From contig JBAZYR010000001.1 in assembly GCA_041659225.1 (NCBI GenBank), positions 98,087-162,086 of the forward strand: a stretch of 64,000 bases of DNA. The letters run 5' to 3'. The first letter of the stretch is position 1; each line of letters opens with the position of its first letter. The position numbers and the translations under genes are program-made. Below, one piece after another: positions 1 to 64,000 of the stretch. The stretch comes from Candidatus Staskawiczbacteria bacterium (GTDB lineage: Bacteria > Patescibacteriota > Minisyncoccia > Minisyncoccales > Staskawiczbacteraceae). The notes under the pieces are model-generated. The model saw only the letters and a list, made by a program, of their open reading frames with translations. It searched no databases and was not told the origin of the DNA.

Positions 1-1
1 T

Positions 2-826
2 TTGAGGGAGGCAACGAAGCAAATGGGATGGCAGAACTTAATAGATATTAAGGAAAATGGAGAAATTATCAAAGTAAAAGTTACTGGAGTAAACAAAGGC
101 GGCCTTTTGACCTCGGTTCAAGGTATTGCTGCTTTCCTGCCAGTATCCCAACTTTCTCCAGAGCACTACCCTAGGGTGGCCGAAGCGGACAAGCAAAAGA
201 TATTGAAGGAACTTCAGAAATTCGTCGGCCAAACATTAGAGGTTAAAATCCTTGACTTAGCTATTGATGAAAACAAGCTCATTCTTTCTGAAAAAGCCAA
301 GAGCGAAGAGAAAACAAAAGAATTCCTGAAGAATTACAAAGCTGGAGATATAATAAATGGCGAAGTCTCAGGAATTGCCAACTTCGGCGTGTTTATAAAA
401 TTCCCGGCTGGCGAAAAAGAAGCTTCTTCGCAAATCGAAGGATTAATCCACATTTCCGAATTAGATTGGCAGTTGATAGAAAACCCGGCTGATTTAGTAA
501 AAATCGGAGACGAAGTAAAAGCTCAAATTATTGAAATTAGGAATAGCCAGGTGTTCTTATCCTTGAAATCCTTAAAGAAAAACCCTTGGGAAGATATTGA
601 GAAGAAGTACAAAAAGGGAGATACTATCAAGGGAAAAGTTACTAAATTGAATCCTTTCGGAGCCTTCATTCAGGTAGAGGATAAAATCCAAGGATTGTGC
701 CATATATCTGAATTTGAATCACTGACAAAAATGGAGGAGTCTTTAAAGGTTGGAGAGACCTACGAATTCCAGGTTTCTTCAGTAGAACCGAAAGAATACA
801 GGATGAGTTTAAAATTGGTGAAATAA
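2..826 (+). CDS. rpsA: S1 RNA-binding-domain repeat protein (ribosomal protein S1-like), probably 5'-truncated by the window edge
   Basis: Three S1/OB-like repeats, e.g. GEVSGIANFGVFIKF...GLIHISELDW and GKVTKLNPFGAFIQVEDKIQGLCHISEF. The ORF is open to the window edge. A hairpin terminator follows. Confidence 0.7.
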   Translation: MREATKQMGWQNLIDIKENGEIIKVKVTGVNKGGLLTSVQGIAAFLPVSQLSPEHYPRVAEADKQKILKELQKFVGQTLEVKILDLAIDENKLILSEKAKSEEKTKEFLKNYKAGDIINGEVSGIANFGVFIKFPAGEKEASSQIEGLIHISELDWQLIENPADLVKIGDEVKAQIIEIRNSQVFLSLKSLKKNPWEDIEKKYKKGDTIKGKVTKLNPFGAFIQVEDKIQGLCHISEFESLTKMEESLKVGETYEFQVSSVEPKEYRMSLKLVK

Positions 827-837
827 AAGATAAACAG

Positions 838-871
838 AAAGCACCGGGCATTACTGCTCGGTGTTTTTTTG
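838..871 (+). terminator. Rho-independent terminator after the S1-like gene
   Basis: Stem caccg (842-846) pairs with cggtg (859-863), extended by A/T pairs, followed by ttttttt (864-870). Confidence 0.7.
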
Positions 872-965
872 TATTAAAAGAGGGCGCTCGTCGAGAACAA
901 GCGCCCTTTGGGAATCGCCAAACGGGTAACGTTTCTTTGTTTACTGAGCCGGTTCTCGAAACCGG

Positions 966-2255
966 TTACTTTGCTTCCGGCCCGTCAGAGCTGGAAGCGG
1001 GGGCGGAGGCGGGGCGGGACTTGGGCGGATGTTTTTCCACCCACTCGGTCCGTTTCATCGTGACCAGGTCCATGGCCAGGGGGTCGTTGTTGAGCTCGTC
1101 GTTATGGACGAACCACATCTTTTGCAGCAACGAAATCTGGTCGTCGCTGAACCCCATGTCGCTGAAGTACCGGCGACTAGGGGGGTACGGCGAGAAAAGA
1201 GAGCCCGGCTTGAAGAACAAGCCGTTCTCCTTGAACGCCTCCATTCGACGAGCGAACTGACCGAACCCACGGGAGTCGTTTGCCCAGTCAACAACGACCG
1301 AGCAACCTCTCTCGTGATTGAGAAGGACGACACCGCCCTCGATGGTCGTCCCGTCTCTATCGGTTTTCTTCAGCGCCCGGAGAATGTAGAACCCATCCCG
1401 GCCTTCGAGAACCTCGGCGAGAGTCACAGTGGTGGCACGCAGCAGGTTTGCAGCGTGCTTATCCCACTCTTCCCTCTCGCAGGCCCAAATCTTCTGGTTG
1501 AGCTCTTGCCAGAGCCCTCGGAGAACTTTCACGTTCTCCGGAGAAATCTTGGCCCGCGCTACGAAGTTGTAACGCTTGCCACCGATGGTATTCCAACCAT
1601 CGGTATCCCGGAATTTGCCACCGGGAAGATCCCCCTCGATGCTCGGCGAGACCACTTCCTCGAGCCGATGCTCCTTCACCAGTTCGGCGAACATGGCGTT
1701 CGCCTTCTTGAAGGAGGGCATCTCCCGCCTGAGGTGGTACTTGTAGAACCCGACCCAGGCAGCCTCGAGGTACATCGCGCCTTCCTCGCCGGCCAGATAC
1801 CTGTCGAGCAGATCTTGCATCTGCCGCGCATCAACCGCGAAGGTGTTGTCAGTCTCGGGGTTCTTCATTTCCCGAGCTGGCGCCGGCATGGTGCGGAAGT
1901 CGTCCAACGACGGCATAGCCGTGTTAAGGACCCACTCCTCAACCTGTGCCGCGTACTCGATCACCTTCTGCGCCCGAATGATCCCGCTCTTGACATTCAG
2001 CGGTCTGAGCAGGTTCAGGGTCGGGACAATGGCCGGAATCACGCTGGCCGATGTTTCGGCCACAAACTGTGCGGCGACTCCGCCCTTGGTGACGCCGACC
2101 CCCTTTGGGTCGTGGTCAACATGAGCAGGAATCACTTCCTCGGCCACCGCCTCTTCGGTGGACTTTTGAGGGAGGGTCAGACTTTCGAGGCTGTCACCAG
2201 CCTCCAAACCGCCTTTTCGGGCGCCACGAGCGCCCTTTGTTTTCTTTTCCTTCAA
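966..2255 (-). CDS. Hypothetical protein, no recognisable domain; high-GC, likely horizontally acquired
   Basis: Long ORF. I place the start at TTG 2255, with AAGGAG (2270-2265) 9 nt upstream and a consensus promoter further upstream. The ORF-track ATG at 2426 lies upstream of that promoter and inside the neighbouring gene's 3' end and terminator, so I reject it. Line 1021-1080 counts 35/60 G+C, against 21/60 for ftsH line 3181-3240. Confidence 0.6.
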   Translation of the reverse strand: MKEKKTKGARGARKGGLEAGDSLESLTLPQKSTEEAVAEEVIPAHVDHDPKGVGVTKGGVAAQFVAETSASVIPAIVPTLNLLRPLNVKSGIIRAQKVIEYAAQVEEWVLNTAMPSLDDFRTMPAPAREMKNPETDNTFAVDARQMQDLLDRYLAGEEGAMYLEAAWVGFYKYHLRREMPSFKKANAMFAELVKEHRLEEVVSPSIEGDLPGGKFRDTDGWNTIGGKRYNFVARAKISPENVKVLRGLWQELNQKIWACEREEWDKHAANLLRATTVTLAEVLEGRDGFYILRALKKTDRDGTTIEGGVVLLNHERGCSVVVDWANDSRGFGQFARRMEAFKENGLFFKPGSLFSPYPPSRRYFSDMGFSDDQISLLQKMWFVHNDELNNDPLAMDLVTMKRTEWVEKHPPKSRPASAPASSSDGPEAK

Positions 2256-2306
2256 CTTCAGATCTCCTTGTAAAATACCCGTTCGGCGATTAAACGAACT
2301 GAGTAT

Positions 2307-2335
2307 ATTATAGCAAACTGTCCAAACATTGTCAA
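2307..2335 (-). promoter_or_regulatory. Consensus sigma70-type promoter (TTGACA-17 nt-TATAAT) for the high-GC gene
   Basis: The minus strand reads TTGACA (2335-2330), a 17-nt spacer, then TATAAT (2312-2307). It sits between the upstream terminator and the RBS/TTG start. Confidence 0.7.
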
Positions 2336-2340
2336 GCCCT

Positions 2341-2367
2341 AGAAAAAAACAGCGCAGGACGCTGTTT
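2341..2367 (-). terminator. Rho-independent terminator of the NYN gene
   Basis: The minus strand reads aacagcg-tcctg-cgctgtt followed by ttttttt, 13 nt after the stop codon at 2380. Confidence 0.75.
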
Positions 2368-2379
2368 CTAGCCTTATCA

Positions 2380-2937
2380 TTATCTTCCGAGCTGGAAGGT
2401 ATAAAGCATTTGTTCTCCGTTGTCATTAAGGTCGGCGCATTCAGCTAAGGACGCTGATAGCTTTTTCGCGTGAGCGAAAATAATCACTTTTTTCCCTTGA
2501 CGTTGTAGCCACCGACAAAACTTTGTGAAGTCGGCGTCTCCGCTAACCACGCAAACGTGCGTAAAGCTTGTTGTTTCGTTAACTAACTCTCTTCCGAATG
2601 TTATAAGCGCCTCGTCAACTATCCCATGCCAAACTGGATCGCGTTTTTGCATAACTACCATCGGGGAGACCACCGGATGAATGCCAAGTTTGTAAAAATC
2701 TTCTGAAAGACGCATGATGTCCCGAGTAGTTATGAACGTAACACTCATGGTTATCCTGCCGATTTCACCAAGCTTCTCGGTAATTTCGGCATAAAGCGAC
2801 TTTAGGGAGAAAGCGCTGGGGCCAATAACAGCGAAGTTATCTATCGTGGAATTTTCCCAGTCGATTAGGACCAAAATTCTGTTCTCGTGTGGTTTCTGAG
2901 GAAAGAATCTCATGGCCACGCGGCGAAAAAAAGACAT
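2380..2937 (-). CDS. NYN/LabA-like (PIN-like nuclease fold) domain protein
   Basis: Motifs RILVLIDWEN near the N-terminus and VCVVSGDADFTKFCRWLQRQGKKVIIFA are typical of the NYN (PF01936-type) family. Start chosen at ATG 2937, with AAGGAAAGGG upstream. The ORF-track start at 2991 is less likely. Confidence 0.65.
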   Translation of the reverse strand: MSFFRRVAMRFFPQKPHENRILVLIDWENSTIDNFAVIGPSAFSLKSLYAEITEKLGEIGRITMSVTFITTRDIMRLSEDFYKLGIHPVVSPMVVMQKRDPVWHGIVDEALITFGRELVNETTSFTHVCVVSGDADFTKFCRWLQRQGKKVIIFAHAKKLSASLAECADLNDNGEQMLYTFQLGR

Positions 2938-3144
2938 TGTATCCCTTTCCTTTCTGCGCTCCTTGCTTGAGACTAAGACTCGACCTCGCACGACCTCGGA
3001 TGTATCTTGTAAATGTACAGGGTTATAATGATTTGATTAGTCTATACTAAATAGCTGACTCTGTCAACTATTATCACGGGTTGAATTTATATATTTTTTC
3101 TGTTATTCTGGAAAGTAAACTTCTATATTCTTAACTACAATAAT

Positions 3145-4971
3145 ATGAACGCCCTATTAAAAAACTTTATCCTGACAATTTTAATTCTTTTAGCTTTGGG
3201 TGGAATCTTCAGCGTCCTATATATCCCCACAGATAATATTCCTGTGATCTCAATAACGAAACTAGTGGAAGAAATCAACCAGGATAAGGTTCAGAAAATA
3301 ACAGCAGCTGGAGACGACCTTTCGATTATATATAAAGACGGGGAAAAAGCAACATCAAAAAAAGAAGTTGGAGTAACTTTGTCACAGAATCTTACTGATT
3401 TAGGCGTAGACAAAGCAAAACTCAACGCGATTGAATTTGATGTGCAAAACCAAAAACAAGACACCTGGTCATGGTTAATGCCAATATTGGTATTTGGTAT
3501 ATTGCCACTGCTTGTTTTCGGAGTATTTTTCTGGATGATATTCCGCCAAGCAAAAAGCGGAGCAGTCCAAAGTTTTGACTTCACTAAGTCACGTGCTCGC
3601 CTCTTTGGGGCCGAGGGCCATTCAAAAGAAAAGATATCATTTAAAGATGTAGCAGGATTGAAAGAAGCGAAGGAAGAATTAGTAGAAATAGTTGATTTCT
3701 TAAAGTTCCCTAAAAAGTATTTACAAATGGGGGCAAAAATTCCTCGCGGTGTGTTGCTATTGGGATCTGCTGGAATTGGAAAAACTCTGCTTGCCAGAGC
3801 TGTCGCCGGAGAGGCCAATGTTCCCTTCTTTTCAATTTCTGGATCTGAATTTGTTGAAATGTTCGTCGGCGTGGGATCAGCGAGAGTAAGAGATCTTTTC
3901 TCAACGGCGAAAAAACATTCCCCGTCAATAATTTTTATTGATGAATTAGATGCCATCGGTAGGCACAGAGGAGCTGGGATTGGAGGAGGTCACGACGAAA
4001 GAGAACAAACCCTTAACCAGATACTGGTTGAAATGGATGGTTTTGATAGAGAAAACAATGTCATTGTAATGGCTGCAACTAATCGCGGAGATATTCTTGA
4101 CCCCGCCCTATTGAGACCTGGCCGCTTCGACCGAAAAATTATCCTAGATCCGCCAGATGCTAACGATAGAGAAGAAGTTTTGGTTATCCACAGCAAAGGA
4201 AAGCCCATGGCGCCGGATGTAAAACTCCGGGAAATTGCCGAAAGAACGCCTGGATTTTCCGGAGCTGACTTGGCTAACGTCGCCAACGAAGCTGCTCTTT
4301 TATCTGCAAGAAGGAATGAAACTCAAATCCATCAAAAAGAGTTTTTGGAGGCAATCGAAAAAGTTTTGCTTGGCCCTGAAAGAAAAAGCCATATTTTGTC
4401 TAAAGATGAAAAAGAAATTGCTGCTTACCATGAAGCCGGACACGCTTTAGTTTCCGCTTCTTTACCTGGGACAGAACCTGTCAGAAAAATATCCATAATA
4501 GCTCGAGGAATGGCAGCCGGCTACACCTTGCAGATGCCGAGTGAAGCAAGGAAGATAAAAAGGAAAACAGAATTTTTATCGGAAATAGCGACGCTATTGG
4601 GAGGATATTGCGCCGAGAAAATAATCTTTAAAGAGATTACGACCGGAGCAAGCAATGATTTATCCAGAGCATCAGATTTAGCAAGAAAATTAGTTAAGGA
4701 ATATGGCATGTCGCCCTTGGGTCCGATTTCATACGGTGAGAAGGAAGATTTGGTGTTTCTTGGCAAAGAGATTTCAGAGCAAAGAAACTATTCTGAAAAG
4801 ATTGCTTCCTCAATTGACGACGAAGTTGAAAAGTTTATAAAAGCGGGAGAGAAACAGGCCAACGATGTTTTGAATAAAAGAAAGAAACTACTTGGAAAAA
4901 TAGCTAAAACCCTAATTGAAAAGGAAACAATAGAGAGAGAGGAGTTTGAAAATTTAATGAAAAAAGGTTAA
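3145..4971 (+). CDS. ftsH: ATP-dependent zinc metalloprotease FtsH
   Basis: N-terminal TM helices. AAA module with Walker A GSAGIGKT (variant of GPPGTGKT) and Walker B IIFIDELD. Zinc site HEAGHA. 608 aa. Confidence 0.95.
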
Positions 4972-5004
4972 CCTTCCATAGTACGATTATTGAAACAGAT
5001 AATC

Positions 5005-5077
5005 GGGCCTGTAGCTCAGCGGTTAGAGCACTACTCTTATAAAGTAGGGGTCGATGGTTCGATCCCATCCAGGCCCA
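5005..5077 (+). tRNA. tRNA-Ile (anticodon UAU)
   Basis: Hand-folded cloverleaf: acceptor gggcctg/caggccc, anticodon stem ctact/agtag, loop cttataa, T-loop ttcgatc. No encoded CCA. Confidence 0.8.
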
Positions 5078-5085
5078 TTGGGTTA

Positions 5086-5159
5086 GGGCGATTAGCTCAC
5101 TTGGTTAGAGCGCATGCATGACACGCATGAGGTAAGAGGTTCGAATCCTCTATCGCCCA
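5086..5159 (+). tRNA. tRNA-Val (anticodon GAC)
   Basis: Acceptor gggcgat/atcgccc, anticodon stem catgc/gcatg, loop atgacac, T-arm agagg-ttcgaat-cctct. Confidence 0.85.
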
Positions 5160-5177
5160 CACCGTAAAGTTACCAAA

Positions 5178-5891
5178 ATGCAAAACGAAACCTTAAAAGT
5201 TATCTACGAGGATAGCTATTTATTAATTATTGATAAACCCGCTGGTTTATCTGTTTATTCGGAAAACCCTACCGAAGAGAAAACCTTAATCGACTATATC
5301 CTTAAAGAATACCCGGGAATTAAGGACGTTGGCGAGGCGCCAAGATACGGAATTGCTCATCGTCTGGACAAAGAGACTTCAGGCATTATTTTAGTCGCCA
5401 AAACTAACGAGGCCTTGATTTTCCTTCAAAAACAGTTTAAAAATAGGACAATATCGAAAAAATACCTGGCCTTGGTAATAGGCGAGGTAAAAGACAACGT
5501 CGGTACGATAGAAACCTTAATCGGCAGATCTCCTAAAGACGGAAAGAAACAAAAGATTTTCTTGGCAGGAGATCCTGGATCTCAAGGGAAGCGGCAAGCA
5601 ATAACAGAGTACAAGGTTATGGAAAGGTACGAAGGATATACACTTTTGGAGCTTACTCCTAAGACAGGACGTAAACACCAAATACGGTGCCACCTTGCAT
5701 ACATCCATCATCCTATCGTTGGAGATAAAGTATATGGCTTTAAAAACCAACCAACGCCAAAAGGACTCACCCGACACTTCCTTCATGCCACTTCCCTACA
5801 ATTCGAACTGCCCAATAAAGAAGTGAAAGGAATAGAGGCGGAACTGCCGGAAGAATTAAAAAATATACTAAATAGTTTAATTTTAAAATAA
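5178..5891 (+). CDS. RluA-family pseudouridine synthase (RluD-like, lacking an S4 domain)
   Basis: Catalytic motif [15 protein letters not shown] and C-terminal KHQIRCHLA motif. 237 aa. Confidence 0.85.
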
Positions 5892-5895
5892 AAAA

Positions 5896-6330
5896 ATGAC
5901 TACTAAATTAGAATCTTTCAACCAATCTCAGCTGAAGGAAGGATTATCCGATATCGCCCCAGGCGATACTATTAAAGTCCACCAAAAGATTAAGGAAGGT
6001 GGCAAAGAAAGGATACAGATATTCGAAGGAGTTGTCCTTGCCAGAAAACACGGCAAAGGTCTTTCTTCTACAATCACTGTAAGAAAAGTTATGTCCGGAG
6101 TTGGAGTGGAGAGAATCTTTCCTATCCATTCCCCTGCCATAGCTAAAATAGAGGTCGTTAGGAAAGGAAAGGTAAGAAGGGCAAAACTCTACTACCTCAG
6201 GACAGCCAAAGGAAAGAGGGCGAGATTAAAGGGGGCAGAGTTCAGTCAGGCAATTGCCCCTGAGCAAATTTCTGAAAAAACTACAGAAGAAATCCCTGCC
6301 GAGATTATAAAAACTACTGAACAAGAATAA
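5896..6330 (+). CDS. rplS: 50S ribosomal protein L19 with acidic C-terminal extension
   Basis: [33 protein letters not shown]...[14 protein letters not shown] is a classic L19 sequence. About 30 extra C-terminal residues. Confidence 0.9.
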
Positions 6331-6358
6331 ATCGCCCCATAAAAACATGAAGTCCAAT

Positions 6359-6440
6359 GCGCGGGTGGCGAAATTGGCAAACGCACTACCTTGAGGTGGT
6401 AGCGCCGCAAGGCTTGGAGGTTCGAGTCCTCTCCCGCGCA
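6359..6440 (+). tRNA. tRNA-Leu (anticodon GAG)
   Basis: Acceptor gcgcggg/cccgcgc, anticodon loop ttgaggt, long variable arm, T-loop ttcgagt. Confidence 0.85.
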
Positions 6441-6449
6441 CTAGTCGAA

Positions 6450-6522
6450 GGGCACTTGGCGCAGTGGCTAGCGCGGCTGCTTTACACGCAGTAGGTCGGG
6501 GGTTCGAATCCCTCAGTGCCCA
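6450..6522 (+). tRNA. tRNA-Val (anticodon UAC)
   Basis: Acceptor gggcact/agtgccc, anticodon loop tttacac, T-loop ttcgaat. Confidence 0.85.
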
Positions 6523-6571
6523 CTAGTTGTTGGTTATTAGAAAATACCTTAAACTAAATAATAGCCATTCA

Positions 6572-6644
6572 GCCGTGGTAGCTCAGGTAGCAGAGCGCTT
6601 CTCTGAAAAAGAAGAGGTGGTCGGCGCACATCCGACCCACGGCA
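6572..6644 (+). tRNA. tRNA-Phe (anticodon GAA) with non-canonical T-loop
   Basis: Acceptor gccgtgg/ccacggc, D-arm gctc-aggtagca-gagc, anticodon stem cttct/agaag, loop ctgaaaa. The T-arm is gtcgg-cgcacat-ccgac, where the loop cgcacat replaces TTCRANY. Confidence 0.65.
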
Positions 6645-6650
6645 CATAAT

Positions 6651-6725
6651 GCGGGAGTAGTTCAGCAGTAGAATGCTTCCTTGCCAAGGAAGAGATCGCG
6701 GGTGCGAATCCCGTCTCCCGCTCCA
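6651..6725 (+). tRNA. tRNA-Gly (anticodon GCC), CCA encoded
   Basis: Acceptor gcgggag/ctcccgc, anticodon loop ttgccaa, T-loop tgcgaat (G at position 55), 3' tcca. Confidence 0.8.
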
Positions 6726-6847
6726 AAATCGCAGGCAAAAGGCCATTTTTTGGTCTTTTTTTATGTTTTCTTACTTACCCTCAAAACCTTGACATTAGGC
6801 CAAAAATCTGCTAGCATAGAAACATACCCCAAAAGGGGCTTTTTATT

Positions 6848-7363
6848 ATGGAAAACATAACAAAAACCACTATTTTTAGGGCTAAAAACACAATAATTAA
6901 GGTGATGACATTGGGGGTTGTAATTGCCTGTATATTCGAGATATTGACCCCCAAGACTAGTGAGGCAGACTTTCTGCTTGATAACTACAGCTTTTTAGGC
7001 AACCTAGCGATAACCCAAGACAACACGCTATTATCAAAATCCAACTCAATAGAATCTGCTCAGGTGGAAAAAAAAGTAAAAATGGTAATTACGGCCTACT
7101 CCAGCACCGTTGAGCAAACAGATAGCACTCCGTTTGTTACTGCTTCGGGATCTACTGTCCGAGATGGAGTCGTTGCAAATAACATGCTTCCATTCGGAAC
7201 TAAAATAAGAATCCCAGAGCTATACGAAGATAAGGTTTTCGTTGTCGAGGACAGGATGAACACTCGCAAAGGAGATTATCATCTTGATTTATGGTTTGCC
7301 AGTACCGAAGAAGCAAAAAACTTCGGAGCTGAAACAAGCTATATCGAAGTTCTAGGAAACTAA
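6848..7363 (+). CDS. Secreted 3D-domain (RlpA/MltA-like double-psi beta-barrel) protein
   Basis: N-terminal TM/signal region. C-terminal VITAYSS..EQTDSTPFVTASGSTVRDGVVANNMLPFGTKIRIP...VFVVEDRMNTRKGDYHLDLWF matches the 3D-domain pattern. Confidence 0.7.
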   Translation: MENITKTTIFRAKNTIIKVMTLGVVIACIFEILTPKTSEADFLLDNYSFLGNLAITQDNTLLSKSNSIESAQVEKKVKMVITAYSSTVEQTDSTPFVTASGSTVRDGVVANNMLPFGTKIRIPELYEDKVFVVEDRMNTRKGDYHLDLWFASTEEAKNFGAETSYIEVLGN

Positions 7364-7404
7364 ACAAAAAGCCCTCCCTCTTTTACGAGACGGGGGCTTT
7401 TTGT

Positions 7405-8148
7405 TTACTCAGGGAAATATATTTTAATGCTATAAATTATTAAAACACCTATCACGGCTATTGCGAACCCAGCTACGGATTTCTTGATGTTTCTTTCTTT
7501 TCTGCCTTCCGGAATTAAGTCGGAAGCAGCTATGTATATGAACCCTCCAGCTGCGAATGGAAGCAAAAAGTTAGCGGTCAACCCAACGTACGAAGAAAGG
7601 TAATAACCGACAGCCCCGCCTATAACCGCGGTAAGACCGGTAAGAAAATTAAACATCAAGGCTTTTTTCTTTTGGAAGCCAGCGTATATTAAAACCCCGA
7701 AGTTACCCATCTCATGAGGAATTTCATGCAGAACAACAGCGAAAACTGTGGCGAATCCCAAAGGAACACTGGCGACAAAAGCAGCGCCGATTATCAATCC
7801 GTCGGTCAGATTATGGACCGATTCTCCGAGAAGGTTGATATATGCAAAATTGTGCACTTCGCAATGCTCATCATGGCAGTGCCGCCAATGGAGCAACTTT
7901 TCAATTAAAAAGAATAAGAAAAACCCTGTTAGGAGGTATAAAAAAATATTTTCTGGACCAAACTTTTCTATAGCATCGGGCACTAAATCCAAAAGAGCAA
8001 CTGCCATCAATACTCCGACAGACAAATCAACTAAAAAGTTAACTATCTTATTAAGAGTCTTCTCCTTTAATGCTAAAACAAAAGCCCCTATAAGCGACAA
8101 CAGGCTAACTAGTAGTGTACTAGCTAATACGAGTAATAAAATTGGCAT
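7405..8148 (-). CDS. ZIP-family divalent metal (zinc) transporter
   Basis: Multi-TM protein with the HEIPHEMGNFGVLIYAG signature and a His-rich loop (HWRHCHDEHCEVH). Start moved to ATG 8148 because the ORF-track extension runs into tRNA-Leu. Confidence 0.8.
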   Translation of the reverse strand: MPILLLVLASTLLVSLLSLIGAFVLALKEKTLNKIVNFLVDLSVGVLMAVALLDLVPDAIEKFGPENIFLYLLTGFFLFFLIEKLLHWRHCHDEHCEVHNFAYINLLGESVHNLTDGLIIGAAFVASVPLGFATVFAVVLHEIPHEMGNFGVLIYAGFQKKKALMFNFLTGLTAVIGGAVGYYLSSYVGLTANFLLPFAAGGFIYIAASDLIPEGRKERNIKKSVAGFAIAVIGVLIIYSIKIYFPE

Positions 8149-8153
8149 AGTGT

Positions 8154-8239
8154 TGGTGCCCGGGGTGGGAGTCGAACCCACAAGACCTTACGGCCAAGGG
8201 ATTTTAAGTCCCTCGTGTATCCCATTCCACCACCCGGGC
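8154..8239 (-). tRNA. tRNA-Leu (anticodon UAA), CCA encoded
   Basis: The minus strand reads gcccggg...aggga-cttaaaa-tccct, then a long variable arm, gtggg-ttcgact-cccac, cccgggc, acca. Confidence 0.85.
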
Positions 8240-8250
8240 GAAATCGTCTG

Positions 8251-8323
8251 AGGCCGCGGCCGGAATTGCACCGGCGTATACTTCTTTTGCAGAGAAGCGC
8301 CTTAGCTACTTGGCTACGCGGCC
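8251..8323 (-). tRNA. tRNA-Cys (anticodon GCA)
   Basis: Acceptor ggccgcg/cgcggcc, anticodon loop ctgcaaa, discriminator U, T-loop tgcaatt (G at position 55). Confidence 0.8.
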
Positions 8324-8356
8324 GTTATTTACATATTATCAATTTTCCTTTATTTT

Positions 8357-8707
8357 TCAATCTATTATTTCGTCTTCTTTTATCTCCCTTAAAAGTCCCT
8401 CTATCTTAGCTGCTTCAAAAGTCTGTTTTTCTTCTACAAACATTATCTTAGGTATCGGCCGGATTCGGAGCCGTTTATTCAAAGTTTTTTGCAACGTATA
8501 AACCATTTTATTCAAAACTCCGACAGCCCACTTGGCCTTCTCTGGTGGTAGAACCGCGATATATACTTTTGCGTTAGCTAAATCAAAAGAAGTTTCGATG
8601 CGCGTGAGGGTTGCCAAAATATCTATAGGAAACTCAATTTCCTTGGCAATTATTTGAGCTAATTCCTTTTGGACCAAAGAATTCACTCGTTCGGTTCTTT
8701 TTGACAT
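8357..8707 (-). CDS. rbfA: Ribosome-binding factor A
   Basis: 116 aa. RTERVNSLVQKELAQII...ATLTRIETSFDLANAKVYI is a typical RbfA sequence. Lies directly downstream of infB. Confidence 0.85.
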   Translation of the reverse strand: MSKRTERVNSLVQKELAQIIAKEIEFPIDILATLTRIETSFDLANAKVYIAVLPPEKAKWAVGVLNKMVYTLQKTLNKRLRIRPIPKIMFVEEKQTFEAAKIEGLLREIKEDEIID

Positions 8708-8722
8708 TTAAAAAATATTTAA

Positions 8723-10228
8723 TTAAAGTTCTCCTTTTTTTCTCTCTTCTGTATAAAAAGCCAGAATATCTCCTTCCTGAATTTTACTGTTTCCTTCAAA
8801 TAGTATTCCGCATTCATCTCCTTTAATCAGCCTGTCTACATCCTTCTTGTTTTTCTGAAGATTAATCATTTTTCCCGAACCAACCTTTTCTTCGTCTCTG
8901 AAGACTTCTATCTTGAGACCTTTCCTTAATTCGCCAGCAATAACTTTTCCTCCGACTATCTGTCGGTTCTTTTCTCCCCAGAAAACTATTAACGTCTTAA
9001 CTTTTCCAACATCTTGCCTTATTACCTCCGGCTCAAGCGACCTTTCCATCGTTTGCCTGATGTCTTGAATCAAATCATAGATAACGTCAAAAGTTTTTAT
9101 CTTAACTCGCTTTTCATTGTCTTTCTTCATCGCCTGTAAAACACCTGAATTGATCTTCACCCTGAAACCAATTATCTGGCATTTACACCTTTCAGCTACC
9201 TTTATATCCGCCTCGTTAATATCGCCTACCTCGCTCTTCAGGATTCGCAGGATAACCTTATCTTGGGGAAGGTTTTTAAGGACAGTGTCAATTGCTTCTA
9301 AAGAGCCGACAACATCAACCTTTAAAACAACATTCATTATCTTCTGCCCTTCTGTCGGAGGAATGAAAGTAACAGGCGCTTGATTCCTTTCTTCGGCTGT
9401 CTTCAATCCGGCCGTTGCCTCTTCGATAATTTTATACGTCTTAAACTTCTCTCCCACCCATGGCGCTTTCTCAAAGCCAAGAACAACAACAGGCTGGGAG
9501 GGTAACGCTTGGTCAATGTTACTGCCTTTAAAATCCTCCAGATTCTTAATTTTAGCTAAAGTAGAATGCGTTCCAATAATATCTTTCTTGCTGAGCACTC
9601 CATTCTTTACAATTAAAGTAGCAACTGGTCCTTTAAAACTGTCTAGATATGACTCAATAACTATACCTTCGGCCGGAACGTCAGTATCGGCTCTTAAGTT
9701 CTCCATTTCCGCAACTAACAGAATTAATTCTAACAGTTCGTTTATACCTTTTTTAGTTTTAGCTGAAACTTCCGCGGAAGGTATCGTGCCCCCCAAAGAC
9801 TCGACAATTACGTCTATTTTTGCTAACTCTCTTTTTATCTTTTCAGGATCAGCAGTATCCTTGTCTATCTTATTAAGCGCTACAATCATCGGTATCTCAG
9901 ACTTTTTAATAACATTTATAGCTTCTTTGGTCTGTGGTTGCACAGAATCTGCGGCGTCTACGACCAAAATAGCGATGTCGGCTACCTCGGCGCCACGTGA
10001 GCGCATAGCTGAAAAAGCCTCATGGCCGGGAGTATCAACGAATGTCATTTTTTTTCCTTTATATTCAGCTTCATAAGCTCCGACATGCTGGGTAATTCCA
10101 CCCGACTCTTTCGCGGTAATTCTAAAATCCTTAATCGCTTCTAAAAGCGAAGATTTGCCGTGGTCAACGTGGCCCAATACCACCACTACCGGTGGCCTTA
10201 TTAAGTTTTTCTTGTTTTCTTTTACCAT
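8723..10228 (-). CDS. infB: Translation initiation factor IF-2 (short form lacking the long N-terminal region)
   Basis: G-domain motifs GHVDHGKS, DTPGHEAF and NKID, followed by the C-terminal IF-2 domains. 501 aa. Confidence 0.95.
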   Translation of the reverse strand: MVKENKKNLIRPPVVVVLGHVDHGKSSLLEAIKDFRITAKESGGITQHVGAYEAEYKGKKMTFVDTPGHEAFSAMRSRGAEVADIAILVVDAADSVQPQTKEAINVIKKSEIPMIVALNKIDKDTADPEKIKRELAKIDVIVESLGGTIPSAEVSAKTKKGINELLELILLVAEMENLRADTDVPAEGIVIESYLDSFKGPVATLIVKNGVLSKKDIIGTHSTLAKIKNLEDFKGSNIDQALPSQPVVVLGFEKAPWVGEKFKTYKIIEEATAGLKTAEERNQAPVTFIPPTEGQKIMNVVLKVDVVGSLEAIDTVLKNLPQDKVILRILKSEVGDINEADIKVAERCKCQIIGFRVKINSGVLQAMKKDNEKRVKIKTFDVIYDLIQDIRQTMERSLEPEVIRQDVGKVKTLIVFWGEKNRQIVGGKVIAGELRKGLKIEVFRDEEKVGSGKMINLQKNKKDVDRLIKGDECGILFEGNSKIQEGDILAFYTEERKKGEL

Positions 10229-10232
10229 ATAC

Positions 10233-10706
10233 TTAGGGCTTCGAGTTCATTGCCCTGTCAACTGCTTCGCATTCTTCATCTGATAAAGGATAGTCGGATT
10301 TTCCGCTCTTTATCGCTTTACTATAGACCCTATTGCCTTCTTTTATAAATAAACTGGAGATAACAAACCCATTGTTTTGATTATCCAAAAGGGCAATAAC
10401 AAAACTCTGGTTGCCTCCCATATTCGTGAATGGGTTGAATCTTACCATGCCTATCTTCTGGAAGGTTTTTTCAGATATATCCTCCAATTTCTTAATCTTT
10501 GAGGATAACTCTGTAATATCTGCCTCTTGCTTCTTAGTTTTCTGCAATTGGCTTAATATGACGTCGTCGAGGTTTTTAACCTTTTTTCCTTCTAATAATA
10601 GGTTTAATTTCTTCCTGAATTTAAACAATAAAAAGCCCAAAACAAGATTAAAAACAACGAGCAGGCCAAATATTGCAGACGAAATAATTAGGATAAGTTG
10701 GTCCAT
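10233..10706 (-). CDS. DUF4446-family membrane-anchored protein
   Basis: N-terminal TM helix, a coiled segment, then MVRFNPFTNMGGNQSFVIALLDNQNNGFVISSLF..RVYSKAIKSGKS, which resembles DUF4446. Confidence 0.55.
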   Translation of the reverse strand: MDQLILIISSAIFGLLVVFNLVLGFLLFKFRKKLNLLLEGKKVKNLDDVILSQLQKTKKQEADITELSSKIKKLEDISEKTFQKIGMVRFNPFTNMGGNQSFVIALLDNQNNGFVISSLFIKEGNRVYSKAIKSGKSDYPLSDEECEAVDRAMNSKP

Positions 10707-10811
10707 AATAACTAAGATTAGAGTATAAAAATATCTTAACTTATATCCTGCTATAATTCAACGGCCCGTCCTGTCGGGCTGGGCTATAGTTATAGACGCG
10801 TACACTGCAGG

Positions 10812-11480
10812 CTAGTTCAAACCGAATACCTCCACGACAATTTTTATAATAAATCCGCCGACTAAATACGCAAATAGTAAAGCAAATATTGTTACGGGAT
10901 ATTTCCAACGAGAGTTACTCCGTGGTCTGTCACTTAAACAGCTTTGGATTCTAAGAAAGGGGGCCACGTTCATGGCGTGATAATTAAGCATAACATAGGG
11001 AACAACCAATAAGGCCAACGGTTGGACGATAAAAAAACTATTGCCATCTCCTAAGGCCTGGCTCAAAGCCATTAAAAAAACGTACTCCCATATAGAAAAA
11101 TAAAACTTATTAATAAGGCGCCAAACTATCCAAAACAGCAAAAAGTAGAAAGGAATAGTGAGTAGTAAATCGATCGCGTAATTGTGAACGAACTGAATAA
11201 AAGTAAAGCTTTTATCTACCAGCAAAGAAGGCGCTATAGGATTAGTTATCATATATGCGCCCTCAACTAAAGCTGCTAATATAACACAAGAAAAGATAAA
11301 AAATAATTTGTTATTTTTCGGCTTGATAAGCCGGAAAATAGCGAGAGACGATATGAGGATAATTATTATTAAGATGTGGGTTATATCGTCGTTACTTAAC
11401 CCATCCTTAACAAAAATAGCTGTTATTACAAAGACGGCCCATACAACGTAAACTTTAGAAAAAAAACCACTTTTCCTCAT
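10812..11480 (-). CDS. Hypothetical polytopic membrane protein
   Basis: Six or more hydrophobic segments. No recognisable motif. Its start overlaps the stop of the upstream gene by 1 nt. Confidence 0.5.
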   Translation of the reverse strand: MRKSGFFSKVYVVWAVFVITAIFVKDGLSNDDITHILIIIILISSLAIFRLIKPKNNKLFFIFSCVILAALVEGAYMITNPIAPSLLVDKSFTFIQFVHNYAIDLLLTIPFYFLLFWIVWRLINKFYFSIWEYVFLMALSQALGDGNSFFIVQPLALLVVPYVMLNYHAMNVAPFLRIQSCLSDRPRSNSRWKYPVTIFALLFAYLVGGFIIKIVVEVFGLN

Positions 11481-12109
11481 TATTGTTTACGGAAGACAAA
11501 ATATGAATAGATCACCGGATATATAGCGGAAACGACCGCTGGAAAGAGTATGAATAAAATAACGTAATCTGGAAAAAACAATCCAAAAGCGGAAACTATC
11601 GCCCCGGCCTTGAAAAGAATCCCCCCCAATTTATGTGTTTTATCCCAGACAATATCACTGCTCAAGGTCCAGGGGGTTCTTATGCCAATAAACCAATTTC
11701 TTTTAGAATGCTCAATTAAAACGCCTACAAAATAGAATAAAATGACAAAAGCCGGCAGCAGGGCCATATTCATATCAACTCTTATATCCAATCCCCAAAG
11801 AATAATTATCAAATGGATGTATAAGAAAAAAAGTAAAAATAATAAAATGAACAAATCGTAATACTTCCTGAAAGATTCAATATTCTTCTTCAGGGGGTCT
11901 ATCTTCGGAACCAATGAAAGCAACGAGAATAATGCCAAAGACATCACAGGGATTAGAAATAATCCAAATGCCTTTGAGGAATACCCGTCTACTTCGCCAC
12001 GTGCATTCCAATGAGATGCTAGGCGCTCTGGTAGCTGCGGATAGAAGTAAAAACTGATAGCGAAGGTAGTAATCAGAACCAGTATAGAAATTATTGTAGA
12101 TTTATTCAT
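11480..12109 (-). CDS. SdpI/YhfL-like (DUF1648 + SdpI) membrane protein
   Basis: N-terminal LPERLASHWNARGEVDGY (DUF1648-like) and NWFIGIRTPWTLSSDIVWDKTHK (SdpI-family signature). Confidence 0.6.
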   Translation of the reverse strand: MNKSTIISILVLITTFAISFYFYPQLPERLASHWNARGEVDGYSSKAFGLFLIPVMSLALFSLLSLVPKIDPLKKNIESFRKYYDLFILLFLLFFLYIHLIIILWGLDIRVDMNMALLPAFVILFYFVGVLIEHSKRNWFIGIRTPWTLSSDIVWDKTHKLGGILFKAGAIVSAFGLFFPDYVILFILFPAVVSAIYPVIYSYFVFRKQ

Positions 12110-12127
12110 AAGTTATTGAGCTAGCCA

Positions 12128-14644
12128 TTAGCAATTCTCGTCAATCAGCCCATCGCCATCATTATCCATAGAATCACCGCATATTTCAACTAATAGACCC
12201 GGATCGATTCCTACTACGAAACCTTTAATAAACGCCTCAGCTTGCTCCAAATAATCAGTCGTAGGATAATTTTCTCGGCCAAAGGGTCCAGGATATTCAA
12301 ACATACCGCTAACGCCTTCTTGTTTTAACATGTAACCAACCTTTTGAGTGATTTTTGGATCCCACTTTTCTACCCCCCGGCCTGCTCCATACGCATCAAC
12401 AAAATCAAGCCAAGGGTATGAACCAGAATAATCTCCTTTTGCAAGGTTTGTTTCAAACTTGCTTAAAACAGGGAACGATTCCCACGAAGGCGAAACAGCA
12501 TCCCCAGAACCCTCAAGCATATAACTCCACAAATTCGGTTCTAAATTAAGATTTTCATTATAAAAATAAACTCTCGCGTTTGGGTTTCTTGTCTTTACTG
12601 TATCGCGCAAGTCATGTCCACGCGCCAACCAAAATTGGTCATACTGCGCATAACGCTCTGCCAAGGTTCCTGTGTATCTTCCAGCGCTGCTACCAATTGT
12701 TCCCTTATGCTCCCAGTCAACACCGACTTCAGGATAAGTCCAGACTTCATTATCAAATAAAACAATGTCATTGTTCTGCAAACTGGTAATATCAAGCAAA
12801 GTATTCAACAGAGCGAGTTCATCCTGCCAAATTTTTCCATCGTATGCGGGGTCAATAGCAAAATATGGTTGCAACGGTCCAGGGCAACTTGTAGCAGGAC
12901 CGCCGGTTGGGCAGTATGCATTAAGCAACGGGTCAAATCCCGGTGAATCATAATATTTTAAATCTTGGCCATTGGAAGCATGATTCGTTCCGTCCAAATT
13001 CAGGGGATGATCTAGGATTAAATGGCCTGAAGAAATTCGGATTGCAAGCGGCAGGCCAATTGCCCTTATTTCAGAAATGCGCTGTTGAATGAGTGCTTTT
13101 TTCGTAGGATTATCAAAAACAGCTTGGATGGAATAAACAGCAACTCCGTTGTGAGTAAACCCTATGTCTTTCAAAGATTCCATTACAGCTAGAAAATCTT
13201 GCCAGACAGCTGGTGTAATAACGGAAGCGTCCAAGAAAGGGCCCCAATAGGTGATAATACTGCCAATTTGAGATGGGCACTGCCCACAATCTAGCGTACA
13301 ACTCGAGCAATCTTCATTACCACTGCAGGAACCGTCTCCGCAGATAGGAGCACAAGCTCCGCAGTCTCCAGGGCAAGTAGAACAACTTTCTGATCCATTA
13401 CAACTTCCGTCTCCGCAAACAGGAGCACAAGCTCCGCAATCTCCAGAGCAAGTAGAACAAATTTCTGATCCGTTACAACTTCCGTCTCCACAGATAGGAG
13501 GACAACTGCCACAGTCTTGTACGCATGAAGAGCAAGTCTCATTATTATCACAGGTTCCATCTCCACAGGTGACGGACTGGGATACATTGATGCCGACAGT
13601 GTCATATGCAGGAGCAGCCGTGCCCCTTTCAACCTTAACTTTGGCCGCATAAGTGCCGGGGGTAAGATACGAGCAACCATCAATAAATTCTTTTACAGGC
13701 GAGGCTATCCCTTTGTATAGAGCATTGTCAGGAGAATCCCAAACTCCGTCATTCTGACAATCGAAATAATAGCTTATGTTTCCAGTCGCAGTTCCCGTGA
13801 CGTCTGCCTTAAGGTCTACTCCTGCCAAGGAATTAGTTCCAGATAAAATGTCTTGCCAATTCGAAGAATTGATTGATGCTGTTAAGCTAACGAAAAGGTC
13901 AGAAGGCGGTGGTTCGCTCAGAAGTGAATTCAACTTTACTCTCGTACCTCTTCCAACAAATCCAGTGGCCTGAATAGTGTAGCCTGCGGTTTGTGAGATT
14001 ACAGTCTTGTATTTATTCTGGAATTTAATAACTGCTGCCTTGGTGAGCACGCCAAAATATGTTGTTTCTCTTCCTGCGGAGCCTTGCCCGCTTCCAGATA
14101 GAATAGTGTCGGGATCCTTATTCAACAGAGTCTTCAGACATTGAACGTCCTTATTCGACATTCCAAGATACAGATTTCGGCTAAAAGTAAAGTTAAGACA
14201 AGAGTCGCTAGGGCTGGATGGATTGCTGATGTCAGAAGGAGAAGAATCTAAAACTTTTTGGTAAATGATGGTATCTGAAAAAATTGTAGATGAACAGCCA
14301 GATTTGCCACAAAATTTAGCGTAGACGCTCTTCACTCCCTCTCCGCTTGATAGAGTCCATTGTTGGCTCGCCTTATACGGCCCAATGACTGAATAGTTAA
14401 AATTATACGTGTTAGACAAAATAACGGTTTCAGTGGTAGAACTGGCTCTAAAGGTTAAGGTTACTTGTCTGGAACTAGTGTATTGTTCGTTATTATTGAT
14501 TACAATCTGGAAAGTTGCGGCTTGAGAAATAAAAGAATGTGAAAAGATAAGGGGGACGAATAATACAGAGCCGACAGCTAAAAAAACACCTCCTGCAATA
14601 ATAACGGAGAAAAATTTTCGTTCTTTTCTTGGTTGTATCATCAA
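12128..14644 (-). CDS. Large secreted/surface protein: PG-binding-like domain, Ig/PKD-like region, 4x Cys-rich 25-aa repeats, unknown approx. 360-aa domain, C-terminal CxDxxDNDGDGxxDE motif
   Basis: N-terminal TM/signal region. LGMSNKDVQCLKTLLNKD...YFGVLTKAAVIKFQ resembles a PG_binding_1 domain. Repeats follow the pattern CGDGSCNGSExCSTCxGDCGACAP. The C-terminus reads EICGDSMDNDGDGLIDENC. Confidence 0.6.
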   Translation of the reverse strand: MMIQPRKERKFFSVIIAGGVFLAVGSVLFVPLIFSHSFISQAATFQIVINNNEQYTSSRQVTLTFRASSTTETVILSNTYNFNYSVIGPYKASQQWTLSSGEGVKSVYAKFCGKSGCSSTIFSDTIIYQKVLDSSPSDISNPSSPSDSCLNFTFSRNLYLGMSNKDVQCLKTLLNKDPDTILSGSGQGSAGRETTYFGVLTKAAVIKFQNKYKTVISQTAGYTIQATGFVGRGTRVKLNSLLSEPPPSDLFVSLTASINSSNWQDILSGTNSLAGVDLKADVTGTATGNISYYFDCQNDGVWDSPDNALYKGIASPVKEFIDGCSYLTPGTYAAKVKVERGTAAPAYDTVGINVSQSVTCGDGTCDNNETCSSCVQDCGSCPPICGDGSCNGSEICSTCSGDCGACAPVCGDGSCNGSESCSTCPGDCGACAPICGDGSCSGNEDCSSCTLDCGQCPSQIGSIITYWGPFLDASVITPAVWQDFLAVMESLKDIGFTHNGVAVYSIQAVFDNPTKKALIQQRISEIRAIGLPLAIRISSGHLILDHPLNLDGTNHASNGQDLKYYDSPGFDPLLNAYCPTGGPATSCPGPLQPYFAIDPAYDGKIWQDELALLNTLLDITSLQNNDIVLFDNEVWTYPEVGVDWEHKGTIGSSAGRYTGTLAERYAQYDQFWLARGHDLRDTVKTRNPNARVYFYNENLNLEPNLWSYMLEGSGDAVSPSWESFPVLSKFETNLAKGDYSGSYPWLDFVDAYGAGRGVEKWDPKITQKVGYMLKQEGVSGMFEYPGPFGRENYPTTDYLEQAEAFIKGFVVGIDPGLLVEICGDSMDNDGDGLIDENC
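13271..13567 (-). repeat. Four tandem 75-bp (25-aa) Cys-rich coding repeats
   Basis: aa 360-458 read CGDGTCDNNETCSSCVQDCGSCPPI / CGDGSCNGSEICSTCSGDCGACAPV / CGDGSCNGSESCSTCPGDCGACAPI / CGDGSCSGNEDCSSCTLDCGQCPSQ. The middle two copies are nearly identical at DNA level. Confidence 0.85.
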
Positions 14645-14865
14645 AGTATAGTATCTACTAACCGAAAAATAATCCTGTTCTTTACTATAACACTATGATA
14701 AAAAATTACCTACATGCGAGAACTCAGTCGACTGTATAGTATGCACTTGGCGGTGTGTCTAGGACTAGAACTAAAATTTTAAGGAGAATTTAGCAAGTTT
14801 TTAATGCTTTGCAAATAAGCGTCTCGGTCGATGACTATTCCTTTTCTTTTCCTACTTAGGAATTT

Positions 14866-15612
14866 TTATTTTTTTACAAAATCTTTGACTTTTTCTGCCC
14901 GTCTTAAACACGCATTTACTTCTTCGGGTGATAATAATTCAGACAATGAATTCCTAAGTGAACTCATTCTTTTCTCATCTGAAAAAAACCCTTTTATTTT
15001 CTCTCGTATCTCGGCTGCCGGAGGTTGTTTCCGAAAATCTTTATAGTCAAAATCTGTTTCAGTTTTTTCGAAAGACAGACCATTATCAATCGCTACGATT
15101 CTGCTATCTTTTACAAGAAAATTTTCGTCAGATGAGTCCGACTGATGAATAATATAATCAAAAACCCAAACCTTCATTAGTTCATCTTGTAATTCATGAT
15201 TTTCTCTTTGTTCCGGTGGAAGCAAATTAAGGACTATTGCATCTTCAACAAATTTCTGTATGCTTCCCTCTTGTCCATTTATTGTTCTAATCTCGGTGGG
15301 GGGCACAAGGCCGAACCCAAAAGCCTTATCAACAAGATACGCAGCTCTCTCTCTTTTGAAGTAAGTGCCCACCGGAAAAACATCTTCCATTTTTGGTACG
15401 GGCTTTTCCCCAGCTTTTGGTTTGAATATCCCAGCGCCGCCACCCTTAAAAGAAACATACAGAGTTTCGTTGATTCCTTTTTCTGATATAGCGTGCGATT
15501 CTTCTATTTCTGCGGTTTTAAGCATAACCTCTTCTTGCTCCGCAGAGGTTTCTTTTTCAGTTTTCCCCGCATCTGGTTGTTGTATATTAAATTCTGGTTT
15601 TTCTACTGACAT
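14866..15612 (-). CDS. PI3/PI4-kinase-fold (atypical protein-kinase-like) protein
   Basis: GIFKPKAGEKP...FPVGTYFKRERAAYLVDKAFGFGLVPPTEIR..GSIQKFVE, then VFDYIIHQSDSSDENFLV...IVAIDNGLSF. This resembles bacterial PI3_PI4_kinase-domain (SCO1664-like) proteins. Confidence 0.55.
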   Translation of the reverse strand: MSVEKPEFNIQQPDAGKTEKETSAEQEEVMLKTAEIEESHAISEKGINETLYVSFKGGGAGIFKPKAGEKPVPKMEDVFPVGTYFKRERAAYLVDKAFGFGLVPPTEIRTINGQEGSIQKFVEDAIVLNLLPPEQRENHELQDELMKVWVFDYIIHQSDSSDENFLVKDSRIVAIDNGLSFEKTETDFDYKDFRKQPPAAEIREKIKGFFSDEKRMSSLRNSLSELLSPEEVNACLRRAEKVKDFVKK

Positions 15613-15821
15613 ATTATTTTTTACTCTACCAAAAAACTACCTTAATTAAAAGGTGGTTTCTTAAAAATCGGGGATCCGCATCGTGAAGGTTGTTGAAACT
15701 ATTATTCAGGAGAAAAAGGAATGTGTAATTATTCCTGACTTAATCTTTGATGGACGAAGTTAGAACCTATTTTGTATGAAAATTGTGCTGAATTAAAACC
15801 AATAGCGATAAGAATTCTTGG

Positions 15822-16283
15822 TTATGTTTTTTCTGAATCTTCCCTTCTAAGAGTTTCTGACTTTATAAGCGCTTCTACTTGCCTCCTTGCTATTTCTCTA
15901 AAGGTCCGATAATCTTCAGACAAAACCTGTCGCCTTTCCAATCCGAGTTTCCGTGTTTCTGGTTTTTCGCGGTCTTCTGTAAGTTTTTTGCAATCTTCTG
16001 CAATTAAATTTTTGATATTCTCCCCTTTCTCAACTCGTGGAGCAATAAGCTCGAGATAAGCCTTACCCGCGTAGGTAGCCATTAAGACAGTTTCTATTTC
16101 CAGTCTTTCATTTTCTTTAATGTCTCCCCCCAATCTTTCTTTAAAGCCAGCTACCGCGCTGTCGCATTCTCTTATATATTTTTCCAATGATTCTCTACCT
16201 CCGATTTCGCCAAAAACCTCTTTTTCGGCGGAAATACCCTCTGATTCTGATATTTGTGGTCCACTTTCTACATTTCTTGACAT
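15822..16283 (-). CDS. Hypothetical acidic/helical protein
   Basis: ORF with no motif. The ORF-track TTG start at 16364 sits in the U-run of an upstream terminator hairpin and overlaps a TTGACA box, so ATG 16283 is preferred. The start remains uncertain. Confidence 0.4.
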   Translation of the reverse strand: MSRNVESGPQISESEGISAEKEVFGEIGGRESLEKYIRECDSAVAGFKERLGGDIKENERLEIETVLMATYAGKAYLELIAPRVEKGENIKNLIAEDCKKLTEDREKPETRKLGLERRQVLSEDYRTFREIARRQVEALIKSETLRREDSEKT

Positions 16284-16471
16284 ATTTTTATTTATTTTAT
16301 TAGCTTTACAATAGCTACTTAACTCTGTATTTAGTTTATCCCACCACAATAATTTGTCAATCAAAAACCCGAGAATTTATCTCGGGAATTTTGCTCCAGC
16401 GCCAGAACCCGAACGGTCTCGATCGCTCAATCGCCTCGGCTGAGTCGGTCCTCGATAAAAAATGTTGTCTG

Positions 16472-16557
16472 CGGAGAGGGTGAGATTCGAACTCACGTGC
16501 CCGTGAGGGCTAGCCGCTTTCGAGGCGGTCCCGTTATGTCCACTTCGGTACCTCTCC
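16472..16557 (-). tRNA. tRNA-Ser (anticodon CGA)
   Basis: Acceptor ggagagg/cctctcc, anticodon loop ctcgaaa, long variable arm, T-arm gtgag-ttcgaat-ctcac, discriminator G. Confidence 0.85.
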
Positions 16558-16653
16558 AAGTCTATTATTATAATATTTATCCAACTTATACAAAATGGGC
16601 TTTATTCCCTAAAAATGCGACCCTAGAGCCGCATTCTTAAAATTGTGAAACCT

Positions 16654-17010
16654 TTATTCTCTCTCTTTGGCCAGAACTTGGTGCCAATCATTAAAATCAT
16701 AAATATCATGAGCAATCATTCCGCACAGTACCCCCCAAAGGAATTTATGGAACTCGAATCTCCATCCACCTAAGAAAAAGAATATCAACAGTAAACAGCC
16801 GAAAATCCAATGATGCAAATGAAAATTCCAACCCTTAAATTTTATGTTAATAAACTTCAAAGGTCCGTTCTCTATATGCTTTTCGTAAAAATACTTTGTC
16901 ACTAAGTAGCCTAAAATCAAACCTGAGGCAAACAAAACAGACGTATAGGCAGATGTAGCTAAAATTGCTGCTGAAACTACTTTCTTCTTTTTTGTTCTTT
17001 TATATTGCAT
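16654..17010 (-). CDS. Hypothetical small membrane protein (about 3 TM)
   Basis: Hydrophobic segments and a His-rich patch (FHLHHW). No known motif. Confidence 0.45.
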   Translation of the reverse strand: MQYKRTKKKKVVSAAILATSAYTSVLFASGLILGYLVTKYFYEKHIENGPLKFINIKFKGWNFHLHHWIFGCLLLIFFFLGGWRFEFHKFLWGVLCGMIAHDIYDFNDWHQVLAKERE

Positions 17011-17037
17011 AAATCCCTATAATTAGACTTTATGTTG

Positions 17038-17109
17038 TGCCCCCATGAGGAGTCGGACCTCAATCTAGAGCTTAGGAGTCTCTTGTTCTATCCGTTGAAC
17101 TACGGGGGC
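17038..17109 (-). tRNA. tRNA-Arg (anticodon CCU)
   Basis: Acceptor gcccccg/tgggggc, anticodon loop ctcctaa, T-arm tgagg-tccgact-cctca (C at position 55). Confidence 0.75.
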
Positions 17110-17199
17110 AAATTCGCCCTTTTCCTATGGTTTTAGGGGCTTTTGTATATTTAGATATAGTACCATAAAATAACGGTCAAGACAATAATCACACATTTC

Positions 17200-17228
17200 T
17201 TGTTTGCCAACCAATTGCTTGGTATAAT
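17200..17228 (+). promoter_or_regulatory. Promoter with extended -10 (TTGTTT-17 nt-TGgTATAAT) ending 7 nt before the htrA ATG
   Basis: TTGTTT at 17200-17205, TG at 17220-17221, TATAAT at 17223-17228, ATG at 17236. There is no room for a Shine-Dalgarno sequence. Confidence 0.5.
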
Positions 17229-17235
17229 ACGGCAT

Positions 17236-18267
17236 ATGGCAAAAAATTTATCGATTATCAAAATCGCAAAGCGGGTTTGCCCGGCAGTAATCACTATTGT
17301 TGTCTCAAAAGACCTTCCTAAGGTAGAAGGTTTTTACATGTATCCTTTCGGTGGCAAGGAATATGCTATGCCGAAAATAGATCACGGGGCAGGCAACGAG
17401 AAGACTCAGATAGGAGGCGGAAGCGGCTTCATAATCTCAAAAGACGGATATATTCTTACTTCAAATCATGTTGTAGCTGATACAACCGCTGATTATACAG
17501 TCATTGTCGAGCCAACTAAGAAATTCCAAGCAAAGGTCTTGGCCCGGAACCCGATTAACGACGTTGCTATAATCAAGGTAGATGCCAAAGACCTCCCCTA
17601 TTTGGAATTAAGCGATTCAAACAAGCTGGAATTAGGCGAGGAAGTAGTGGCGATAGGAAACGCCTTAGGAGAATTCCACGACACCGTTAGCGCTGGGATT
17701 GTTTCCGGCCTCAGCCGATACATTACTGCTCTTAATGGTTTTAGCCAACAAGCTGAAAACTTGAGAGGATTGATACAGACTGACGCAGCGATTAATCCCG
17801 GCAACTCCGGTGGACCATTAGTTAACAGGCAAGCCAAGGTAATCGGCATTAACACAGCTATGGTAATGGGCGCCCAGAATATTGGTTTTGCTATTCCAAT
17901 AAACTACGCCAAGAAAGATTTAGAAGAAATAAAGAAATTCGGGAAAATTATAGTTCCATTTTTGGGCGTAAAATATATTCTACTGTCTAAGGATATGGCC
18001 AAGGCGAACAAACTGTCGGTTGATGATGGGGCCCTAGTCGTCAGGGAAACATTAGGAGAATCTCCGGTTATAAAAGACTCACCTGCTGAAAAATCTGGAG
18101 TTAAGGAATTTGATATTATTCTGGAATGCGGGGGAGAAAAAATAAGTCTCGAAAATCCATTAGCTAACATCCTGCAAAAATGCAAAGTTGACCAAGAGAT
18201 TGATCTAAAAATTCTGAGAGAGGGACAGGAAATAATGCTAAAAACAAAACTGGACGAAAAGAAATAG
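17236..18267 (+). CDS. htrA: HtrA/DegP-family serine protease with PDZ domain
   Basis: Catalytic His in TSNHVV, Asp in NDVAIIKV, Ser in GNSGGPLV. C-terminal PDZ-like region. Confidence 0.9.
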   Translation: MAKNLSIIKIAKRVCPAVITIVVSKDLPKVEGFYMYPFGGKEYAMPKIDHGAGNEKTQIGGGSGFIISKDGYILTSNHVVADTTADYTVIVEPTKKFQAKVLARNPINDVAIIKVDAKDLPYLELSDSNKLELGEEVVAIGNALGEFHDTVSAGIVSGLSRYITALNGFSQQAENLRGLIQTDAAINPGNSGGPLVNRQAKVIGINTAMVMGAQNIGFAIPINYAKKDLEEIKKFGKIIVPFLGVKYILLSKDMAKANKLSVDDGALVVRETLGESPVIKDSPAEKSGVKEFDIILECGGEKISLENPLANILQKCKVDQEIDLKILREGQEIMLKTKLDEKK

Positions 18268-18280
18268 AATACTAAATATA

Positions 18281-18308
18281 AAACAGCCCGGAATCGGGCT
18301 GTTTTTTG
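18281..18308. terminator. Bidirectional rho-independent terminator
   Basis: acagcccg-gaat-cgggctgt, flanked by an A-run and ttttt, between convergent genes. Confidence 0.8.
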
Positions 18309-18333
18309 AATGCGCAGCGTGGGTAGTAGTGCC

Positions 18334-18957
18334 TCACGATATCAAAAAAGTGGAGAGAAAAAACACACCAAGAAAAAATAGGGTACAAAGTATCGTAAGG
18401 AGAAGTGAAAAAAACTTCCTAACCAGAGTAACGCTAGATTGAGCGCTTATGGTCTCTGGCGAACTATCTAAGGCACTAGAAAAAATCCGCTGAGTCTTAT
18501 CAAAATAATCCCCGTCCATTATTCTTCTTAAAACAAAAAAATAAATGAAGAAGGCCAGGTAAAAATTAAGAATTACAAAAAATAGCGGCGGATCTTGATT
18601 CGGTATTAAGCCTGACCCAACCATCAGGCCCGTCGCCACTAAGGAGAACCAAAAAGCCATAACCCACCTGAAGAAGTCAGTCATAAATGACCAGAAAGAT
18701 GCCCCCGATTGAATAAGTTCGGGAACATTTTTAGAATTTGCGGATAGAAGAGTTCTAGCTCCGAGATAGAGAAAACGTAAAATAAAGAATAGAAACGGAT
18801 AAAGAAAAAAATCTACAACAGACGTCGAACCGACCCCGATAACCAGAGATACTGCATGCACTGGGATCAACTCGTACAGAGCCAGACCTTGGGCGAACAA
18901 AATCAGAGCTACTAAAGAGAGAAACAGATCAAAAAGAAATTTTATCTTCAAATCCAA
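18334..18957 (-). CDS. Hypothetical polytopic membrane protein
   Basis: Six or so hydrophobic helices. No motif recognised. Confidence 0.45.
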   Translation of the reverse strand: MDLKIKFLFDLFLSLVALILFAQGLALYELIPVHAVSLVIGVGSTSVVDFFLYPFLFFILRFLYLGARTLLSANSKNVPELIQSGASFWSFMTDFFRWVMAFWFSLVATGLMVGSGLIPNQDPPLFFVILNFYLAFFIYFFVLRRIMDGDYFDKTQRIFSSALDSSPETISAQSSVTLVRKFFSLLLTILCTLFFLGVFFLSTFLIS

Positions 18958-18980
18958 GATGTGTTAGATTACAAACGCTG

Positions 18981-19053
18981 GGTGGGCGAGGAGATTCGAA
19001 CTCCCCCTAGAAACTCCACAGGTTTCTGTGCTATCCACTACACTACGCCCACC
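18981..19053 (-). tRNA. tRNA-His (anticodon GUG) with encoded G-1
   Basis: Extra 5' G, then gtgggcg/cgcccac, anticodon stem gaaac/gtttc, loop ctgtgga, discriminator C. Confidence 0.8.
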
Positions 19054-19077
19054 ATGAAATAAATAACTTTCCTCTTG

Positions 19078-19149
19078 TGCCCTCAGGAGGAATCGAACCT
19101 CCATTTCAAGTTTAGAAAACTCGTGTTCTATCCGTTGAACTATAAGGGC
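19078..19149 (-). tRNA. tRNA-Arg (anticodon UCU)
   Basis: Acceptor gccctta/tgagggc, anticodon loop tttctaa, T-arm ggagg-ttcgatt-cctcc. Confidence 0.8.
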
Positions 19150-19805
19150 GCTTTTATCTTCATTATTTCTATAAATCCTATTTTCCAACCAGTAATTCTT
19201 CTGAATAGGTCTTTATTACAGACTGTTACTGCGCAAGTTCCATTGTATAATTTGTTTCTCCTATACCCCAAAGAAGTCTTCTTAATCTGAGTTTTATAGA
19301 ATTGTGACATGGGGACGCCCGTTATATCAGACCAATATTCCTCTATATCTTTACGACAATGAAGCGAGTGCATGTGTATACACAACCGAAACTTGTCTTC
19401 GGGAACGCCGCATGTTTTTCTGAACCATTCCATTATCAATTTTATCATTACAGGGTCTGAATTGCTAAATTTTACCACCTCTCTAGCCCCTTTGTCACCT
19501 TCTGCCCAATATAGCATCAAACCTGATAAAAATAAAGGGGTCTTCATCAAATCCTTAGGCTCTTTTTTAGCTTCTTCTATAACTTCTTTTGTTCTTTTTA
19601 TTCTTTTTTCGCGATTGATCTTTCCCCCGCTTAGTCCCGACATTTGTCTACCCTTCAATCTTAAAATCTGGCTCGGAGTGAGCTCAATATCACGCAACCA
19701 ACAGCCCAAGGTGCCTTTCGAAACCTTTAGCTTTTTCTTTATTTCATTATAGCTTTTCCCTTGTTCCCGTAAATTAATTGCCTCCAATCTCTCCTTTAAC
19801 TTCAT
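19140..19805 (-). CDS. HTH + LAGLIDADG-like domain protein (possible homing-endonuclease relative)
   Basis: N-terminal HTH (EQGKSYNEIKKKLKVSKGTLGCWLRDI). Central FLSGLMLYWAEGDKG resembles a degenerate LAGLIDADG block. The last 10 nt overlap the tRNA-Arg(UCU) 5' end. Confidence 0.4.
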   Translation of the reverse strand: MKLKERLEAINLREQGKSYNEIKKKLKVSKGTLGCWLRDIELTPSQILRLKGRQMSGLSGGKINREKRIKRTKEVIEEAKKEPKDLMKTPLFLSGLMLYWAEGDKGAREVVKFSNSDPVMIKLIMEWFRKTCGVPEDKFRLCIHMHSLHCRKDIEEYWSDITGVPMSQFYKTQIKKTSLGYRRNKLYNGTCAVTVCNKDLFRRITGWKIGFIEIMKIKAPL

Positions 19806-19902
19806 GACTTTATAGATGTATGATTCTTAATTATACAATAGTTGTCCATTTTTCTCAATATTTTGACTAGATTTACAAAAAATGATATTATCTTTTCTAT
19901 AA

Positions 19903-19973
19903 CGGGGTATTGTGTAACGGTAGCACGAATGCTTTGGGAGCATTTAGTTCCAGTTCGAATCTGGATACCCCGA
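19903..19973 (+). tRNA. tRNA-Pro (anticodon UGG)
   Basis: Acceptor cggggta/taccccg, anticodon stem aatgc/gcatt, loop tttggga, T-loop ttcgaat. Confidence 0.85.
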
Positions 19974-19975
19974 AT

Positions 19976-20049
19976 GCGGGTATCGCATAGTGGCCGTGCA
20001 CCGGCTTTCCAAGCCGATTACAGGGGTTCGATTCCCCTTACCCGCTCCA
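19976..20049 (+). tRNA. tRNA-Gly (anticodon UCC), CCA encoded
   Basis: Acceptor gcgggta/tacccgc, anticodon loop tttccaa, T-arm agggg-ttcgatt-cccct, 3' tcca. Confidence 0.85.
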
Positions 20050-20068
20050 CAATAAGAGACCTCTTTAA

Positions 20069-20509
20069 ATGAAAATAATTTACTGGATTATACTGATTCT
20101 AGCTATTGCAATAATATTAATTGGCTATTTTTTATTTCCCCCAAAAACAAAAACTCAAGTCTGTTTCGACAACAACTGTTTTAATGTCGAGACAGCTGAT
20201 AACGTTGCAAAGCAGAAAAATGGACTGATGCTTAGAGAAGAATTAAAAAACGACCAAGGCATGTTGTTTATTTTCTCAAAAGAAGACATTTATCCTTTTT
20301 GGATGAAAAATACTTTAATCCCATTAGATATAATTTGGCTGAACGAGAATAAAGAAGTGGTTTTTATCAACGAAAATACACAACCCTGCTTAATCAGTCC
20401 CTGCCCGGATATTGTTCCGACAGAAAAAGCAAAATACGTTTTAGAGATAAACGCGGGATTAGTAAATGAGACGGGACTATCTGTCGGTAGCAAACTAGAC
20501 TTCAAGTAA
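20069..20509 (+). CDS. DUF192-domain protein with N-terminal membrane anchor
   Basis: GLMLREELKNDQGMLFIF....PFWMKNTLIPLDIIWLNENKEVVFI matches the DUF192 pattern. Confidence 0.7.
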   Translation: MKIIYWIILILAIAIILIGYFLFPPKTKTQVCFDNNCFNVETADNVAKQKNGLMLREELKNDQGMLFIFSKEDIYPFWMKNTLIPLDIIWLNENKEVVFINENTQPCLISPCPDIVPTEKAKYVLEINAGLVNETGLSVGSKLDFK

Positions 20510-20541
20510 CAAAAAACCGCCTTGATGGCGGTTTTTGTTTT
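20510..20541. terminator. Bidirectional rho-independent terminator
   Basis: aaaaaaccgcc-ttgat-ggcggtttttg between the convergent DUF192 gene and rny. Confidence 0.8.
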
Positions 20542-20544
20542 CTT

Positions 20545-22074
20545 CTATTTCGCGTATTCTACCACTCTATTCTCCCTTATCACCACTACTCTTATCTCTC
20601 CGGGGTACTTTAATTCTTCTTCAATTCTATCTGCAATCTGGCGGGCTAATTTCTGGACACCCAGATCATCTACTTTATCTGATTGTACAAAAACTCTTAT
20701 TTCTCTCCCGGCTTGGATAGCGTACACCCTGTCTATGCCATTAAACTTCATAGCGATATCCTCTAGTTCTTTTAACCTTTGCAAATAGTTCTCCAATGTA
20801 TCCTTCCTGGCCCCTGGCCTTGCGCCTGAGATGGCATCAGCTACCTTAACTATAATAGCTTCGATAGATTCTACTGGGTGTTCCTCGTGATGCGATTGCA
20901 TCGCATTGATTATATCTTGATTCTCTCCAAACTTCTGTAGAATCTTAATCCCAATATCAACGTGAGAGCCCTGGATCTGATGATCAACTGCTTTCCCTAT
21001 GTCATGCAAAAGGCCCGCTCTCTTGGCTACTTGGCTGTTCGCCCCGATTTCGTCCGCGATGGCCTCTGCCAGAAATGCTACTTCCATCGAATGGATTAAA
21101 ACATTTTGGCCATAACTCGTCCTATAATACAACCTGCCTAATAATTGTATAAGCTTGTCATCGACTCCGATGATTCCTGCTTCGTAAATTGCTTTTTCTC
21201 CTGCCTCTCTTACTTTCTTGGCAATCTCTATCTTCGCCTCCTCAACTTTTTCTTCAATCTTAGCTGGCTGGATTCTTCCGTCTTGGATTAATTTATCCAA
21301 AGCTAATTTGGCTATTTGCCTGCGAATAGGATTAAAACTTGAGATAACAACTGACTCTGGCGTTTCATCAACTATTAATTCGACACCGGTAAGCTTCTCA
21401 AAGGTTCTTATGTTTCTCCCTTCCTTCCCGATAATCCTTCCCTTAATGTCTTCGTTCTTAAGGACAATAGTGGTTGTAGTTAATTCTTGAACTTGGGGGA
21501 CAGCACATTTTTGAATAGCTAGGGCTAAAATCTCTTTTGCTCTTCCTTCTATTCTTTCCGTGCCTTTTTCCTCAAGCTTCTTGATCTTTTCTAAAATCTC
21601 CTTTTGCGACTCTATCTCAACTAAAGAAAGCAATTCTTTCTTTGCATCTTCCCGAGAGATCTTAGCAATTTTTTCTAATTTTTCTTCGGCTTCCTGCCTT
21701 AATTTATCTAAACCTTCTTTCACCTCTCTCAACTTCTCTGTTTTTTGGCGCAGCTCTTCTTCTTTTTCGTCGAAAACAGATATTTTCTTGTCTAAAAGCT
21801 TCTCTCTATCCAGCAAAAGCTGCTGGCTCTTTAAGCTTTCGCGTCTTCGCTGGTCAACCTCTTCTCCGGCTTTAGCGATAATATCAGAGGCTCTATCTTT
21901 GGCGTCTTTTAGAGTATTGGCGCTTTCGAGTTTTACCTCCTCCATTCTCTTGTGCAGCCTCGCCTCTATCGTTCCCGCTCGCTTTTTGACAATAGATTGG
22001 CGTGCAAGATACCCGAGAATAACGCCGACACCTGCGGCGATTAAAGTGATTAAAACTATTGTGATTAAATCCAT
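20545..22074 (-). CDS. rny: Ribonuclease Y
   Basis: N-terminal TM helix, long coiled coil, KH domain (GRIIGKEGRNIRTFE), HD domain (GLLHDIGKA). Confidence 0.95.
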   Translation of the reverse strand: MDLITIVLITLIAAGVGVILGYLARQSIVKKRAGTIEARLHKRMEEVKLESANTLKDAKDRASDIIAKAGEEVDQRRRESLKSQQLLLDREKLLDKKISVFDEKEEELRQKTEKLREVKEGLDKLRQEAEEKLEKIAKISREDAKKELLSLVEIESQKEILEKIKKLEEKGTERIEGRAKEILALAIQKCAVPQVQELTTTTIVLKNEDIKGRIIGKEGRNIRTFEKLTGVELIVDETPESVVISSFNPIRRQIAKLALDKLIQDGRIQPAKIEEKVEEAKIEIAKKVREAGEKAIYEAGIIGVDDKLIQLLGRLYYRTSYGQNVLIHSMEVAFLAEAIADEIGANSQVAKRAGLLHDIGKAVDHQIQGSHVDIGIKILQKFGENQDIINAMQSHHEEHPVESIEAIIVKVADAISGARPGARKDTLENYLQRLKELEDIAMKFNGIDRVYAIQAGREIRVFVQSDKVDDLGVQKLARQIADRIEEELKYPGEIRVVVIRENRVVEYAK

Positions 22075-22217
22075 ATGTTATCTATTCGTATCATCGGCAT
22101 ATCATTTGTAGATTACGAATGAGACCCTAATGCTCCGAATTTAAATATATTTTTTAAATAAAACAACTCGCCATAACGTGGTGAGCTGTTGTATTTACAA
22201 AATATTTGATTGCCTAT

Positions 22218-22799
22218 CTATTTCGTTCCGATAACCTCGTCAATCAAGCCGTACTTTTTAGCTTCTTCGGCTGTCAGATAAAAATCCCTGTCAGTGTCCC
22301 TCTCTACTTTATCCAGCGGCTGGCCTGTGTGGGAAGACAAAATATTGTTTAGCCTTTCCCTTAGTTTAACAATCTGCTTGGCAGTAATCTCTATTTCAGT
22401 TGCTTGTCCTGTAACGCCGCCCGCCACTTGATGCAATAAAATTTCAGCTGAAGGCAGAGCAAACCTTTTACCTTTTGTGCCTGTCGCCAAAAGAATCGCA
22501 GCCATAGAGCCGGTCAAGCCGACTCCAATGGTAGAAACCGGGCATTTGACGTACTGCATTGTGTCGTAAATTGCTAACCCTGCTGTAACCGAACCTCCGG
22601 GACTGTTGATATATAGCTTGATATCACGCTTGGCGTCCTTGGAGGTCAAATACAGAATTTGAGCAATAATCAGATTTGCAGTCATGTCCGAGATGGGACC
22701 CGCAAGAAAAATAATCCGCTCTTCTAAAAGCCGAGAAAATATGTCGTAAACGCGCTCACCGCGTTGTGATTTTTCTACAATAGTTGGAACTATTGGCAT
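22218..22799 (-). CDS. clpP: ATP-dependent Clp protease proteolytic subunit
   Basis: [18 protein letters not shown]..., catalytic Ser context GLTGSMAA, and His in LLHQ. 193 aa. Confidence 0.95.
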
Positions 22800-22835
22800 T
22801 TATTTTAATTTTTAAACTTAACTTTCGAAAACTTT

Positions 22836-24134
22836 CTAGTTTTCATTTCTTGAAAAGCTTTCTAGCTTTTCAAATACTTTTTCGTTGTATACTACACCTC
22901 TAGCATACTCTTTAAGCTGGTTAATGTCAATTTTCTTTGCAGTCTCTGCCGGATACTTTTTTAGTATTCTATTGGCCTCTTCTTCCACCTCTTTTTCCTC
23001 AACTGATACGTTCTCCTTTTGTCCGATTTCCCTCAATACTAAAAAGTTTCTGACTTTTTTTTCTGCTTCTTTTTGGAAAGACTCTTTTATTGTTTTTTCG
23101 TCTTGTTTAATCGAGGATAAATACTCCTCGAAAGTCATCTTGAAATTTTGGCTTATCTTGTCCTGGAAATTATTGAACAGCCTGTCTTTTTCCATATCAA
23201 TCAAAAAATCTGGTATCTCAAGTTTAGATCTTTCAGCAACCTTTTCTATAACCTCGTTTCTTTGCCGCTCCCTTTCCTGCCCTTCTTTTTCCATCTTCAT
23301 TCCGTCTTTGATATTCTTTTCTAACGCAACGAGGTTTTCAAAATTTCCCAAGGACTTGGCGAAATTATCGTCAACTTCTGGAAGCTCGACTTGCTGGACC
23401 GAAAGCATTTTAACTTTAAAATTGACTTCCTTGCCGGCTAGATCTTTCCTGCTTGATTCCTTAGGAAAGATAATGAAGAAAGATTTCTCTTCATCGGCTG
23501 ACATCCCGATAAGATTCTTTTCAAATCCTGGAACCATTCCTCCCTCTCCTAAAATAAACTCGTCTTTTATGGGTTTCTTGGCATCGGGGGTGGATATGGC
23601 TCCGGATAATTCCGGACTTTCGTATTCAATCATCACAAAATCTTTTTCTTGAGCTGGCCGGCTCAACTGGGAAAACTTTGCCCTGCTTTTTCTCAAATAC
23701 GCAAAAGTGTCTGCCATATCCTCTTCTGTGATAGAAACTTCATTCTTTTTAATTTGCTGTGCAAACTTTTTGTAATCAGCCAACTCAACTTCAGGCATGA
23801 CAAAAACCTTTAGTTTAAAAAGGAAGGGATTACCTGGCGCTAATTTTAATACTTCTATCTCAGGTGAAGAAATCGGCTCAAGTTTGTGCTCTTTTATTGC
23901 TTCGGTATAAGCATCTTTTGCAGCCAAGTCAGCTGCTTCCGCCAACAGAGTTTCCTTACCAGCCTTCTCCTCAACTACGTTCCTTGGGGCATTACCTTTT
24001 CTGAAACCGTCTATATGCAAATGCTCAGCAGCATGTGCGGTGGCTTTATCAAGACATTTAGCAAGATCCTCTGTCGGAACCTCAAATTCAATTTCTACTT
24101 GCGATTTAGGCAATTTTTTAAGAGTGTTTTTCAT
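22836..24134 (-). CDS. tig: Trigger factor
   Basis: N-terminal ribosome-binding [13 protein letters not shown] motif, central PPIase-like region, C-terminal helical arm. Adjacent to clpP. Confidence 0.9.
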
Positions 24135-24156
24135 CCGTGATATATATTAATTTGTC

Positions 24157-26166
24157 TTACACTAAAAACCCTACGATGAGCAAAGCAACGATATTAATAA
24201 CCTTAATCATTGGATTGATAGCAGGCCCCGCTGTGTCTTTATACGGGTCTCCAACGGTGTCTCCGGTTACCGCTGCTTGATGAGCAAAAGACCCTTTGCC
24301 CCCGAAATTTCCTTCTTCAATATATTTCTTGGCATTATCCCAGGCAGCACCGCCAGTAGTCATAGAAATGGCAACGAAAAGGCCGGTAACTATACATCCG
24401 ATCAAAAGTCCGCCTAATGCCTCAACCCCCAAGGTTAATCCGACAATTATTGGAGCTACCACTGGAATTAAAGCAGGAAGGACCATTTCTTTAATAGCAG
24501 ACTTTGTTACAATATCAACGCACTTGCCATACTCTGGTCTGGCTGTCCCCTCCATTAATCCTTTAATCTCTCTAAATTGCCTTCTTACCTCTTCTACAAC
24601 TCCTGTGGCTGCTTTCCCTACTGCGCTCATGGCAAGGGAACCGAATAAATATGGCAGCAATCCGCCTATGAATAATCCGGCAATAACCTTTGGGTTGTCT
24701 AATAGGAATAAAACCTTTACGCCCAAGCCACTTAATTCATAAGAATAAGCGGCAAACAGAACCAAGGCAGCCAATCCTGCCGAAGCAATGGCATATCCTT
24801 TTGTTACTGCTTTTGTCGTGTTCCCGACTGAATCTAATTCGTCTGTTATTACCCTGACGCTTTCTGGCAACCCAGACATTTCAGCTATTCCTCCCGCGTT
24901 ATCAGTGATGGGGCCGTAAGCATCGACTCCTACTACAACACCGGCTAGAGAAATCATTGTTAAAACGGCCAACGCTACTCCATAAATTCCGGCCAGCCAA
25001 AAACTTACAACCATGCCGATTGAAATTAGCAAAATTGGTAAAGCAGTTGATTGCATGCCGATAGCAATACCAGTGATGATATTGGTTGCGTGTCCGGTCT
25101 GTGAAGAAGCAGCAATGCTTTTTACCGGTCCGTGTGTCTTTGAGGTGTAGTATTCTGTGATTACAAAAACTCCGGCAGCAATAATTAAACCTATTAATGT
25201 TGAAAGAAAATAGTTTGTTGCCAGTTCTGCCCCAACCATCTTTTGTATAATTGGGTAAAAACTAATGGCAGTAAGCAAACCAGTTACTGCAATACCTTTG
25301 TACAGGGCACCCATGATATTCTTCTTCTTTCCTAGCCTCACAAAGAAGCTCCCTATAACCGAAGCAACCATTGCCGCAGAACTTAATACTAAAGGCAGCA
25401 TAATAAACTGAGCTTTTCCCGAAAAAAGCAATCCCGCCAGAATCATTGTTGCTACAATTGTAACCACATAAGTTTCAAAAATATCTGCGGCCATGCCAGC
25501 ACAATCGCCGACGTTGTCCCCGACTTGGTCAGCTATTACAGCCGGGTTTCTCGGGTCGTCCTCAGGAATACCTTTTTCTACTTTACCGACTAAGTCAGCT
25601 CCGACATCAGCAGCTTTTGTATAAATACCGCCTCCGATTCTGGCGAATACAGAAATCAAGCTTGCTCCGAATCCCAGGGCGATTAAAGCTTTCAAGTCGT
25701 TCGTTATTAAATAGAAGCCGGCAACTGCCAGCAAACCCAAACTTACCACCAATAGCCCCGTTATCAATCCTCCGGTGAAAGAGAGATTTAAAGCTGGTTT
25801 TAGCCCTTTTTTTGCGGCCTCTGCGACCTTAGAATTAACTTGCGTAGAAACCAACATACCTATAACTCCGGAAAAAGCGGAGAGAAGAGCGCCGATCAGA
25901 AATCCGATACCGGTGATCAAGCCGGCTTTAATATCATTTGTGCTGATGCTATAAACTACGACTAAAATTATAAAAAGAACGACTGCAACTATGGAAACTG
26001 TTTTGTATTGCCTCTTTAGATAAGAAACTGCACCTTCTCTTATAGCTTTTTGGATTTCAAGCATTTTTCCGCTGCCAGAGGGAGATTTCTTAACTTTCTG
26101 GAACAGAAAATACACGAATCCGATTGTTAAAATCGAAACGATTATAGGAAACATTATTGTTGCCAT
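24157..26166 (-). CDS. hppA: Membrane-bound ion-translocating pyrophosphatase
   Basis: About 16 TM helices with [29 protein letters not shown] and [14 protein letters not shown] signatures. Confidence 0.95.
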
Positions 26167-26216
26167 ATAAATTTAAAAAGGCAGTAACGCTTTGCGCACT
26201 CGCCAGTTATTAATTA

Positions 26217-27482
26217 TTAATCGACTTTTCCTTCCTCCTTTACAGGTTCGGAAGAAACTTCTTCGGCTTTCTTGACTTTTTTTGTTGTTTTGGGTTTCTT
26301 GGGTTTCTTCTCCTCTTCCGGCTTTTCTTCTGTTTCCTCCGCAACTTCTTCTACGCCAACCCCCTTAACATCAATCTTCCAGCCGGTAAGGTTAGCAGCT
26401 AACCTTACATTCCTACCGTCTTTTCCGATAGCCAATGATAACTGGTCTTCCGGGACTGAAACCAAGGCGGTATTCTTCTTATCGATCTTAACATCCACGG
26501 TTTTGGCAGGAGCCAAAGCATTAGCAATAAACTTAGCTGGGTCTTCCTTCCATTCGATAACATCTATTTTCTCACCTCCGAGTTCATTTATCACGGCCAT
26601 AATTCTAGTGCCTCTCTGGCCTACACAACTGCCTATAGGATCGATTCCCTCTTCGGTTGAGGTCACTGCTATCTTTGTTCTGAATCCGGGCTCCCTGGCG
26701 ATTGATTTTACAACGACAACACCAGTGGTGATTTCCGGTACTTCTAATTCGAAAAGCTTGGATATTAATTTGGGATAAGAACGTGATAAAAGAACAACCG
26801 GGCCTCTCGGCGTGTCATCTACCTTAAGTATGTAGAACTTTAGACGTTGCCCTGGCCTGTAAAACTCTCCTGGGGTCTGTTCTTCTCTATTCAAGGCGCC
26901 GAGAGTTTTTCCTATATCAACAAAAACAGTATTGCCCTCAATACGCTGTATAACGCCTGAGGTGATTTCTCCTTCCTTGGATTTGTACTCACTTAAAACG
27001 TTTTCCTTTTCTGCTTCTCTGATCTTTTGGAGAATAACCTGTTTGGCTGTTTGGGCGGCGATTCTGCCATAATCTGTTTTTGGCTCCAAAGGAATCTCTA
27101 TCTCTTCTCCGGCCTTAATTTTAGAATTATCTTTTTTAGCATCCGCCAGCATTATGTGCTTTTCTTCGTTAAAAACCACCTTTTTTCCTTCTTCGTGCTC
27201 CGCGTTTTCCATGGGTAGTTCCTTCTTTTCTTTCAAGGCCTCCAGCTCTTCTTCTGTATAGAGCATGTCTTGGTCAACTACTAACTTTATTTGCCAGAAC
27301 TTAACATCGCCAGATACTGGGTTGAAGCTGGCTTTGATTTTCTGTCCTTTCTTGCCGTAATCTTTCTTGTACGCAGTAGCAATCGCTGCTTCCAACGTTT
27401 CTATTATCTTTTCGGCCGATATGCCTCGGTCCTGAGCGACCTGGCTTAAGGCTCTTTGAAATCCTTTTATATCTATTTCCAT
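26217..27482 (-). CDS. nusA: Transcription termination/antitermination factor NusA with K/E-rich tail
   Basis: NusA N-terminal domain, S1 domain, two KH domains (IGSCVGQRGTRI, AIGKDGRNVRLA). Confidence 0.95.
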   Translation of the reverse strand: MEIDIKGFQRALSQVAQDRGISAEKIIETLEAAIATAYKKDYGKKGQKIKASFNPVSGDVKFWQIKLVVDQDMLYTEEELEALKEKKELPMENAEHEEGKKVVFNEEKHIMLADAKKDNSKIKAGEEIEIPLEPKTDYGRIAAQTAKQVILQKIREAEKENVLSEYKSKEGEITSGVIQRIEGNTVFVDIGKTLGALNREEQTPGEFYRPGQRLKFYILKVDDTPRGPVVLLSRSYPKLISKLFELEVPEITTGVVVVKSIAREPGFRTKIAVTSTEEGIDPIGSCVGQRGTRIMAVINELGGEKIDVIEWKEDPAKFIANALAPAKTVDVKIDKKNTALVSVPEDQLSLAIGKDGRNVRLAANLTGWKIDVKGVGVEEVAEETEEKPEEEKKPKKPKTTKKVKKAEEVSSEPVKEEGKVD

Positions 27483-27649
27483 AAAAATATGTTTATTATT
27501 TATCTCGAAATTTCTATAAAAAATGTCCGTGGTCAGACGGACGAATCTTCCAGAAATCCATTACTAATATCATCTTAACAAAGAATACCTTTGTGTCAAG
27601 TTTTTGTTCTGGAAGAACGAAGTAATCATCGCCTCACCAACTATTGTGG

Positions 27650-27681
27650 CAAAAAAAGAAGCGACTCCTTCAGAGTCGCCC
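27650..27681 (-). terminator. Rho-independent terminator of the 144-aa gene
   Basis: The minus strand reads gcgactc-tgaagg-gagtcgc followed by ttcttttttt. Confidence 0.7.
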
Positions 27682-27695
27682 TATACCCAAACAAA

Positions 27696-28130
27696 TTACT
27701 TTCTCTTGTTTCTCAAAGAATCGACCAACCTTTCAATGTCATTTTTACTTCTGAGTTTATCGCCTTTATGCGATAAAAGTGCTCCGAGGAGGAACGATCC
27801 GTCGCTATCCTCAAGCGCATCTTTCGCTGCACCTGCAAAGCCCAGAACTTCTTTAAGAATCTCAGCTTCTCTCCTTTTGTCAACATCTGTAAACCTGCCA
27901 GGCAACCGATTAGGTAAATCAATTAAAAGCTGTGCTCTTTCTCTGAGCTTTTGGCTATAGGTTTTTGCGTCCCTCCCGGCGGTCAAAGCAGCTTCTGCCT
28001 CAACGCCGAGGATACGGAATCTTTCCGCTGTTTCTCTTAATATCTCAGTAGCCGAAAGCGTTTCCTCTCTACTTTCTGGCGAATTGTCCATCTCGTTCTC
28101 CTTTGGAGTTGGTTGTTCCGGTGGTTTCAT
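27696..28130 (-). CDS. Hypothetical soluble helical protein
   Basis: 144-aa ORF with its own terminator. No motif recognised. Divergent from the T-box unit. Confidence 0.45.
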   Translation of the reverse strand: MKPPEQPTPKENEMDNSPESREETLSATEILRETAERFRILGVEAEAALTAGRDAKTYSQKLRERAQLLIDLPNRLPGRFTDVDKRREAEILKEVLGFAGAAKDALEDSDGSFLLGALLSHKGDKLRSKNDIERLVDSLRNKRK

Positions 28131-28220
28131 AGTATAAAAGAACTCGTGATTAACAGCATTTATTAATCATACATAAGAATATCATAATATCAAGTTCGTG
28201 CGGCAATATACATATGAGTA

Positions 28221-28250
28221 TTGACAAAGTCCAGCTAATTTTGCTATCCT
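28221..28250 (+). promoter_or_regulatory. Promoter of the T-box unit (TTGACA-18 nt-TATCCT)
   Basis: TTGACA at 28221-28226 and TATCCT at 28245-28250. Confidence 0.5.
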
Positions 28251-28256
28251 GTAAAC

Positions 28257-28518
28257 ACCTTAACAATAACCAAAACCAATGAATCGGGTCCCTTAGCGCA
28301 AGCAAAGGGGTTGGGCCCGAGGAGGTGATTTCTGCTTTTAGTGGAGATCCGGATTCCCCCGTAACCATGGGATAATTGATGAATTCGCTTTAAGCGGAGG
28401 AGTCAACGAAGAGCTCAATTGAATCTTCTCAGTTGAGAAACAGGGTGGCACCGCGAGTTTAAGACTTCTCGTCCCTGCAGCATAATTTTAATTATGCTCT
28501 AGAGACGGGAAGTTTTTT
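28257..28518 (+). promoter_or_regulatory. T-box riboswitch leader (tRNA-sensing antiterminator/terminator)
   Basis: 28438-28457 reads AAACAGGGUGGCACCGCGAG, the T-box core. The antiterminator pairs AGGG (28442-45) with CCCU (28473-76) and GCGAG (28453-57) with CUCGU (28468-72, including one G-U pair), leaving the 7-nt bulge UGGCACC. The competing long helix 28465-28512 is followed by UUUUUU (28513-18). AGUGGAGAUCC...CCGUAACC (28340-66) resembles stem I distal elements. Confidence 0.75.
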
Positions 28519-28554
28519 GTTACTTCTAATAGTCCTTTGACAAGGAGAGTCGAT

Positions 28555-28854
28555 ATGCAGCAGACCGATCAAGTTAGCAATCCATTTTCAATCGGCGCAT
28601 TATTGCCAGGCAACACAATCCGCCTTTTTCCCTCAATTGCACGCCAGATTCAACGCCAGCATCGAATGGAAGCAGGAACAGTGACAGACGTCCTGTGCCC
28701 GTTTTGCCAGAAAGGGCATTTGAAGGTAGAAGGAAAGGTTCCATCTACTGACAGTCCTCCAGGATGGGGGGCAAACGCCAAAAAAGAGACGGAATGCCGT
28801 CTCACATGCTCCGAAGATGGATGCAAAGGAAAATTCTTTTTTATCGAAGAGTAA
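28555..28854 (+). CDS. Small (99 aa) putative zinc-ribbon protein, function unknown
   Basis: AAGGAG RBS 7 nt upstream of ATG 28555. Cys pairs CPFC and CRLTCSEDGC. Bracketed by the T-box leader and its own terminator. Confidence 0.6.
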   Translation: MQQTDQVSNPFSIGALLPGNTIRLFPSIARQIQRQHRMEAGTVTDVLCPFCQKGHLKVEGKVPSTDSPPGWGANAKKETECRLTCSEDGCKGKFFFIEE

Positions 28855-28869
28855 TATGCTGCAAATCTC

Positions 28870-28891
28870 AAGCCACTACGGTGGCTTTTTA
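28870..28891 (+). terminator. Rho-independent terminator of the mini-protein gene
   Basis: agccac-tacg-gtggct followed by tttt. It overlaps the stop of the convergent gene. Confidence 0.65.
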
Positions 28892-29974
28892 CTTATTAAT
28901 TACTTTGACTATACCTTTGTAAGCATCTACTTCAACTACGTCTCCATCTTTTATAACTCTCGTCGCCCTTTCAGTTTGTATAACGCAAGGTATATTTAAT
29001 TCTCGGCTTACTACCGCAGCGTGGGAAAGCATACCTCCTTGATCAGCTACAATAGCCGATGCTTTCTTGCAAAGAATCATTATGTCAGGACTTGTGGTCT
29101 CGGCTACCAGAATATCTCCTTTCTTCATCCTTCTGTTTATCTCTGCAATCAGCTTATAGTCATTGAGCATCGGTGCTATCACAGCCCTGCCTTGAGTTTT
29201 TCCCGGATTAGCTACAACTCCTTTGAGTACGCGTGACTGGCTGATAGAGTTAAATTTCCGATCAAATTTTAATGCCTCTTTGAGGCTGAACGTTATTGTC
29301 TTTCCATCTATACTGGCTGCTGCATAGCATTTTCCCCTACCTTTAATTATCTCAGGATCGACTATTTTTCCGCTGAACACATCCAATAGCTCATCCAGAT
29401 ACAGATATTTAGCTTTATAGTCCGTGAGAAAATCCCGGGAAATTGAAGTAAGAACATTTTGTGTGACGCCGTTTTTAAAGAAAAATGCATTCAGCACTTC
29501 TCTGGCCTTGAATTTGAAGGTACTTATTTCTTTTAATCTCTGCATCATTTTCTTGTCTCCATGAGCATTCGCCCATTCAAACGCTAGATCAAGATATGCG
29601 TATTCTACCATGCCGTAATAATACCAAAATTTCCCTAAGAACTTAGCAAGATCAGAGAATTCCTTTTTTGTCATCTTCTTAGGAACTACGGAGTATTTGG
29701 GTATGACTATAGTGTTAGCTTTTTTTACATGGGCTTTAAAATCTCTGTAGTACCTATCGTAAAGCTTCTTATTTTTATACAGTCTCAACCCGTACTGAAG
29801 GCAGATTTTCTCTTTTTTCCGGTTGATAAAAGTATTATATACGCCATCTTTGTATATCAAGAAAATATCCGCACGGTTCATCGATCCATTCAGTAAAAAA
29901 CTGCTATGTAGGCATGAAACAAAGGTGTTGGCGGTGAAGAACTTCTTAAAGTCTTTTGAATTGATGCTTACCAT
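28889..29974 (-). CDS. PEP-utilising-enzyme mobile (phosphohistidine swivel) domain protein, paralog A; no ATP-grasp or TIM-barrel domain
   Basis: C-terminal approx. 90 aa read GKTQGRAVI...GDILVAETTSPDIMILCKKASAIVADQGGMLSHAAVVSRELNIPCVIQT...DGDVVEVDAYKGIV, a PF00391-type pattern with the phospho-His. The N-terminal approx. 260 aa are unassigned. Confidence 0.7.
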   Translation of the reverse strand: MVSINSKDFKKFFTANTFVSCLHSSFLLNGSMNRADIFLIYKDGVYNTFINRKKEKICLQYGLRLYKNKKLYDRYYRDFKAHVKKANTIVIPKYSVVPKKMTKKEFSDLAKFLGKFWYYYGMVEYAYLDLAFEWANAHGDKKMMQRLKEISTFKFKAREVLNAFFFKNGVTQNVLTSISRDFLTDYKAKYLYLDELLDVFSGKIVDPEIIKGRGKCYAAASIDGKTITFSLKEALKFDRKFNSISQSRVLKGVVANPGKTQGRAVIAPMLNDYKLIAEINRRMKKGDILVAETTSPDIMILCKKASAIVADQGGMLSHAAVVSRELNIPCVIQTERATRVIKDGDVVEVDAYKGIVKVINK

Positions 29975-30012
29975 ATCCCTATTCTAATAGACGGGGAATA
30001 CTTTCGCAACTA

Positions 30013-30040
30013 TTGACATATATTATATATATGGTATAAT
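30013..30040 (+). promoter_or_regulatory. Near-consensus promoter (TTGACA-16 nt-TGgTATAAT) for the phosphatase gene
   Basis: TTGACA at 30013-30018, TG at 30032-33, TATAAT at 30035-30040. Confidence 0.65.
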
Positions 30041-30098
30041 CAATACAGTTGCTTCACAATCCGTTTGGGTGTGTCCTATACTACGAAAGGAGATTGTC

Positions 30099-30533
30099 GT
30101 GATCAAATCGATTCTGTCCTGCTGCAAGGGTAATACCTGCAGAAGTCCGATGCTTGAGGCGTTTCTCAAGGCATTGCTCCCAGAAGAGGTGGCGGTCGAA
30201 AGCGCTGGAACCTATGAAGGCTGCGATCCCGCTGTCTTGACGAACAGCCCCTCCGTCAACGCAATGCGCGAAGGTTACGGCCTTGACATCTCGGGCCACC
30301 GAAGCCGGTGGGTCAACGATGTCAACCTTGACCGGTTCGATCTCGTGGTCTGTATGTCGCGGGCCGAGGCGAGCTATATCATAGCTCAGAACTTCCCAGG
30401 CCTGGTCATGGTCGCGAATGCAAAGAACGGCGGCGTGCCGAACCCGTGGAAAATGGGGCCTGAGGTTTACGCTGAGTGCGCGAAAGTACTCGAGTCCGTC
30501 GCCCATGAAGTGGTCGAACTCTGGTTCGACTGA
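30099..30533 (+). CDS. Low-molecular-weight protein-tyrosine-phosphatase / ArsC-like fold protein, high-GC
   Basis: GTG start with AAAGGAG 5 nt upstream. P-loop CCKGNTCRSPM fits the C-X5-R-S/T signature. Line 30241-30300 counts 38/60 G+C. Confidence 0.75.
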   Translation: MIKSILSCCKGNTCRSPMLEAFLKALLPEEVAVESAGTYEGCDPAVLTNSPSVNAMREGYGLDISGHRSRWVNDVNLDRFDLVVCMSRAEASYIIAQNFPGLVMVANAKNGGVPNPWKMGPEVYAECAKVLESVAHEVVELWFD

Positions 30534-30556
30534 TCCAATCGGCCACACCACCCACA

Positions 30557-30594
30557 GAAAAAAAGCCCGCGGAGGAAATCTTCCCGGGCTTTTC
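30557..30594. terminator. Bidirectional terminator between the phosphatase gene and swivel-domain paralog B
   Basis: aaaaaaaagcccg...cgggcttttc: a GC stem flanked by an A-run and a T-run. Confidence 0.6.
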
Positions 30595-30607
30595 ACATAT
30601 ATAAAGA

Positions 30608-32008
30608 TTAAATCTTCTTAACTATACCACTATATGCATCCACCTCAACCAAGTCTCCGTCTTTTAGAACTCTGGTTGCATAGTGTGTCCCCACTACACA
30701 AGGAATGTGGAGTTCTCTCGAAATGATAGCTGCATGAGACAGCATCCCTCCTTCATCTGTAATTATAGCTGCGGCTTTGCTGGCTATATCCATGACATTA
30801 GGCTGCGTCATCTGTGTTACAAGAATTTCACCCTTTTGAAACGTTTTCCTAACCAGCCTTGTGTTCTCAACATCGTTAGCACGTAGGACACGCACGACAC
30901 CAGTACTTTTTCCGGGATTCGCAGGCGTTCCTCGCAAAATCTTTGTGTCCGCCTCTTTATACAACGGCCCTAATTCTCTTTTTGCCACTTGCTCCGCTTT
31001 TATCCCGGAATAGTGGAAAAACTTCTTATTTTTAAGATGACCGGCAAAACATCGTTTCCTGTCTGATTTTTCTTTCGCGGACAATAGCTCACCTTTGTTA
31101 ACAGCTTTTTTTAAATCCTCCAAGAGATAAAGTTTCCATAGATCGTTGACACGCTCGTGAGTCCGCTTAGATATTTCTTGATAAAACGGGATTAAATAAA
31201 AATCGCTACCTGCCCAGCAGGATTTTATGGCGATTCTGGTGACAGCGATTCTTTGTGCTAAATTGACAAGTGATTTGGCCTCCGGATGTTTAGATATTAT
31301 TACTTCCTGTTTCTTTCTGAGAACCGCCTTTTCCTCTGCAATATTCTTCGGGGTAAGATTCAATTTATCGTAGGCATACCTTTGCTTTAATGTTTCTAAA
31401 ACCTCTCCATAAGAATAATGGTTCATAACAATCCATGGATATCTCGCCGCGTGATTGATGATGATCTTCTCAGAAAACGAATTCTTTACAATTTTTTGCC
31501 AAGCTAAAAGCTCTAAATTCATATCATCAACTTCTGTCGGCAACATCAAAAGCGAGGCGTTTCTTGGAACAAAATATTTTTTGATCTCCTCCGTGAGATA
31601 GTGAGTGCCCGCTGCCTGACTATATCGAAAGTAGCTAATAATATATGACCACTCATCAATTATTTTTTCTAACCAAGCGATGATTTCTTTGTTGGATAGA
31701 TTGCTGACATTTAGATCCCTGATTTCTTTAAACATTTGCCAATGCCGGGCATAATCGCGGCCCAGCGTTCTTAGAAATTTATTAATGAACTTTTTGTCAA
31801 AAAGCAATTTACCTCTTTCGGTATCTCTCTCAATATCCTTTTCCGAATGAAAACAGCGGATATCGTTATCCGCTGATACCTGAATAATTTCAGAGACATC
31901 GTTCCAGGGAGTAACGTCCCGGAACTTAATAAAAGAGTTTATGTTCGCTTCTATGAATATATTCGGTTCGTGATTACTCCAAAGAAAACGAAATTTTGTT
32001 CTTGGCAT
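30608..32008 (-). CDS. PEP-utilising-enzyme mobile (phosphohistidine swivel) domain protein, paralog B
   Basis: The C-terminus reads GKSTGVVRVL...GEILVTQMTQPNVMDIASKAAAIITDEGGMLSHAAIISRELHIPCVVGT...DGDLVEVDAYSGIV. The helical region before it resembles the linker region of PEP-synthase-like enzymes. No ATP-grasp motif was seen. Confidence 0.7.
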   Translation of the reverse strand: MPRTKFRFLWSNHEPNIFIEANINSFIKFRDVTPWNDVSEIIQVSADNDIRCFHSEKDIERDTERGKLLFDKKFINKFLRTLGRDYARHWQMFKEIRDLNVSNLSNKEIIAWLEKIIDEWSYIISYFRYSQAAGTHYLTEEIKKYFVPRNASLLMLPTEVDDMNLELLAWQKIVKNSFSEKIIINHAARYPWIVMNHYSYGEVLETLKQRYAYDKLNLTPKNIAEEKAVLRKKQEVIISKHPEAKSLVNLAQRIAVTRIAIKSCWAGSDFYLIPFYQEISKRTHERVNDLWKLYLLEDLKKAVNKGELLSAKEKSDRKRCFAGHLKNKKFFHYSGIKAEQVAKRELGPLYKEADTKILRGTPANPGKSTGVVRVLRANDVENTRLVRKTFQKGEILVTQMTQPNVMDIASKAAAIITDEGGMLSHAAIISRELHIPCVVGTHYATRVLKDGDLVEVDAYSGIVKKI

Positions 32009-32019
32009 TGTTTTTATTC

Positions 32020-33891
32020 TTAAAACCCAGTCTTTTTCGTTTCAGTTCTTTTTTTATTACTCTCCTTTTCTTCTTCATCTTCTTCTTCCTCCTCTGCGTC
32101 TACCTCCGCATCCTTCAAAAATCCACCAGCCTGTAGGGACCAGAGATTTTTGTATAAGCTATTTTCTTTGTTTAACAGTTCGCTGTGGCTTCCTTGTTCT
32201 ATAATCATCCCGTCATCAATAACAATAATCCTGTCCATTTTTTGTATCGTAGACAAACGATGGGCGATAACAATCGTAGTGCAACCGGACATTAAATTAT
32301 TCAATGCGTCCTGGATTAACATCTCAGAATGAGAGTCTAAACTAGACGTTGCTTCGTCCAATACTAATATCGGCGCGTTCTTAAGTATTGCCCTGGCAAT
32401 CGCCACTCGCTGACGTTCTCCTCCCGATAGCTTAACCCCCCTTTCCCCGACATATGTGTTGAGGCCTTCGGGTAAATCTTTGATGAACTCATTACAATGA
32501 GAAAGTTCTGCTGCTTTTTGTATTTCCTCTTCCGATGCACCGCGCTTCCCGTATCCGATGTTCTCGGCTAGTGTTCTATGAAATAGTATCGTATCCTGCG
32601 GAACTACAGAAATATTCCTCCTCAGGCTTTCTTGCGTCGCACAGCGTATATCCTGCCCATCAATTAAAACCTTACCGGCAGTTGGAGAATACAAGCGTAA
32701 TAGTAATCTCACGAACGTTGTCTTGCCTGCGCCCGATGGACCAACAAGTGCTACTTTTTCCCCTGGCTTTATAACTAAATCTATATCTTCCAACACCTTT
32801 CTAGTTTGATTGAAGCTGAAACTAAGATCTTTAAATTCAATCTGTCCGTTCGTTACTAAGAGTTCTTTCGCGGAGGGAGAATCTTTAATTTCGTGAGGCA
32901 ACAGCATAATTTCAACCATTTCTTTCGCATCGGCATATGCTTGGTATACGCTTCTCACAACGCGGGTAAAACCCCACAACTGATCAATCAAGCCGATTAT
33001 ATATACCTGCAATAAGACGAAGACGCCAACTGTCAATAAACCCTGGTTCCAGTATTTAATGGCGAAGTAAAAAAGTAAAAACTGTATTGCAAATCCTAAA
33101 AATGCCTGTCCGGCTTCCATTATAGAATCTAGGTTCCAACTCGTCTTTGTCGCTTTCGCCTGCTCATCCGTTACTGCCTTGTATCCCTTAGATTCGAAGG
33201 CCTTTCCGCCGAATAGTTGGATTGTATTTTGATTGGTTATCGTGTCAGAAAGATACCCAGTGGTTTTGGAATCAATTTCTGCAACCAAAATATCGTATTT
33301 TATCTTCCATTTGGAAAATATGATGTTGAATAGTAAAAATAATATTATCCAGACAAAAATAAGCAGAGCGATCCATTTGTTTATAAAAGCCACGACGACA
33401 ATCACAGAAACGATTCTCACAAGCAGAGACAACACATCCCAAATTAAACGGTCGGCCAATGTTTCAAACGATCGAGCAAAACGATTGACCCGCTGCACAA
33501 GGGAGCCGGTAAAATTATTTGTGAAAAAACTATAAGAATGCTCTATCAAATAATCATATGCCTGCTGTTTTAAACGCGCGATAGTGCCGGTTTGGTATGA
33601 ATTATTACAAAGAGTGGCTATACGGTAAAACAGCCAGATAAAACCATTCAAAATCGCTATTTCAATTATTATCGTCAACAGTCGAGAAGCAATTGCTGAT
33701 TTATCCCCGTCAACCGAAACAACGTCAAAAAATTGCTTATACAAAATTGGTGTAACAATTGCTACAATGCTGGCTAACACGATAAAAACTATAAGAAAAA
33801 ACAACGTCCATTTTTGGGGCCTTATTCCCTTCCAAAAAGTGGAAAGGATATCACTGACCCCTACTTTTGGATAATTAATATTTTTTGGCAT
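32020..33891 (-). CDS. ABC exporter, fused permease/ATPase (MsbA/type-1 exporter-like) with acidic tail
   Basis: Six-TM N-terminal half. Walker A GPSGAGKTT, signature LSGGERQR, Walker B ILVLDEATS. The C-terminus reads DAEEEEEDEEE. Confidence 0.9.
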   Translation of the reverse strand: MPKNINYPKVGVSDILSTFWKGIRPQKWTLFFLIVFIVLASIVAIVTPILYKQFFDVVSVDGDKSAIASRLLTIIIEIAILNGFIWLFYRIATLCNNSYQTGTIARLKQQAYDYLIEHSYSFFTNNFTGSLVQRVNRFARSFETLADRLIWDVLSLLVRIVSVIVVVAFINKWIALLIFVWIILFLLFNIIFSKWKIKYDILVAEIDSKTTGYLSDTITNQNTIQLFGGKAFESKGYKAVTDEQAKATKTSWNLDSIMEAGQAFLGFAIQFLLFYFAIKYWNQGLLTVGVFVLLQVYIIGLIDQLWGFTRVVRSVYQAYADAKEMVEIMLLPHEIKDSPSAKELLVTNGQIEFKDLSFSFNQTRKVLEDIDLVIKPGEKVALVGPSGAGKTTFVRLLLRLYSPTAGKVLIDGQDIRCATQESLRRNISVVPQDTILFHRTLAENIGYGKRGASEEEIQKAAELSHCNEFIKDLPEGLNTYVGERGVKLSGGERQRVAIARAILKNAPILVLDEATSSLDSHSEMLIQDALNNLMSGCTTIVIAHRLSTIQKMDRIIVIDDGMIIEQGSHSELLNKENSLYKNLWSLQAGGFLKDAEVDAEEEEEDEEEKESNKKRTETKKTGF

Positions 33892-34492
33892 AAATTAGCG
33901 AAGGAATTTGTTTGATCAGATTATCAACCAAATCGAGTGTTTCTGTTTTTGTAAATTCTAAATTGTTGCGATCCAAAATTCTAACATGCTCATGCTTGCC
34001 CTCTAATTTCCTGCACTCCTGCCCGATTCTCTGGGCTCTTTGTTGTATGAAATCTGACTGCTCACTGATTCTCCCCCGTCTTGTAATGTTTTCCTGAATC
34101 TTCTGCCCGGGTGCCGTGAGCACTATAACTTTATCAGCTCTCAGATGTGAGTTTGCTTTAATCCATTTCCGTAAAATCGGTGGCGATTGTTTCCCGATTT
34201 CGGCATTGAGCCATGCTTCTAAAAGCAGGATATCGCCATCTACATAGCTTGTGATACCAATACCAGCGATGGCATGCGCTCGTTCTAACATTAATCTAGT
34301 ACGTTCAGCCAACCAATCATATCGTTGAGGAGTATCTATCTTATTATTTAAAACACTTAAAATAGTAGAAGTAAAAATACCCTCTTCTCCCTCTAAAAAA
34401 CTGGGGTTACAGTTACGACAGGCCATTTGTCGAGTAAGGAATGAAGTGCCCACACCAGGTGCACCTATAAAAGCGACTACTTCACCTTTCAT
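33875..34492 (-). CDS. P-loop NTPase-like protein (nucleoside/nucleotide-kinase-like) with degenerate Walker A
   Basis: N-terminal GAPGVGTSF has Thr where the canonical Walker A Lys sits. Start set at ATG 34492 because the ORF-track extension crosses tRNA-Ala. The 3' end overlaps the ABC gene start by 17 nt. Confidence 0.45.
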   Translation of the reverse strand: MKGEVVAFIGAPGVGTSFLTRQMACRNCNPSFLEGEEGIFTSTILSVLNNKIDTPQRYDWLAERTRLMLERAHAIAGIGITSYVDGDILLLEAWLNAEIGKQSPPILRKWIKANSHLRADKVIVLTAPGQKIQENITRRGRISEQSDFIQQRAQRIGQECRKLEGKHEHVRILDRNNLEFTKTETLDLVDNLIKQIPSLIYAKKY

Positions 34493-34540
34493 AATATTAT
34501 TTAAGATCACAACTAAAACCTCGACTTGATAAATCAAATG

Positions 34541-34611
34541 TGGACCTGGGGAGAATCGAACTCCCGTCTCCGCAATGCGAATGCGGCGTATTGCCACTAT
34601 ACTACGGGCCC
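34541..34611 (-). tRNA. tRNA-Ala (anticodon CGC)
   Basis: Acceptor gggcccg/caggtcc with G3:U70, anticodon stem ccgca/tgcgg, loop ttcgcat, T-arm gggag-ttcgatt-ctccc. Confidence 0.8.
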
Positions 34612-34775
34612 TAACTATGACAAATAGTACCATTTTTTATTCCGAAAAGAAAGATTCCTCTATTATATACCACACCTTGACAGACCCCCTCAGTTTGCTA
34701 TAATACTCTTACACTTCAAAAGCTGAAACAATGTATATTTTTCATTCACATATACCAATACATTTAAGCTTAAAA

Positions 34776-35207
34776 ATGTTTAGAAATAAAATAATAGTTT
34801 TAACTATTCTAGCCCTAGTTTTTGCTAACTTTTATTGCGTTGGCGCTGCGGCTGCCTCGACCACATTCCACCAAGAAATGGATGAGGGTGTTATTGAGTT
34901 GCTATCTGGTATGGATTCGGGTATAGCCGATAAACAATGCGTGCCGAGTCAAGAAAACGGTCAAAAACCAACGGAGAATAAACAACATGGTAATGGATAT
35001 TCCCTGTGCTGCAAAGACAATAGCCCTTATCGAATTGGAACAATAAGCAAGACCGAAACCAGTAACGACAAAACTGTTTTTTCTACTGCTGCAATCATTC
35101 CCGACTCCCAGTCCATCCGTGGCTATTTCTCCGCTTACCTATATCAAATATCTTTTCTACCACCGCCCGAGGCCTCTAGTTTGCGTTCTGTAGTAAAGAT
35201 CGAGTAA
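34776..35207 (+). CDS. Secreted hypothetical protein upstream of the copper cluster
   Basis: Signal-like N-terminus MFRNKIIVLTILALVFANFYCVGAAAA, plus Cys, His and Met residues. Start chosen at the second ATG. Confidence 0.4.
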   Translation: MFRNKIIVLTILALVFANFYCVGAAAASTTFHQEMDEGVIELLSGMDSGIADKQCVPSQENGQKPTENKQHGNGYSLCCKDNSPYRIGTISKTETSNDKTVFSTAAIIPDSQSIRGYFSAYLYQISFLPPPEASSLRSVVKIE

Positions 35208-35303
35208 AACAAAAACCCATTAAGAATAAACCTAGCGCAAAATAAATGTGCTGGGTTCTTAATGGTTTTTTGTTTGAAAAAATATTAAAATAAGAACATT
35301 ACT

Positions 35304-37091
35304 ATGCCAAAAAAAATAATATTACCCATCCGCGGCATGCACTGCAAATCTTGCGAGATATTAATCGAAGATAATTTGAAAGAAATCTCCGGAGTGCAAA
35401 AGGCTGAAGCGGATCATCGCAAAGAACACGTTATAATTTACTGTGACGAAAAAAATGAACCAAACATAGCGCAGCTTTCGGAAGCAATTGGGAAAGCAGG
35501 ATATAATATCGGCGACCCAGAAAAAAAAGATTCTTTCATCAGTAAAAGTAGCAAAGACTATAAGGAATTGGGCATTGCCTGCCTATTGCTCTTGGGTTTA
35601 TACCTTATAGCAAGAGGATTAGGGATTACTAGTATGGGGGGCGTTAGTGCTTCAAGCGCACTAACCTTGCCAATAGTCCTGTTAATCGGTTTAACTGCGG
35701 GTGTTTCAACCTGCATGGCTCTTGTCGGTGGATTGGTATTGGGTATATCGGCGAGACATGCCGAAATGCACCCAGAGGCTAGCGCAGGACAAAAATTCCG
35801 TCCCCATGTATTCTTCAACTTCGGCAGACTCTTATCTTTCACCTTCCTGGGCGGCTTGCTCGGAATGGTAGGATCCATATTCCAATTATCTGGGACGCTA
35901 TTGGGATTTGTAACAATCGCAATTGGTGCGTTGATGTTGGTCATGGGCTTACAATTGATCGAGATATTCCCGTGGGCTAGAAAACTAAAGCTAACCTTGC
36001 CGAAAGGAATCAGCCGAACCGTCGGAATAGAGAGCCATAAAAAAGAATACAGCCATGGAAATTCTACTTTGATTGGCGCTCTAACATTTTTCCTGCCTTG
36101 CGGTTTTACGCAAGCCATGCAAGTTTACGCGATAGGAACAGGGAGCTTTCTCGGAGGCGCTTTAATAATGGGCACTTTCGCACTGGGAACAATGCCTGGT
36201 TTACTTGGCATCGGAGGATTAACCTCTATTGTCAAGGGAAATGCCGCAAAGCAATTTTTCAAGCTAGCTGGCTTGGTGGTAATTATATTCGGTCTTATGA
36301 ATATCTCAAATGGCTTCGGTCTCGCAGGACTTACTTTCGCTTCAGCTCGAAATAACAATATTGAGATAAACGACCCTAACGTTACGCTTGTAAACGGAGT
36401 TCAAATTGTAAAAATGAGGGAAACGGGGAGCGGATATCAACCGAACAAGTTTACTGTGATAAAAGGCATCCCTGTAAAATGGGTGATTCAAGCTGATGCG
36501 CCCTACTCCTGCGCAGCAAGCATTGTTATGTCGAAATATAACATCAGGAAAAACCTACAAGCCGGAGAGAATATTATTGAATTTACTCCGAAAGAGACCG
36601 GGGCTATAAAATTCTCTTGTTCTATGGGGATGTATACCGGAGTCTTTAATGTTGTTGATGCAAACAGCAACCAAGCTGCCTCTCAAGATAACGCCGATAC
36701 CCAACCAGCGAATACTGGCGGATCTTGCGGCGGAGGCGGAGGCGGGTGTGGGTGCGGCGGAGGGGTGAAGAATCTTCCTGTCGAAGAAGGCGCTACTACC
36801 AATAATACTGGCTCTCAAATACAATTAATTAACAGTACATACACAATTGCTAAGGACATCCAGCCTAATGTTTTCCGAGTGAAAGTCGGCATGCCAGTAA
36901 AATATGTAATTGATCCGAAAGAAGACGGAATAGGTTGTATGTCAGCAATTATGGTACAAAATCTGTATACCAATCCCATACAATTGGAGGCAGGAAAACA
37001 AATCATAATGCAATTCACTCCTAAAACTAAAGGAGAGTATCTCATAACCTGCGCTATGGGAATGAAGCGCGGATCAATTGTCGTTGAATAA
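35304..37091 (+). CDS. Fusion protein: HMA metal-binding domain + TauE/DsbD-like polytopic membrane domain + two cupredoxin-like domains
   Basis: N-terminal IRGMHCKSCE (HMA). About 6 TM helices. A Gly/Cys linker GGSCGGGGGGCGCGGG. Two repeats of the type GYQPNKFTVIKGIPVKWVI...EFTPKETGAIKFSCSMGMYTG and NVFRVKVGMPVKYVI...QFTPKTKGEYLITCAMGMKRG. Confidence 0.65.
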   Translation: MPKKIILPIRGMHCKSCEILIEDNLKEISGVQKAEADHRKEHVIIYCDEKNEPNIAQLSEAIGKAGYNIGDPEKKDSFISKSSKDYKELGIACLLLLGLYLIARGLGITSMGGVSASSALTLPIVLLIGLTAGVSTCMALVGGLVLGISARHAEMHPEASAGQKFRPHVFFNFGRLLSFTFLGGLLGMVGSIFQLSGTLLGFVTIAIGALMLVMGLQLIEIFPWARKLKLTLPKGISRTVGIESHKKEYSHGNSTLIGALTFFLPCGFTQAMQVYAIGTGSFLGGALIMGTFALGTMPGLLGIGGLTSIVKGNAAKQFFKLAGLVVIIFGLMNISNGFGLAGLTFASARNNNIEINDPNVTLVNGVQIVKMRETGSGYQPNKFTVIKGIPVKWVIQADAPYSCAASIVMSKYNIRKNLQAGENIIEFTPKETGAIKFSCSMGMYTGVFNVVDANSNQAASQDNADTQPANTGGSCGGGGGGCGCGGGVKNLPVEEGATTNNTGSQIQLINSTYTIAKDIQPNVFRVKVGMPVKYVIDPKEDGIGCMSAIMVQNLYTNPIQLEAGKQIIMQFTPKTKGEYLITCAMGMKRGSIVVE

Positions 37092-37100
37092 TAATAAAAT

Positions 37101-37313
37101 ATGAAAAACACATTTAAAATTCGCGGGCTAACTTGCGACGCCTGTGTTAAATTGGCGACCAAACGAATTAACAGAATCCATGGAATTTCAGATTTGAAAA
37201 TAAATAGAATCCAAGGTTTGATTAATTTAACGGCCGACCGCAAATTAAGCTTGCAGGAAATCCAAGAAACTTTAAAAGATACTGAGTATAAAATAGAATC
37301 AGCTATCGACTAA
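37101..37313 (+). CDS. copZ: HMA-domain metallochaperone (CopZ-like)
   Basis: 70 aa with FKIRGLTCDACVKLATKRI (the GxTCxxC motif). Confidence 0.75.
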   Translation: MKNTFKIRGLTCDACVKLATKRINRIHGISDLKINRIQGLINLTADRKLSLQEIQETLKDTEYKIESAID

Positions 37314-37326
37314 AGATTCTTAAAAC

Positions 37327-40263
37327 ATGAAAAAAATAATTCTAGTAAAAATTAAAGGGATGCATTGCGAGGCTTGCGAAAAGATTATTAAAGAGGACTT
37401 GATTGATTCCGGAATATCTCCGGAAGATATTGAGATCGATTTTAAAACTGGGCGAGCTTCAATAGGCACAGATCCCAGTGATGAAGAAGCCGGTCAAAAA
37501 ATACTCACGATAATTGACAACGCAGGATACAGTGCAGAATTAGTTGAAGCGCCTGCTCTAGATCCAAAAAAGTCTGCCGTTCCAGCAGTACGCGACGCAG
37601 ACGGCAAAGGGGTGGTTAGTTTAAGCATAGAAAACAGAATAGAGGCTGTCGGGAGAATTATCAATGACGAAAATGGCAAGCCATTCTTCCAAGGGGAGGT
37701 TAAAAGCGACAAAAAAGCGGAGATAGGAATTCCGGAGAATTTTCCAGAAGCCAAAGGATATCTGGAAAATTTAGCAAAAACTGTCAATTTTTGGAAGATG
37801 TTTGATCTATCGGGTATCGGACTAGGCACTCATCACGAGCAACCAAGCTTTATCTCGCAAGGTAGCAAACCCGACGGAGCAAACAGCCAAAAAGCTGTAG
37901 AGAAGGACGGGAATAGAAACGCCAGAGTTTCCCTCTCGCTCGACGGCATGCATTGTTCCTCCTGCGCCCAAATAATTGAGCGGGCCTTAAAAAAGGTTCC
38001 TGGCGTAAAAGACGCAAATGTTAATTTCGCTGCGGAAAAAGCATCGATTCTCTTCGATGACTCTTTATCTGATACGAACATGCTGATAAAAGCAGTAAAG
38101 GAGGCTGGCTACAGGGCGGAGATTGTTGACTCAAAGGACAAAGAATTTGAAGCCAAGAAAAGAACGCGGGATATCAAAAGCTATTTTAAGAAATTTATCA
38201 TTGCCGCTGTTTTAAGCGCGCCAATGCTATATTTCATGTTTTTGGATTTCTTCAAATGGTTGCCGGGAGCTAACTCCCTTCCGCCATATTTTGGAATAGT
38301 CTCTCTGATATTATCGACAGCTGTACAATTCGGCATCGGCTACGGTTTTTACAAAGGCATGTGGTCAAGCCTTAAAATGAAGACCTTTAATATGGACAGC
38401 TTGATAGCAATAGGTACTTCCACAGCTTACCTCTACAGTCTGGCTTATTACCTAATTTACGTCTTCTCGAACAGTTCCCTTATCGGATTAAACGGATTCA
38501 AAATACCGGAACTATACTTTGAAACCGCATCGTTTCTAATTACCTTCGTTATTTTGGGAAAATGGCTTGAGATAAGGGCTAAGGGGAAAACCTCAGACTC
38601 TATACAGAAACTCATGGGTCTGCAGGCAAAGACTGCACGAGTAATAAGAAACGGCGTGACGCAGGACATCTCTATAGATGAGGTGGTGAAGGGCGATATC
38701 GTGATTGTCCGTCCCGGGGAGAAAATCCCAGTAGATGGAAAAATCACCAAGGGACTTTCTGCGGTTGACGAGTCAATGATCACGGGCGAAAGTATACCGA
38801 CAGAGAAAAAAGTTGGAGATATGGTCGTCGGAGCTACCATTAATAAATCGGGCAGTTTTGAGTTTGAGGCTACAAGAGTCGGATCGGAAACGACCCTGGC
38901 TCAGATCATCCGGCTTATTGAAGAGGCCCAGGGGTCAAAAGCCCCAATTCAAGCATTCGCCGACAAGATTTCTTCCGTCTTCGTTCCGATGGTCATCGGC
39001 ATCGCCGTGCTTACTTTCTTGATCTGGTTCTTTATTATAGGAGCGGGGTTTGCCTTCGCTTTGATGGCGTTTACTGCGGTAATTGTTATCGCCTGTCCTT
39101 GCGCTCTTGGTTTAGCTACCCCAACCGCAATCATGGTTGGAACGGGTAAAGGAGCTGAATACGGGATTCTGGTTAAGGGAGGAGAACCTCTGGAATCAGC
39201 ATGTAAAATTGACGCGATAATTTTTGATAAGACAGGAACCCTGACAAAGGGGAAACCCGAAGTTACGGATATAGTTAGCTTCGCCAGTCAAGAGGAAGAG
39301 GAAATTATAGCGATTGCCGGGAGTTTAGAAAAATTATCTGAACATTCTTTGGCAGAGGCTATCTACGGCTACACCAAAGAAGAAGGGATTGACTTGTACG
39401 AAGTCAAAAATTTCTCAGCTGTACCGGGGCACGGAGTTGTTGGACAAATCAATGACGAAAAATATTTTCTTGGCAACCGCAAAATGATTATTGAGGTAGC
39501 CGAGTTAGGCGTTGAAAAGATAAGCCGAAAATTAAGAAAACTGGAGGAACAAGGAAAAACCGTGATGATTTTAGCCAACAAAAATGAGATCGTTGGCGCT
39601 ATAGCCGTAGCTGATACCGTGAAGGGAACGTCACGATCAGCGGTTGAGAGACTGACAAAACTCGGCATTGAAGTATATATGATTACCGGAGACAATCGAG
39701 TAACGGCTATGGCAATTGCTCCTCAAGTCGGCATAACCAATGTTCTAGCCGAGGTCTTACCAGAAGATAAGGCAGAAGAAGTTAAGAAACTACAAGCTAG
39801 TGGGAAAAAAGTAGCAATGGTTGGGGACGGTATTAATGACGCCCCTGCGCTGGCGCAGGCTGATTTAGGCATAGCCATGGGCAATGGAACTGATGTTGCT
39901 ATGGAAACCGGCGGTATTGTAATCATCAAAAATGATCTCAACGACGTCGTCACTGCTATCGAGCTTTCCAAGGAAACAATGGTTAAGATAAAACAGAATA
40001 TGTTTTTTGCTTTATTCTATAATGTCATCGGCATTCCTGTTGCTGCCAGAGTTTTCGCTGGCTTCGGATTAGTTTTAAAACCCGAGCTCGCTGGGCTAGC
40101 CATGGCATTAAGTTCTATTTCTGTCGTCACAAACTCACTCCTATTGAGATATTTTAAACCTAATAGGAGGAACTGGGTATCGACCATAGCCCCTTTCGCG
40201 ATGGTGATTGTTTTTACAATTATGTTCTTGTTGTTCACACAGTTGGGTCGCGCCATGGACTAG
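37327..40263 (+). CDS. copA: Copper-translocating P1B-type ATPase with two HMA domains
   Basis: GMHCEACE and [11 protein letters not shown] motifs, TGES, CPC in TM6, [15 protein letters not shown]. Confidence 0.95.
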
Positions 40264-40276
40264 CGGGCTATGCAAT

Positions 40277-40311
40277 AAAAATACCGCCTCACATTGTGGC
40301 GGTATTTTTAT
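40277..40311 (+). terminator. Rho-independent terminator after copA
   Basis: ataccgcc-tcacattgt-ggcggtat followed by ttttat. Confidence 0.8.
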
Positions 40312-40319
40312 TGCTACTT

Positions 40320-40390
40320 TCAGGGCGCTGGGAATCGGACCCAGTCTACACCCTCCCGAAGGGTGCGTACTACCGGCATACTCCGCCCTG
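40320..40390 (-). tRNA. tRNA-Pro (anticodon CGG)
   Basis: Acceptor cagggcg/cgccctg, anticodon stem caccc/gggtg, loop ttcggga, T-arm ctggg-tccgatt-cccag (C at position 55). Confidence 0.75.
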
Positions 40391-40399
40391 TATCTAAAC

Positions 40400-41857
40400 T
40401 TATGTCACCCAATACTTCTGCTTTGTCATTTCATCTCTCTTGGTTTCAATCTTCTCTCTTTCTTTCTTAGCGTCTTCTGATATTTTCTCCAATTCTTTTT
40501 CAGACAACTTGCCTAATTTTTCTGCCTCTTTTTTCAACACTTCTTTTTTATTCTTCTTCGGATCCATCAAAACCTGGCCCAAAAGAATATTTAGAATGCT
40601 GCCAACCTTCGGACCTGGCTTAATATCTAACATCTTCATAATCTCGCTGCCGTTAATCTTTAACATCTTGGCTGAAATCGGATCCTGGGAAACCTTATCG
40701 ACTATATACTTTAAATGGCGCAGTTTGTATGGCTCAGCCTTGGGAACGCCAGATCCTATTCTATCTGCCATCCGCACCTGTAATAATTCTTCCATGCTTT
40801 CCGGGCCAACGTTCTTGACTAGTCTTCTGACAGAAGAATCCTTTACCTCGCCTGCGTTATAGTAAAAAAGGTGGTACCGAACTAAGCCGACTATCTTTTC
40901 AATGTCTTTCTTGGAAAACTTTAAATTCTCTAAGATATCTCTCGTCATTCTTGCTCCTATTATCTCGTGGTTGTAAAAAGTAGAATCTTCTCCCTCGCCT
41001 CTTTTAGCTCTGGGTTTGCCTATATCATGGAACAAAGCAGCTAACCGGACGTTTTGGTTGAATTTCTTTTGAGCTGCATACTTTAAAGAGAGCAAAGAAT
41101 GCTGCCAGCAGTCATAAATGTGATGTTTGTTCTGTCCGACCTCGTAACTTTCTTCCAACTCGGGGACAATAAACTTCAGGAGGTTAAGCTCCCTGAGCAA
41201 TTCTATGCCATCAGCTGCCTTATCTGACATTATAATTTTTATAAACTCATCCCTAATCCTTTCTTTTGAAATTGCTTTTAGCCAAACGCTATTTTTTTTA
41301 ATAGCCTGAGCGGTTTTATCCTCAATTTTAAAATCTAAGGTTGTGGCAAATCGTACTGCCCTTAGCATCCTCAACGCGTCTTCTGAGAACCTCTCTTCCG
41401 GAGAACCTACTGTTCTAATTATTTTATTCTTCAAATCCGCCTGGCCGTTGTAAATATCTATTAACTTAACTTTTTTAGCTTCTATTTCCAAAGCCATGGC
41501 GTTAACAGTAAAATCCCTCCTCGCTAAATCTTCCTGCAGTGTTTTGGCAAATCGAACTTCATCCGGATGTCTTTTATCGGAATACCCGGCCTCTAGTCTA
41601 TAGGTGGTAATTTCGATTTCCTTTAGGTTCTCATTTTTACTCCCGGTTTGAGTTGTAACCGTCAAAAACTTATTCTCGTAAAAACTCTTAGGAAAAACTT
41701 TTTGTATTTCCTCTGGCTTGGCGTTGGTTGTGACGTCCCAATCCATGGGAGTGATGCCAAGCGAAAAATCGCGGACGCAACCGCCGACAATATATGCCTC
41801 AAATCCTGATTTCTTGAGGTCTGATATAACAGATTTTACTTCTTTCGGAATAGTCAT
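40400..41857 (-). CDS. cca: CCA-adding enzyme (class II tRNA nucleotidyltransferase with HD domain) plus K/E-rich C-terminal tail
   Basis: GGCVRD, RDFTVNAM, ERFSEDALRMLRAVRF and HD motif LFHDIGKP. Start set at ATG 41857 (MTIPKEV). Confidence 0.85.
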   Translation of the reverse strand: MTIPKEVKSVISDLKKSGFEAYIVGGCVRDFSLGITPMDWDVTTNAKPEEIQKVFPKSFYENKFLTVTTQTGSKNENLKEIEITTYRLEAGYSDKRHPDEVRFAKTLQEDLARRDFTVNAMALEIEAKKVKLIDIYNGQADLKNKIIRTVGSPEERFSEDALRMLRAVRFATTLDFKIEDKTAQAIKKNSVWLKAISKERIRDEFIKIIMSDKAADGIELLRELNLLKFIVPELEESYEVGQNKHHIYDCWQHSLLSLKYAAQKKFNQNVRLAALFHDIGKPRAKRGEGEDSTFYNHEIIGARMTRDILENLKFSKKDIEKIVGLVRYHLFYYNAGEVKDSSVRRLVKNVGPESMEELLQVRMADRIGSGVPKAEPYKLRHLKYIVDKVSQDPISAKMLKINGSEIMKMLDIKPGPKVGSILNILLGQVLMDPKKNKKEVLKKEAEKLGKLSEKELEKISEDAKKEREKIETKRDEMTKQKYWVT

Positions 41858-41937
41858 AATAATTAGATAATAGCTTAAAGCCGCCTTTTCTTCAACTTGC
41901 CAAACCATATTTTTTGTTGTAAAATTTAGACAAATTC

Positions 41938-42009
41938 GCCCTCGTAATGAAATGGACATCATACGACGCTTCGAACGTCGGAGTCCAGGTTCGAGTCCTG
42001 GCGAGGGCA
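41938..42009 (+). tRNA. tRNA-Arg (anticodon UCG)
   Basis: Acceptor gccctcg/cgagggc, anticodon stem cgacg/cgtcg, loop cttcgaa, T-arm ccagg-ttcgagt-cctgg. Confidence 0.8.
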
Positions 42010-42052
42010 CATACAATATGATATATTAAGAATAAGATTTAATTCTTATAAC

Positions 42053-42400
42053 ATGAAAAAAACATTTGTAGTTCTTCTAATATCGTTAGCCCTATTTCCA
42101 ATTTTAGCTTCCGCTGCTATAGTTACTTGCGGTCCTAAGTGCGAACTTTCCGACGTATGCCCAACTATTGTGAATATTATAACTTTTATAAAGAATGAGC
42201 TTGTAGTTGCACTTGCTATTCTCTTTTTGACAATAGGCGGAATAGTCGTCTTAGCCTCCGGAGGAAGTCCTGAATTAAGGGGTTTAGGGAAAAAAATCGT
42301 AGTAACAACTATTATAGGAATGGCCCTAGCTTTTGCTGCTGGAACTATTATTGTCGAAATACTCAAAATATTGGGCTCAACGTATAATATTCAGTGTTAA
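42053..42400 (+). CDS. Stand-alone VirB2/TrbC-type (T4SS pilin-like) small membrane protein
   Basis: 115 aa: signal peptide (ILASA/A), Cys-containing segment, TM1, short polar loop GGSPELRGLGKK, TM2. The architecture matches the N-terminal modules of the genes at 57314, 61013 and 62542. Confidence 0.6.
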   Translation: MKKTFVVLLISLALFPILASAAIVTCGPKCELSDVCPTIVNIITFIKNELVVALAILFLTIGGIVVLASGGSPELRGLGKKIVVTTIIGMALAFAAGTIIVEILKILGSTYNIQC

Positions 42401-42421
42401 AGGGTAAACGGCTTAAATTTT

Positions 42422-42494
42422 GCGCCCATAGCTCAACTGGCAGAGCAGATCCCTCTTAAGGATAAGGTTGCAGGTTCGATTCCTGCTGGGCGCA
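42422..42494 (+). tRNA. tRNA-Lys (anticodon CUU)
   Basis: Acceptor gcgccca/tgggcgc, anticodon loop ctcttaa, T-arm gcagg-ttcgatt-cctgc. Confidence 0.8.
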
Positions 42495-42563
42495 CAAAGA
42501 TTGACATTTCCACATTTATCATATATATTTAACTCTATACTCACACACCAATATATTAAAAAC

Positions 42564-42830
42564 ATGCTTAAAACAGAAGCTAAGTCAAAAATCATAAAGA
42601 AAAGCGGCGTTCACGATACCGACACTGGCTCTCCGGAGGTTCAGATTGCTTTGTTGTCCGAAGAAATAAATAAATTGTTGTCTCATTTCAAAAAGCACCC
42701 CAAGGACTTCCACTCCAAGCGTGGATTAATAAAAATGGTTGTAAAGAGAAAAAAACTATTATCATACTTAGAAAAGGTTTCTGACAAAAGGTACAAGGAC
42801 ATTGTTAAGAAGATAGGCCTGAAGAAATAA
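42564..42830 (+). CDS. rpsO: 30S ribosomal protein S15
   Basis: DTGSPEVQIALLSEEINKLLSHFKKHPKDFHSKRGLIKMVVKRKKLLSYL is typical S15. Start set at ATG 42564 because the ORF-track extension overlaps tRNA-Lys. Confidence 0.9.
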   Translation: MLKTEAKSKIIKKSGVHDTDTGSPEVQIALLSEEINKLLSHFKKHPKDFHSKRGLIKMVVKRKKLLSYLEKVSDKRYKDIVKKIGLKK

Positions 42831-42884
42831 CGAAATAATAAATTTTTACAATTATACGGATCTCAAATCCGTACATATAGGAGA

Positions 42885-43403
42885 ATGGCAAAACCAAAAG
42901 AACAAAGAGTAGAGGTATTGATTGACGTGCAGAATCTTTATCATTCGGCAAGAAACATATATCACTCAAAAGTTAACTTCAAAGAAATCTTAAAACAGGC
43001 AGTCGCGGGAAGGAAATTTATCCGAGCGTTTGCCTACGTGGTAAGAACAAAAACCGGCACTGAAGAGCCGTTTTTTGAGGCACTAACGAAACTGGGCATT
43101 GAAACACGGATAAGAGACTTACAGGAATTTTACGACGGCCAGAAAAAAGCGGACTGGGACGTCGGCATAGTTATTGATGCCATAAGAACCTCCCCAGGAT
43201 TAGATGTAATAATCCTGGTATCAGGAGACGGAGATTTCATTGCCCTAGTCGAATATCTTAAAAATCAGGGCAAGAGAGTCGAGGTAATGGCTTTTGGAAA
43301 AACTACCTCCTCTCACTTGAAAGAAATAGCCGACGAGTTTATAGACCTAGACAAAGGACCGGAAAAATTCTTGCTGGGATATACGAAAAATATAAAGGTA
43401 TAA
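42885..43403 (+). CDS. NYN/LabA-like domain protein
   Basis: RVEVLIDVQNLYHSA near the N-terminus and IILVSGDGDFIALVEYLKNQGKRVEVMAFG. Located between rpsO and pnp, with its stop 3 nt before the pnp start. Confidence 0.7.
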   Translation: MAKPKEQRVEVLIDVQNLYHSARNIYHSKVNFKEILKQAVAGRKFIRAFAYVVRTKTGTEEPFFEALTKLGIETRIRDLQEFYDGQKKADWDVGIVIDAIRTSPGLDVIILVSGDGDFIALVEYLKNQGKRVEVMAFGKTTSSHLKEIADEFIDLDKGPEKFLLGYTKNIKV

Positions 43404-43405
43404 AA

Positions 43406-45526
43406 ATGGAAAAAAATATTACAAAACAAATTGAAATCGGAGGGAAACAATTACAAGTGAAAATAACAAACTGGGCCGAGCAGGCTTCTGGCTCTTGTTT
43501 GGTTCAGCTGGGAGACACCGAGGTTCTAGCAACTGCAGTAATGTCTGCACAGGAGCCTGAAGGAGTTGATTTCTTCCCTTTAACAGTAGACTACGAAGAG
43601 AGATACTACGCTGCTGGCAGAATTTTCGGTTCTCGGTTTATCAGACGAGAGGGCCGGCCAGCTGATGACGCTATTTTAACAGGCAGAATGATCGATCGCG
43701 CCATAAGGCCGCGCTTTCCGAAAGCCTTTAAAAGACAAACTCAGGTAATTATTACTTGCCTTTCCTGGGATGGTGAAAATGACCCGGATGTCTTAGGATT
43801 AACTGCCGCTTCAGTGGCTTTATCTATTTCCGATATTCCATGGAATGGCCCAGTCGCAATTATTCGTGTCGCTAGAAACGATGGAAAATTAATTTTTAAT
43901 CCAACCTACGATGAAAGAATAAAAGGCGACTTTGATTTAATCTTGACTGCAGTGGAGGCTGATAAAAAAATATTGATAAATATGGTAGAAATGGGCGGAA
44001 AAGAAATTCTAGAAAGCGACATAATGGAAGCTACAAAAGCTGCCGAACCAGAGCTTAAAAAGATTATTGCCTTTCAAAATGATATCAAAAACGAATTGGG
44101 GAAAGAAAAAATTGAAGTGCCCGACAGATCAGACCGAGAGCTGGAAAAAGAAGCAAGGGAGTTCACGAAAGACAAACTAGAGAAAGCTCTAGATAGAATG
44201 ACGCCAAAAGAGAAAAATATTCCTGCCGTTGAAGAACTACGAGAGGAATTTATTACTTCTATAAAAGAGAAATATACCGACCCGGCTAAGATAAAGCAGG
44301 CCTTAGAATACTTTGAGGAAGAAGCAAAAAAAGCCATCTATAAAAGTATCATCGAAGACAACAAACGACCCGACGGAAGAAAAAGAGATGAACTCAGAAA
44401 AATATCTTGCGAAGTCGGTGTTCTGCCACGAACGCATGGCTCTGGAATATTTACCCGCGGACTGACCAGGGTTCTGTCCATTCTTACTTTAGGCGGCCCA
44501 AAAGACCAGCAATTGTTAGAAGGCATGGAATTCATCGGGAAAAAGAGATTTATGCACCACTACAACTTCCCACCCTACTCCTCTGGAGAGGTAAGCTCGA
44601 TGCGCGGGCCGAAAAGGAGGGAAATTGGGCATGGTTGTTTAGCCGAGAAAGCATTACTGCCTCTCATTCCCGAGTTTGAACAGTTCCCTTATACTATCAG
44701 AATCGTTTCGGAAATATTATCCAGTAATGGCTCAACATCCATGGCTTCAGTTTGTGCTGCTTCCTTATCTTTGCTGGATGCCGGCGTACCGATAAAAGAA
44801 ATAGCAGCTGGTATATCGATAGGATTGGCCGAGGATGAAGATCCAAACAAACAAAAACTCTTACTTGATATCCAAGGTCCTGAAGATCACTTAGGCGGTA
44901 TGGATTTTAAGGTAGCTGGAACAAAAAATGGAGTGACTGCAATTCAAATGGATACCAAAACCGATGGCATCACAAAGGAGACCATGGGGGAAGCTTTGGA
45001 GATGGCAAAAAATGCAAGACTGGAAATTCTTAATACAATAAGTAAAACAATATCAAAACCCAAAGAGAGCCTTTCTCCTTGGGCTCCAAAGATAAAAACT
45101 GTTCAGATTAATCCTGCAAAAATAGGCGAGGTGATCGGACCAAGAGGGAGCGTAATTAACAAAATGACCGAGCAATACAAGGTGAGTATCGACATTGAAG
45201 ATAACGGCCTTGTTTTCATAACTGGCCAGGACGACAAAGCAGTGCAAGAAGTAATACAGCAGATAAAAGGGATGACCAGAGAAGTCCAGGTCGGAGAGAT
45301 ATTCCAAGGGGAGGTAAAAAAGATTACAGACTTCGGAGCTTTCGTTGAAGTTCTCCCTGGGACAGACGGCCTCGTTCACATATCAAATTTTGTTTCTCAT
45401 CATATAAAGAGCGTAGGGGAAGTCGTCAAGGAGGGAGACATCATACCTGTGAAGGTAATCTTAATTGATGAACTCGGCAGAATAAACCTCTCTGCAAAAG
45501 ACGCAGGATTCAAACCAAAGAAATAA
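43406..45526 (+). CDS. pnp: Polyribonucleotide nucleotidyltransferase (PNPase)
   Basis: Two RNase PH-like domains, then KH (IGPRGSVINKM) and S1 (GEVKKITDFGAFVEV...GLVHIS) domains. 706 aa. Confidence 0.95.
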   Translation: MEKNITKQIEIGGKQLQVKITNWAEQASGSCLVQLGDTEVLATAVMSAQEPEGVDFFPLTVDYEERYYAAGRIFGSRFIRREGRPADDAILTGRMIDRAIRPRFPKAFKRQTQVIITCLSWDGENDPDVLGLTAASVALSISDIPWNGPVAIIRVARNDGKLIFNPTYDERIKGDFDLILTAVEADKKILINMVEMGGKEILESDIMEATKAAEPELKKIIAFQNDIKNELGKEKIEVPDRSDRELEKEAREFTKDKLEKALDRMTPKEKNIPAVEELREEFITSIKEKYTDPAKIKQALEYFEEEAKKAIYKSIIEDNKRPDGRKRDELRKISCEVGVLPRTHGSGIFTRGLTRVLSILTLGGPKDQQLLEGMEFIGKKRFMHHYNFPPYSSGEVSSMRGPKRREIGHGCLAEKALLPLIPEFEQFPYTIRIVSEILSSNGSTSMASVCAASLSLLDAGVPIKEIAAGISIGLAEDEDPNKQKLLLDIQGPEDHLGGMDFKVAGTKNGVTAIQMDTKTDGITKETMGEALEMAKNARLEILNTISKTISKPKESLSPWAPKIKTVQINPAKIGEVIGPRGSVINKMTEQYKVSIDIEDNGLVFITGQDDKAVQEVIQQIKGMTREVQVGEIFQGEVKKITDFGAFVEVLPGTDGLVHISNFVSHHIKSVGEVVKEGDIIPVKVILIDELGRINLSAKDAGFKPKK

Positions 45527-45554
45527 AAAGTCCTCAGAACTTTAAACAAAGTAC

Positions 45555-46175
45555 ATGGTTTTCATAAATCCGGGACCATATTGGTTTATAATTATTATTT
45601 GGATAGTTTACTTTCTTAATAACTTCTATTTAAATTACAAGACCAAACGTTTTTTTCATAAAAGCAAAGCTGAAACATTCTTATTGATCCCCTTTTATAT
45701 TTTTGTTGCGGTCCTGGCATTCAAAATATCCTCATACATTTTAGGGCTGCCAGATAACGGGTGGCATGCCAACACAACCCTAACTCTGTTCTGTGGATCA
45801 ATAGGCATGCTTCTCGGCTTAACCGCCACCTTTCTTTTCGCCTACCTTGTTTATTCCAAAGCAACCTTCCCAAGTTGTGTGTATATCACCAGAGGAGAAA
45901 ACCCCAGGGGCATCTATAGCTACATCCGCCATCCTTCGTATATAGTTTTTTCTTTCCTTACCTTTGGAACATCCCTTTACCTTTTGGATACTTCTTTATT
46001 CATTATTTCCATCGTTATCTATATTTGTCTCTATTTTTGTTATATGATAGAAGAAAGACACTATTTAAAAACAATTCCCAGCTATAGGGAATACTTCGAA
46101 AGAACCAATAGATTCCTGCCAAATTTTCCCTTATTTTTTTCATTGATAAACAAAAAGATGAAAAACAAATCATAA
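45555..46175 (+). CDS. Isoprenylcysteine carboxyl methyltransferase (ICMT)/phospholipid methyltransferase-family membrane protein
   Basis: Polytopic, with GIYSYIRHPSYIVFSF and a downstream EE..L motif typical of the family. Confidence 0.6.
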   Translation: MVFINPGPYWFIIIIWIVYFLNNFYLNYKTKRFFHKSKAETFLLIPFYIFVAVLAFKISSYILGLPDNGWHANTTLTLFCGSIGMLLGLTATFLFAYLVYSKATFPSCVYITRGENPRGIYSYIRHPSYIVFSFLTFGTSLYLLDTSLFIISIVIYICLYFCYMIEERHYLKTIPSYREYFERTNRFLPNFPLFFSLINKKMKNKS

Positions 46176-46181
46176 AATTTC

Positions 46182-47243
46182 ATGACAGCAGAAAAAGAAG
46201 AACAATTAAAGGACCTTCTCGACAGATCCGCAGTAAGGACTATGAGAAAAGATATCCAAGCACTGAGGGAGGGCGTGGCGTTGAAAGAAAAGGACCGAAT
46301 AATAAACATGAAAACTCCGGAGGAAGAGCTTGCAGAAAAAGCGAAGATGGAAATGCTCAAGAGAGGAGAGGCACAAAAACAAAACATCGGGGAGGAAGCT
46401 CAGGCTAGAGCAGAGATACTCCAGAAAAAATCAACTGAAGAGACTCAGGCAATGGTACAACTGAAAAGCTTTGCTTCTGAAGAGGAAAAGCAGCAAATTT
46501 TCTATTTAGAAACAGAGAAAAACGACTTGGCAAAAAAAGTGCAGGCTATTCAAAGAGAAAAAGAACCACCGCTATTGCTACAAAAAAATAAACTGCTGTT
46601 AGAGAGAAACAACGCAGAAGTGAAATTAAGAACCTTTTCGGAAGAAGAAAAAAACGTTGAAGGCGAACAAAATTTCTTAAGCGAGACCGAGCAAACAACC
46701 AATGCGCCGAAAGACAAGCAAACGCTGGAGAAGAAGCGGTGGGAATCGGAAGAAAAACGAGAAAGCATGGAAAAGAGGAGATGGGCCATGGAAAAAGAAA
46801 TAGAAGGGATAGAAAAGCGTATGCAAGACACTGATGACGAATACCAACGCGTTCTAGCCGAGGAAGACAGCCTAAAGCAAAAAATAGCAGAAATAAGCAA
46901 CTCGCTTAGATTAATATATATAAGAATAACCAGCAGAGAGGAGGAAAGCAGAAAATCAAAAAAGGCGCAAACAGACCTTGAGGGGGAAAAAAGAGCGGAA
47001 ATAGAAAGCAAAAGAAAGGAGGAAATCAGGCGGCAAGAGTACAAAAAAGTAGAGCACATCGAAGAAAAGCCATTCATTAAAAGCATCCCGGACAGCGGTA
47101 AAAAAGAGGAACTGATTAAAAAAATGCAGGAAACCAGCACCAAAGAAGAAGACGAAAGAAGAAAATTCCTGGAAAGCCTAGATAAATGGGCGGAGCAAGA
47201 TACTAAAAAAAATGAAAATCCTCCAAACGTTACGACAAAATAA
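46182..47243 (+). CDS. Hypothetical E/K-rich coiled-coil protein
   Basis: 353 aa, strongly charged low-complexity helical sequence. No motif recognised. Confidence 0.45.
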   Translation: MTAEKEEQLKDLLDRSAVRTMRKDIQALREGVALKEKDRIINMKTPEEELAEKAKMEMLKRGEAQKQNIGEEAQARAEILQKKSTEETQAMVQLKSFASEEEKQQIFYLETEKNDLAKKVQAIQREKEPPLLLQKNKLLLERNNAEVKLRTFSEEEKNVEGEQNFLSETEQTTNAPKDKQTLEKKRWESEEKRESMEKRRWAMEKEIEGIEKRMQDTDDEYQRVLAEEDSLKQKIAEISNSLRLIYIRITSREEESRKSKKAQTDLEGEKRAEIESKRKEEIRRQEYKKVEHIEEKPFIKSIPDSGKKEELIKKMQETSTKEEDERRKFLESLDKWAEQDTKKNENPPNVTTK

Positions 47244-47254
47244 TAATTAAAAAC

Positions 47255-47608
47255 ATGAACGAAAAATCAATAAAGGAGTTAAAAGAAAAGCTAGAAAGAG
47301 AGAAACAATCTCTTGAGGGAGAATTAAAAAAGTTTGCGAAAGAAGATAGCGACCCGAAAAGAGGTTGGAATACCCGCTACCCTAAATTCGACGGTGTAGA
47401 CATGGAGGAAGAAGCTGACGAGATGCAAGAATACGAAAACCTTCTCCCAGTAGAACATAGCTTGGAATTAAGGTTGAGAGACGTTAATTCCGCCTTAGAA
47501 AAAATTGAAACGAACAAATATGGGAATTGTGAAAAATGCGGGGAGCAAATAGCCGAAGATAGATTACAGGCATGCCCCGAGGCAAAACTATGTGGAAAAT
47601 GTAAATAA
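47255..47608 (+). CDS. DksA/TraR-family C4 zinc-finger protein
   Basis: Coiled-coil N-terminus and C-terminal CEKCGEQIAEDRLQACPEAKLCGKC. Confidence 0.75.
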   Translation: MNEKSIKELKEKLEREKQSLEGELKKFAKEDSDPKRGWNTRYPKFDGVDMEEEADEMQEYENLLPVEHSLELRLRDVNSALEKIETNKYGNCEKCGEQIAEDRLQACPEAKLCGKCK

Positions 47609-47621
47609 TATGCGAGATACT

Positions 47622-47651
47622 AAAAAACAGGGGAACGCTCCCCTGTTTTTT
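47622..47651. terminator. Bidirectional rho-independent terminator
   Basis: aaaaaacagggga-acgc-tcccctgtttttt between convergent genes. Confidence 0.85.
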
Positions 47652-47667
47652 AGTACATAACCTTAAT

Positions 47668-48759
47668 TTATTCCTGTACGTATTTCATTTGATACCCGAG
47701 CGGATATTTCGAGAAAGGATTTTTTGTACCAATGGTAGCAAAGTGCACGTGGCAGCCGGTAGAAATTCCTGCTCCGTCCATACCGGGCTGACCGCCGATC
47801 AAGCCAATTTTCTGTCCAACGTCAACTATATCGCCGGAATTAACAGCGATGTTCAGGAGATGCCCATAATAACTTACTACTCCGTCTTTATGTAAAATTG
47901 TAACAATATTACCGCCGCCAAAATTCCATCCATATTTTGCTTTTTGTACTACTCCCGCTGCTGCCGCAAAGATAGGCGTTCCGCATTTATTTGCAATATC
48001 AACTCCATTATACCAATGCAGGGTTTGTGTTATTATCCCCTGAGCTGGAAAGATAAAATAGTTATCAGCCAAATATGTTTGAGGAAATACCGGTGCCTTC
48101 TTGGGCATTACTCCATTCGGAACGACTAAAATATCACCGATGTAGACATCTGATTCATCAGCTAAGTCGTTTACCTCTAATATCTCATCTGCGCTTGCTT
48201 TGTATAACTTAGCGATTTCTTCTATGGTGTCACCTGATTCTGCTATATGGACTAGACCAGAAACTGGCAGAATAATAAGGGTTTGTCCATTTTTTATCTT
48301 TGAAGAACTAGACAGATCGTTGGACAGTAATAAAGTATTCAAAGAAACATCAAACTTCTCCGCAATTAATTTAAAAGTATCTCCTGATTGCACTGTATAC
48401 TCAACAATTTCCTTCCTTATCTGGGGACCCTGCCCGAAGATAGAACCCAAAACTTTCGAAGATAAAACCCTTGGCGGACAAAAGGCTGATAAACTGTCCC
48501 CTTGGATGATCTTTAACTCAGGCGGCTCTAGGCACAAAGTGCTGTTTTGATTCAAAAACAAAACCCCATCTCCAGAATCGACGGAGTCGTCGGAAACGGG
48601 GCTAATGAAGGCTTCGGCAGACTTTAAGGTTGTTTGCGGCCAGAGTATAGAATGAGGGAACCTGTTAATGCCGAAATACACTAAACCTAAAAGAATAATG
48701 GATAATAAGCTATAATAAAAACAAGGGGACTTAAAGAAACCCTTGAATACTGTCAACAT
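47668..48759 (-). CDS. Membrane-anchored LysM (x2) + M23 metallopeptidase
   Basis: LysM-like YTVQSGDTFKLIAEKFDVSLNTLLLSN and HIAESGDTIEEIAKLYKASADEILEVN. M23 motifs GVDIANKCGTPIFAAAAG and GCHVHF. Confidence 0.85.
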   Translation of the reverse strand: MLTVFKGFFKSPCFYYSLLSIILLGLVYFGINRFPHSILWPQTTLKSAEAFISPVSDDSVDSGDGVLFLNQNSTLCLEPPELKIIQGDSLSAFCPPRVLSSKVLGSIFGQGPQIRKEIVEYTVQSGDTFKLIAEKFDVSLNTLLLSNDLSSSSKIKNGQTLIILPVSGLVHIAESGDTIEEIAKLYKASADEILEVNDLADESDVYIGDILVVPNGVMPKKAPVFPQTYLADNYFIFPAQGIITQTLHWYNGVDIANKCGTPIFAAAAGVVQKAKYGWNFGGGNIVTILHKDGVVSYYGHLLNIAVNSGDIVDVGQKIGLIGGQPGMDGAGISTGCHVHFATIGTKNPFSKYPLGYQMKYVQE

Positions 48760-49017
48760 GGATATTTTCTTCCACGCATAGTGACAGGCGACCAGTATCT
48801 TGCTTTTTAGTTTTTTGAAAGATAAAGGTGTAATATTTTAAAGCCCTCACTCCTTTTTTGATAGGAAATAAGGGTACTCTAAAAATAGCATTTAAAAGAC
48901 CCCCAGTCAAGCGACTTGTTCACAGAACCCATTATACTAACCGAGTACAAAATCATAATAAACTTACTGTTTAAATATACTATTAATATACCTAGTTGCT
49001 CGTTCAGAATACTTTAC

Positions 49018-49026
49018 TGATATAAT
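49018..49026 (+). promoter_or_regulatory. Extended -10 element (TGaTATAAT) ending 6 nt before the rsmA ATG
   Basis: TG at 49018-19, TATAAT at 49021-26, ATG at 49033. No Shine-Dalgarno sequence is possible. Confidence 0.4.
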
Positions 49027-49032
49027 AGAAAA

Positions 49033-49842
49033 ATGAACCAAAATTCTATTAAAAATACCTTAAAGAATATTAGGATACACCCTTCCAAAGGACTGGGGCA
49101 GAACTTTTTAGTGGATAAGGCCACACTCAATAAGATTGTCAGTGCCGCAGGCATAAAACCAAGTGATAATATTTTAGAAATCGGCCCAGGAACCGGTATT
49201 TTGACTCAAGAGTTAGCAAAGAAGGCGAAAAAGGTAATCGCCATAGAGAAGGATGTAAAAATGGTGGAGCTATTAAGGGAAACATTAAAAGACTTCAAAA
49301 ATGTGGAAATTGTCCCAAAAGATATTCTGAAGATTAAAGATGAGGATCTGTTCCGAGATTATAAACTAGTTGCCAACCTTCCCTACTATATTACTTCGCC
49401 GGTAATTAGAAAGTTTCTAGAGATAAAAAATCAACCGAAGGTAATGATACTAATGGTTCAGAAAGAAGTTGCTCAGAGGATCTGTGCTAAGCCACCTAGG
49501 ATGAATCTGCTTGCAGTCTCGGTTCAATTCTATGGGACGCCAGAGATTATAAATTACGTTCCCAAAGAATCTTTTTGGCCCAAGCCTAAAGTCGATTCCG
49601 CAATAATCAAAATAGTCCCGAAAAAAAGTTTGGAATCTTTGAAACCAGAACTGTTTTTTAAAATAGTAAAAGCAGGATTTTCGCATCCAAGGAAACAAAT
49701 ATTAGGAAATTTTAAAAATATTTTAAAGATTGGGGGAGAAAACCTTTTGGCTTGGCTCAAGGCTAACAGCGTAAGTCCTGACCGGAGAGCCGAATCTCTG
49801 AGTGTCGGCGATTGGATAAATTTAGCAGAAACATTTGACTAA
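49033..49842 (+). CDS. rsmA: 16S rRNA (adenine1518/1519-N6)-dimethyltransferase
   Basis: GQNFLVD, SAM-binding ILEIGPGTGILT, and NLPYYITSP. Confidence 0.9.
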   Translation: MNQNSIKNTLKNIRIHPSKGLGQNFLVDKATLNKIVSAAGIKPSDNILEIGPGTGILTQELAKKAKKVIAIEKDVKMVELLRETLKDFKNVEIVPKDILKIKDEDLFRDYKLVANLPYYITSPVIRKFLEIKNQPKVMILMVQKEVAQRICAKPPRMNLLAVSVQFYGTPEIINYVPKESFWPKPKVDSAIIKIVPKKSLESLKPELFFKIVKAGFSHPRKQILGNFKNILKIGGENLLAWLKANSVSPDRRAESLSVGDWINLAETFD

Positions 49843-49854
49843 AAGTTATTGACA

Positions 49855-49884
49855 TTGCTTGTTATTTTTCTTGCGTGGTATAAT
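49855..49884 (+). promoter_or_regulatory. Candidate promoter (TTGCTT-18 nt-TGgTATAAT) for the VirB6-like gene
   Basis: TTGCTT at 49855-60, TG at 49876-77, TATAAT at 49879-84. Confidence 0.45.
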
Positions 49885-49933
49885 AAAAAATTGGTTCTAA
49901 CAAATAGGGTGCATTGTAAATAATAAACACTTC

Positions 49934-51772
49934 ATGTTTAAAACTATAATTGAAAAGTGTAAGTTTTATTTCGTTCTTATCAGCTGTCCAAAAAATCGCG
50001 AGAGCGGAGTCCTCGCCTCCTCCGTCGTATTCGGTCTAGCTACAGCGCTCGCCATAGGCCTTGGTATTTCATTCGCTTGGAGTTGGAAAGAAGAACTCGG
50101 AAAAATGACCCTAAGGGGAGTGATATGGTTGACGTTTTATCTTAGCCAGTGGGCTTTTGATTTTAGCGCCAGCCTGTTCAACTCAGTTGTTGTTTCTTCT
50201 GGAAACTCTATCACAGGGAACACTTTAGTTATACATGGCTGGACCATAGTTAGGGATTTTGCCAACATGTTTGTTGTTCTTGGTTTTGTAGTAGTCGGAA
50301 TCGCGACAATATTGAGAATGCGAGAGTATGAAGCTCAAAAAACCTTAGGACCCTTAATAATAGCTGCGATTTTGATCAATTTTTCTATGGTAATCTGTGG
50401 TGTGGCTATCGATGTGACCAATGTGACAATGGAATATTTTCTTAGTGCATCTGGGCCTGGCGGGGTTGTAGAGCCGCTGAGGGCTGCCGTTTTGAATCCG
50501 ATGCATGGGCCGGCGCTTCAGACACTTTCAGACACTGACAATTTCCCTGGGTTTTTAGTTTATGGCATGACTGTCTGCGCATTCGCGATCGTATCCACCA
50601 TGATCTTTTTACTTTATGGCGCACTTCTCCTTTTCCGCCCCGCTGCATTAATGTGTTTGGTAATTTTGTCACCATTGGGTATTGTTTCGTGGGTTTTTGC
50701 TGCGACAAAACCTTTTTACACTAAATGGCGAGATCAATTAATTAGCTGGTCTATTCTCGGCATCCCGACAGCGTTCTTTCTTTATCTCGCGGGCCATTTA
50801 GCAAATCGGACAGTAGTCGGAGGATCACCAACCGAAAGCTTGTATTCCTTTTTGACCGTTATTGGATTCTTACTAATCGGCTATACCTTTGTTTTCCAAA
50901 CCGGCGCCGTGGGTGCTTCCGCTATCACCGGCCTAGTCGCATCAGGCGGACGCTTTGCATCCGGGGCAGTAAGAAAAGGAGTAAAATATACAAAAGCTGG
51001 TGCCAAAGCTGGTGCAGGGGCAGCGGGCAGTCGACTTAAAGAGACAGAAGCTGGGCGGGCTGTAACCGGCGGATTCGGCAGAGCTATGGAGAGAATCGGC
51101 ATTTACTCTGAGGGAAGCACGGCGCAAAAAGAGCAGAAGAAAACTAAAGATGCCATTGATAGAGCTAAGGCGAACTACAAGGACAATCCAGATAGAGTAG
51201 TAAGGAATGCACAGGGCGGAGGGAGAACAACTAGGTCAGAGGACATAGAGGCAAGCGCCATTGTGGCGGCCCAAGAAGGGGCATTAGATATGAACGATGC
51301 CCGCATGGTGGCCCATTATCAGACAGCTGCTCAAAGCGGCAGATATAGCGCAGAGGAGATAAGGAAAGCGGAAACGAGGATGCCTGAACTTGCTCGACAC
51401 AACCGACCAGCGGTAGAAAGAATCCAGCGAAATAGTCCAACACCACTCACCGAAGCCGAAGCGGGAGACATGGCGGTCAGGAACACAATGGCTGGCCTGA
51501 GCGTTGGGGAAATAGGGAAACTATCTACAAATAGTATGAATATGCAATTCTTAGAAGCGACTAGAAGCAAAAAGTTAAATAAAGCTGATGCTGATGGAGT
51601 GCTGTCGCCACAGCAAGTAGCCCATTTGAAGCAATACACAACAGCCGGAACAGCGCAGGAGGCAGAGTTTACCAATAGAGTAAACCATTTGACCAGAGCT
51701 GGTGCCAGCCCAGAAGAACAAACCCAAGGTAGGGAATTAAAGAAAGTCGCCCTGGCCATCAATAATTTATAA
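49934..51772 (+). CDS. Polytopic membrane protein, VirB6/TrbL-like, with approx. 270-aa hydrophilic C-terminal tail
   Basis: About 7 hydrophobic helices in aa 30-340, then a Gly/Ala/Lys-rich and helical tail. Context next to PrgI/VirB4. The family assignment rests on architecture and context only. The start is uncertain. Confidence 0.4.
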   Translation: MFKTIIEKCKFYFVLISCPKNRESGVLASSVVFGLATALAIGLGISFAWSWKEELGKMTLRGVIWLTFYLSQWAFDFSASLFNSVVVSSGNSITGNTLVIHGWTIVRDFANMFVVLGFVVVGIATILRMREYEAQKTLGPLIIAAILINFSMVICGVAIDVTNVTMEYFLSASGPGGVVEPLRAAVLNPMHGPALQTLSDTDNFPGFLVYGMTVCAFAIVSTMIFLLYGALLLFRPAALMCLVILSPLGIVSWVFAATKPFYTKWRDQLISWSILGIPTAFFLYLAGHLANRTVVGGSPTESLYSFLTVIGFLLIGYTFVFQTGAVGASAITGLVASGGRFASGAVRKGVKYTKAGAKAGAGAAGSRLKETEAGRAVTGGFGRAMERIGIYSEGSTAQKEQKKTKDAIDRAKANYKDNPDRVVRNAQGGGRTTRSEDIEASAIVAAQEGALDMNDARMVAHYQTAAQSGRYSAEEIRKAETRMPELARHNRPAVERIQRNSPTPLTEAEAGDMAVRNTMAGLSVGEIGKLSTNSMNMQFLEATRSKKLNKADADGVLSPQQVAHLKQYTTAGTAQEAEFTNRVNHLTRAGASPEEQTQGRELKKVALAINNL

Positions 51773-51787
51773 TCCACCTCAATAAAT

Positions 51788-52321
51788 ATGCCTAAAAATA
51801 CTTCCATATATAGAGTATCTCTTCCTGACGACATTGACCTAATCGATACTATTGCCACAATTCTTCAAGAGAACGGCGTAAAAGAATCGGCTGAAGACGC
51901 TTATGATAAAATGAAGAGGGGTGAAAAATCTAGTATCGACTCGACTATAAAAATAATAAAACGGGCTGTATTGGGAGAAATTCCTCCAACTGATCTTGCA
52001 AAAAAAATAGAGGAGGAGTTAAAATTTTCAAACCCCATATCCGAAAAAATAGCGAATGGTCTAAAAGAGAAAATTATTTCTAGGGCAAAAAAGATTGAAT
52101 TTAATAAACCGGCGGAGACAAAGATGGTAGAAACGGATTTACAAAAAGAAACAGGTATAAAGGAAGACCAAATCGAGGTTAATAAAGTAGTTGAACGACC
52201 TGTGGAAAATCCGTTCCCAAAAAGATTAAAAAAAACAGAAACGACAGAAAAAAATAAAACAGCGAAACCGTCTGCGTCCAGAGGTGCAAATTCTGATACC
52301 TACCGAGAGCCGATCGAATAG
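51788..52321 (+). CDS. Hypothetical soluble protein
   Basis: 177-aa ORF, K/E-rich C-terminal half ending ...DTYREPIE. No motif recognised. Confidence 0.45.
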   Translation: MPKNTSIYRVSLPDDIDLIDTIATILQENGVKESAEDAYDKMKRGEKSSIDSTIKIIKRAVLGEIPPTDLAKKIEEELKFSNPISEKIANGLKEKIISRAKKIEFNKPAETKMVETDLQKETGIKEDQIEVNKVVERPVENPFPKRLKKTETTEKNKTAKPSASRGANSDTYREPIE

Positions 52322-52332
52322 AAACTTATTAT

Positions 52333-52372
52333 AAAAAAAGAAGGGGGAAGACCGTTGTCTTACCCCTTTTTG
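52333..52372. terminator. Bidirectional terminator between convergent genes
   Basis: aaaaaaagaaggggg-aagac-cgtt-gtctt-a-cccctttttg (compound stem). Confidence 0.7.
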
Positions 52373-52384
52373 CTACACCGCAAA

Positions 52385-53692
52385 TTATTGCTTCTTATTT
52401 CTCTTCTTCATTCTATCGTAAGCGGCATCTACTTCTGTCGGACCCATCTCCCACGGTTTCTTCTTGCTTTCCGAAGCACCGGAACCGGAACCGCCTCCAC
52501 CCGACGTTCCCTTACCGCTGTCTTCCCTTGACCTCCCCAAGATTTCCTTGAGCATGCCGCCGAGACCGAGCAAGTCGTTGCCTACGTCGGTTTTTGCTCC
52601 GCTGACATCAATAATCGTCTTGCTAGCCTTCCCTCGTTCAACCTGAAGCGTCTTAAGCGCCTCCTCAGGGCCGATTCCGAGATCTGTCCTAAGTTTTTTC
52701 ACACGGTCGCAAACATTGTCTATTTCCATCTTATCGGCGTCTCTTTCCCTCCTCTCTTTTTCTTCTAGCTCCGCCGCGTTAGCGACTTCGCCCTCCACCC
52801 TGACCTCGTTGACGGAAAACCTGAAAACCGTGATCCCAAGACTCTCTTCTCCGAAGTCTCCCTTGCCTTCACGCAGCCTTTTCACCTCTGATTTCCGCTG
52901 CCCTATCTCTCTTTTGAGATTCGACTGATCAGCGGGCGAGTAACCGTCGAAGATGGCTTTCAGTCCATCCCAGTTCCAGACCCCCGTGGTTTTGTCTTTA
53001 GACGCCCACCCATTTCGAGGAGTTGCGTCGTATTCGCTCGGTTCCGATTGAGGCTCTTCAAAGAACCTCATCCACGTGCCGGTGGGAATTGGACTATTAA
53101 CTGAAGACAAGGCGCTGCCCAAGAGGGACTTCACAAGCACTGCATGGACGTCATCCCTCATTCCCTGCGCTTCCATCCACGTAGATGGCCCTTCTCTGTT
53201 AGACGTTGCCCACGTTTTCACACGGTCCTCAATCGTATCCCGAAGGATCTTTTCAACTCCTGCTTGTCCTCCGGAATTAAGGTAAGTGATGTAAGATTCC
53301 GGCTTCTCTTTTATGCCGGGCATCCACGTTAGACTTTCTGAGACGGAAACCTCCGCCCGGTCTGGCGTCCGCACTCGTTGTGCCGGAAAGTCAGTATTAA
53401 TCTTCTCGACTTTTATCAGGGCAAAATCGAAAAGAAACGGACAGAGTGGAATCCAGTTCCATCCCTCATCCAGCACCACCCCCAGCCTCCGGCCCCAAAA
53501 CATAAGAATAGCCTTGTGGGGCGGTTTGGCCGGTATCTTCTGCAGAGCGTTATAAACAAACACATAAGCCAACGCCAGAAACGACACAGGCCCTAGCCAG
53601 AAACTGACCAAAGACAGAAGCGCAGAAACCACTGTGATCAGAACCAAAACCACGATTGTGAAATCTCTTCTCATCGTGAAATCTATTCTCAT
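52385..53692 (-). CDS. Membrane-anchored SPFH/band-7-like protein with long charged tail
   Basis: Two N-terminal TM helices, then ILMFWGRRLGVVLDEGWNWIPLCPFLFDFALIKVEKINTDFPAQRVRTPDRAEVSV, an SPFH-like pattern. Start at ATG 53692 with AAGGAG 6 nt upstream. Confidence 0.5.
   Translation of the reverse strand: MRIDFTMRRDFTIVVLVLITVVSALLSLVSFWLGPVSFLALAYVFVYNALQKIPAKPPHKAILMFWGRRLGVVLDEGWNWIPLCPFLFDFALIKVEKINTDFPAQRVRTPDRAEVSVSESLTWMPGIKEKPESYITYLNSGGQAGVEKILRDTIEDRVKTWATSNREGPSTWMEAQGMRDDVHAVLVKSLLGSALSSVNSPIPTGTWMRFFEEPQSEPSEYDATPRNGWASKDKTTGVWNWDGLKAIFDGYSPADQSNLKREIGQRKSEVKRLREGKGDFGEESLGITVFRFSVNEVRVEGEVANAAELEEKERRERDADKMEIDNVCDRVKKLRTDLGIGPEEALKTLQVERGKASKTIIDVSGAKTDVGNDLLGLGGMLKEILGRSREDSGKGTSGGGGSGSGASESKKKPWEMGPTEVDAAYDRMKKRNKKQ
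53657..53692 (-). repeat. Imperfect 18-nt tandem duplication at the 5' end of the SPFH-like gene
   Basis: 16 of 18 nt are identical. It encodes MRIDFT / MRRDFT and so gives two in-frame ATGs. Confidence 0.8.
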
Positions 53693-53855
53693 CGCGTTCT
53701 CCTTTTGTTTTTCACTCGATATTGAGTTGTTAATGCACAGAATATCCAAAGACACATTGCCTTCAGAATTATCTATATTATATATTATATCTACCTCTTT
53801 GTCAAGTTTTCCCTTCCCCTCTCCACAGCTCGCTTTACTGCTTGACTTTCCTTTG

Positions 53856-53864
53856 TGGTATAAT
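53856..53864 (+). promoter_or_regulatory. Extended -10 element (TGgTATAAT) upstream of the prgI-like gene
   Basis: TG at 53856-57 and TATAAT at 53859-64, 28 nt before ATG 53893. Confidence 0.45.
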
Positions 53865-53892
53865 AGAAAAATATTAGTAATTTTTTCTTTTT

Positions 53893-54306
53893 ATGGAACA
53901 ATACCCGGTTCCTCAATTTATTGATGCCGAGGCAAGAATGGCTTTCTTTTTAACCGTCCGTCAATTCATATACGTCATTGTCGCCGGCGGCATAATCTTT
54001 ATTCTCTTTTATGTTCTTCCTTTCTATCTTTTTGTTATTGCCGCCCTAATTGTAGGTGGATCCGCTATTGCGCTAGGGTTTATAAAAATCCAAGGAATTC
54101 CATTGCTGGAAATAATGTTAAACTCCTTTGGATTTGCTATGGGATCGAAAAGTTATACATGGAAGAAAAAGGAATCTCTTTATCCTTTTAAGGTGATAAA
54201 AAAAGCGGAAATTAGAAAAATTGAAACTGACAAAGCACTAAAGATCGGCGAGAAGAGTGGCTTAAAAAAATTAAGGACAAAAGTAGAGCTACAAATTAAA
54301 AACTAA
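53893..54306 (+). CDS. prgI: PrgI-family (VirB3-like) T4SS membrane protein
   Basis: YPVPQFIDAEARMAFFLTVRQFIYVIVAGG..., two TM helices, then ...SKSYTWKKK. This matches the PrgI-family pattern. Confidence 0.7.
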   Translation: MEQYPVPQFIDAEARMAFFLTVRQFIYVIVAGGIIFILFYVLPFYLFVIAALIVGGSAIALGFIKIQGIPLLEIMLNSFGFAMGSKSYTWKKKESLYPFKVIKKAEIRKIETDKALKIGEKSGLKKLRTKVELQIKN

Positions 54307-54312
54307 TAACCC

Positions 54313-54981
54313 ATGCCTGAAATATCTACACAAGATTTTTTAGAAATAAAAGATATAAGAGAGGGGGTGTTAATTCTGAAAGACCGAAGCCTCAGATCTG
54401 TTTTAATGGTTTCTTCTTTAAATTTCGCCCTAAAGTCAGAGGAAGAACAGACTGCAATTGTCTACGCCTTCCAAACGTTTTTAAACAGTTTGGATTTTTC
54501 CTGCCAGATTGTTATTCAGTCGAGGAACATAAATATTACACCTTACCTTGACGAGCTAAAGGACTTAGAAGAGAGGCAGGTGAACGAACTACTTAAGGAA
54601 CAAACTGCAGCTTACCGTGAGTTTATAAAACAGCTAGTGCAAGGAGAGACCATCATGACAAAAAACTTCTACGCGGTGGTGCCATACACATTGATGGAGG
54701 CTCTCGGCATAAGCGCAGTCACAAGGAAATTTAGTTTAAAAGAGTTATTTGGTAAAAAAACTGAACAAAAAGCAGCGGAGCTAGCTGATGCTGACTTTGA
54801 AAGATGCAAAACGCAGTTATGGCAGAGGATGGAATTCATGGCCATGGGATTAAGACGATGCGGATTAGAAAGTATTCCGCTGACAACACCGGAACTCATC
54901 GAACTTTTCTGGACAATTCATCACCCAGAACAGGCAGAAGTCGGCTACTATCCAGAAATATTACCGGAGCTTATAAAATAA
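54313..54981 (+). CDS. Hypothetical T4SS-associated protein resembling a VirB4-type N-terminal domain
   Basis: DFLEIKDIREGVLILKDRSLRSVLMVSSLNFALKSEEEQTAIVYAFQTFLNSLDFSCQIVIQS looks like the N-terminal region of Gram-positive VirB4 homologues. No NTPase motifs. Confidence 0.35.
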   Translation: MPEISTQDFLEIKDIREGVLILKDRSLRSVLMVSSLNFALKSEEEQTAIVYAFQTFLNSLDFSCQIVIQSRNINITPYLDELKDLEERQVNELLKEQTAAYREFIKQLVQGETIMTKNFYAVVPYTLMEALGISAVTRKFSLKELFGKKTEQKAAELADADFERCKTQLWQRMEFMAMGLRRCGLESIPLTTPELIELFWTIHHPEQAEVGYYPEILPELIK

Positions 54982-54992
54982 ACGCCATAATA

Positions 54993-56813
54993 ATGAAATT
55001 CGAACTGCCGTTTTTCAAAAAGAAAGAAGAAGATCTCACGGGAGAAAAGATATTTGAGCAAGAAGCTCTTGACGTACGGGATATAATAGCTCCCCCGTAT
55101 ATTGGCGTAGAACAAGATCACTTAAAACTAGGGGAAAGATTAAGCAGTTCCTTCTTTATCTTTTCTTATCCGAGATATTTAAATACTGGATGGTTGTCGC
55201 CGGTGATTAATTTGAACACTCCGATGGATATTTCCTTCCATATTCACCCGGTTAGCACAGAAATGATTCTTAAAAAACTTAGGAAGAAAATCACTGAAGT
55301 TTCTTCTGAGATATTGGAGAGAGAAGACAAGGGTCTGGTCCGTGACCCAGCGCTCGAAGCAGCTTTCCAAAATATCGAGGCACTAAGAGACTCCCTACAA
55401 ACAGCTCAAGAAAAAATGTTCCGCTTTGGGCTGTATATTACAATCTACGAAAGCACTAAAAAAGCGCTGAAGGATACTGAGATGACACTGAGATCTATCT
55501 TTGAATCACGCTTAATATATATTAAGCCTGCACTCTTTAAGCAGCGAGAGGGCTTCATCTCGTGTAATCCATACGGATTAGACCTTACAAACGTCCACAT
55601 TCCGATGGATACTGCGCCCCTATCAACCGCCTTTCCTTTTATCTCTTTTGATTTAAGCTCTGCCGAAGGAATCCTTTATGGTGTTAATCGCCATAATAAT
55701 TCCCTTGTCTTATTTGATAGGTTTAGTTTAGAAAATGCGAATTCCGTAGTCTTTGCAAAAGCAGGTTCCGGTAAATCTTATGCGATAAAATTGGAAATTC
55801 TCCGTTATCTAATGCAAGGGATAGATGTAATCGTTATTGACCCAGAAAACGAGTATGAGGCCCTTGCTGACGCCGTAGGAGGGTCGTTCTTTAAGATCTC
55901 TTTAACTTCTCCCCACCAACTAAATCCCTTCGACCTGCCGATACCAGGAGACGACGAAAGTAAGGAGGACATATTAAGATCTAATATCATTAACCTGGTG
56001 GGGTTGCTAAGGATCATGTTGGGCGGATTAACGCCAGAGGAGGATAGTATCATTGACCAGGCCTTAAGCGAAACATACGCAGTTCACGATATCACCCCAG
56101 AGTCAGACCCGAAAACATGGCAAGAGAATATTCCAGTGATGTCTGATTTTGAAGAAATATTAGAGAGTATGACAGGGACTGAGTCATTGGCAAAAAGAAT
56201 AAAGAAATTTACAAAAGGAACTTATGCTGATTTCTTCAATCAGCGGTCTAACATAACCATGACAAAAAATATGGTTGTGTTCGGCATAAGAGATATGGAG
56301 GAAAGTTTAAGGGCCATGGCTTTGTATATTATTATGCGATACATCTGGAATATAATCAGGTCTAATTTAAAAAAGAGAATATTGATTATAGATGAGGCTT
56401 GGTGGATGATGCAAACGGCCGAAGGAGCTTCGTTCTTATTCGGTCTGGCCAAACGTGCCCGTAAATACTGGCTTGGCGTAACAACTATCACTCAAGACGT
56501 TGCTGATTTTATGAAGTCAGAGTATGGACAACCGATTATTACAAATTCGTCAATGACGCTATTGCTTAAACAATCGCCCGCCACTATTGATATCGTTAAA
56601 CAAGTTTTCAATATGACAGACCAGGAAAAATATATTTTGCTGGAAGCCGCGGTCGGAGAAGGGATTTTCTTTGCCGGGAAAAAACATGTTGCCATATCTA
56701 TTGTCGCTAGCTCCACCGAAAACAGAATCATTACAACAGCTCCCGAAGAGGTCTTAAGGATGAGAAAAGAAAAGAAAGAAGTCCAGCTGGGTGAGATAAA
56801 AGAAGTGATTTAA
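54993..56813 (+). CDS. virB4: VirB4/TraE/PrgJ-type T4SS ATPase
   Basis: Walker A FAKAGSGKSYA, Walker B RILIIDEAWWM, and GVTTITQD. Start set at ATG 54993 (MKFELPFF). Confidence 0.85.
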   Translation: MKFELPFFKKKEEDLTGEKIFEQEALDVRDIIAPPYIGVEQDHLKLGERLSSSFFIFSYPRYLNTGWLSPVINLNTPMDISFHIHPVSTEMILKKLRKKITEVSSEILEREDKGLVRDPALEAAFQNIEALRDSLQTAQEKMFRFGLYITIYESTKKALKDTEMTLRSIFESRLIYIKPALFKQREGFISCNPYGLDLTNVHIPMDTAPLSTAFPFISFDLSSAEGILYGVNRHNNSLVLFDRFSLENANSVVFAKAGSGKSYAIKLEILRYLMQGIDVIVIDPENEYEALADAVGGSFFKISLTSPHQLNPFDLPIPGDDESKEDILRSNIINLVGLLRIMLGGLTPEEDSIIDQALSETYAVHDITPESDPKTWQENIPVMSDFEEILESMTGTESLAKRIKKFTKGTYADFFNQRSNITMTKNMVVFGIRDMEESLRAMALYIIMRYIWNIIRSNLKKRILIIDEAWWMMQTAEGASFLFGLAKRARKYWLGVTTITQDVADFMKSEYGQPIITNSSMTLLLKQSPATIDIVKQVFNMTDQEKYILLEAAVGEGIFFAGKKHVAISIVASSTENRIITTAPEEVLRMRKEKKEVQLGEIKEVI

Positions 56814-56837
56814 AAAATTTCTAACTACCTTCGTTAC

Positions 56838-57317
56838 ATGGGAATTTTTCCATCTCCAGGGACATTAACAAAAAAGGGCATGCTCATGATCTTATCAGTT
56901 CCTGAGGGGATCATAATGCTGATTACCGCGCTGATACTAGATGGATGTGGCTTAGTATTATTCGTACTAAGTCTTTTTGGCATTGGGATACCTTTTTCAT
57001 TTCTGCTCGATTTAGCCGGAGCTACTAGCATCGGGATATTTACTCTCACCAGCGGAATTGTAAAAAACGCTGTAGGGAATATAGCTGGAAAAGCTGGAGA
57101 AGCTATGGCAGGCAGCAACGGAGGAGAGGAAGGAGCCGCGGGGAAAGCTGGAAATATGGCAACCGGAGTTGCTAAAAAAGGCGCGCGGGTAGGGCTAGGA
57201 ATCACTCGTTTTATCATAACCTTTTTTATTGAGCTTATCCCCTTTATCGGCGACATATTCCCCACCTGGACACTTTGCGTTATTTTTACTTTAATTGAAG
57301 AGCAAGCATTGTCATGA
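56838..57317 (+). CDS. Hypothetical small membrane protein with Gly/Ala-rich loop
   Basis: Four hydrophobic segments. Its stop overlaps the next start (ATGA at 57314), which suggests translational coupling. Confidence 0.45.
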   Translation: MGIFPSPGTLTKKGMLMILSVPEGIIMLITALILDGCGLVLFVLSLFGIGIPFSFLLDLAGATSIGIFTLTSGIVKNAVGNIAGKAGEAMAGSNGGEEGAAGKAGNMATGVAKKGARVGLGITRFIITFFIELIPFIGDIFPTWTLCVIFTLIEEQALS

Positions 57318-60300
57318 AACTCAAAAAAAGATTACTATTTTTCTTTTGTGTAACTTTACTACTGAAAGCGGGCGCTGTTTTTGCTTCCGAAACTCCGGAA
57401 CTCGGCGGGCTAGATTTGACCAACATGATAGTTTATTTCTTTAATTTTCTTTTGTCAGCAGCGATTGGATTATCTGTCCTGGCAGTGGCCCTGGGAGGAA
57501 TCTATCATCTGATATCCCTAGGGTCCGGCAAGATGATCGGAGAGGGCAAGGCATGGGTAAAGGCAGGAATTTTAGGGTTATTAATTGTTATGTCTTCTTA
57601 TTTAATAATCTGGACCATTAATCCCGACCTTGTCACAATAAAAATAGCTAAACTATGGGGTCTTATACCTGTACCGGTAATCACGATTCCACCCCCGGGT
57701 CCGTTTGGACCATCGGCTGGAGCATTTGAAGAAATTCCTATAGGGATGCTGACTGAAAGGCTTTTATCGCGAACTTCGTATTGTTACGATTTTGGGGAAA
57801 ATGGCGATCCTATCGATGGCGATTTAGAAACAGATATCATGGAACCGACTTTTTTCCCAAATCATGACAGATTAGATTGTCTCTCAAAACTTGAAGAGGC
57901 TGCTGAGAGAAAAGCGAACATAGTCAAACAATTATCTAATGAAATAATAACATTGATGAGCGAGTGCAAATGTGGCGGACAGGAGGACATAAAGGAAGAG
58001 TGCTCGGCTCCGAGCGTAAATTCACTTGCGAATAGCGCGCCCATTAATGAACTAAAAAATAGAACATCATTCATTGCACGACTGGCTTTAGCAAAAAGCC
58101 AAAACACTCCCATAAGCCTAGCGGCGGAAGATCCTCCGTGTACCCCAGACGAAGTTAAGGCGTGCGACTCATGCTCTGCAAAGCAGTGCGATGCAGATGG
58201 GAAATGGGGCAGTTGCGTAGATTTTGATTTTTCCATGACTGTCGTAGAGATTCCGCCCGTGACCGTAGGCAAACCAGTAACTGCATATATAAATATAACT
58301 AAGGTATCTCCTTCTTGGGTTCCATCGGCATCCGTTTCCCTGACCTTCTCGGGCGCACCATCCGGAAGCTCTATAACACCGACGAAATGCTCTCCAAATT
58401 GTTCTGCAACAATGACTATTCCCACCGCAGGTATAAAACCGCAGGATAAATACAATGTCCTTATTAAAGGAAGCGCCTGCGGTCTTCACAGAAGCGTGAA
58501 CGCGTATTTTAAAATATTACCGGGACCGCCGGTGGGATTAACCGCCACATCGATTTTAGGTGACCGCTATTTAATAACATGGAAAAAGGGAGAGGGCGCT
58601 GAAAAAACAAGGATTCTTAGATCCATAGATGGAACAAGCAAAGAAATATATTTCGGCACAGAAGAATATTTTATCGATTCCGGGCTTACTCCTAATAAAC
58701 TGTACTGTTATGAAGCGGCGAGTTGGGCTCCGACAAATAATTGGTCTGAGAAAGTTACAACGAACTGCGTTTGTTCAGAAATTTTTAGACCCAGCCAGTG
58801 CCAGACAAATTTCAAAGACAAGTGTAAATATTGGCAGATAACTCAGGACCCAAGCACCTGCGACACTGGCGCCTGTGAAGGTAATGACGGACGCTGCGAG
58901 TGCAATATTAATCCATTATGCAACCCTCCGTGCCCGCCGGGAAACAAAGAAAAAGCAGCCCATGGTCCAATAACCTTTAATTCGTGCGAAGGCGCAGAGA
59001 AAGACCCTTCAAAGGAAAAAGTATACAAGGGGCTAGATGAGTTCAAGGTTGATTTGATTGAACTGATTGAAAAAGTTGGGAAAGAAAAAGTCTGTAAAGG
59101 TATATGCTCTACCTTGAAGTACGGCTTTGACGGATGCCAGGAATTCTGCGAGGGGCTAAGTCCCAAAGAAATTTCCGAACAATACGATGCGGACACTGTC
59201 GTTACGGCGCTCATCGAGAGTGATATATGGAAAACAACATTAGAGGGAAAAGAGGTGGACATACCTGTTATTAATAAAGAGATTTGGGACACCATACCCC
59301 TAGTAGCGCAAATAAAATATTTTAACGGGAAAATAAAGTCTCAGAAGGCCGGAATTGACACCGACCTAAACAATCTATACGAAGTCGAGAACAAACTCGC
59401 AGGCTGCTACGCACCAAAATCCTATCTAGGTTTATTAAGACTAATGCAACAAAATAGCAATATAACAGTCGGGGGTGCCTCCGGTGATATTTCTAAATAT
59501 TGCAAAGGATTCGGACACAATGACGGGATATTCAATCTATGCCAAAAGATATGTCCGGCTATTAACAAAACTTCATTCGCATCGCTGAGATCCTGCGGCG
59601 GCGATGCTGATTGCGCAAAGACGGAATTCTATAAATGTCCGGAAGATAACGATCTCGGGGTTGAAACATTCAAGGAGTGTTTGACAACAGCAGCAGAGCA
59701 ATGCAAAACATCCTGTCAAAATGAATATCCGAATTGTGAAGACGCGCTTAAGGGTTGTGAAGATGCTTGTGAGACCGACTCGGAATATCTTTTTGAAAGA
59801 GATGAAATTAATGTTAATTTCGGGCAAGTCGCGCAATGTGCAAAAGACCACGATATTTTTGAAGACTTTGTAAAATGCATGGAATCAACAATCCCCATGT
59901 ACTGCACAAGCCAATATCCTGGATACCCGGATTGCCGAGTCGAACCACCTTTAAAAGAAGATGAACCGTCTACATCTTTGTATTTTTATCAAAACCCCGA
60001 ACGACATAAAGACTACCTAAGTACTTTTGTCGTTCCGAATAAAGTTTCCCCCGTCTACCCTGAAAGCAAAAAATGCCCATTCTTTTCGATGTGCCCACAA
60101 TGTCCATATAAAGACAAGGAATTTGACGAAAAAGGCCTTTTTTGTAACGCCGATTGTATGGACTTTTCATATAACGACGACCCGTTAACTTTTTATTGCA
60201 GGACATCGTGGGCCCCTGAGTTTCTCCCGGAAAACTATGGATGGACATGCTCGGCAAATAATGAAATCCCCGTCGGCCAAACAGTTGATGAGGCTGAAAA

Positions 60301-60970
60301 GTGGGGAAAGGATATGTCTGAAAAAACAGGCAAGTTCATCGAGACCCTATCTAAAATGATAAAAGACATGGATACTATAGGCGAACAAAAAGACTATTGT
60401 GAATGTAATAGTATTTGCAAAATAGAGAAAAAAGACGATCCTCCGATAACGGATCAAGAGAGGTGGGATCTCGAAAAAACATGTAACGCAAAATGCGAAT
60501 ACAATGAAAGGCACGTTCAGGGCACTGACCCTGACACGGGCATGAGTTACGACTACTGGGTATGCTATTGTGCCCAGAAACCCTGCGAAGGGAATCCGTG
60601 CCAAAAGATTATTAACATGCTAGCAGGAAAGGATGGAGCTGCTAAATGCCCGGAGGGGACAGAATATAAAGGAATGTTTTGGTTTCATGAAGAAATTAAA
60701 AAAACGCTGACGGAATCCGATGAATTAATAAAAAAGGGCAGATCTGAACCATTGAAAAGATTGGCTTACTCACGAGATAGGATGGATGAATGCGGCGCAT
60801 TATCCACGGAATATGGCGCAAAAACAATGGAGCCATTAGATTGTACTACTTCCTACTTCAGCACACACACTATAAAGGAAAGGTGCTATGGCATATTAGA
60901 GGGCATCGTGCGCGACCCGAGCGAAAACCTTCTAGACAATTGGTTCTGTTGTTCTGCACCAGTCCAATAG
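57314..60970 (+). CDS. Giant pilin-module fusion: signal peptide + VirB2-type two-TM module + approx. 1100-aa Cys-rich ectodomain (Ig-like and FN3-like segments)
   Basis: aa 1-106 carry a signal peptide, TM1, loop SLGSGKMIGEGKAWVK, TM2 and TINPDL. An FN3-like segment reads PPVGLTATSILGDRYLITWKKGEGAEKTRILRS...LYCYEAASWA. The mature part contains dozens of Cys residues. Confidence 0.6.
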   Translation: MKLKKRLLFFFCVTLLLKAGAVFASETPELGGLDLTNMIVYFFNFLLSAAIGLSVLAVALGGIYHLISLGSGKMIGEGKAWVKAGILGLLIVMSSYLIIWTINPDLVTIKIAKLWGLIPVPVITIPPPGPFGPSAGAFEEIPIGMLTERLLSRTSYCYDFGENGDPIDGDLETDIMEPTFFPNHDRLDCLSKLEEAAERKANIVKQLSNEIITLMSECKCGGQEDIKEECSAPSVNSLANSAPINELKNRTSFIARLALAKSQNTPISLAAEDPPCTPDEVKACDSCSAKQCDADGKWGSCVDFDFSMTVVEIPPVTVGKPVTAYINITKVSPSWVPSASVSLTFSGAPSGSSITPTKCSPNCSATMTIPTAGIKPQDKYNVLIKGSACGLHRSVNAYFKILPGPPVGLTATSILGDRYLITWKKGEGAEKTRILRSIDGTSKEIYFGTEEYFIDSGLTPNKLYCYEAASWAPTNNWSEKVTTNCVCSEIFRPSQCQTNFKDKCKYWQITQDPSTCDTGACEGNDGRCECNINPLCNPPCPPGNKEKAAHGPITFNSCEGAEKDPSKEKVYKGLDEFKVDLIELIEKVGKEKVCKGICSTLKYGFDGCQEFCEGLSPKEISEQYDADTVVTALIESDIWKTTLEGKEVDIPVINKEIWDTIPLVAQIKYFNGKIKSQKAGIDTDLNNLYEVENKLAGCYAPKSYLGLLRLMQQNSNITVGGASGDISKYCKGFGHNDGIFNLCQKICPAINKTSFASLRSCGGDADCAKTEFYKCPEDNDLGVETFKECLTTAAEQCKTSCQNEYPNCEDALKGCEDACETDSEYLFERDEINVNFGQVAQCAKDHDIFEDFVKCMESTIPMYCTSQYPGYPDCRVEPPLKEDEPSTSLYFYQNPERHKDYLSTFVVPNKVSPVYPESKKCPFFSMCPQCPYKDKEFDEKGLFCNADCMDFSYNDDPLTFYCRTSWAPEFLPENYGWTCSANNEIPVGQTVDEAEKWGKDMSEKTGKFIETLSKMIKDMDTIGEQKDYCECNSICKIEKKDDPPITDQERWDLEKTCNAKCEYNERHVQGTDPDTGMSYDYWVCYCAQKPCEGNPCQKIINMLAGKDGAAKCPEGTEYKGMFWFHEEIKKTLTESDELIKKGRSEPLKRLAYSRDRMDECGALSTEYGAKTMEPLDCTTSYFSTHTIKERCYGILEGIVRDPSENLLDNWFCCSAPVQ

Positions 60971-61012
60971 ATTAACCCGTAAATAAATATTTTAAAATTT
61001 AAAAAATAAAAA

Positions 61013-62512
61013 ATGCAAAATTCAAAGTTAAAATACCTATTTCTAAGTATTCTGATCACCTTCGCTCTATTACAGGGCAGTTATTGCTCGGCAAGAGTTC
61101 TTGAAGTTCCTGGGTTACCGGGTATAACCGACCAATCAACCCTGCCACAATATGTTGTGGCTATCTTCAGCTATATAATGGGCATTGGAGTAACTCTGGC
61201 TTTTTTGTTTTTACTAATCGGCGTTGTCCAGTATATGACTTCAGCGGGAAGGACTGAAGCGATAAGCAACGCTAAAAGCAGAATAAAAAGTGCTATATTG
61301 GGATTATTCCTAATGCTTTCTTCTACTATTATTCTAGTCACTATCTCGCCTGAGTTAAAAAATATTAAAATTGAAACACTCAAACCAGTCCCTGGAACGA
61401 TTAAATTAATAAAGGGGGAAGAAGTAAGAACATTCCCAACGATAATGGGCGACACAAGCAATATTGCAGACTACACAATATCTTGGCCATCAACGATTGA
61501 TGGACAACCTAACTGCTTATTCGATGCTTCCGGCAAACAAATAAATGCTACTTATGTTATCTACCCATATGACGAAGTAGGGTTTAAAAAAATAAAAGCC
61601 GAGACAAAACGCATAAAGTGCGGTGAGAGTACCTCAATCTATTTCGCATCTTATACGAGCGCCATGGAGCAACCCGGAGTTTACTTTTTCCCTGGTGCTG
61701 ATTGTGGCCTTATTGCGCCAGGCTCTTCGGAGGGCAGTTTACCACGGTTTTTCGGACAGATAACTATTGATAATTGGAACGGCGATCGCATGAACTCGAT
61801 AAGAATAGTTAATGGAGATGACCCCAGCAAAGGACCGTTTTATGGCATGCTCATTTTTAAAGGAGTAAACCAAACTACTTCTGAAACGGGCGTGGAGGAT
61901 TGGCAGAGCTTAGAACCTTGCGGAGATTTTAATTGTCTTGGTAGAACCAGGGAGTCGACTTGCCTGGGAATGGGAATACTTGAGGGATCTTCATTCACTA
62001 TATACCCCTGGGTTGGCTATGATAGCTCTGGAAAAGTTGCAAGCGCTGGCAGCGGGATAGAAATGCGGACGAGACCCAGTTGGCTAGGCGGCAGATTTTT
62101 AATTTCTGATATTGATATCCGGGATAAAGGATATCTGCAGGTTGAGCCAGGAGATTATGAGCCAGACTATTCTGGCGCTGATGTCCCAGACGAAGAGCAA
62201 GACCTTTGCCCTGATTTTGGATACCAAACTTCCGGAGATAATCACCACTGTCTTAATTCTCTCCATATTTTGGGGAATTATATTGTATTATTTTCTGATA
62301 GCAAAGAAGCCGGTGTTGTAGATGCTGATGCACAACGCTTCCCGATCTCTAGGGCGCTATTAAAGGACACGCAAGGAGTATACAACGGCTATGACCCAGC
62401 CAACGGGCCAAGGGACCTAACCAAAGATTGGTATTACAATGACTGTACCCTTGGAAAATGTAATCACGAGGATTGGCTTACAATAATTCCTTTAGCGAAC
62501 AAAATTCCGTAA
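61013..62512 (+). CDS. Pilin-module fusion protein with approx. 380-aa ectodomain
   Basis: Signal peptide, LPQY, TM1, loop TSAGRTEAISNAKSRIK, TM2, TISPEL. The ectodomain is paralogous to the next gene (SLHILGNYIVLF versus SIRILGDYIVSL). Confidence 0.6.
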   Translation: MQNSKLKYLFLSILITFALLQGSYCSARVLEVPGLPGITDQSTLPQYVVAIFSYIMGIGVTLAFLFLLIGVVQYMTSAGRTEAISNAKSRIKSAILGLFLMLSSTIILVTISPELKNIKIETLKPVPGTIKLIKGEEVRTFPTIMGDTSNIADYTISWPSTIDGQPNCLFDASGKQINATYVIYPYDEVGFKKIKAETKRIKCGESTSIYFASYTSAMEQPGVYFFPGADCGLIAPGSSEGSLPRFFGQITIDNWNGDRMNSIRIVNGDDPSKGPFYGMLIFKGVNQTTSETGVEDWQSLEPCGDFNCLGRTRESTCLGMGILEGSSFTIYPWVGYDSSGKVASAGSGIEMRTRPSWLGGRFLISDIDIRDKGYLQVEPGDYEPDYSGADVPDEEQDLCPDFGYQTSGDNHHCLNSLHILGNYIVLFSDSKEAGVVDADAQRFPISRALLKDTQGVYNGYDPANGPRDLTKDWYYNDCTLGKCNHEDWLTIIPLANKIP

Positions 62513-62541
62513 AAAATCATAAAATCTCGTAACAGTGCCCG

Positions 62542-63681
62542 ATGAGTATAAAAAAAATTTATCTTTTCCCGGTAATCACCCTTTTCCTCCTTTCCTTCGC
62601 TGGTTTTTGCACCGCGGCAACTCTTGAGGTTAATTACCCGTCAATTCCAGGGGGAAGTATATCTGGGAATGCAGGTCTCCCCGAATATGCTTTATATGTA
62701 TACAAATTTGGCATGTTGTTTGGTTTTTTGGTGGCAGCCCTTTCGCTCGTCATCGCAGGTATCTACTATATCTTTTCAGCTGCAGTGCCATCGGCCAGGG
62801 CCTCAGCCAGAGATCGTTTAATGGGCACAATTACTGGAACAATCCTTTTGTCGTTAGTTTATCTAATTGTCGTAACGATTAATCCTGAATTAAGTATTTT
62901 CAGAGCTCCTAATCCTGTACCCATTAAAGTAACTACATTCAAGCCAATGTTTTCTGGTGTAAACCTTTATAAAGAAAAGGGCTGCGTCGAATCATCGGCA
63001 TATTCCTCAATTCCAATAACTTCAAGTATTCAAGACCTTATTGATTTTAAAAGAACTTTGAGATCACTAAAAATTACCCCCGATACAAATCAAAATATTT
63101 TGTACTTTGCCCTTACCCATGGCTTAACCAATTTTAAAGGGGAATGCCAGTACTTTTGGAATAATGGTCCATGCGAGAATGTAGATCCATTTTCTTCAAT
63201 AACTATTTATCAATTCGAAGAAAATCCCAAGGGGAATGGGGTTACTTTCTACAGAGAGCCATTTTTCGACGCAGCGGGCGGGTCCAAAACGATAACCAAT
63301 GACGAAATAAAAAACGAAGGGGTTTATAACGGCGAACTTAAAAATTTGACATTTGCCGATAACGACGGAAAATGCACTGTTCCAGAAAGCAAACAAGATT
63401 GCAAGAAATGGGACAAAAAAGGGGAAAAATGTTTAGAACGGACTTGCCCGAACTTAGTTGGAAAAAATATAGGCTCCATAAGAATTCTGGGCGACTATAT
63501 CGTGTCCCTCCTTTATTGGGACCCCATCATCACCGGAAGCAACGAGAAATGGATTGCCTGCCAAATGTTTCCCACAGTTGATGACGTAAACAAGAAAGGA
63601 CCAATACAGTTAAAATGGGAGTATATTTTGACGCGCGATAATTTACCTAACTGGGTCGTAATATTCCCGATAAGAAAATAA
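62542..63681 (+). CDS. Pilin-module fusion protein with approx. 260-aa ectodomain
   Basis: Signal peptide, LPEY, TM1, loop SAAVPSARASARDRL, TM2, TINPEL, then a Cys-containing ectodomain. Confidence 0.6.
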   Translation: MSIKKIYLFPVITLFLLSFAGFCTAATLEVNYPSIPGGSISGNAGLPEYALYVYKFGMLFGFLVAALSLVIAGIYYIFSAAVPSARASARDRLMGTITGTILLSLVYLIVVTINPELSIFRAPNPVPIKVTTFKPMFSGVNLYKEKGCVESSAYSSIPITSSIQDLIDFKRTLRSLKITPDTNQNILYFALTHGLTNFKGECQYFWNNGPCENVDPFSSITIYQFEENPKGNGVTFYREPFFDAAGGSKTITNDEIKNEGVYNGELKNLTFADNDGKCTVPESKQDCKKWDKKGEKCLERTCPNLVGKNIGSIRILGDYIVSLLYWDPIITGSNEKWIACQMFPTVDDVNKKGPIQLKWEYILTRDNLPNWVVIFPIRK

Positions 63682-63693
63682 ACTCAAGCATAG

Positions 63694-63720
63694 AAAAAAG
63701 CCGCGACATCGCGGCTTTTG
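63694..63720. terminator. Bidirectional rho-independent terminator
   Basis: aaaaaagccgcg-acat-cgcggcttttg between convergent genes. Confidence 0.8.
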
Positions 63721-63732
63721 AAGTTCTGGGGA

Positions 63733-64000
63733 TTATCGAGGTCTTATCACCACTCTCCTATTCGGCTCTATCCCATCGCTCTCGGCTATAACGTCAGATC
63801 TATCCGCTAATTCCATATGGACAATCCTTCTCTCATAGGCAGACATGGGCGAAAGTTCTTTATCTTTTTTATTGAAGGAAACCTCATCAGCTAAGCCACG
63901 GACTAAGTCTCTCAAATACTCTACTTTTTCTTTCTTATACCCGTTTATGTCGAAATCTAAATAGAAGTTCTTCCCAACCTTCCTATTAAGAAACACTCTT
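63733..64000 (-). CDS. jag: Jag/R3H-domain RNA-binding protein, 5' part beyond the window edge
   Basis: The C-terminus LSPMSAYERRIVHMELADRSDVIAESDGIEPNRRVVIRPR is a typical R3H domain. The ORF is open to the window end. Confidence 0.7.
   Translation of the reverse strand, partial: RVFLNRKVGKNFYLDFDINGYKKEKVEYLRDLVRGLADEVSFNKKDKELSPMSAYERRIVHMELADRSDVIAESDGIEPNRRVVIRPR

Follow-up and report, generated by a model that had tools for sequence, protein, structure and literature searches.

Two probable H-type subunits of split Rph-like dikinases beside an LMW-PTP-fold gene in Candidatus Staskawiczbacteria

The closest described systems to the locus studied here are the proven two-component homologues of Rph: HpeHI of Rhodococcus, CreHI of Corynebacterium, and PpsAB, the phenylphosphate synthase of Thauera and Aromatoleum (PMC12167813). 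Their H subunit combines a RIF-BD-like domain with a C-terminal swivel whose histidine lies in a GG...H loop, their I subunit is a separate ATP-grasp protein of about 310-340 aa, and a phosphatase step is tied to the pathway (PMC12167813). The mechanism of Rph and its Arg666/Glu667/Lys670 site have been described for Rph-Lm (5FBS, 5FBT, 5FBU, and 5HV1; PMC4844700), in which a substrate domain is likewise followed by a C-terminal swivel.

We analysed a stretch of 64,000 nucleotides (64 kb, "the window") from a Candidatus Staskawiczbacteria bacterium. Two of its genes, here called A and B, have the same division of domains as the H subunits:

28889..29974, minus strand: gene A, an ORF of 361 aa
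28892-29230, minus strand: swivel phosphohistidine domain of A, aa 249-361 (PF00391 at 284-354)
29021..29023, minus strand: codon of A His318, the predicted phosphoryl carrier (invariant, n=62 homologues)
29231-29974, minus strand: shorter N-domain of A, aa 1-248 (AF2 model)
29498..29515, minus strand: conserved basic/acidic cluster of A, Lys154 and Arg158-Glu159 (R158 invariant, K154 nearly so)
30608..32008, minus strand: gene B, an ORF of 466 aa
30611-30943, minus strand: swivel phosphohistidine domain of B, aa 356-466 (PF00391 at 390-461)
30734..30736, minus strand: codon of B His425 (GGMLSH), the predicted phosphoryl carrier (invariant, n=67 homologues)
30944-32008, minus strand: predicted RIF-BD-like substrate-binding domain of B, aa 1-355 (AF2 model and Foldseek)
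31223..31237, minus strand: basic pair Arg258-Lys262 (R-x3-K) in the N-domain of B (invariant columns in the family)

An initial annotation had described two minus-strand swivel genes flanking a phosphatase-fold gene, and the ORFs together with PF00391 and PF01451 confirm this arrangement. The phospho-His motifs of the two proteins, ADQGGMLSHAAVVSREL and TDEGGMLSHAAIISREL, both contain GGMLSHAA, and the C-terminal PF00391 (87 bits) is the sole Pfam match in each protein. Neither A nor B matched PF01326 (ATP-grasp) or PF02896 (TIM barrel) in the Pfam search, as had been proposed. The annotation's statement that the N-termini are mutually divergent was also upheld. BLASTP aligned A and B at 42% identity across 175 aa, and profile-profile comparison paired A173-361 with B274-466 and nothing more. 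Since both alignments cover the C-terminus only, the paralogy appears to be confined to that region, with the N-terminal ~170 aa of A and ~270 aa of B diverged in sequence; no Pfam domain was found in either N-terminal region.

The label "swivel-domain-only" did not survive structure prediction, because the N-terminal regions of both proteins are predicted to fold as Rph-type substrate-binding domains. For the AF2 model of B (pLDDT 96, pTM 0.92), the best Foldseek matches were the Rph-Lm structures 5fbu, 5fbt, and 5hv1 (E 1e-13), with TMq of 0.54-0.60, where swivel-only matches gave about 0.2. Sequence profiles of B did not reach Rph beyond the swivel, so that the link for its N-domain comes from the predicted structure, which identifies the N-terminal ~350 aa as homologous to the rifampin-binding domain of Rph. 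The model of A (pLDDT 94) also had Rph-Lm as its best match (E 1.6e-11, 270-285 columns), with TMq of 0.34-0.40, modestly over the 0.25-0.28 of swivel-only matches. The A-family profile pairs with Rph-Lm 679-866 (E 1.5e-25), reaching about 90 residues past the swivel, and positions 647-863 of the NCBIfam Rph model align with A137-358. Taken with the model, these matches identify A from residue ~140-165 onward as homologous to the same domain; the residues before that point had no match to Rph by any method used. Each protein has more than 100 full-length homologues, those of B occurring in CPR and DPANN.

B Arg258 and Lys262 stand 16 residues ahead of the block common to A and Rph, and are candidate counterparts of Rph-Lm Arg666 and Lys670. 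The A cluster sits 7-11 residues ahead of the start of the profile alignment at Rph 679, and Lys154, Arg158, and Glu159 may correspond to Arg666-Glu667-Lys670; in both proteins the register is inferred by position alone. His425 of B aligns with the catalytic histidine of PEP synthases and Rph.

We consider it likely that A and B are two distinct H-type subunits of split Rph-like small-molecule dikinases, with the ATP-grasp supplied in trans and the phosphatase-fold protein as a linked accessory. They are read as substrate-binding and phosphohistidine subunits because their N-terminal regions are homologous, on the evidence above, to the rifampin-binding domain. A separate PPDK_N ATP-grasp protein, encoded outside the window, would bind ATP; the swivel histidine (A His318 or B His425) would attack the beta-phosphate, and the gamma-phosphate would leave as Pi. 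The swivel would then go back to its own N-domain, where the conserved basic residues (R258 and K262 of B, K154 and R158 of A) would line the site at which a hydroxyl of the small molecule bound there takes up the phosphate. A single ATP-grasp may serve several subunits of this kind, every subunit having an acceptor of its own. The proposed order, ATP to histidine to acceptor, is that of the dikinases PpsA and PPDK.

This reading changes two parts of the earlier proposal. The acceptor part, which had been thought unknown or located elsewhere, would lie inside each protein, because the N-terminal regions are RIF-BD-like substrate-binding domains. The module had also been called uncharacterised, and its kind is already published as the H/A subunit of HpeHI, CreHI, and PpsAB (PMC12167813). 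Compared by published description, A and B differ from those subunits in their much smaller N-domains (~250 and ~355 aa), in belonging to CPR and DPANN rather than to aromatic-degrading Actinobacteria and Proteobacteria, and in having no adjacent ATP-grasp in the window. From Rph-Lm they differ in lacking an ATP-grasp in the chain and in their smaller substrate domain, and nothing points to rifamycins; they score 67 and 53 bits against the NCBIfam Rph model, for which the cut-off is 999. Sequence-detectable similarity to Rph is limited to the swivel and the last ~90 residues ahead of it.

The A and B swivels are nearer to those of PEP synthases (PpsA; mainly the archaeal multimeric enzymes, 8A8E and 9DAE) and PPDK, at 47-53% identity, than to that of Rph-Lm (32%), which counts against an Rph reading. 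Unlike PpsA and PPDK, the two proteins have neither the PEP/pyruvate TIM barrel nor an ATP-grasp, and they have Leu two residues before the histidine in place of the regulatory Thr of GGxT(S/C)H (PMC12167813).

Tblastn and a six-frame HMM search, which covered the 64-kb window out of a source contig with ~720 kb more, found no encoded ATP-grasp. A kinase part supplied in trans, as the annotation suggested, is supported by A and B being phosphohistidine carriers with no ATP-grasp or TIM barrel of their own. Relatives supply an identity for this part, which was given there as unknown: a PPDK_N ATP-grasp. P0025 and P0035 are fusions of the order B-SW-PPDK_N (PF01326, E 2.5e-104), and L013 (817 aa, PPDK_N-B-SW) shows the complete Rph architecture built around a B-type domain. 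In L003 (PPDK_N-A-SW-SW-SW, 1410 aa) an A-type module directly follows PPDK_N. L032, L085, and L041 join PPDK_N to 4-8 modules, the biggest fusions having 3768 aa and 8 modules. Stand-alone PPDK_N genes (~315 aa) occur inside the arrays L004, L017, L019, L024, L031, L033, L039, L042, L083, L087, and L090, and belong to a very large conserved CPR/DPANN family with 60-78% identity.

These relatives form tandem arrays in CPR bacteria and DPANN archaea, with up to 12 ATP-grasp-less modules per one ATP-grasp, and the A/B pair of the window is a small instance of them. In our survey, swivel ORFs without an ATP-grasp numbered 244, and PPDK_N genes numbered 16 stand-alone and 22 fused; exactly one PPDK_N was present within ±10 kb in 18 of 39 arrays, and two in none. 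At BLAST E<=1e-3 a single superfamily takes in almost all of the N-domains (198 of 214), and at E<=1e-30 it separates into 109 clusters, several to an array. The shape of the split is already known from the 1:1 pairs HpeHI, CreHI, and PpsAB, whereas we found no description in the searched literature of CPR/DPANN arrays in which one ATP-grasp accompanies many paralogous H-type genes or multi-module fusions.

The gene between A and B is read from the opposite strand:

30099..30533, plus strand: LMW-PTP-fold gene, 144 aa from GTG 30099 (PF01451, 58 bits against a cut-off of 23)
30013..30040, plus strand: promoter-like site of this gene, TTGACA-16-TATAAT with extended -10 TG (12/12; consensus match alone)

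The longest ORF begins at 30069, and an AAAGGAG RBS precedes GTG 30099, which is probably the true start. The promoter-like site lies in the 124-bp divergent spacer between the ATG of A (29974) and this GTG. The P-loop, CKGNTCRS, is intact (Cys9-X5-Arg15-Ser), in agreement with the PTP fold and C-X5-R motif reported initially. The name "phosphatase" needs caution, since Asn115 (30441-30443) replaces the general acid/base Asp of the D-loop; GVPNPW aligns with DVEDPY and EIPDPY in the alignment to 4egs and Wzb. The protein should therefore be a slow hydrolase. The Asn variant occurs in 44 of 148 representative homologues, is enriched among the closest, and is found in six of eight array-linked copies; two linked copies keep Asp. 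By its residues, the protein of the window belongs to a sizeable subfamily in which Cys and Arg are retained and Asn stands in place of the general-acid Asp.

The neighbourhood of the two gene types is kept in relatives. In five of nine close B-orthologue loci (the window, L004, L006, L090, and L093), an LMW-PTP-like gene is at most two genes away from the B-type gene, and such a gene is also present in L036, L018, and L012; in L090 the genes PTP, B, PPDK_N, and HAD are contiguous and run in the same direction. Most arrays have no PTP. Because this adjacency is conserved, and because Foldseek found an Rph-type substrate domain rather than a full PPDK_N in the N-termini, the suggestion of a phosphotransfer module stands. 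The LMW-PTP-fold protein would be an accessory with a functional link to the B(-A) unit; most likely it would bind, trap, or slowly take off a phosphoryl group, either that of the product or that of the phospho-His carrier.

Among described LMW-PTP proteins (the arginine phosphatase YwlE, Wzb, and LMW-PTP-type ArsC), the fold and the C-X5-R-S P-loop are shared. Thr13 matches YwlE, in which Thr at P-loop position 5 is critical for specificity for phosphoarginine, a P-N bond (PMC7772506). The protein differs from the family in the Asn of VPNPW, from ArsC in the absence, by sequence, of the redox Cys pair, and from both in its genomic partner, a dikinase carrier subunit rather than a Wzc-type tyrosine kinase or McsB. 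The PTS, in which phosphate passes from the swivel His of Enzyme I to the His of HPr or EIIA and then to the Cys of EIIB, shares the PEP-utiliser swivel phosphohistidine domain with A and B, and offers an earlier example of phosphate passing from His to Cys on a small alpha/beta protein. The EIIB of the cellobiose/lactose family has a fold resembling LMW-PTPs. By this analogy a His-to-Cys transfer onto the PTP-fold protein could be imagined, a purely hypothetical step. The 64-kb window contains no HPr, EIIA, or EIIC and no TIM barrel of Enzyme I, and the phosphodonor would be ATP, via the ATP-grasp, rather than PEP.

Two more specific forms of the split-dikinase reading concern the substrate. 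The enzymes might trap or activate a host nutrient or surface precursor (a sugar, glycan, phenolic, or nucleoside), with phosphohydrolases acting later; we regard this as possible but doubtful. HpeHI has a sub-micromolar Km, has been called a scavenging system, and is followed by dephosphorylation in its pathway (PMC12167813). Genes for HAD, HD, His_Phos_1, NUDIX, and LMW-PTP proteins adjoin or are fused with the modules, although the HD and His_Phos_1 calls are mostly under Pfam thresholds. In L092 an A-type gene lies among Wzx-like flippase, GT4, and Wzy genes. CPR and DPANN organisms take metabolites from hosts, and this dependence would suit scavenging. Against it, the neighbours of the arrays are heterogeneous, with no one pathway recurring, and each phosphorylation by a dikinase uses up two phosphoanhydride bonds, a high cost for energy-poor organisms.

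Inactivation of xenobiotics or antibiotics, with toxins phosphorylated and then removed by an exporter, seems rather unlikely. It draws on an antibiotic kinase being the nearest solved fold, on the extreme diversification of the N-domains, which fits an arms race, on the 'rph-like' genes counted in CPR resistomes (PMC8651080), and on the exporter gene just upstream of B, listed here with its neighbour:

32020..33891, minus strand: ABC exporter, 623 aa, with transmembrane domain and ATPase (PF00664, PF00005)
33875..34498, minus strand: AAA_28-like P-loop protein, ~207 aa (PF13521, 26 bits, just below the cut-off of 27)

The exporter gene, which has the orientation of B and stops 11 bp ahead of the B start codon, probably shares a transcript with B; we take it as context rather than as an established part of the module. 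Comparable exporters adjoin swivel genes in four other loci, two of them CPR arrays, but few arrays have such a neighbour. HpeHI, CreHI, and PpsAB serve catabolism or scavenging rather than resistance, the nearest relative of A is placed in a polysaccharide-synthesis cluster, and it is not obvious what the accompanying phosphohydrolases would do in detoxification.

A and B could instead be ATP-independent transphosphorylases, with the swivel histidine shuttling phosphoryl groups between small molecules or from a phosphorylated metabolite, and the PTP as sink or gate. We find this improbable. HpeH alone moves phosphate from 4-phosphoacetophenone to acetovanillone (PMC12167813), phosphohydrolases of various folds recur beside arrays, and the lack of an ATP-grasp in the window is repeated within ±10 kb of L001 and L006. 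However, both A- and B-type modules are repeatedly fused with PPDK_N, and most well-sampled arrays have exactly one. Few proteins of these lineages are as conserved as stand-alone PPDK_N, which argues that it is an obligatory partner. It is very improbable that the swivels are vestigial and carry no phosphate, as in the PEP-utiliser-like domain at the C-terminus of certain pyruvate kinases: such a domain (2e28) is among the sequence matches at 42-47% identity, and the L093-linked PTP has lost its Cys, which shows catalytic erosion in the neighbourhood, but the histidine and the whole GG..SHAA..SRE are invariant in more than 60 divergent homologues per family, as are basic residues of the N-domain, and fusion to an intact ATP-grasp is frequent.

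The remaining neighbours are taken as context. The P-loop gene overlaps the start of the ABC gene and opens a co-oriented string of P-loop, ABC, and B; a longer P-loop ORF (to 34633) overlaps the tRNA at 34541-34611. On the other side of the module is one further feature:

28270-28479, plus strand: T-box-like leader (59.5 bits, E 9e-12, full model spanned; under the Rfam gathering score of 93)

This leader adjoins the module, as had been noted, but is not upstream of it in a regulatory sense. It lies past the 3' end of A, facing a 105-aa ORF, and since it is on the other strand and points away, it is unconnected to the module.

The two minus-strand genes, here called A and B, lie on either side of a plus-strand gene of the LMW-PTP fold (PTP), and a T-box-like leader is located nearby:

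28270-28479, + strand, T-box-like leader (Rfam RF00230, E-value mode, full-length match)
28889-29974, - strand, gene A, ORF of 361 aa
30013-30040, + strand, promoter-like site of PTP (12 of 12 sigma-70 consensus positions, extended -10 TG)
30069-30533, + strand, PTP, longest ORF (PF01451), with a probable GTG start at 30099
30608-32008, - strand, gene B, ORF of 466 aa

Pfam finds a single domain in each protein, the swivel phosphohistidine domain PF00391 (87 bits in each), which lies at the very C-terminal end, and the search matched neither the PPDK_N ATP-grasp domain (PF01326) nor the PEP/pyruvate TIM barrel (PF02896) in A or B. The initial annotation had described the two ORFs in just these terms, and the description is accurate, since both the Pfam content and the alignment of A with B agree with it; the paralogy of the two proteins is C-terminal only. 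An identity of 42% extends over the last 175 residues and no further, and in a profile-profile comparison only B274-466 and A173-361 aligned, with no alignment of the N-termini beyond the last 195 columns. The swivel domains of A and B are 55% identical to each other, 47-53% identical to those of archaeal PEP synthases and 32% identical to that of the Listeria rifampin phosphotransferase (Rph-Lm). A GG...H loop holds the conserved histidine in both proteins (phospho-His contexts ADQGGMLSHAAVVSREL in A and TDEGGMLSHAAIISREL in B), and this residue is invariant in 62 homologues of A (H318) and 67 homologues of B (H425). The Thr of the T-x-x-G-G-x-x-x-H motif is present in B (T417) and is Ala in A. 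Unlike PEP synthase, which has a regulatory Thr two residues before the His, both A and B have Leu at that position.

The N-terminal regions had been taken for orphan sequence, a view that can no longer be held. Each protein belongs to a full-length family (approximately 465-470 aa for B and 360 aa for A) with more than 100 listed members, found in Patescibacteria and in DPANN archaea such as the Woesearchaeota, Nanoarchaeota and Micrarchaeota. B itself is identical to the database protein P0001, of a Candidatus Staskawiczbacteria contig of 785 kb. AlphaFold2 models made with the family alignments are very confident (pLDDT 96 and pTM 0.92 for B; pLDDT 94 and pTM 0.88 for A), and the best solved-structure match for both in Foldseek was Rph-Lm. 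That enzyme is made up of an ATP-grasp domain (residues 1-314), a rifampin-binding domain (RIF-BD, 327-754) and a swivel (767-865) (PMC4844700). The B model matched it with an E value of 1e-13 and a TMq of 0.54-0.60 over about 570 columns, and it matched PPDK, Enzyme I and pyruvate kinase with a TMq of only about 0.2, through the swivel alone. Sequence profiles gave no link between the B N-domain and Rph, only the swivel being aligned. As modeled, the N-terminal domain of B is a homologue of the RIF-BD and would bind substrate.

For A, the Foldseek match to Rph-Lm covered 270-285 columns (E 1.6e-11) with a TMq of only 0.34-0.40. The A-family profile aligns to Rph-Lm 679-866 (E 1.5e-25), a match that extends some 90 residues past the swivel on its N-terminal side, and A137-358 is covered by the NCBIfam Rph model from Rph position 647 (A ~140/165-248 corresponding to Rph 647/679-766). 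Residues 1 to ~140 of A matched no known domain or structure in the sequence and structure searches. In the models, A starts with a strand, a helix, a hairpin and helices, the same order of secondary structure as at the start of B. A cryptic ATP-grasp in the N-termini can be dismissed, as the PPDK_N (PF01326) HMM gave nothing significant on A or B and the models are mainly helical and RIF-BD-like; the structure search that had been proposed for these regions led to Rph-Lm, across the N-domain in B and over part of it in A.

Rph-Lm carries phosphate on His825, and its phosphotransfer site includes Arg666, Glu667 and Lys670 (PMC4844700). The pair R258-x3-K262 is invariant across the B family; in the A family R158, with E159 next to it, is invariant and K154 nearly so. 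In both proteins these basic residues shortly precede the block whose alignment starts at Rph 679, and R258/K262 of B and K154/R158 of A are plausible candidate counterparts of the Rph-Lm site in an inferred register. When 214 single-module N-domains were clustered, 198 joined one superfamily that includes B (BLAST E<=1e-3) and that yields 109 clusters when the threshold is E<=1e-30; the A-type N-domain formed a separate small family. The A and B families define compact predicted substrate domains of the Rph type for which there is no Pfam model, and they offer a structure-guided route to the substrates.

The architecture predicted for A and B fits that of the H-type subunit of two-component Rph-like dikinases. 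In HpeHI, CreHI and PpsAB (phenylphosphate synthase), a RIF-BD-like domain and the swivel occur in one subunit and the ATP-grasp in the other, and both subunits are required for ATP-dependent phosphorylation of phenolic substrates (PMC12167813). Mutation of the swivel His destroys the activity of the two-component Rph homologue, and HpeH alone moves phosphate between substrates (PMC12167813). Like HpeH, CreH and PpsA of these systems, A and B have no ATP-grasp in their own chain, in which they differ from single-chain Rph (NCBIfam NF041857 / NF000283). For the two proteins the NCBIfam Rph models gave 67 and 53 bits (cut-off 999) and 47 and 40 bits (cut-off 1700). The NCBIfam PpsA model aligned with A and B only over model positions ~347-461 of 798, with 95-109 bits (cut-off 598). 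Because the scores are far below the cut-offs and domains are missing (the ATP-grasp of Rph, and both the N-terminal PF01326 and the C-terminal PF02896 of PEP synthase and PPDK), A and B are neither Rph nor PEP synthase/PPDK, and the labels currently given to genes of these types, "PEP-utilizing enzyme" or "phosphoenolpyruvate synthase", are misleading. As the split Rph-type dikinase is already a known mechanism class, no new type of enzyme is described here. Membership of A, B and PTP in a known anti-phage defense system can be set aside, as PADLOC gave no match.

No PPDK_N was found in the 64-kb window, either by a six-frame HMM search or with the ATP-grasp halves of close fusions as tblastn queries. 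The suggestion that the kinase part is supplied in trans is in keeping with the relatives, in which PPDK_N is fused to the modules or stands alone in arrays of them. In the database protein P0025 (809 aa), which is 50% identical to B along the whole length, and in P0035, the B-domain comes first, then the swivel and then PPDK_N (PF01326 E 2.5e-104), and an 817-aa protein in locus L013 has PPDK_N, B-domain and swivel, which is the order of Rph. A 1410-aa protein in L003 has PPDK_N followed by an A-type domain with its swivel and by two more swivel modules. In larger fusions one PPDK_N precedes five swivel modules (L032, 2029 aa) or four (L085, 1997 aa). A Woesearchaeota MAG (JAFGGS010000004.1) has a single ORF of 3768 aa (L041:464-11767) with an N-terminal PPDK_N followed by eight swivel modules. 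Locus L004 has at least 12 ATP-grasp-less swivel genes in tandem and a stand-alone 315-aa PPDK_N approximately 5 kb downstream, and arrays with one PPDK_N also occur in L017, L019, L024, L031, L033, L039, L042, L083, L087 and L090.

We surveyed 84 independent loci, counting PPDK_N within +-10 kb of the arrays, and found 244 ATP-grasp-less swivel ORFs compared with 16 PPDK_N genes that stand alone and 22 that are fused. Arrays of at least three swivel genes were present in 39 of the 84 loci; exactly one PPDK_N lay within +-10 kb of 18 of these 39 arrays, and two lay near none of them. The stand-alone PPDK_N (~312-315 aa) forms a very large family in CPR and DPANN organisms (over 8000 profile matches) and is highly conserved, at 60-78% identity among the Patescibacteria. 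The simplest reading of the fusions and arrays of the relatives is that one ATP-grasp would serve many substrate-specific carrier subunits. The pair P0020/P0243, from one Woesearchaeota MAG, was considered as an instance of an unlinked ATP-grasp and rejected, the contigs being abutting and the genes adjacent in a better assembly (L090). Arrays of typical CPR/DPANN style in L009, L010, L019, L024, L030 and others belong to assemblies whose titles read "uncultured Gammaproteobacteria", "Methanosarcinales" or "Bdellovibrionales", and these may be placeholders or wrong taxonomy.

The initial annotation had also drawn attention to the phosphatase-fold gene beside the carriers, and this adjacency is conserved in relatives: of the nine loci that have a close orthologue of B, five (the window, L004, L006, L090 and L093) carry an LMW-PTP-like gene within two genes of the B-type one, and L001, L003, L007 and L087 lack it. 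The gene order is PTP-B-A in L006, a divergent PTP followed by B-A in L004, and a convergent PTP beside B in L093 and the window; in L090, PTP, B, PPDK_N and a HAD gene are contiguous and co-directional. Further LMW-PTP-like genes occur directly after the B-A pair in L036 (B-A-PTP), inside the array in L018 and 2.3 kb upstream in L012. Since a 20-kb locus is only about 2% of such a genome, the recurrence of PTP beside B is, by a rough estimate, far above chance. B followed by A is a conserved unit in itself, as the A-type gene comes directly after a 460-498-aa swivel gene in seven of eight loci.

PTP and A point away from each other, and PTP and B towards each other. An AAAGGAG ribosome-binding site precedes the GTG at 30099, from which the protein has 144 aa and begins MIKSILSCCKGNTCRSP. 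It matches PF01451 with 58.1 bits (cut-off 23.2) and aligns with 4egs, Wzb and YwlE. The fold and the C-X5-R-(S/T) P-loop of canonical LMW-PTPs are kept (CKGNTCRS, with Cys9-X5-Arg15-Ser intact), whereas the D-loop Asp (DP[YF]) is missing: Asn115 takes the place of the general acid/base, VPNPW aligning with VEDPY and IPDPY. The specificity of the arginine phosphatase YwlE for the P-N bond comes from a Thr at P-loop position 5 (PMC7772506). PTP shares this Thr (Thr13) with YwlE but lacks the catalytic Asp. An LMW-PTP-type arsenate reductase is rejected, as the ArsC (pI258 family) models scored only 39.5-39.9 bits against cut-offs of 174-215, over the N-terminal half alone, and the array-linked PTP homologues have no second or third conserved Cys that could form the ArsC redox pair.

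Asn is present in six and Asp in two of eight independent array-linked copies of PTP. An exhaustive search gave 148 representative PTP homologues, of which 44 have the Asn variant with Cys and Arg kept, and these make up 14 of the 25 closest to PTP, 16 of the next 50 and 14 of the remaining 73. Retention of Cys and Arg, together with the greater frequency of Asn among the closest relatives, argues for a selected variant and not decay. The PTP-like protein beside the closest long-contig relative of B (L093:2210-2698, - strand) has lost both the Cys (VGQDNTRRSP) and the Asp (DVPNL), and it appears to be a pseudophosphatase that has been kept next to a B-type gene.

The D-loop Asp of LMW-PTPs normally helps both the leaving group to depart and the Cys-phosphate to be hydrolyzed, and turnover by the Asn variant should therefore be slow. 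For this reason we regard PTP as a putative binder, trap or slow phosphatase acting on the product or on the phospho-His carrier; we infer both its role and the substrates. With a conserved Asn-variant LMW-PTP tied genomically to phosphohistidine carriers, His-to-Cys phosphotransfer or phospho-trapping might take the place of hydrolysis. A role as a phosphocysteine relay is a minority possibility, suggested by loss of the Asp that hydrolyzes the thiophosphate, so that phosphate could pass from His~P to Cys~P. Its most elaborate form, which we think improbable, is a branched CPR/DPANN phosphorelay in which one ATP-grasp charges diversified carriers and the B(-A)-linked PTP is an EIIB-like phosphocysteine acceptor or relay rather than a phosphatase. 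If this is true, organisms without a PTS would have a new group-transfer system that resembles the PTS and is driven by ATP.

Neither the compact Rph-type families of CPR and DPANN organisms, with their arrays and mega-fusions around a single ATP-grasp, nor the link of the Asn-variant LMW-PTP with the carriers was found in the full-text literature (most subscription journals excepted), and a survey of the CPR resistome merely counts rph-like genes in the Microgenomates (PMC8651080). The scale of the arrays and fusions, the compact substrate domains and the link to the Asn-variant PTP appear to be the new aspects. The CPR/DPANN hosts of the arrays have genomes of approximately 1 Mb and minimal metabolism. 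They spend up to a dozen tandem genes, or proteins of 2000-3800 aa, on diversified substrate modules that apparently all depend on one ATP-grasp. That minimal organisms devote so many genes to substrate modules implies a capacity for small-molecule phosphorylation that is important to the CPR/DPANN lifestyle, in detoxification, scavenging or surface modification.

Several other families recur beside the arrays: HAD hydrolases (six loci), TrmB regulators (five), ABC exporters (five) and hexapeptide transferases (four). RHG-motif proteins also recur, most of them under the Pfam cut-off for His_Phos_1, with a clear match in L093. Two B-type proteins, P0034 and P0054 (668 and 698 aa), have a C-terminal HD domain (22-23 bits against a Pfam cut-off of 22), and this extension occupies the position of the ATP-grasp in other B-type proteins. 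A separate YfbR-like HD gene lies directly upstream of the swivel genes in a woesearchaeal locus (L001:7929-8528), and HAD and NUDIX genes are directly downstream in L007. These HAD, LMW-PTP, HD, NUDIX and His_Phos_1 neighbors and fusions suggest that the arrays are linked, not uniformly, with phosphohydrolases of several folds; the HAD and LMW-PTP assignments are solid, and most other His_Phos_1-like and HD-like calls are under the Pfam thresholds. The closest long-contig relative of A (L092:6641-13733, 57% identity) sits amid a Wzx-like flippase, a GT4 glycosyltransferase and Wzy_C, a polysaccharide-synthesis cluster that hints at a glycan or cell-surface molecule as the acceptor of the A type.

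In the window, an ABC exporter gene, which matched only generic ABC models in PADLOC, ends 11 bp before the start of B, and its own start is overlapped by a P-loop (AAA_28-like) gene. Given the short gap and the overlap, the P-loop, ABC and B genes probably form one transcript. The longest ORF of the P-loop gene (33875-34633, - strand, 252 aa) has a tRNA gene (34541-34611, - strand) overlapping its 5' end; the likely start of the protein is therefore 34498, which gives 207 aa. A second perfect match to the sigma-70 promoter consensus (12 of 12, extended -10 TG) lies at 34677-34704 (+ strand), before an ORF at 34731-35207. The 64-kb window has 17 tRNA genes, with small clusters at 5005-5159, 6359-6722, 8157-8323, 18981-19149 and 19903-20046.

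The T-box had been placed immediately upstream of the module. A T-box-like leader is present beside it, with a canonical AGGGUGGCACCGCGAG box and a match of 59.5 bits (E 9e-12) that is under the gathering score of 93; at the gathering threshold, Rfam gave no T-box match. The upstream regulatory position did not stand, as the leader is on the other strand and precedes the ORF at 28537-28854, not A, B or PTP. Being convergent with gene A, it cannot control the module. The region (28221-28887, + strand) comprises a promoter-like site, the leader, this Cys-rich ORF of 105 aa, which has no Pfam match, and a terminator-like hairpin. A CPR T-box before a small gene that does not encode an aminoacyl-tRNA synthetase is unusual.

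What the first reader, a model, noticed from the sequence alone, without database searches (positions are those of the whole stretch)
57314..60970. 1218-aa pilin-anchored, extremely Cys-rich ectodomain protein
After the pilin module, the protein has an Ig-like segment (aa approx. 300-400) and an FN3-like segment (PPVGLTATS...YCYEAASWA). About 700 aa follow, dense in Cys (CxxC, CxC, CECN-type spacings) with no family I recognise. Such disulfide-rich or metal-binding extracellular architecture is unusual for bacteria, and no oxidative-folding gene is visible in this window. Its size and position, first after the coupled small membrane protein, make it a candidate tip adhesin.
Basis: partly seen in the sequence, partly recalled or inferred. 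Interest (0 to 1): 0.55.

Follow-up and report, generated by a model that had tools for sequence, protein, structure and literature searches.

The report
Cysteine-rich giant pilin-fusion of CPR T4SS
This intact gene makes a 1,218-residue surface protein of an ultra-small (Patescibacteria) bacterium: a secretion-system pilin "handle" joined to a large, probably disulfide-braced domain of a shape not seen in solved structures, which most likely makes contact with the host cell.

Summary
ORF 57314-60970(+) is intact and encodes 1,218 aa with 69 Cys (5.7%), the highest Cys content in the window. The identical protein occurs on independently assembled contigs of a Ca. Staskawiczbacteria genome.

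- **N-terminus:** a Sec signal peptide followed by a VirB2/T4SS_pilin-type two-helix hairpin, which places about 1,080 aa outside the cell.
- **Family:** at least 246 clusters at 50% identity, all unnamed or "hypothetical". There is no Pfam, NCBIfam, PHROG or PDB sequence match.
- **Fold:** two AlphaFold models (pTM 0.75 and 0.80) give no Foldseek hit at E<=0.001 in PDB.
- **Cysteines:** 45 of the 68 ectodomain Cys are conserved in at least 80% of relatives. Cys are lost in independent pairs and sit as CX3C ladders on adjacent helices, so they look like disulfides, not metal sites.
- **Variable zone (56-730 aa across the family):** here it carries an Ig-like and an FN3-like segment. In relatives it carries FN3/PKD, zincin or M23 peptidase modules.
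- **Gene position:** near-invariant order VirB6-like, PrgI, TrsD, VirB4, this gene, two more pilin fusions, then oriC.

Best reading: a surface-displayed host-contact scaffold (minor or tip pilin) of the Patescibacteria T4SS. That role is inferred, not shown. It is a new variant of a known kind.

The parts
57314..57385 (+). Sec-type signal peptide (aa 1-24, MKLKKRLLFFFCVTLLLKAGAVFA|SE); holds the single non-ectodomain Cys (C12)
   Evidence: Read from the sequence. The equivalent N-terminal helix appears in the P0003 model. The cleavage site is inferred.
57416..57631 (+). VirB2/T4SS_pilin-like helical hairpin: TM1 (aa ~35-66), a short K-rich loop, TM2 (aa ~80-103) and the TINPDL motif. The predicted topology is N-out/C-out.
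   Evidence: BLASTP E=1e-14 to the neighbour that hits PF18895 and E=1e-5 to the TrbC/VirB2 pilin at 42053-42400. PF18895 hits, all below Pfam's cut-off, occur in 6 of 36 long family members. The P0003 model shows two long helices, 49-84 and 90-116.
57632..57724 (+). Pro-rich flexible linker (aa ~107-137)
   Evidence: The equivalent segment in the P0003 model (122-143) has low pLDDT. Sequence: IPVPVITIPPPGPFGPSAG.
57725..58009 (+). Conserved N-proximal part of the ectodomain core (aa ~138-232): EIPIGxLTE, CYDF, DRxDC, a long helix, and LMxxCKC
   Evidence: Occupancy ~1.0 and 40-58% identity across 74 relatives. pLDDT 89-98. C157, C189, C218 and C220 are conserved in 97-100%.
58010..58918 (+). 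Variable insertion zone (aa ~233-535). It contains an Ig-like segment (aa ~305-398; nt 58226-58507), an FN3-like segment (aa ~404-480; nt 58523-58753) and a small Cys-dense stretch (aa ~485-540).
   Evidence: Alignment occupancy is below 0.35. The length between the CKC and YKGLDEF anchors ranges from 56 to 730 aa in the family and is 351 here. Ig. FN3. The AF2 confidence in this zone is low.
58919..60967 (+). Conserved Cys-rich core (aa ~536-1218): mixed alpha/beta with long helices and CX3C disulfide ladders. Signature motifs are YKGLDEF, SKYCxGF, NDDPLTFYC, EIPVGQTVDxAEKW, DYCxC, CxGNPCQ, RSxxLKxLxYSR and DNWFCC. There are lineage-specific insertions at aa 586-635 and 1036-1060.
   Evidence: Alignments A1 and A3. 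pLDDT is mostly 85-98. There is no PDB or BFVD structural match.
59501..59938 (+). Helical 'Cys ladder' subregion (aa ~730-875), for example C797-x3-C801 and C815-x3-C819 on two consecutive helices
   Evidence: Cys spacing. Helices at ectodomain residues 651-669 and 674-693. The family ladder C508/512/516/520 lies on one helix of P0003.
56838..57317 (+). Upstream small membrane protein (159 aa, or 133 aa from the start at 56916). Its stop overlaps the start of the big gene by 4 nt.
   Evidence: Detected in only 7 of 42 related loci.
61013..62512 (+). Second pilin-fusion gene (499 aa); the T4SS_pilin N-terminus carries an unrelated ectodomain
   Evidence: PF18895 at E=1.1e-9. hhalign finds no relation to the big core. 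Conserved downstream position.
62542..63681 (+). Third pilin-fusion gene (379 aa)
   Evidence: BLASTP E=7e-7 to the query's pilin module. Conserved position. The ectodomain is unrelated to the big core.
54993..56813 (+). VirB4-like ATPase (CD1110 family), immediately upstream
   Evidence: NCBIfam NF045971 at E=1.4e-108 and Pfam P-loop_TraG. The gene call of 606 aa comes from L001.
54313..54981 (+). TrsD-like protein (a homologue of the VirB4 N-terminal domain, encoded as a separate gene)
   Evidence: NCBIfam TrsD at E=1.3e-4 and VirB4 N-terminal matches. PMC12102498 describes TrsD as typical of the Patescibacteria T4SS.
53893..54306 (+). PrgI/VirB3-like protein
   Evidence: Pfam PF12666 at E=3.2e-8.
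49934..51772 (+). 612-aa polytopic membrane protein in the VirB6 position (assignment inferred)
   Evidence: Seven hydrophobic segments. Conserved position in 20 loci. No Pfam hit.
42053..42400 (+). Stand-alone 115-aa TrbC/VirB2-type pilin; a candidate major pilin
   Evidence: PF18895 at E=2.8e-7 and PF04956 at E=1.2e-5.

Best explanation
The gene encodes a surface-displayed component of the chromosomal, oriC-adjacent, Gram-positive-type (MPF-FATA-like) type IV secretion system of a Ca. Staskawiczbacteria (Patescibacteria/CPR) bacterium.

1. **Export and anchoring.** A Sec signal peptide and a VirB2/T4SS_pilin-type two-helix hairpin insert the protein in the membrane with its C-terminus outside. 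The hairpin is the same "handle" carried by the two downstream genes and by a stand-alone short pilin, so the same machinery probably handles all four.
2. **The ectodomain.** The ~1,080-aa extracellular part is a conserved ~800-aa scaffold with no detected structural relative. It is probably held rigid by about 30 disulfides, many of them CX3C "rungs" between neighbouring helices.
3. **The variable zone.** The scaffold is interrupted by a zone that in this protein carries an Ig-like module, an FN3-like module and a small Cys-dense stretch. In relatives the same zone carries FN3/PKD arrays or zincin-type peptidase motifs; M23 peptidase domains occur there or elsewhere in the ectodomain.
4. **Proposed role.** It is the host-contact element of the T4SS, either a minor pilin at the tip or base of the pilus or a membrane-anchored adhesin next to the channel. 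The conserved scaffold would project exchangeable binding or lytic modules toward the host envelope.

Shown here: the ORF, the homology of the pilin module, the family and its conservation, the synteny, the confident models with no detectable structural relative, and the paired behaviour of the Cys. Inferred: actual disulfide formation, surface or tip location, and host binding.
For: **ORF and organism**
- The ORF is intact and recurs in independent assemblies.

**Pilin module and topology**
- Homology of the module.
- The P0003 model shows the helical hairpin, a floppy linker and then the core.

**Synteny**
- Across 42 species-level loci the order is near-invariant: VirB6-like, PrgI, TrsD, VirB4, this gene, pil499, pil379, then Jag/YidC and DnaA.
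- This fits published Patescibacteria T4SS loci, which have VirB2-like arrays near virB4 and oriC and are essential in S. epibionticum (PMC12102498, PMC10633639, PMC12857230).

**Family and fold**
- The family has 246 representatives, with median Cys content 6.5%.
- The core is modelled confidently (pTM 0.75 and 0.80), with no PDB or BFVD match.

**Disulfides rather than metal sites**
- 45 of 68 ectodomain Cys are conserved in at least 80% of relatives.
- Cys are lost in independent pairs:

| Pair | Both lost | One lost |
|---|---|---|
| 1160-1212 | 9 | 0 |
| 979-1213 | 10 | 1 |
| 761-767 | 12 | 2 |
| 698-962 | 3 | 0 |
| 842-855 | 2 | 0 |

- CX3C ladders sit on adjacent helices.
- The paralogous ectodomains have even Cys counts in 49 of 52 orthologues.

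**Surface-protein behaviour**
- Median identity to the window's proteins across the related loci:

| Protein | Median identity |
|---|---|
| VirB4 | 77% |
| TrsD | 71% |
| DnaA | 76% |
| This ectodomain | 28% |

**Modular cassette zone**
- The zone is 56-730 aa long in the family. It holds fn3, PKD or zincin motifs, and the M23 domain of one of the two M23-carrying members; the other's M23 lies further along the protein.
Against: - There is no direct evidence of binding, surface exposure or pilus incorporation.
- The query's pilin module does not itself reach a Pfam hit. Family members that hit PF18895 do so below the gathering score.
- The conserved core is strongly constrained and sits at a fixed position. 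That fits a structural machine part as well as it fits an adhesin.
- A ~120-kDa domain on every subunit is sterically hard to reconcile with a VirB2-type helical filament. Incorporation, if any, must be sub-stoichiometric.
- The Cys count of this family is not biased to even. It is odd in 56 of 74, 52 of 89 or 19 of 34 members, depending on the set and the boundary used. Not all Cys may be disulfide-bonded.
- No DsbA/VKOR gene lies in the window. The rest of the genome could not be searched.
Confidence: 0.6

Rival explanations
1. It is a structural envelope-spanning part of the T4SS, not an adhesin. The pilin-like hairpin docks it at the VirB6/VirB3/VirB4 translocon. The rigid disulfide-braced core oligomerises into a stalk, cap or conduit through the wall and S-layer, taking the place of the VirB5/VirB8-type parts that are not detected in Patescibacteria.
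For: - There is one copy at a fixed position directly after virB4 in essentially all related genomes.
- The core architecture and about 57 Cys columns are conserved.
- The core has long helices of 30-48 aa.
- The pilin module is more conserved than a plain anchor would need to be, at 42% median identity with invariant Gly, Trp and TINP residues.
- Published work reports no structural VirB8 homologue in S. epibionticum (PMC12102498).
Against: - The ectodomain diverges far faster than the machine parts in the same genomes, 28% versus 71-77% identity.
- A tolerated insertion zone of 56-730 aa carries binding or lytic modules. That is typical of outward-facing proteins.
- The family was recovered almost only from MAGs labelled Staskawiczbacteria or generic Patescibacteria/Saccharibacteria, whereas this T4SS type is phylum-wide.
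- There is no fold similarity to VirB5, VirB8, VirB10 or any T4SS structure in PDB.
Confidence: 0.2
2. It is an anchored enzyme or effector, for example a functional replacement for the VirB1/PrgK-type wall hydrolase that follows VirB4 in Gram-positive T4SS. It would act on the bacterium's own or the host's envelope, possibly through a catalytic free Cys.
For: - The gene position corresponds to that of PrgK/TcpG-type hydrolases (own knowledge of MPF-FATA loci).
- Some family members carry M23 or zincin (HExxHxxGxxD) modules.
- Frequent odd Cys counts would allow one unpaired Cys.
- Several non-Cys residues are invariant, including E, D, R and W.
Against: - The query itself has no peptidase, SLT or CHAP module or motif.
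- The conserved core has no sequence or fold similarity to any hydrolase.
- Enzymatic modules occur only as optional inserts in a minority of members.
- A separate LysM-M23 peptidase is encoded nearby at 47668-48759.
Confidence: 0.1
3. The Cys are ligands for metals or clusters, making it an extracellular metal-binding or redox protein rather than a disulfide-braced one.
For: - The Cys density is high, and the organism probably lives in anoxic or low-oxygen water.
- No DsbA/VKOR gene was found in the window.
- Copper-handling genes lie in the same window.
Against: - Cys are lost in independent pairs, not in groups of 3-4.
- There are only two CxxC motifs. The dominant spacings are CX3C on helices and CxC.
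- His is rare, 10 of 1,218 residues.
- The paralogues show even-number parity in 49 of 52 orthologues.
- CPR genomes are reported to be enriched in MdbA-like oxidoreductases, often next to VKOR.
- No similarity to any metalloprotein was found.
Confidence: 0.05

Closest known systems
VirB2-like (T4SS_pilin, PF18895) pilin arrays of Patescibacteria T4SS (Wang et al. 2023, PMC10633639; Quinonero-Coronel et al. 2025, PMC12102498)
   Same: - The N-terminal signal peptide plus two-helix module is the same.
- It occurs as a tandem array of 3 such genes directly downstream of PrgI-TrsD-VirB4.
- The locus lies next to dnaA/oriC.
- Sequence divergence between paralogues and orthologues is high.
   Different: - The papers treat the VirB2 homologues as small pilins. 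In the text I read they describe neither a ~1,100-aa C-terminal ectodomain nor this Cys-rich family.
- In this protein the pilin module is only ~10% of the length.
VirB5-type minor pilin or tip protein of Gram-negative T4SS
   Same: The proposed role is the same: a T4SS-associated exported protein, encoded with the pilin genes, that would sit at the distal end and contact the target. Both contain long helices.
   Different: - There is no sequence or fold similarity.
- VirB5 is ~220 aa, is not pilin-fused and is not Cys-rich.
- The comparison is by role only (own knowledge of VirB5).
TraN of F-type conjugation systems (Cys-rich mating-pair-stabilisation protein)
   Same: It is a Cys-rich, surface-exposed T4SS accessory protein with a conserved Cys framework and variable receptor-contact regions (own knowledge). 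The functional logic is analogous.
   Different: - There is no hit to any Pfam or NCBIfam model, and no TraN structure among the listed Foldseek hits.
- TraN is an outer-membrane protein of diderms and has no pilin module.
- The F-plasmid record needed for a direct comparison was not available.
Type IVb pilus minor pilins with large C-terminal domains (CofB/TcpB type)
   Same: The architecture principle is shared: a pilin-type N-terminal module fused to a big C-terminal domain, incorporated at low copy at the filament tip (own knowledge).
   Different: It belongs to a different pilus superfamily, T4P rather than the VirB2 type. There is no homology, and this was not tested beyond the fold searches.
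Twin CX3C / CX9C helical hairpins (small Tim and CHCH proteins)
   Same: The local motif is shared: two consecutive helices each carry C-x3-C and would be stapled by two disulfides, as with C797/C801 and C815/C819.
   Different: Those are ~10-kDa mitochondrial intermembrane-space proteins. Here the motif is multiplied into ladders of up to four Cys per helix inside an ~800-aa bacterial ectodomain. The resemblance is recalled from memory, not tested.

Membership tests
T4SS_pilin (PF18895) / TrbC-VirB2 pilin superfamily (N-terminal module only) | Match to the family HMM at or above the curated cut-off (26.6 bits) | tested here: not met
   - The query has no hit at E<=0.1.
- Relatives hit below the cut-off: P0002 at 23.9 bits and P0080 at 21.1 bits, with hits in 6 of 36 members.
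- The neighbour pil499 hits at 38.6 bits.
T4SS_pilin (PF18895) / TrbC-VirB2 pilin superfamily (N-terminal module only) | Homology to bona fide members | tested here: met
   BLASTP gives E=1e-14 to the pil499 N-terminus (a PF18895 member), 7e-7 to pil379 and 1e-5 to the 115-aa TrbC/VirB2 pilin.
T4SS_pilin (PF18895) / TrbC-VirB2 pilin superfamily (N-terminal module only) | Signal peptide followed by two hydrophobic helices joined by a short basic loop | tested here: met
   Hydrophobic segments start at aa 5, 35 and 80. The loop is GKMIGEGKAWVK. The P0003 model has helices 49-84 and 90-116.
T4SS_pilin (PF18895) / TrbC-VirB2 pilin superfamily (N-terminal module only) | Genomic association with virB4 and other T4SS genes | tested here: met
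   The gene follows VirB4 here, separated only by the small membrane-protein ORF, and follows it in essentially all 42 related loci where the flank is present.
T4SS_pilin (PF18895) / TrbC-VirB2 pilin superfamily (N-terminal module only) | Polymerisation into, or incorporation in, a conjugative-type pilus | not testable with these tools
   This needs cryo-EM/ET or biochemistry. No multimer prediction was available.
VirB5 / T4SS tip protein | VirB5-type helical-bundle fold or HMM match | tested here: not met
   There are no Pfam or NCBIfam hits. Foldseek against PDB gives a best E of 1.1 for the insert-poor homologue.
TraN (F-type mating-pair stabilisation) | Match to TraN HMMs or structure | tested here: not met
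   The whole protein and its segments give no hit to any Pfam or NCBIfam family. TraN is not among the listed Foldseek hits.
VirB1/PrgK-type T4SS wall hydrolase | SLT, CHAP or M23 catalytic domain | tested here: not met
   The query has none. M23 occurs only as an insert in a few relatives, P0074 and P0077.
Gram-positive T4SS or sortase-anchored adhesins (PrgB type) | C-terminal LPXTG-type sorting signal; adhesin domains | tested here: not met
   The C-terminus is ...DNWFCCSAPVQ, with no sorting motif. No adhesin Pfam domain was found.
Fibronectin type III (segment aa ~404-480) | fn3 HMM match or FN3 fold | tested here: inconclusive
   - The query segment gives only Pur_ac_phosph_N at E=0.13.
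- It matches P0002 residues 802-881 at E=2e-12. That stretch covers fn3 profile positions 2-78 of 84 at E=0.006, below the cut-off.
- The model confidence in this segment is too low, pLDDT 30-40.
Ig-like fold (segment aa ~305-398) | Beta-sandwich fold with a match to Ig or Big domains | tested here: inconclusive
   - The model has 6-7 strands at pLDDT 52-59.
- The Foldseek top hits are all Ig domains, but at E 0.02-0.1.
- Pfam Big_3_5 scores E=0.023, below the cut-off.

The most novel reading that the evidence does not exclude
The conserved ~800-aa core is a previously undescribed, disulfide-laddered fold. Through its VirB2-type handle it would form the distal cap of a T4SS pilus in monoderm CPR bacteria, acting as a functional stand-in for VirB5. 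Together with the two downstream pilin fusions it would nucleate the filament. It would present exchangeable cassettes (Ig/FN3 here; zincin or M23 peptidases elsewhere) that set host range and breach the host envelope.
Probability: 0.3. Interest if true: 0.8.

Novelty: new variant of a known kind. Interest (0 to 1): 0.6.

Why it matters
Patescibacteria may make up a large share of bacterial diversity and mostly live attached to host cells. In the one species tested genetically, the T4SS and its pilin array are essential for that life style (PMC10633639), yet what touches the host is unknown. A survey of 3,035 genomes found no T4SS adhesins (PMC12102498).

This family supplies a concrete candidate for one clade. 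It is invariably encoded right after virB4, exposed outside the cell and fast-evolving, and it is built as a rigid scaffold with swap-in binding or lytic modules.

It also adds a large domain, confidently modelled and without a structural relative in PDB. It is a clear example of heavy disulfide use outside the cell in a lineage that lacks a respiratory chain, which raises the question of how those bonds are made.

Tried and rejected
1. **Several genes or an artefact:** rejected. There is a single ORF, the identical protein occurs on independently assembled contigs, and relatives align along the full length.
2. **Known family:** none found.
   - Pfam on the whole protein and on 9 segments at E<=10, NCBIfam and PHROGs gave nothing.
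   - The PDB profile search gave only a chance hit at E=0.74.
3. **Word-index profile search:** it returned only 2 proteins. Low-complexity and FN3 words probably swamped the candidate list. The exhaustive HMM search was needed to see the family.
4. **Internal duplication between the two "EIP[IV]G...helix...CxC" stretches (aa 139-220 and 983-1035):** BLASTP found no alignment, so this is not supported.
5. **Relation of the big core to the ectodomains of the two downstream pilin fusions:** hhalign probabilities were below 1%, so they are unrelated.
6. **TraN comparison with the F-plasmid record:** accession AP001918 is not in the plasmid collection. I relied on the lack of any Pfam or NCBIfam hit.
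7. **Cys parity as proof that all Cys are paired:**
   - It works for the paralogues (49 of 52 even).
   - It does not work for this family, and the result depends on the boundary and the set.
   - My first count was wrong because the first query residue had been aligned to column 1. I corrected it.
   - The p-values ignore relatedness.
8. **Promoter and terminator scan of the operon:** counts were close to the shuffled expectation and were not informative.
9. **dN/dS:** not attempted. The closest relatives are at most ~47% identical, so synonymous sites are saturated. I used relative identity against VirB4 and DnaA instead.
10. **Whole-genome search for DsbA/MdbA/VKOR:** not possible, because only +/-10 kb around a known protein can be fetched.
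11. **Cys-Cys distances in the models:** not possible, because no coordinates are exposed.

Full report
**1. Observation**

- The window holds one uninterrupted ORF at 57314..60970(+) of 1,218 aa.
- Its ATG overlaps by 4 nt the stop of a small membrane-protein ORF (56838..57317).
- The protein has 69 Cys (5.7%). One (C12) lies in the signal peptide and 68 lie after it.
- A survey of all 55 non-overlapping ORFs of at least 90 aa shows most below 2% Cys, and this ORF is the highest.
- The exact protein is annotated at NCBI as [quoted passage not shown]. It is encoded on 4 contigs read from different sources, including a 785-kb contig. Frameshift or mis-assembly is excluded.

**2. The N-terminal module**

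- Residues 1-24 look like a Sec signal peptide.
- Two hydrophobic helices follow (aa ~35-66 and ~80-103), joined by a short Lys-rich loop and ending in TINPDL. A Pro-rich linker comes next.
- Pfam does not call the query. The homology is nevertheless clear:
  - The module aligns at E=1e-14 with the N-terminus of the next gene (61013-62512), which hits T4SS_pilin PF18895 above its cut-off.
  - It aligns at 7e-7 with the third gene (62542-63681).
  - It aligns at 1e-5 with a stand-alone 115-aa TrbC/VirB2 pilin at 42053-42400.
- Six of 36 long family members hit PF18895 directly, all below the cut-off.
- In the AF2 model of the homologue P0003 the module forms two long helices (49-84, 90-116). 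A low-confidence linker follows, and then the ectodomain.
- With VirB2 topology (both termini outside, from established knowledge of VirB2/TraA pilins), the C-terminal 1,080 aa are extracellular.

**3. The family**

- A word-indexed search found only six relatives.
- An exhaustive HMM search with the ectodomain-only profile gave these counts:

| E-value threshold | 50%-identity representatives |
|---|---|
| <=1e-3 | 246 |
| <=1e-30 | 161 |

- Of the 152 family proteins retrieved (the 150 best hits plus earlier ones), 117 are at least 900 aa long. Their median Cys content is 6.5% (range 3.4-8.6%), and 113 of the 117 have the N-terminal hydrophobic segments.
- Every member that carries a name is "hypothetical protein".
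- A pattern scan of one genome per GTDB species found 42 loci.
  - Nearly all are in Ca. Staskawiczbacteria or in generically labelled Patescibacteria or "Saccharibacteria" MAGs.
  - Two are on short contigs of a gammaproteobacterial and an archaeal bin, which I take to be binning errors.

**4. Anatomy of the ectodomain**

- Alignments of 6 and 74 members show a discontinuous conserved core: aa ~138-232 and aa ~536-1218.
- A variable zone separates the two parts. Between the anchors CKC (aa 218-220) and YKGLDEF (aa 571-577) its length runs from 56 to 730 aa, with a median of 105. The query has 351.
- Support for the two segments is moderate.
  - Ig-like (aa ~305-398):
    - The model shows 6-7 strands at pLDDT ~55.
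    - The only Foldseek hits are Ig domains at E 0.02-0.1.
    - Pfam Big_3_5 scores E=0.023.
  - FN3-like (aa ~404-480):
    - It matches a stretch of P0002 at E=2e-12.
    - That stretch spans the fn3 profile at E=0.006.
- In other members the variable regions hold different modules:
  - fn3, PKD and Pur_ac_phosph_N repeats;
  - a zincin motif HExxHxxGxxD in nine members, mapped to the variable zone in the seven that are in the alignment;
  - Peptidase_M23 in P0077 (aa 271-313) and P0074 (aa 672-713).

**5. The conserved core**

- Two AF2 models were made with the 74-sequence alignment.

| Model | Mean pLDDT | pTM | Core confidence |
|---|---|---|---|
| Query ectodomain | 74 | 0.75 | mostly 85-98 |
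| Full-length insert-poor homologue P0003 | 85 | 0.80 | residues 147-942 high (block means mostly above 80) |

- The core is mixed alpha/beta with several 30-48-residue helices.
- Fold searches found no relative:
  - Against 350,542 PDB chains, Foldseek gave no hit at E<=1e-3 for either model.
  - Without the Ig insert, the best PDB hit was E=1.1.
  - BFVD also gave nothing for the query model.
- Sequence-profile searches of PDB, Pfam, NCBIfam and PHROGs were empty.
- Within the reach of these libraries the core is a new fold or architecture. AlphaFold DB was not available.

**6. Disulfides or metal?**

- 45 of the 68 ectodomain Cys are conserved in at least 80% of 74 relatives. Overall column identity is only ~30%.
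- The family framework has about 57 Cys columns.
- Where Cys are lost, they are lost as pairs:

| Pair | Both lost | One lost |
|---|---|---|
| 1160-1212 | 9 | 0 |
| 979-1213 | 10 | 1 |
| 761-767 | 12 | 2 |
| 698-962 | 3 | 0 |
| 842-855 | 2 | 0 |

- The pairs are independent of one another. For example, 1160/1212 and 979/1213 are lost in different sequences.
- Many Cys sit at i, i+4 (and i+8, i+12) on helices that follow each other.
  - In the query, C797-x3-C801 and C815-x3-C819 lie on consecutive helices.
  - In P0003, C508/512/516/520 lie on one helix.
  - This is the geometry of disulfide-stapled helical hairpins.
- Only two CxxC motifs and 10 His are present.
- The two downstream pilin-fusion paralogues have even ectodomain Cys counts in 49 of 52 orthologues. 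This is the signature of organisms that oxidise exported Cys.
- Published work reports an MdbA-like oxidoreductase family enriched in CPR, often next to VKOR (bioRxiv 10.1101/335083).
- I therefore read the Cys as structural disulfides.
- One thing remains unexplained. This family itself is not biased to even counts.

| Set and boundary | Odd / total |
|---|---|
| Alignment boundary | 56 / 74 |
| Hydrophobicity boundary | 52 / 89 |
| Genome loci | 19 / 34 |

  - The query has an even count (68).
  - One unpaired Cys, an intermolecular bond, or boundary and gene-call noise are all possible.
- The query also lacks 10 Cys that are conserved in the family.

**7. Context**

- The gene order in the window is as follows:

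| Gene | Coordinates |
|---|---|
| 612-aa polytopic membrane protein in the VirB6 position | 49934-51772 |
| 177-aa ORF with no family match | 51788-52321 |
| SPFH protein on the opposite strand | 52385-53755(-) |
| PrgI/VirB3 | 53893-54306 |
| TrsD | 54313-54981 |
| VirB4, CD1110 family (E=1.4e-108) | 54993-56813 |
| small membrane protein | 56838-57317 |
| this gene | 57314-60970 |
| pil499 | 61013-62512 |
| pil379 | 62542-63681 |

- Convergent jag-yidC-rnpA follows. dnaA-dnaN lies just beyond the window end.
- tblastn of these proteins against the 42 related loci shows the same order wherever the contig is long enough. The small membrane protein is detected in only 7.
- This matches the published picture of the Patescibacteria T4SS (PMC12102498, PMC10633639, PMC12857230):
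  - it is of MPF-FATA ancestry;
  - TrsD, PrgI and VirB4 are encoded together;
  - arrays of 2-11 divergent VirB2-like genes lie near virB4;
  - the locus is frequently close to dnaA;
  - no relaxase and no recognisable adhesin were found;
  - the system is essential in S. epibionticum.
- Median identity to the window's proteins across the related loci:

| Protein | Median identity |
|---|---|
| VirB4 | 77% |
| TrsD | 71% |
| DnaA | 76% |
| PrgI | 51% |
| pilin module of this protein | 42% |
| ectodomain of this protein | 28% |
| pil499 | 28% |
| pil379 | 38% |

- The exposed parts therefore evolve much faster than the cytoplasmic machine, while the Cys framework is kept.

**8. Mechanism**

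- *Shown:*
  - an exported protein with a VirB2-type handle;
  - a T4SS-locus core gene of one clade;
  - a confidently modelled core with no detected structural relative, whose Cys behave as pairs;
  - a variable zone that accepts binding or lytic modules;
  - fast surface divergence.
- *Inferred:* the protein is displayed on the cell or pilus surface and mediates contact with the host.
- A 120-kDa domain on each subunit would not fit a VirB2-type helical filament. I therefore favour sub-stoichiometric use.
  - One option is a tip or cap, analogous in role to VirB5 or to the T4b minor pilins CofB/TcpB.
  - The other is a membrane-anchored adhesin beside the channel.
  - In either case the 115-aa pilin at 42053-42400 would be the candidate major subunit.
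- The main rival is a structural stalk or cap without adhesive function. Enzyme and metal-binding readings are weaker (see the rival explanations).

**9. Comparison and novelty**

- By homology, the N-terminal module belongs with the T4SS_pilin/VirB2 superfamily. The query does not meet the Pfam cut-off.
- The ectodomain belongs to no described family.
- VirB5, TraN, PrgB and VirB1/PrgK were tested by HMM or fold and were not met.
- The system (a Patescibacteria T4SS with pilin arrays) is known. The giant Cys-laddered fusion and its cassette zone are not described in the papers I could read.
- Verdict: a new variant of a known kind, with a probably new fold.
- Interest is moderate to high for T4SS and CPR specialists (0.6). 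It supplies a specific, testable candidate for the missing host-contact element, but no function has been demonstrated.

Noticed in passing
window 12128-14644 (-): A second Cys-rich exported protein: 838 aa, 34 Cys, with an N-terminal hydrophobic segment. It has four tandem ~25-aa repeats of the form CGDG(S/T)CxGxExCxxCxxDCGxC. There are weak hits to PG_binding_1 (E=0.005) and to a PHROG endolysin family (E=0.004). It suggests that this organism makes other disulfide-repeat surface proteins.
   Followed up: partly
window 35304-37091 (+) and 37327-40263 (+): A fusion protein of HMA, DsbD_2 (CcdA-like thiol-disulfide transporter) and a cupredoxin-like domain lies next to a CopA-type P-type ATPase with two HMA domains. 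This is probably a copper-handling pair. It is the only thiol-redox membrane protein found in the window, and it is a reductant transporter, not an oxidase.
   Followed up: partly
window 5005-5077 (+): ARAGORN and Rfam both call a tRNA-Ile with anticodon UAU (tat). Most bacteria read AUA with a lysidine-modified CAU tRNA instead. I did not look for tilS.
   Followed up: no
window 42053-42400 (+): A stand-alone 115-aa TrbC/VirB2-type pilin (PF18895 E=2.8e-7; PF04956 E=1.2e-5) with 4 Cys. It lies ~11.5 kb upstream of PrgI, away from the main T4SS cluster, between tRNA-Arg and tRNA-Lys. It is a candidate major pilin.
   Followed up: partly
window 54313-54981 and 54804-56813 (+): The longest ORF for VirB4 (669 aa from 54804) overlaps the TrsD gene. 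Gene calls on the source contig start VirB4 at 54993 (606 aa). TrsD, a homologue of the VirB4 N-terminal domain, is a separate gene, as reported for Patescibacteria. It is not a split or frameshifted VirB4.
   Followed up: yes
L001 16420-21187 (just beyond the window's 3' end): The T4SS and pilin array abut jag-yidC-rnpA and dnaA-dnaN, the replication origin region. The same holds in 22 or more related loci. This agrees with the published note that the Patescibacteria T4SS often sits near oriC.
   Followed up: yes
family members P0011, P0012, P0014, P0022, P0029, P0037, P0039, P0052, P0070; P0074, P0077: Some relatives carry a zincin motif, HExxHxxGxxD (with D as the third ligand), in the variable zone. 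Others carry a Peptidase_M23 domain. The same scaffold therefore displays lytic modules in other species.
   Followed up: partly
family alignment A3/A4; loci L005-L045: Ectodomain Cys counts of this family are often odd: 56 of 74, 52 of 89 or 19 of 34, depending on the boundary and the set. The two downstream paralogues are even in 49 of 52 orthologues. About 45% of members also have a Cys in TM2 where the query has Ser. That Cys is not correlated with parity. This is unexplained.
   Followed up: partly
window 52385-53755 (-): An SPFH/Band-7 membrane protein is encoded on the opposite strand inside the T4SS cluster, between the VirB6-like gene and PrgI. tblastn detected it in the same place in only one related locus (L006). 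Its role is unknown.
   Followed up: no
window 34540-34611 (-) vs ORF 33875-34633 (-): tRNA-Ala (CGC) overlaps the 5' end of the longest ORF call for an AAA_28-like protein. The true start of that gene must lie further downstream.
   Followed up: no
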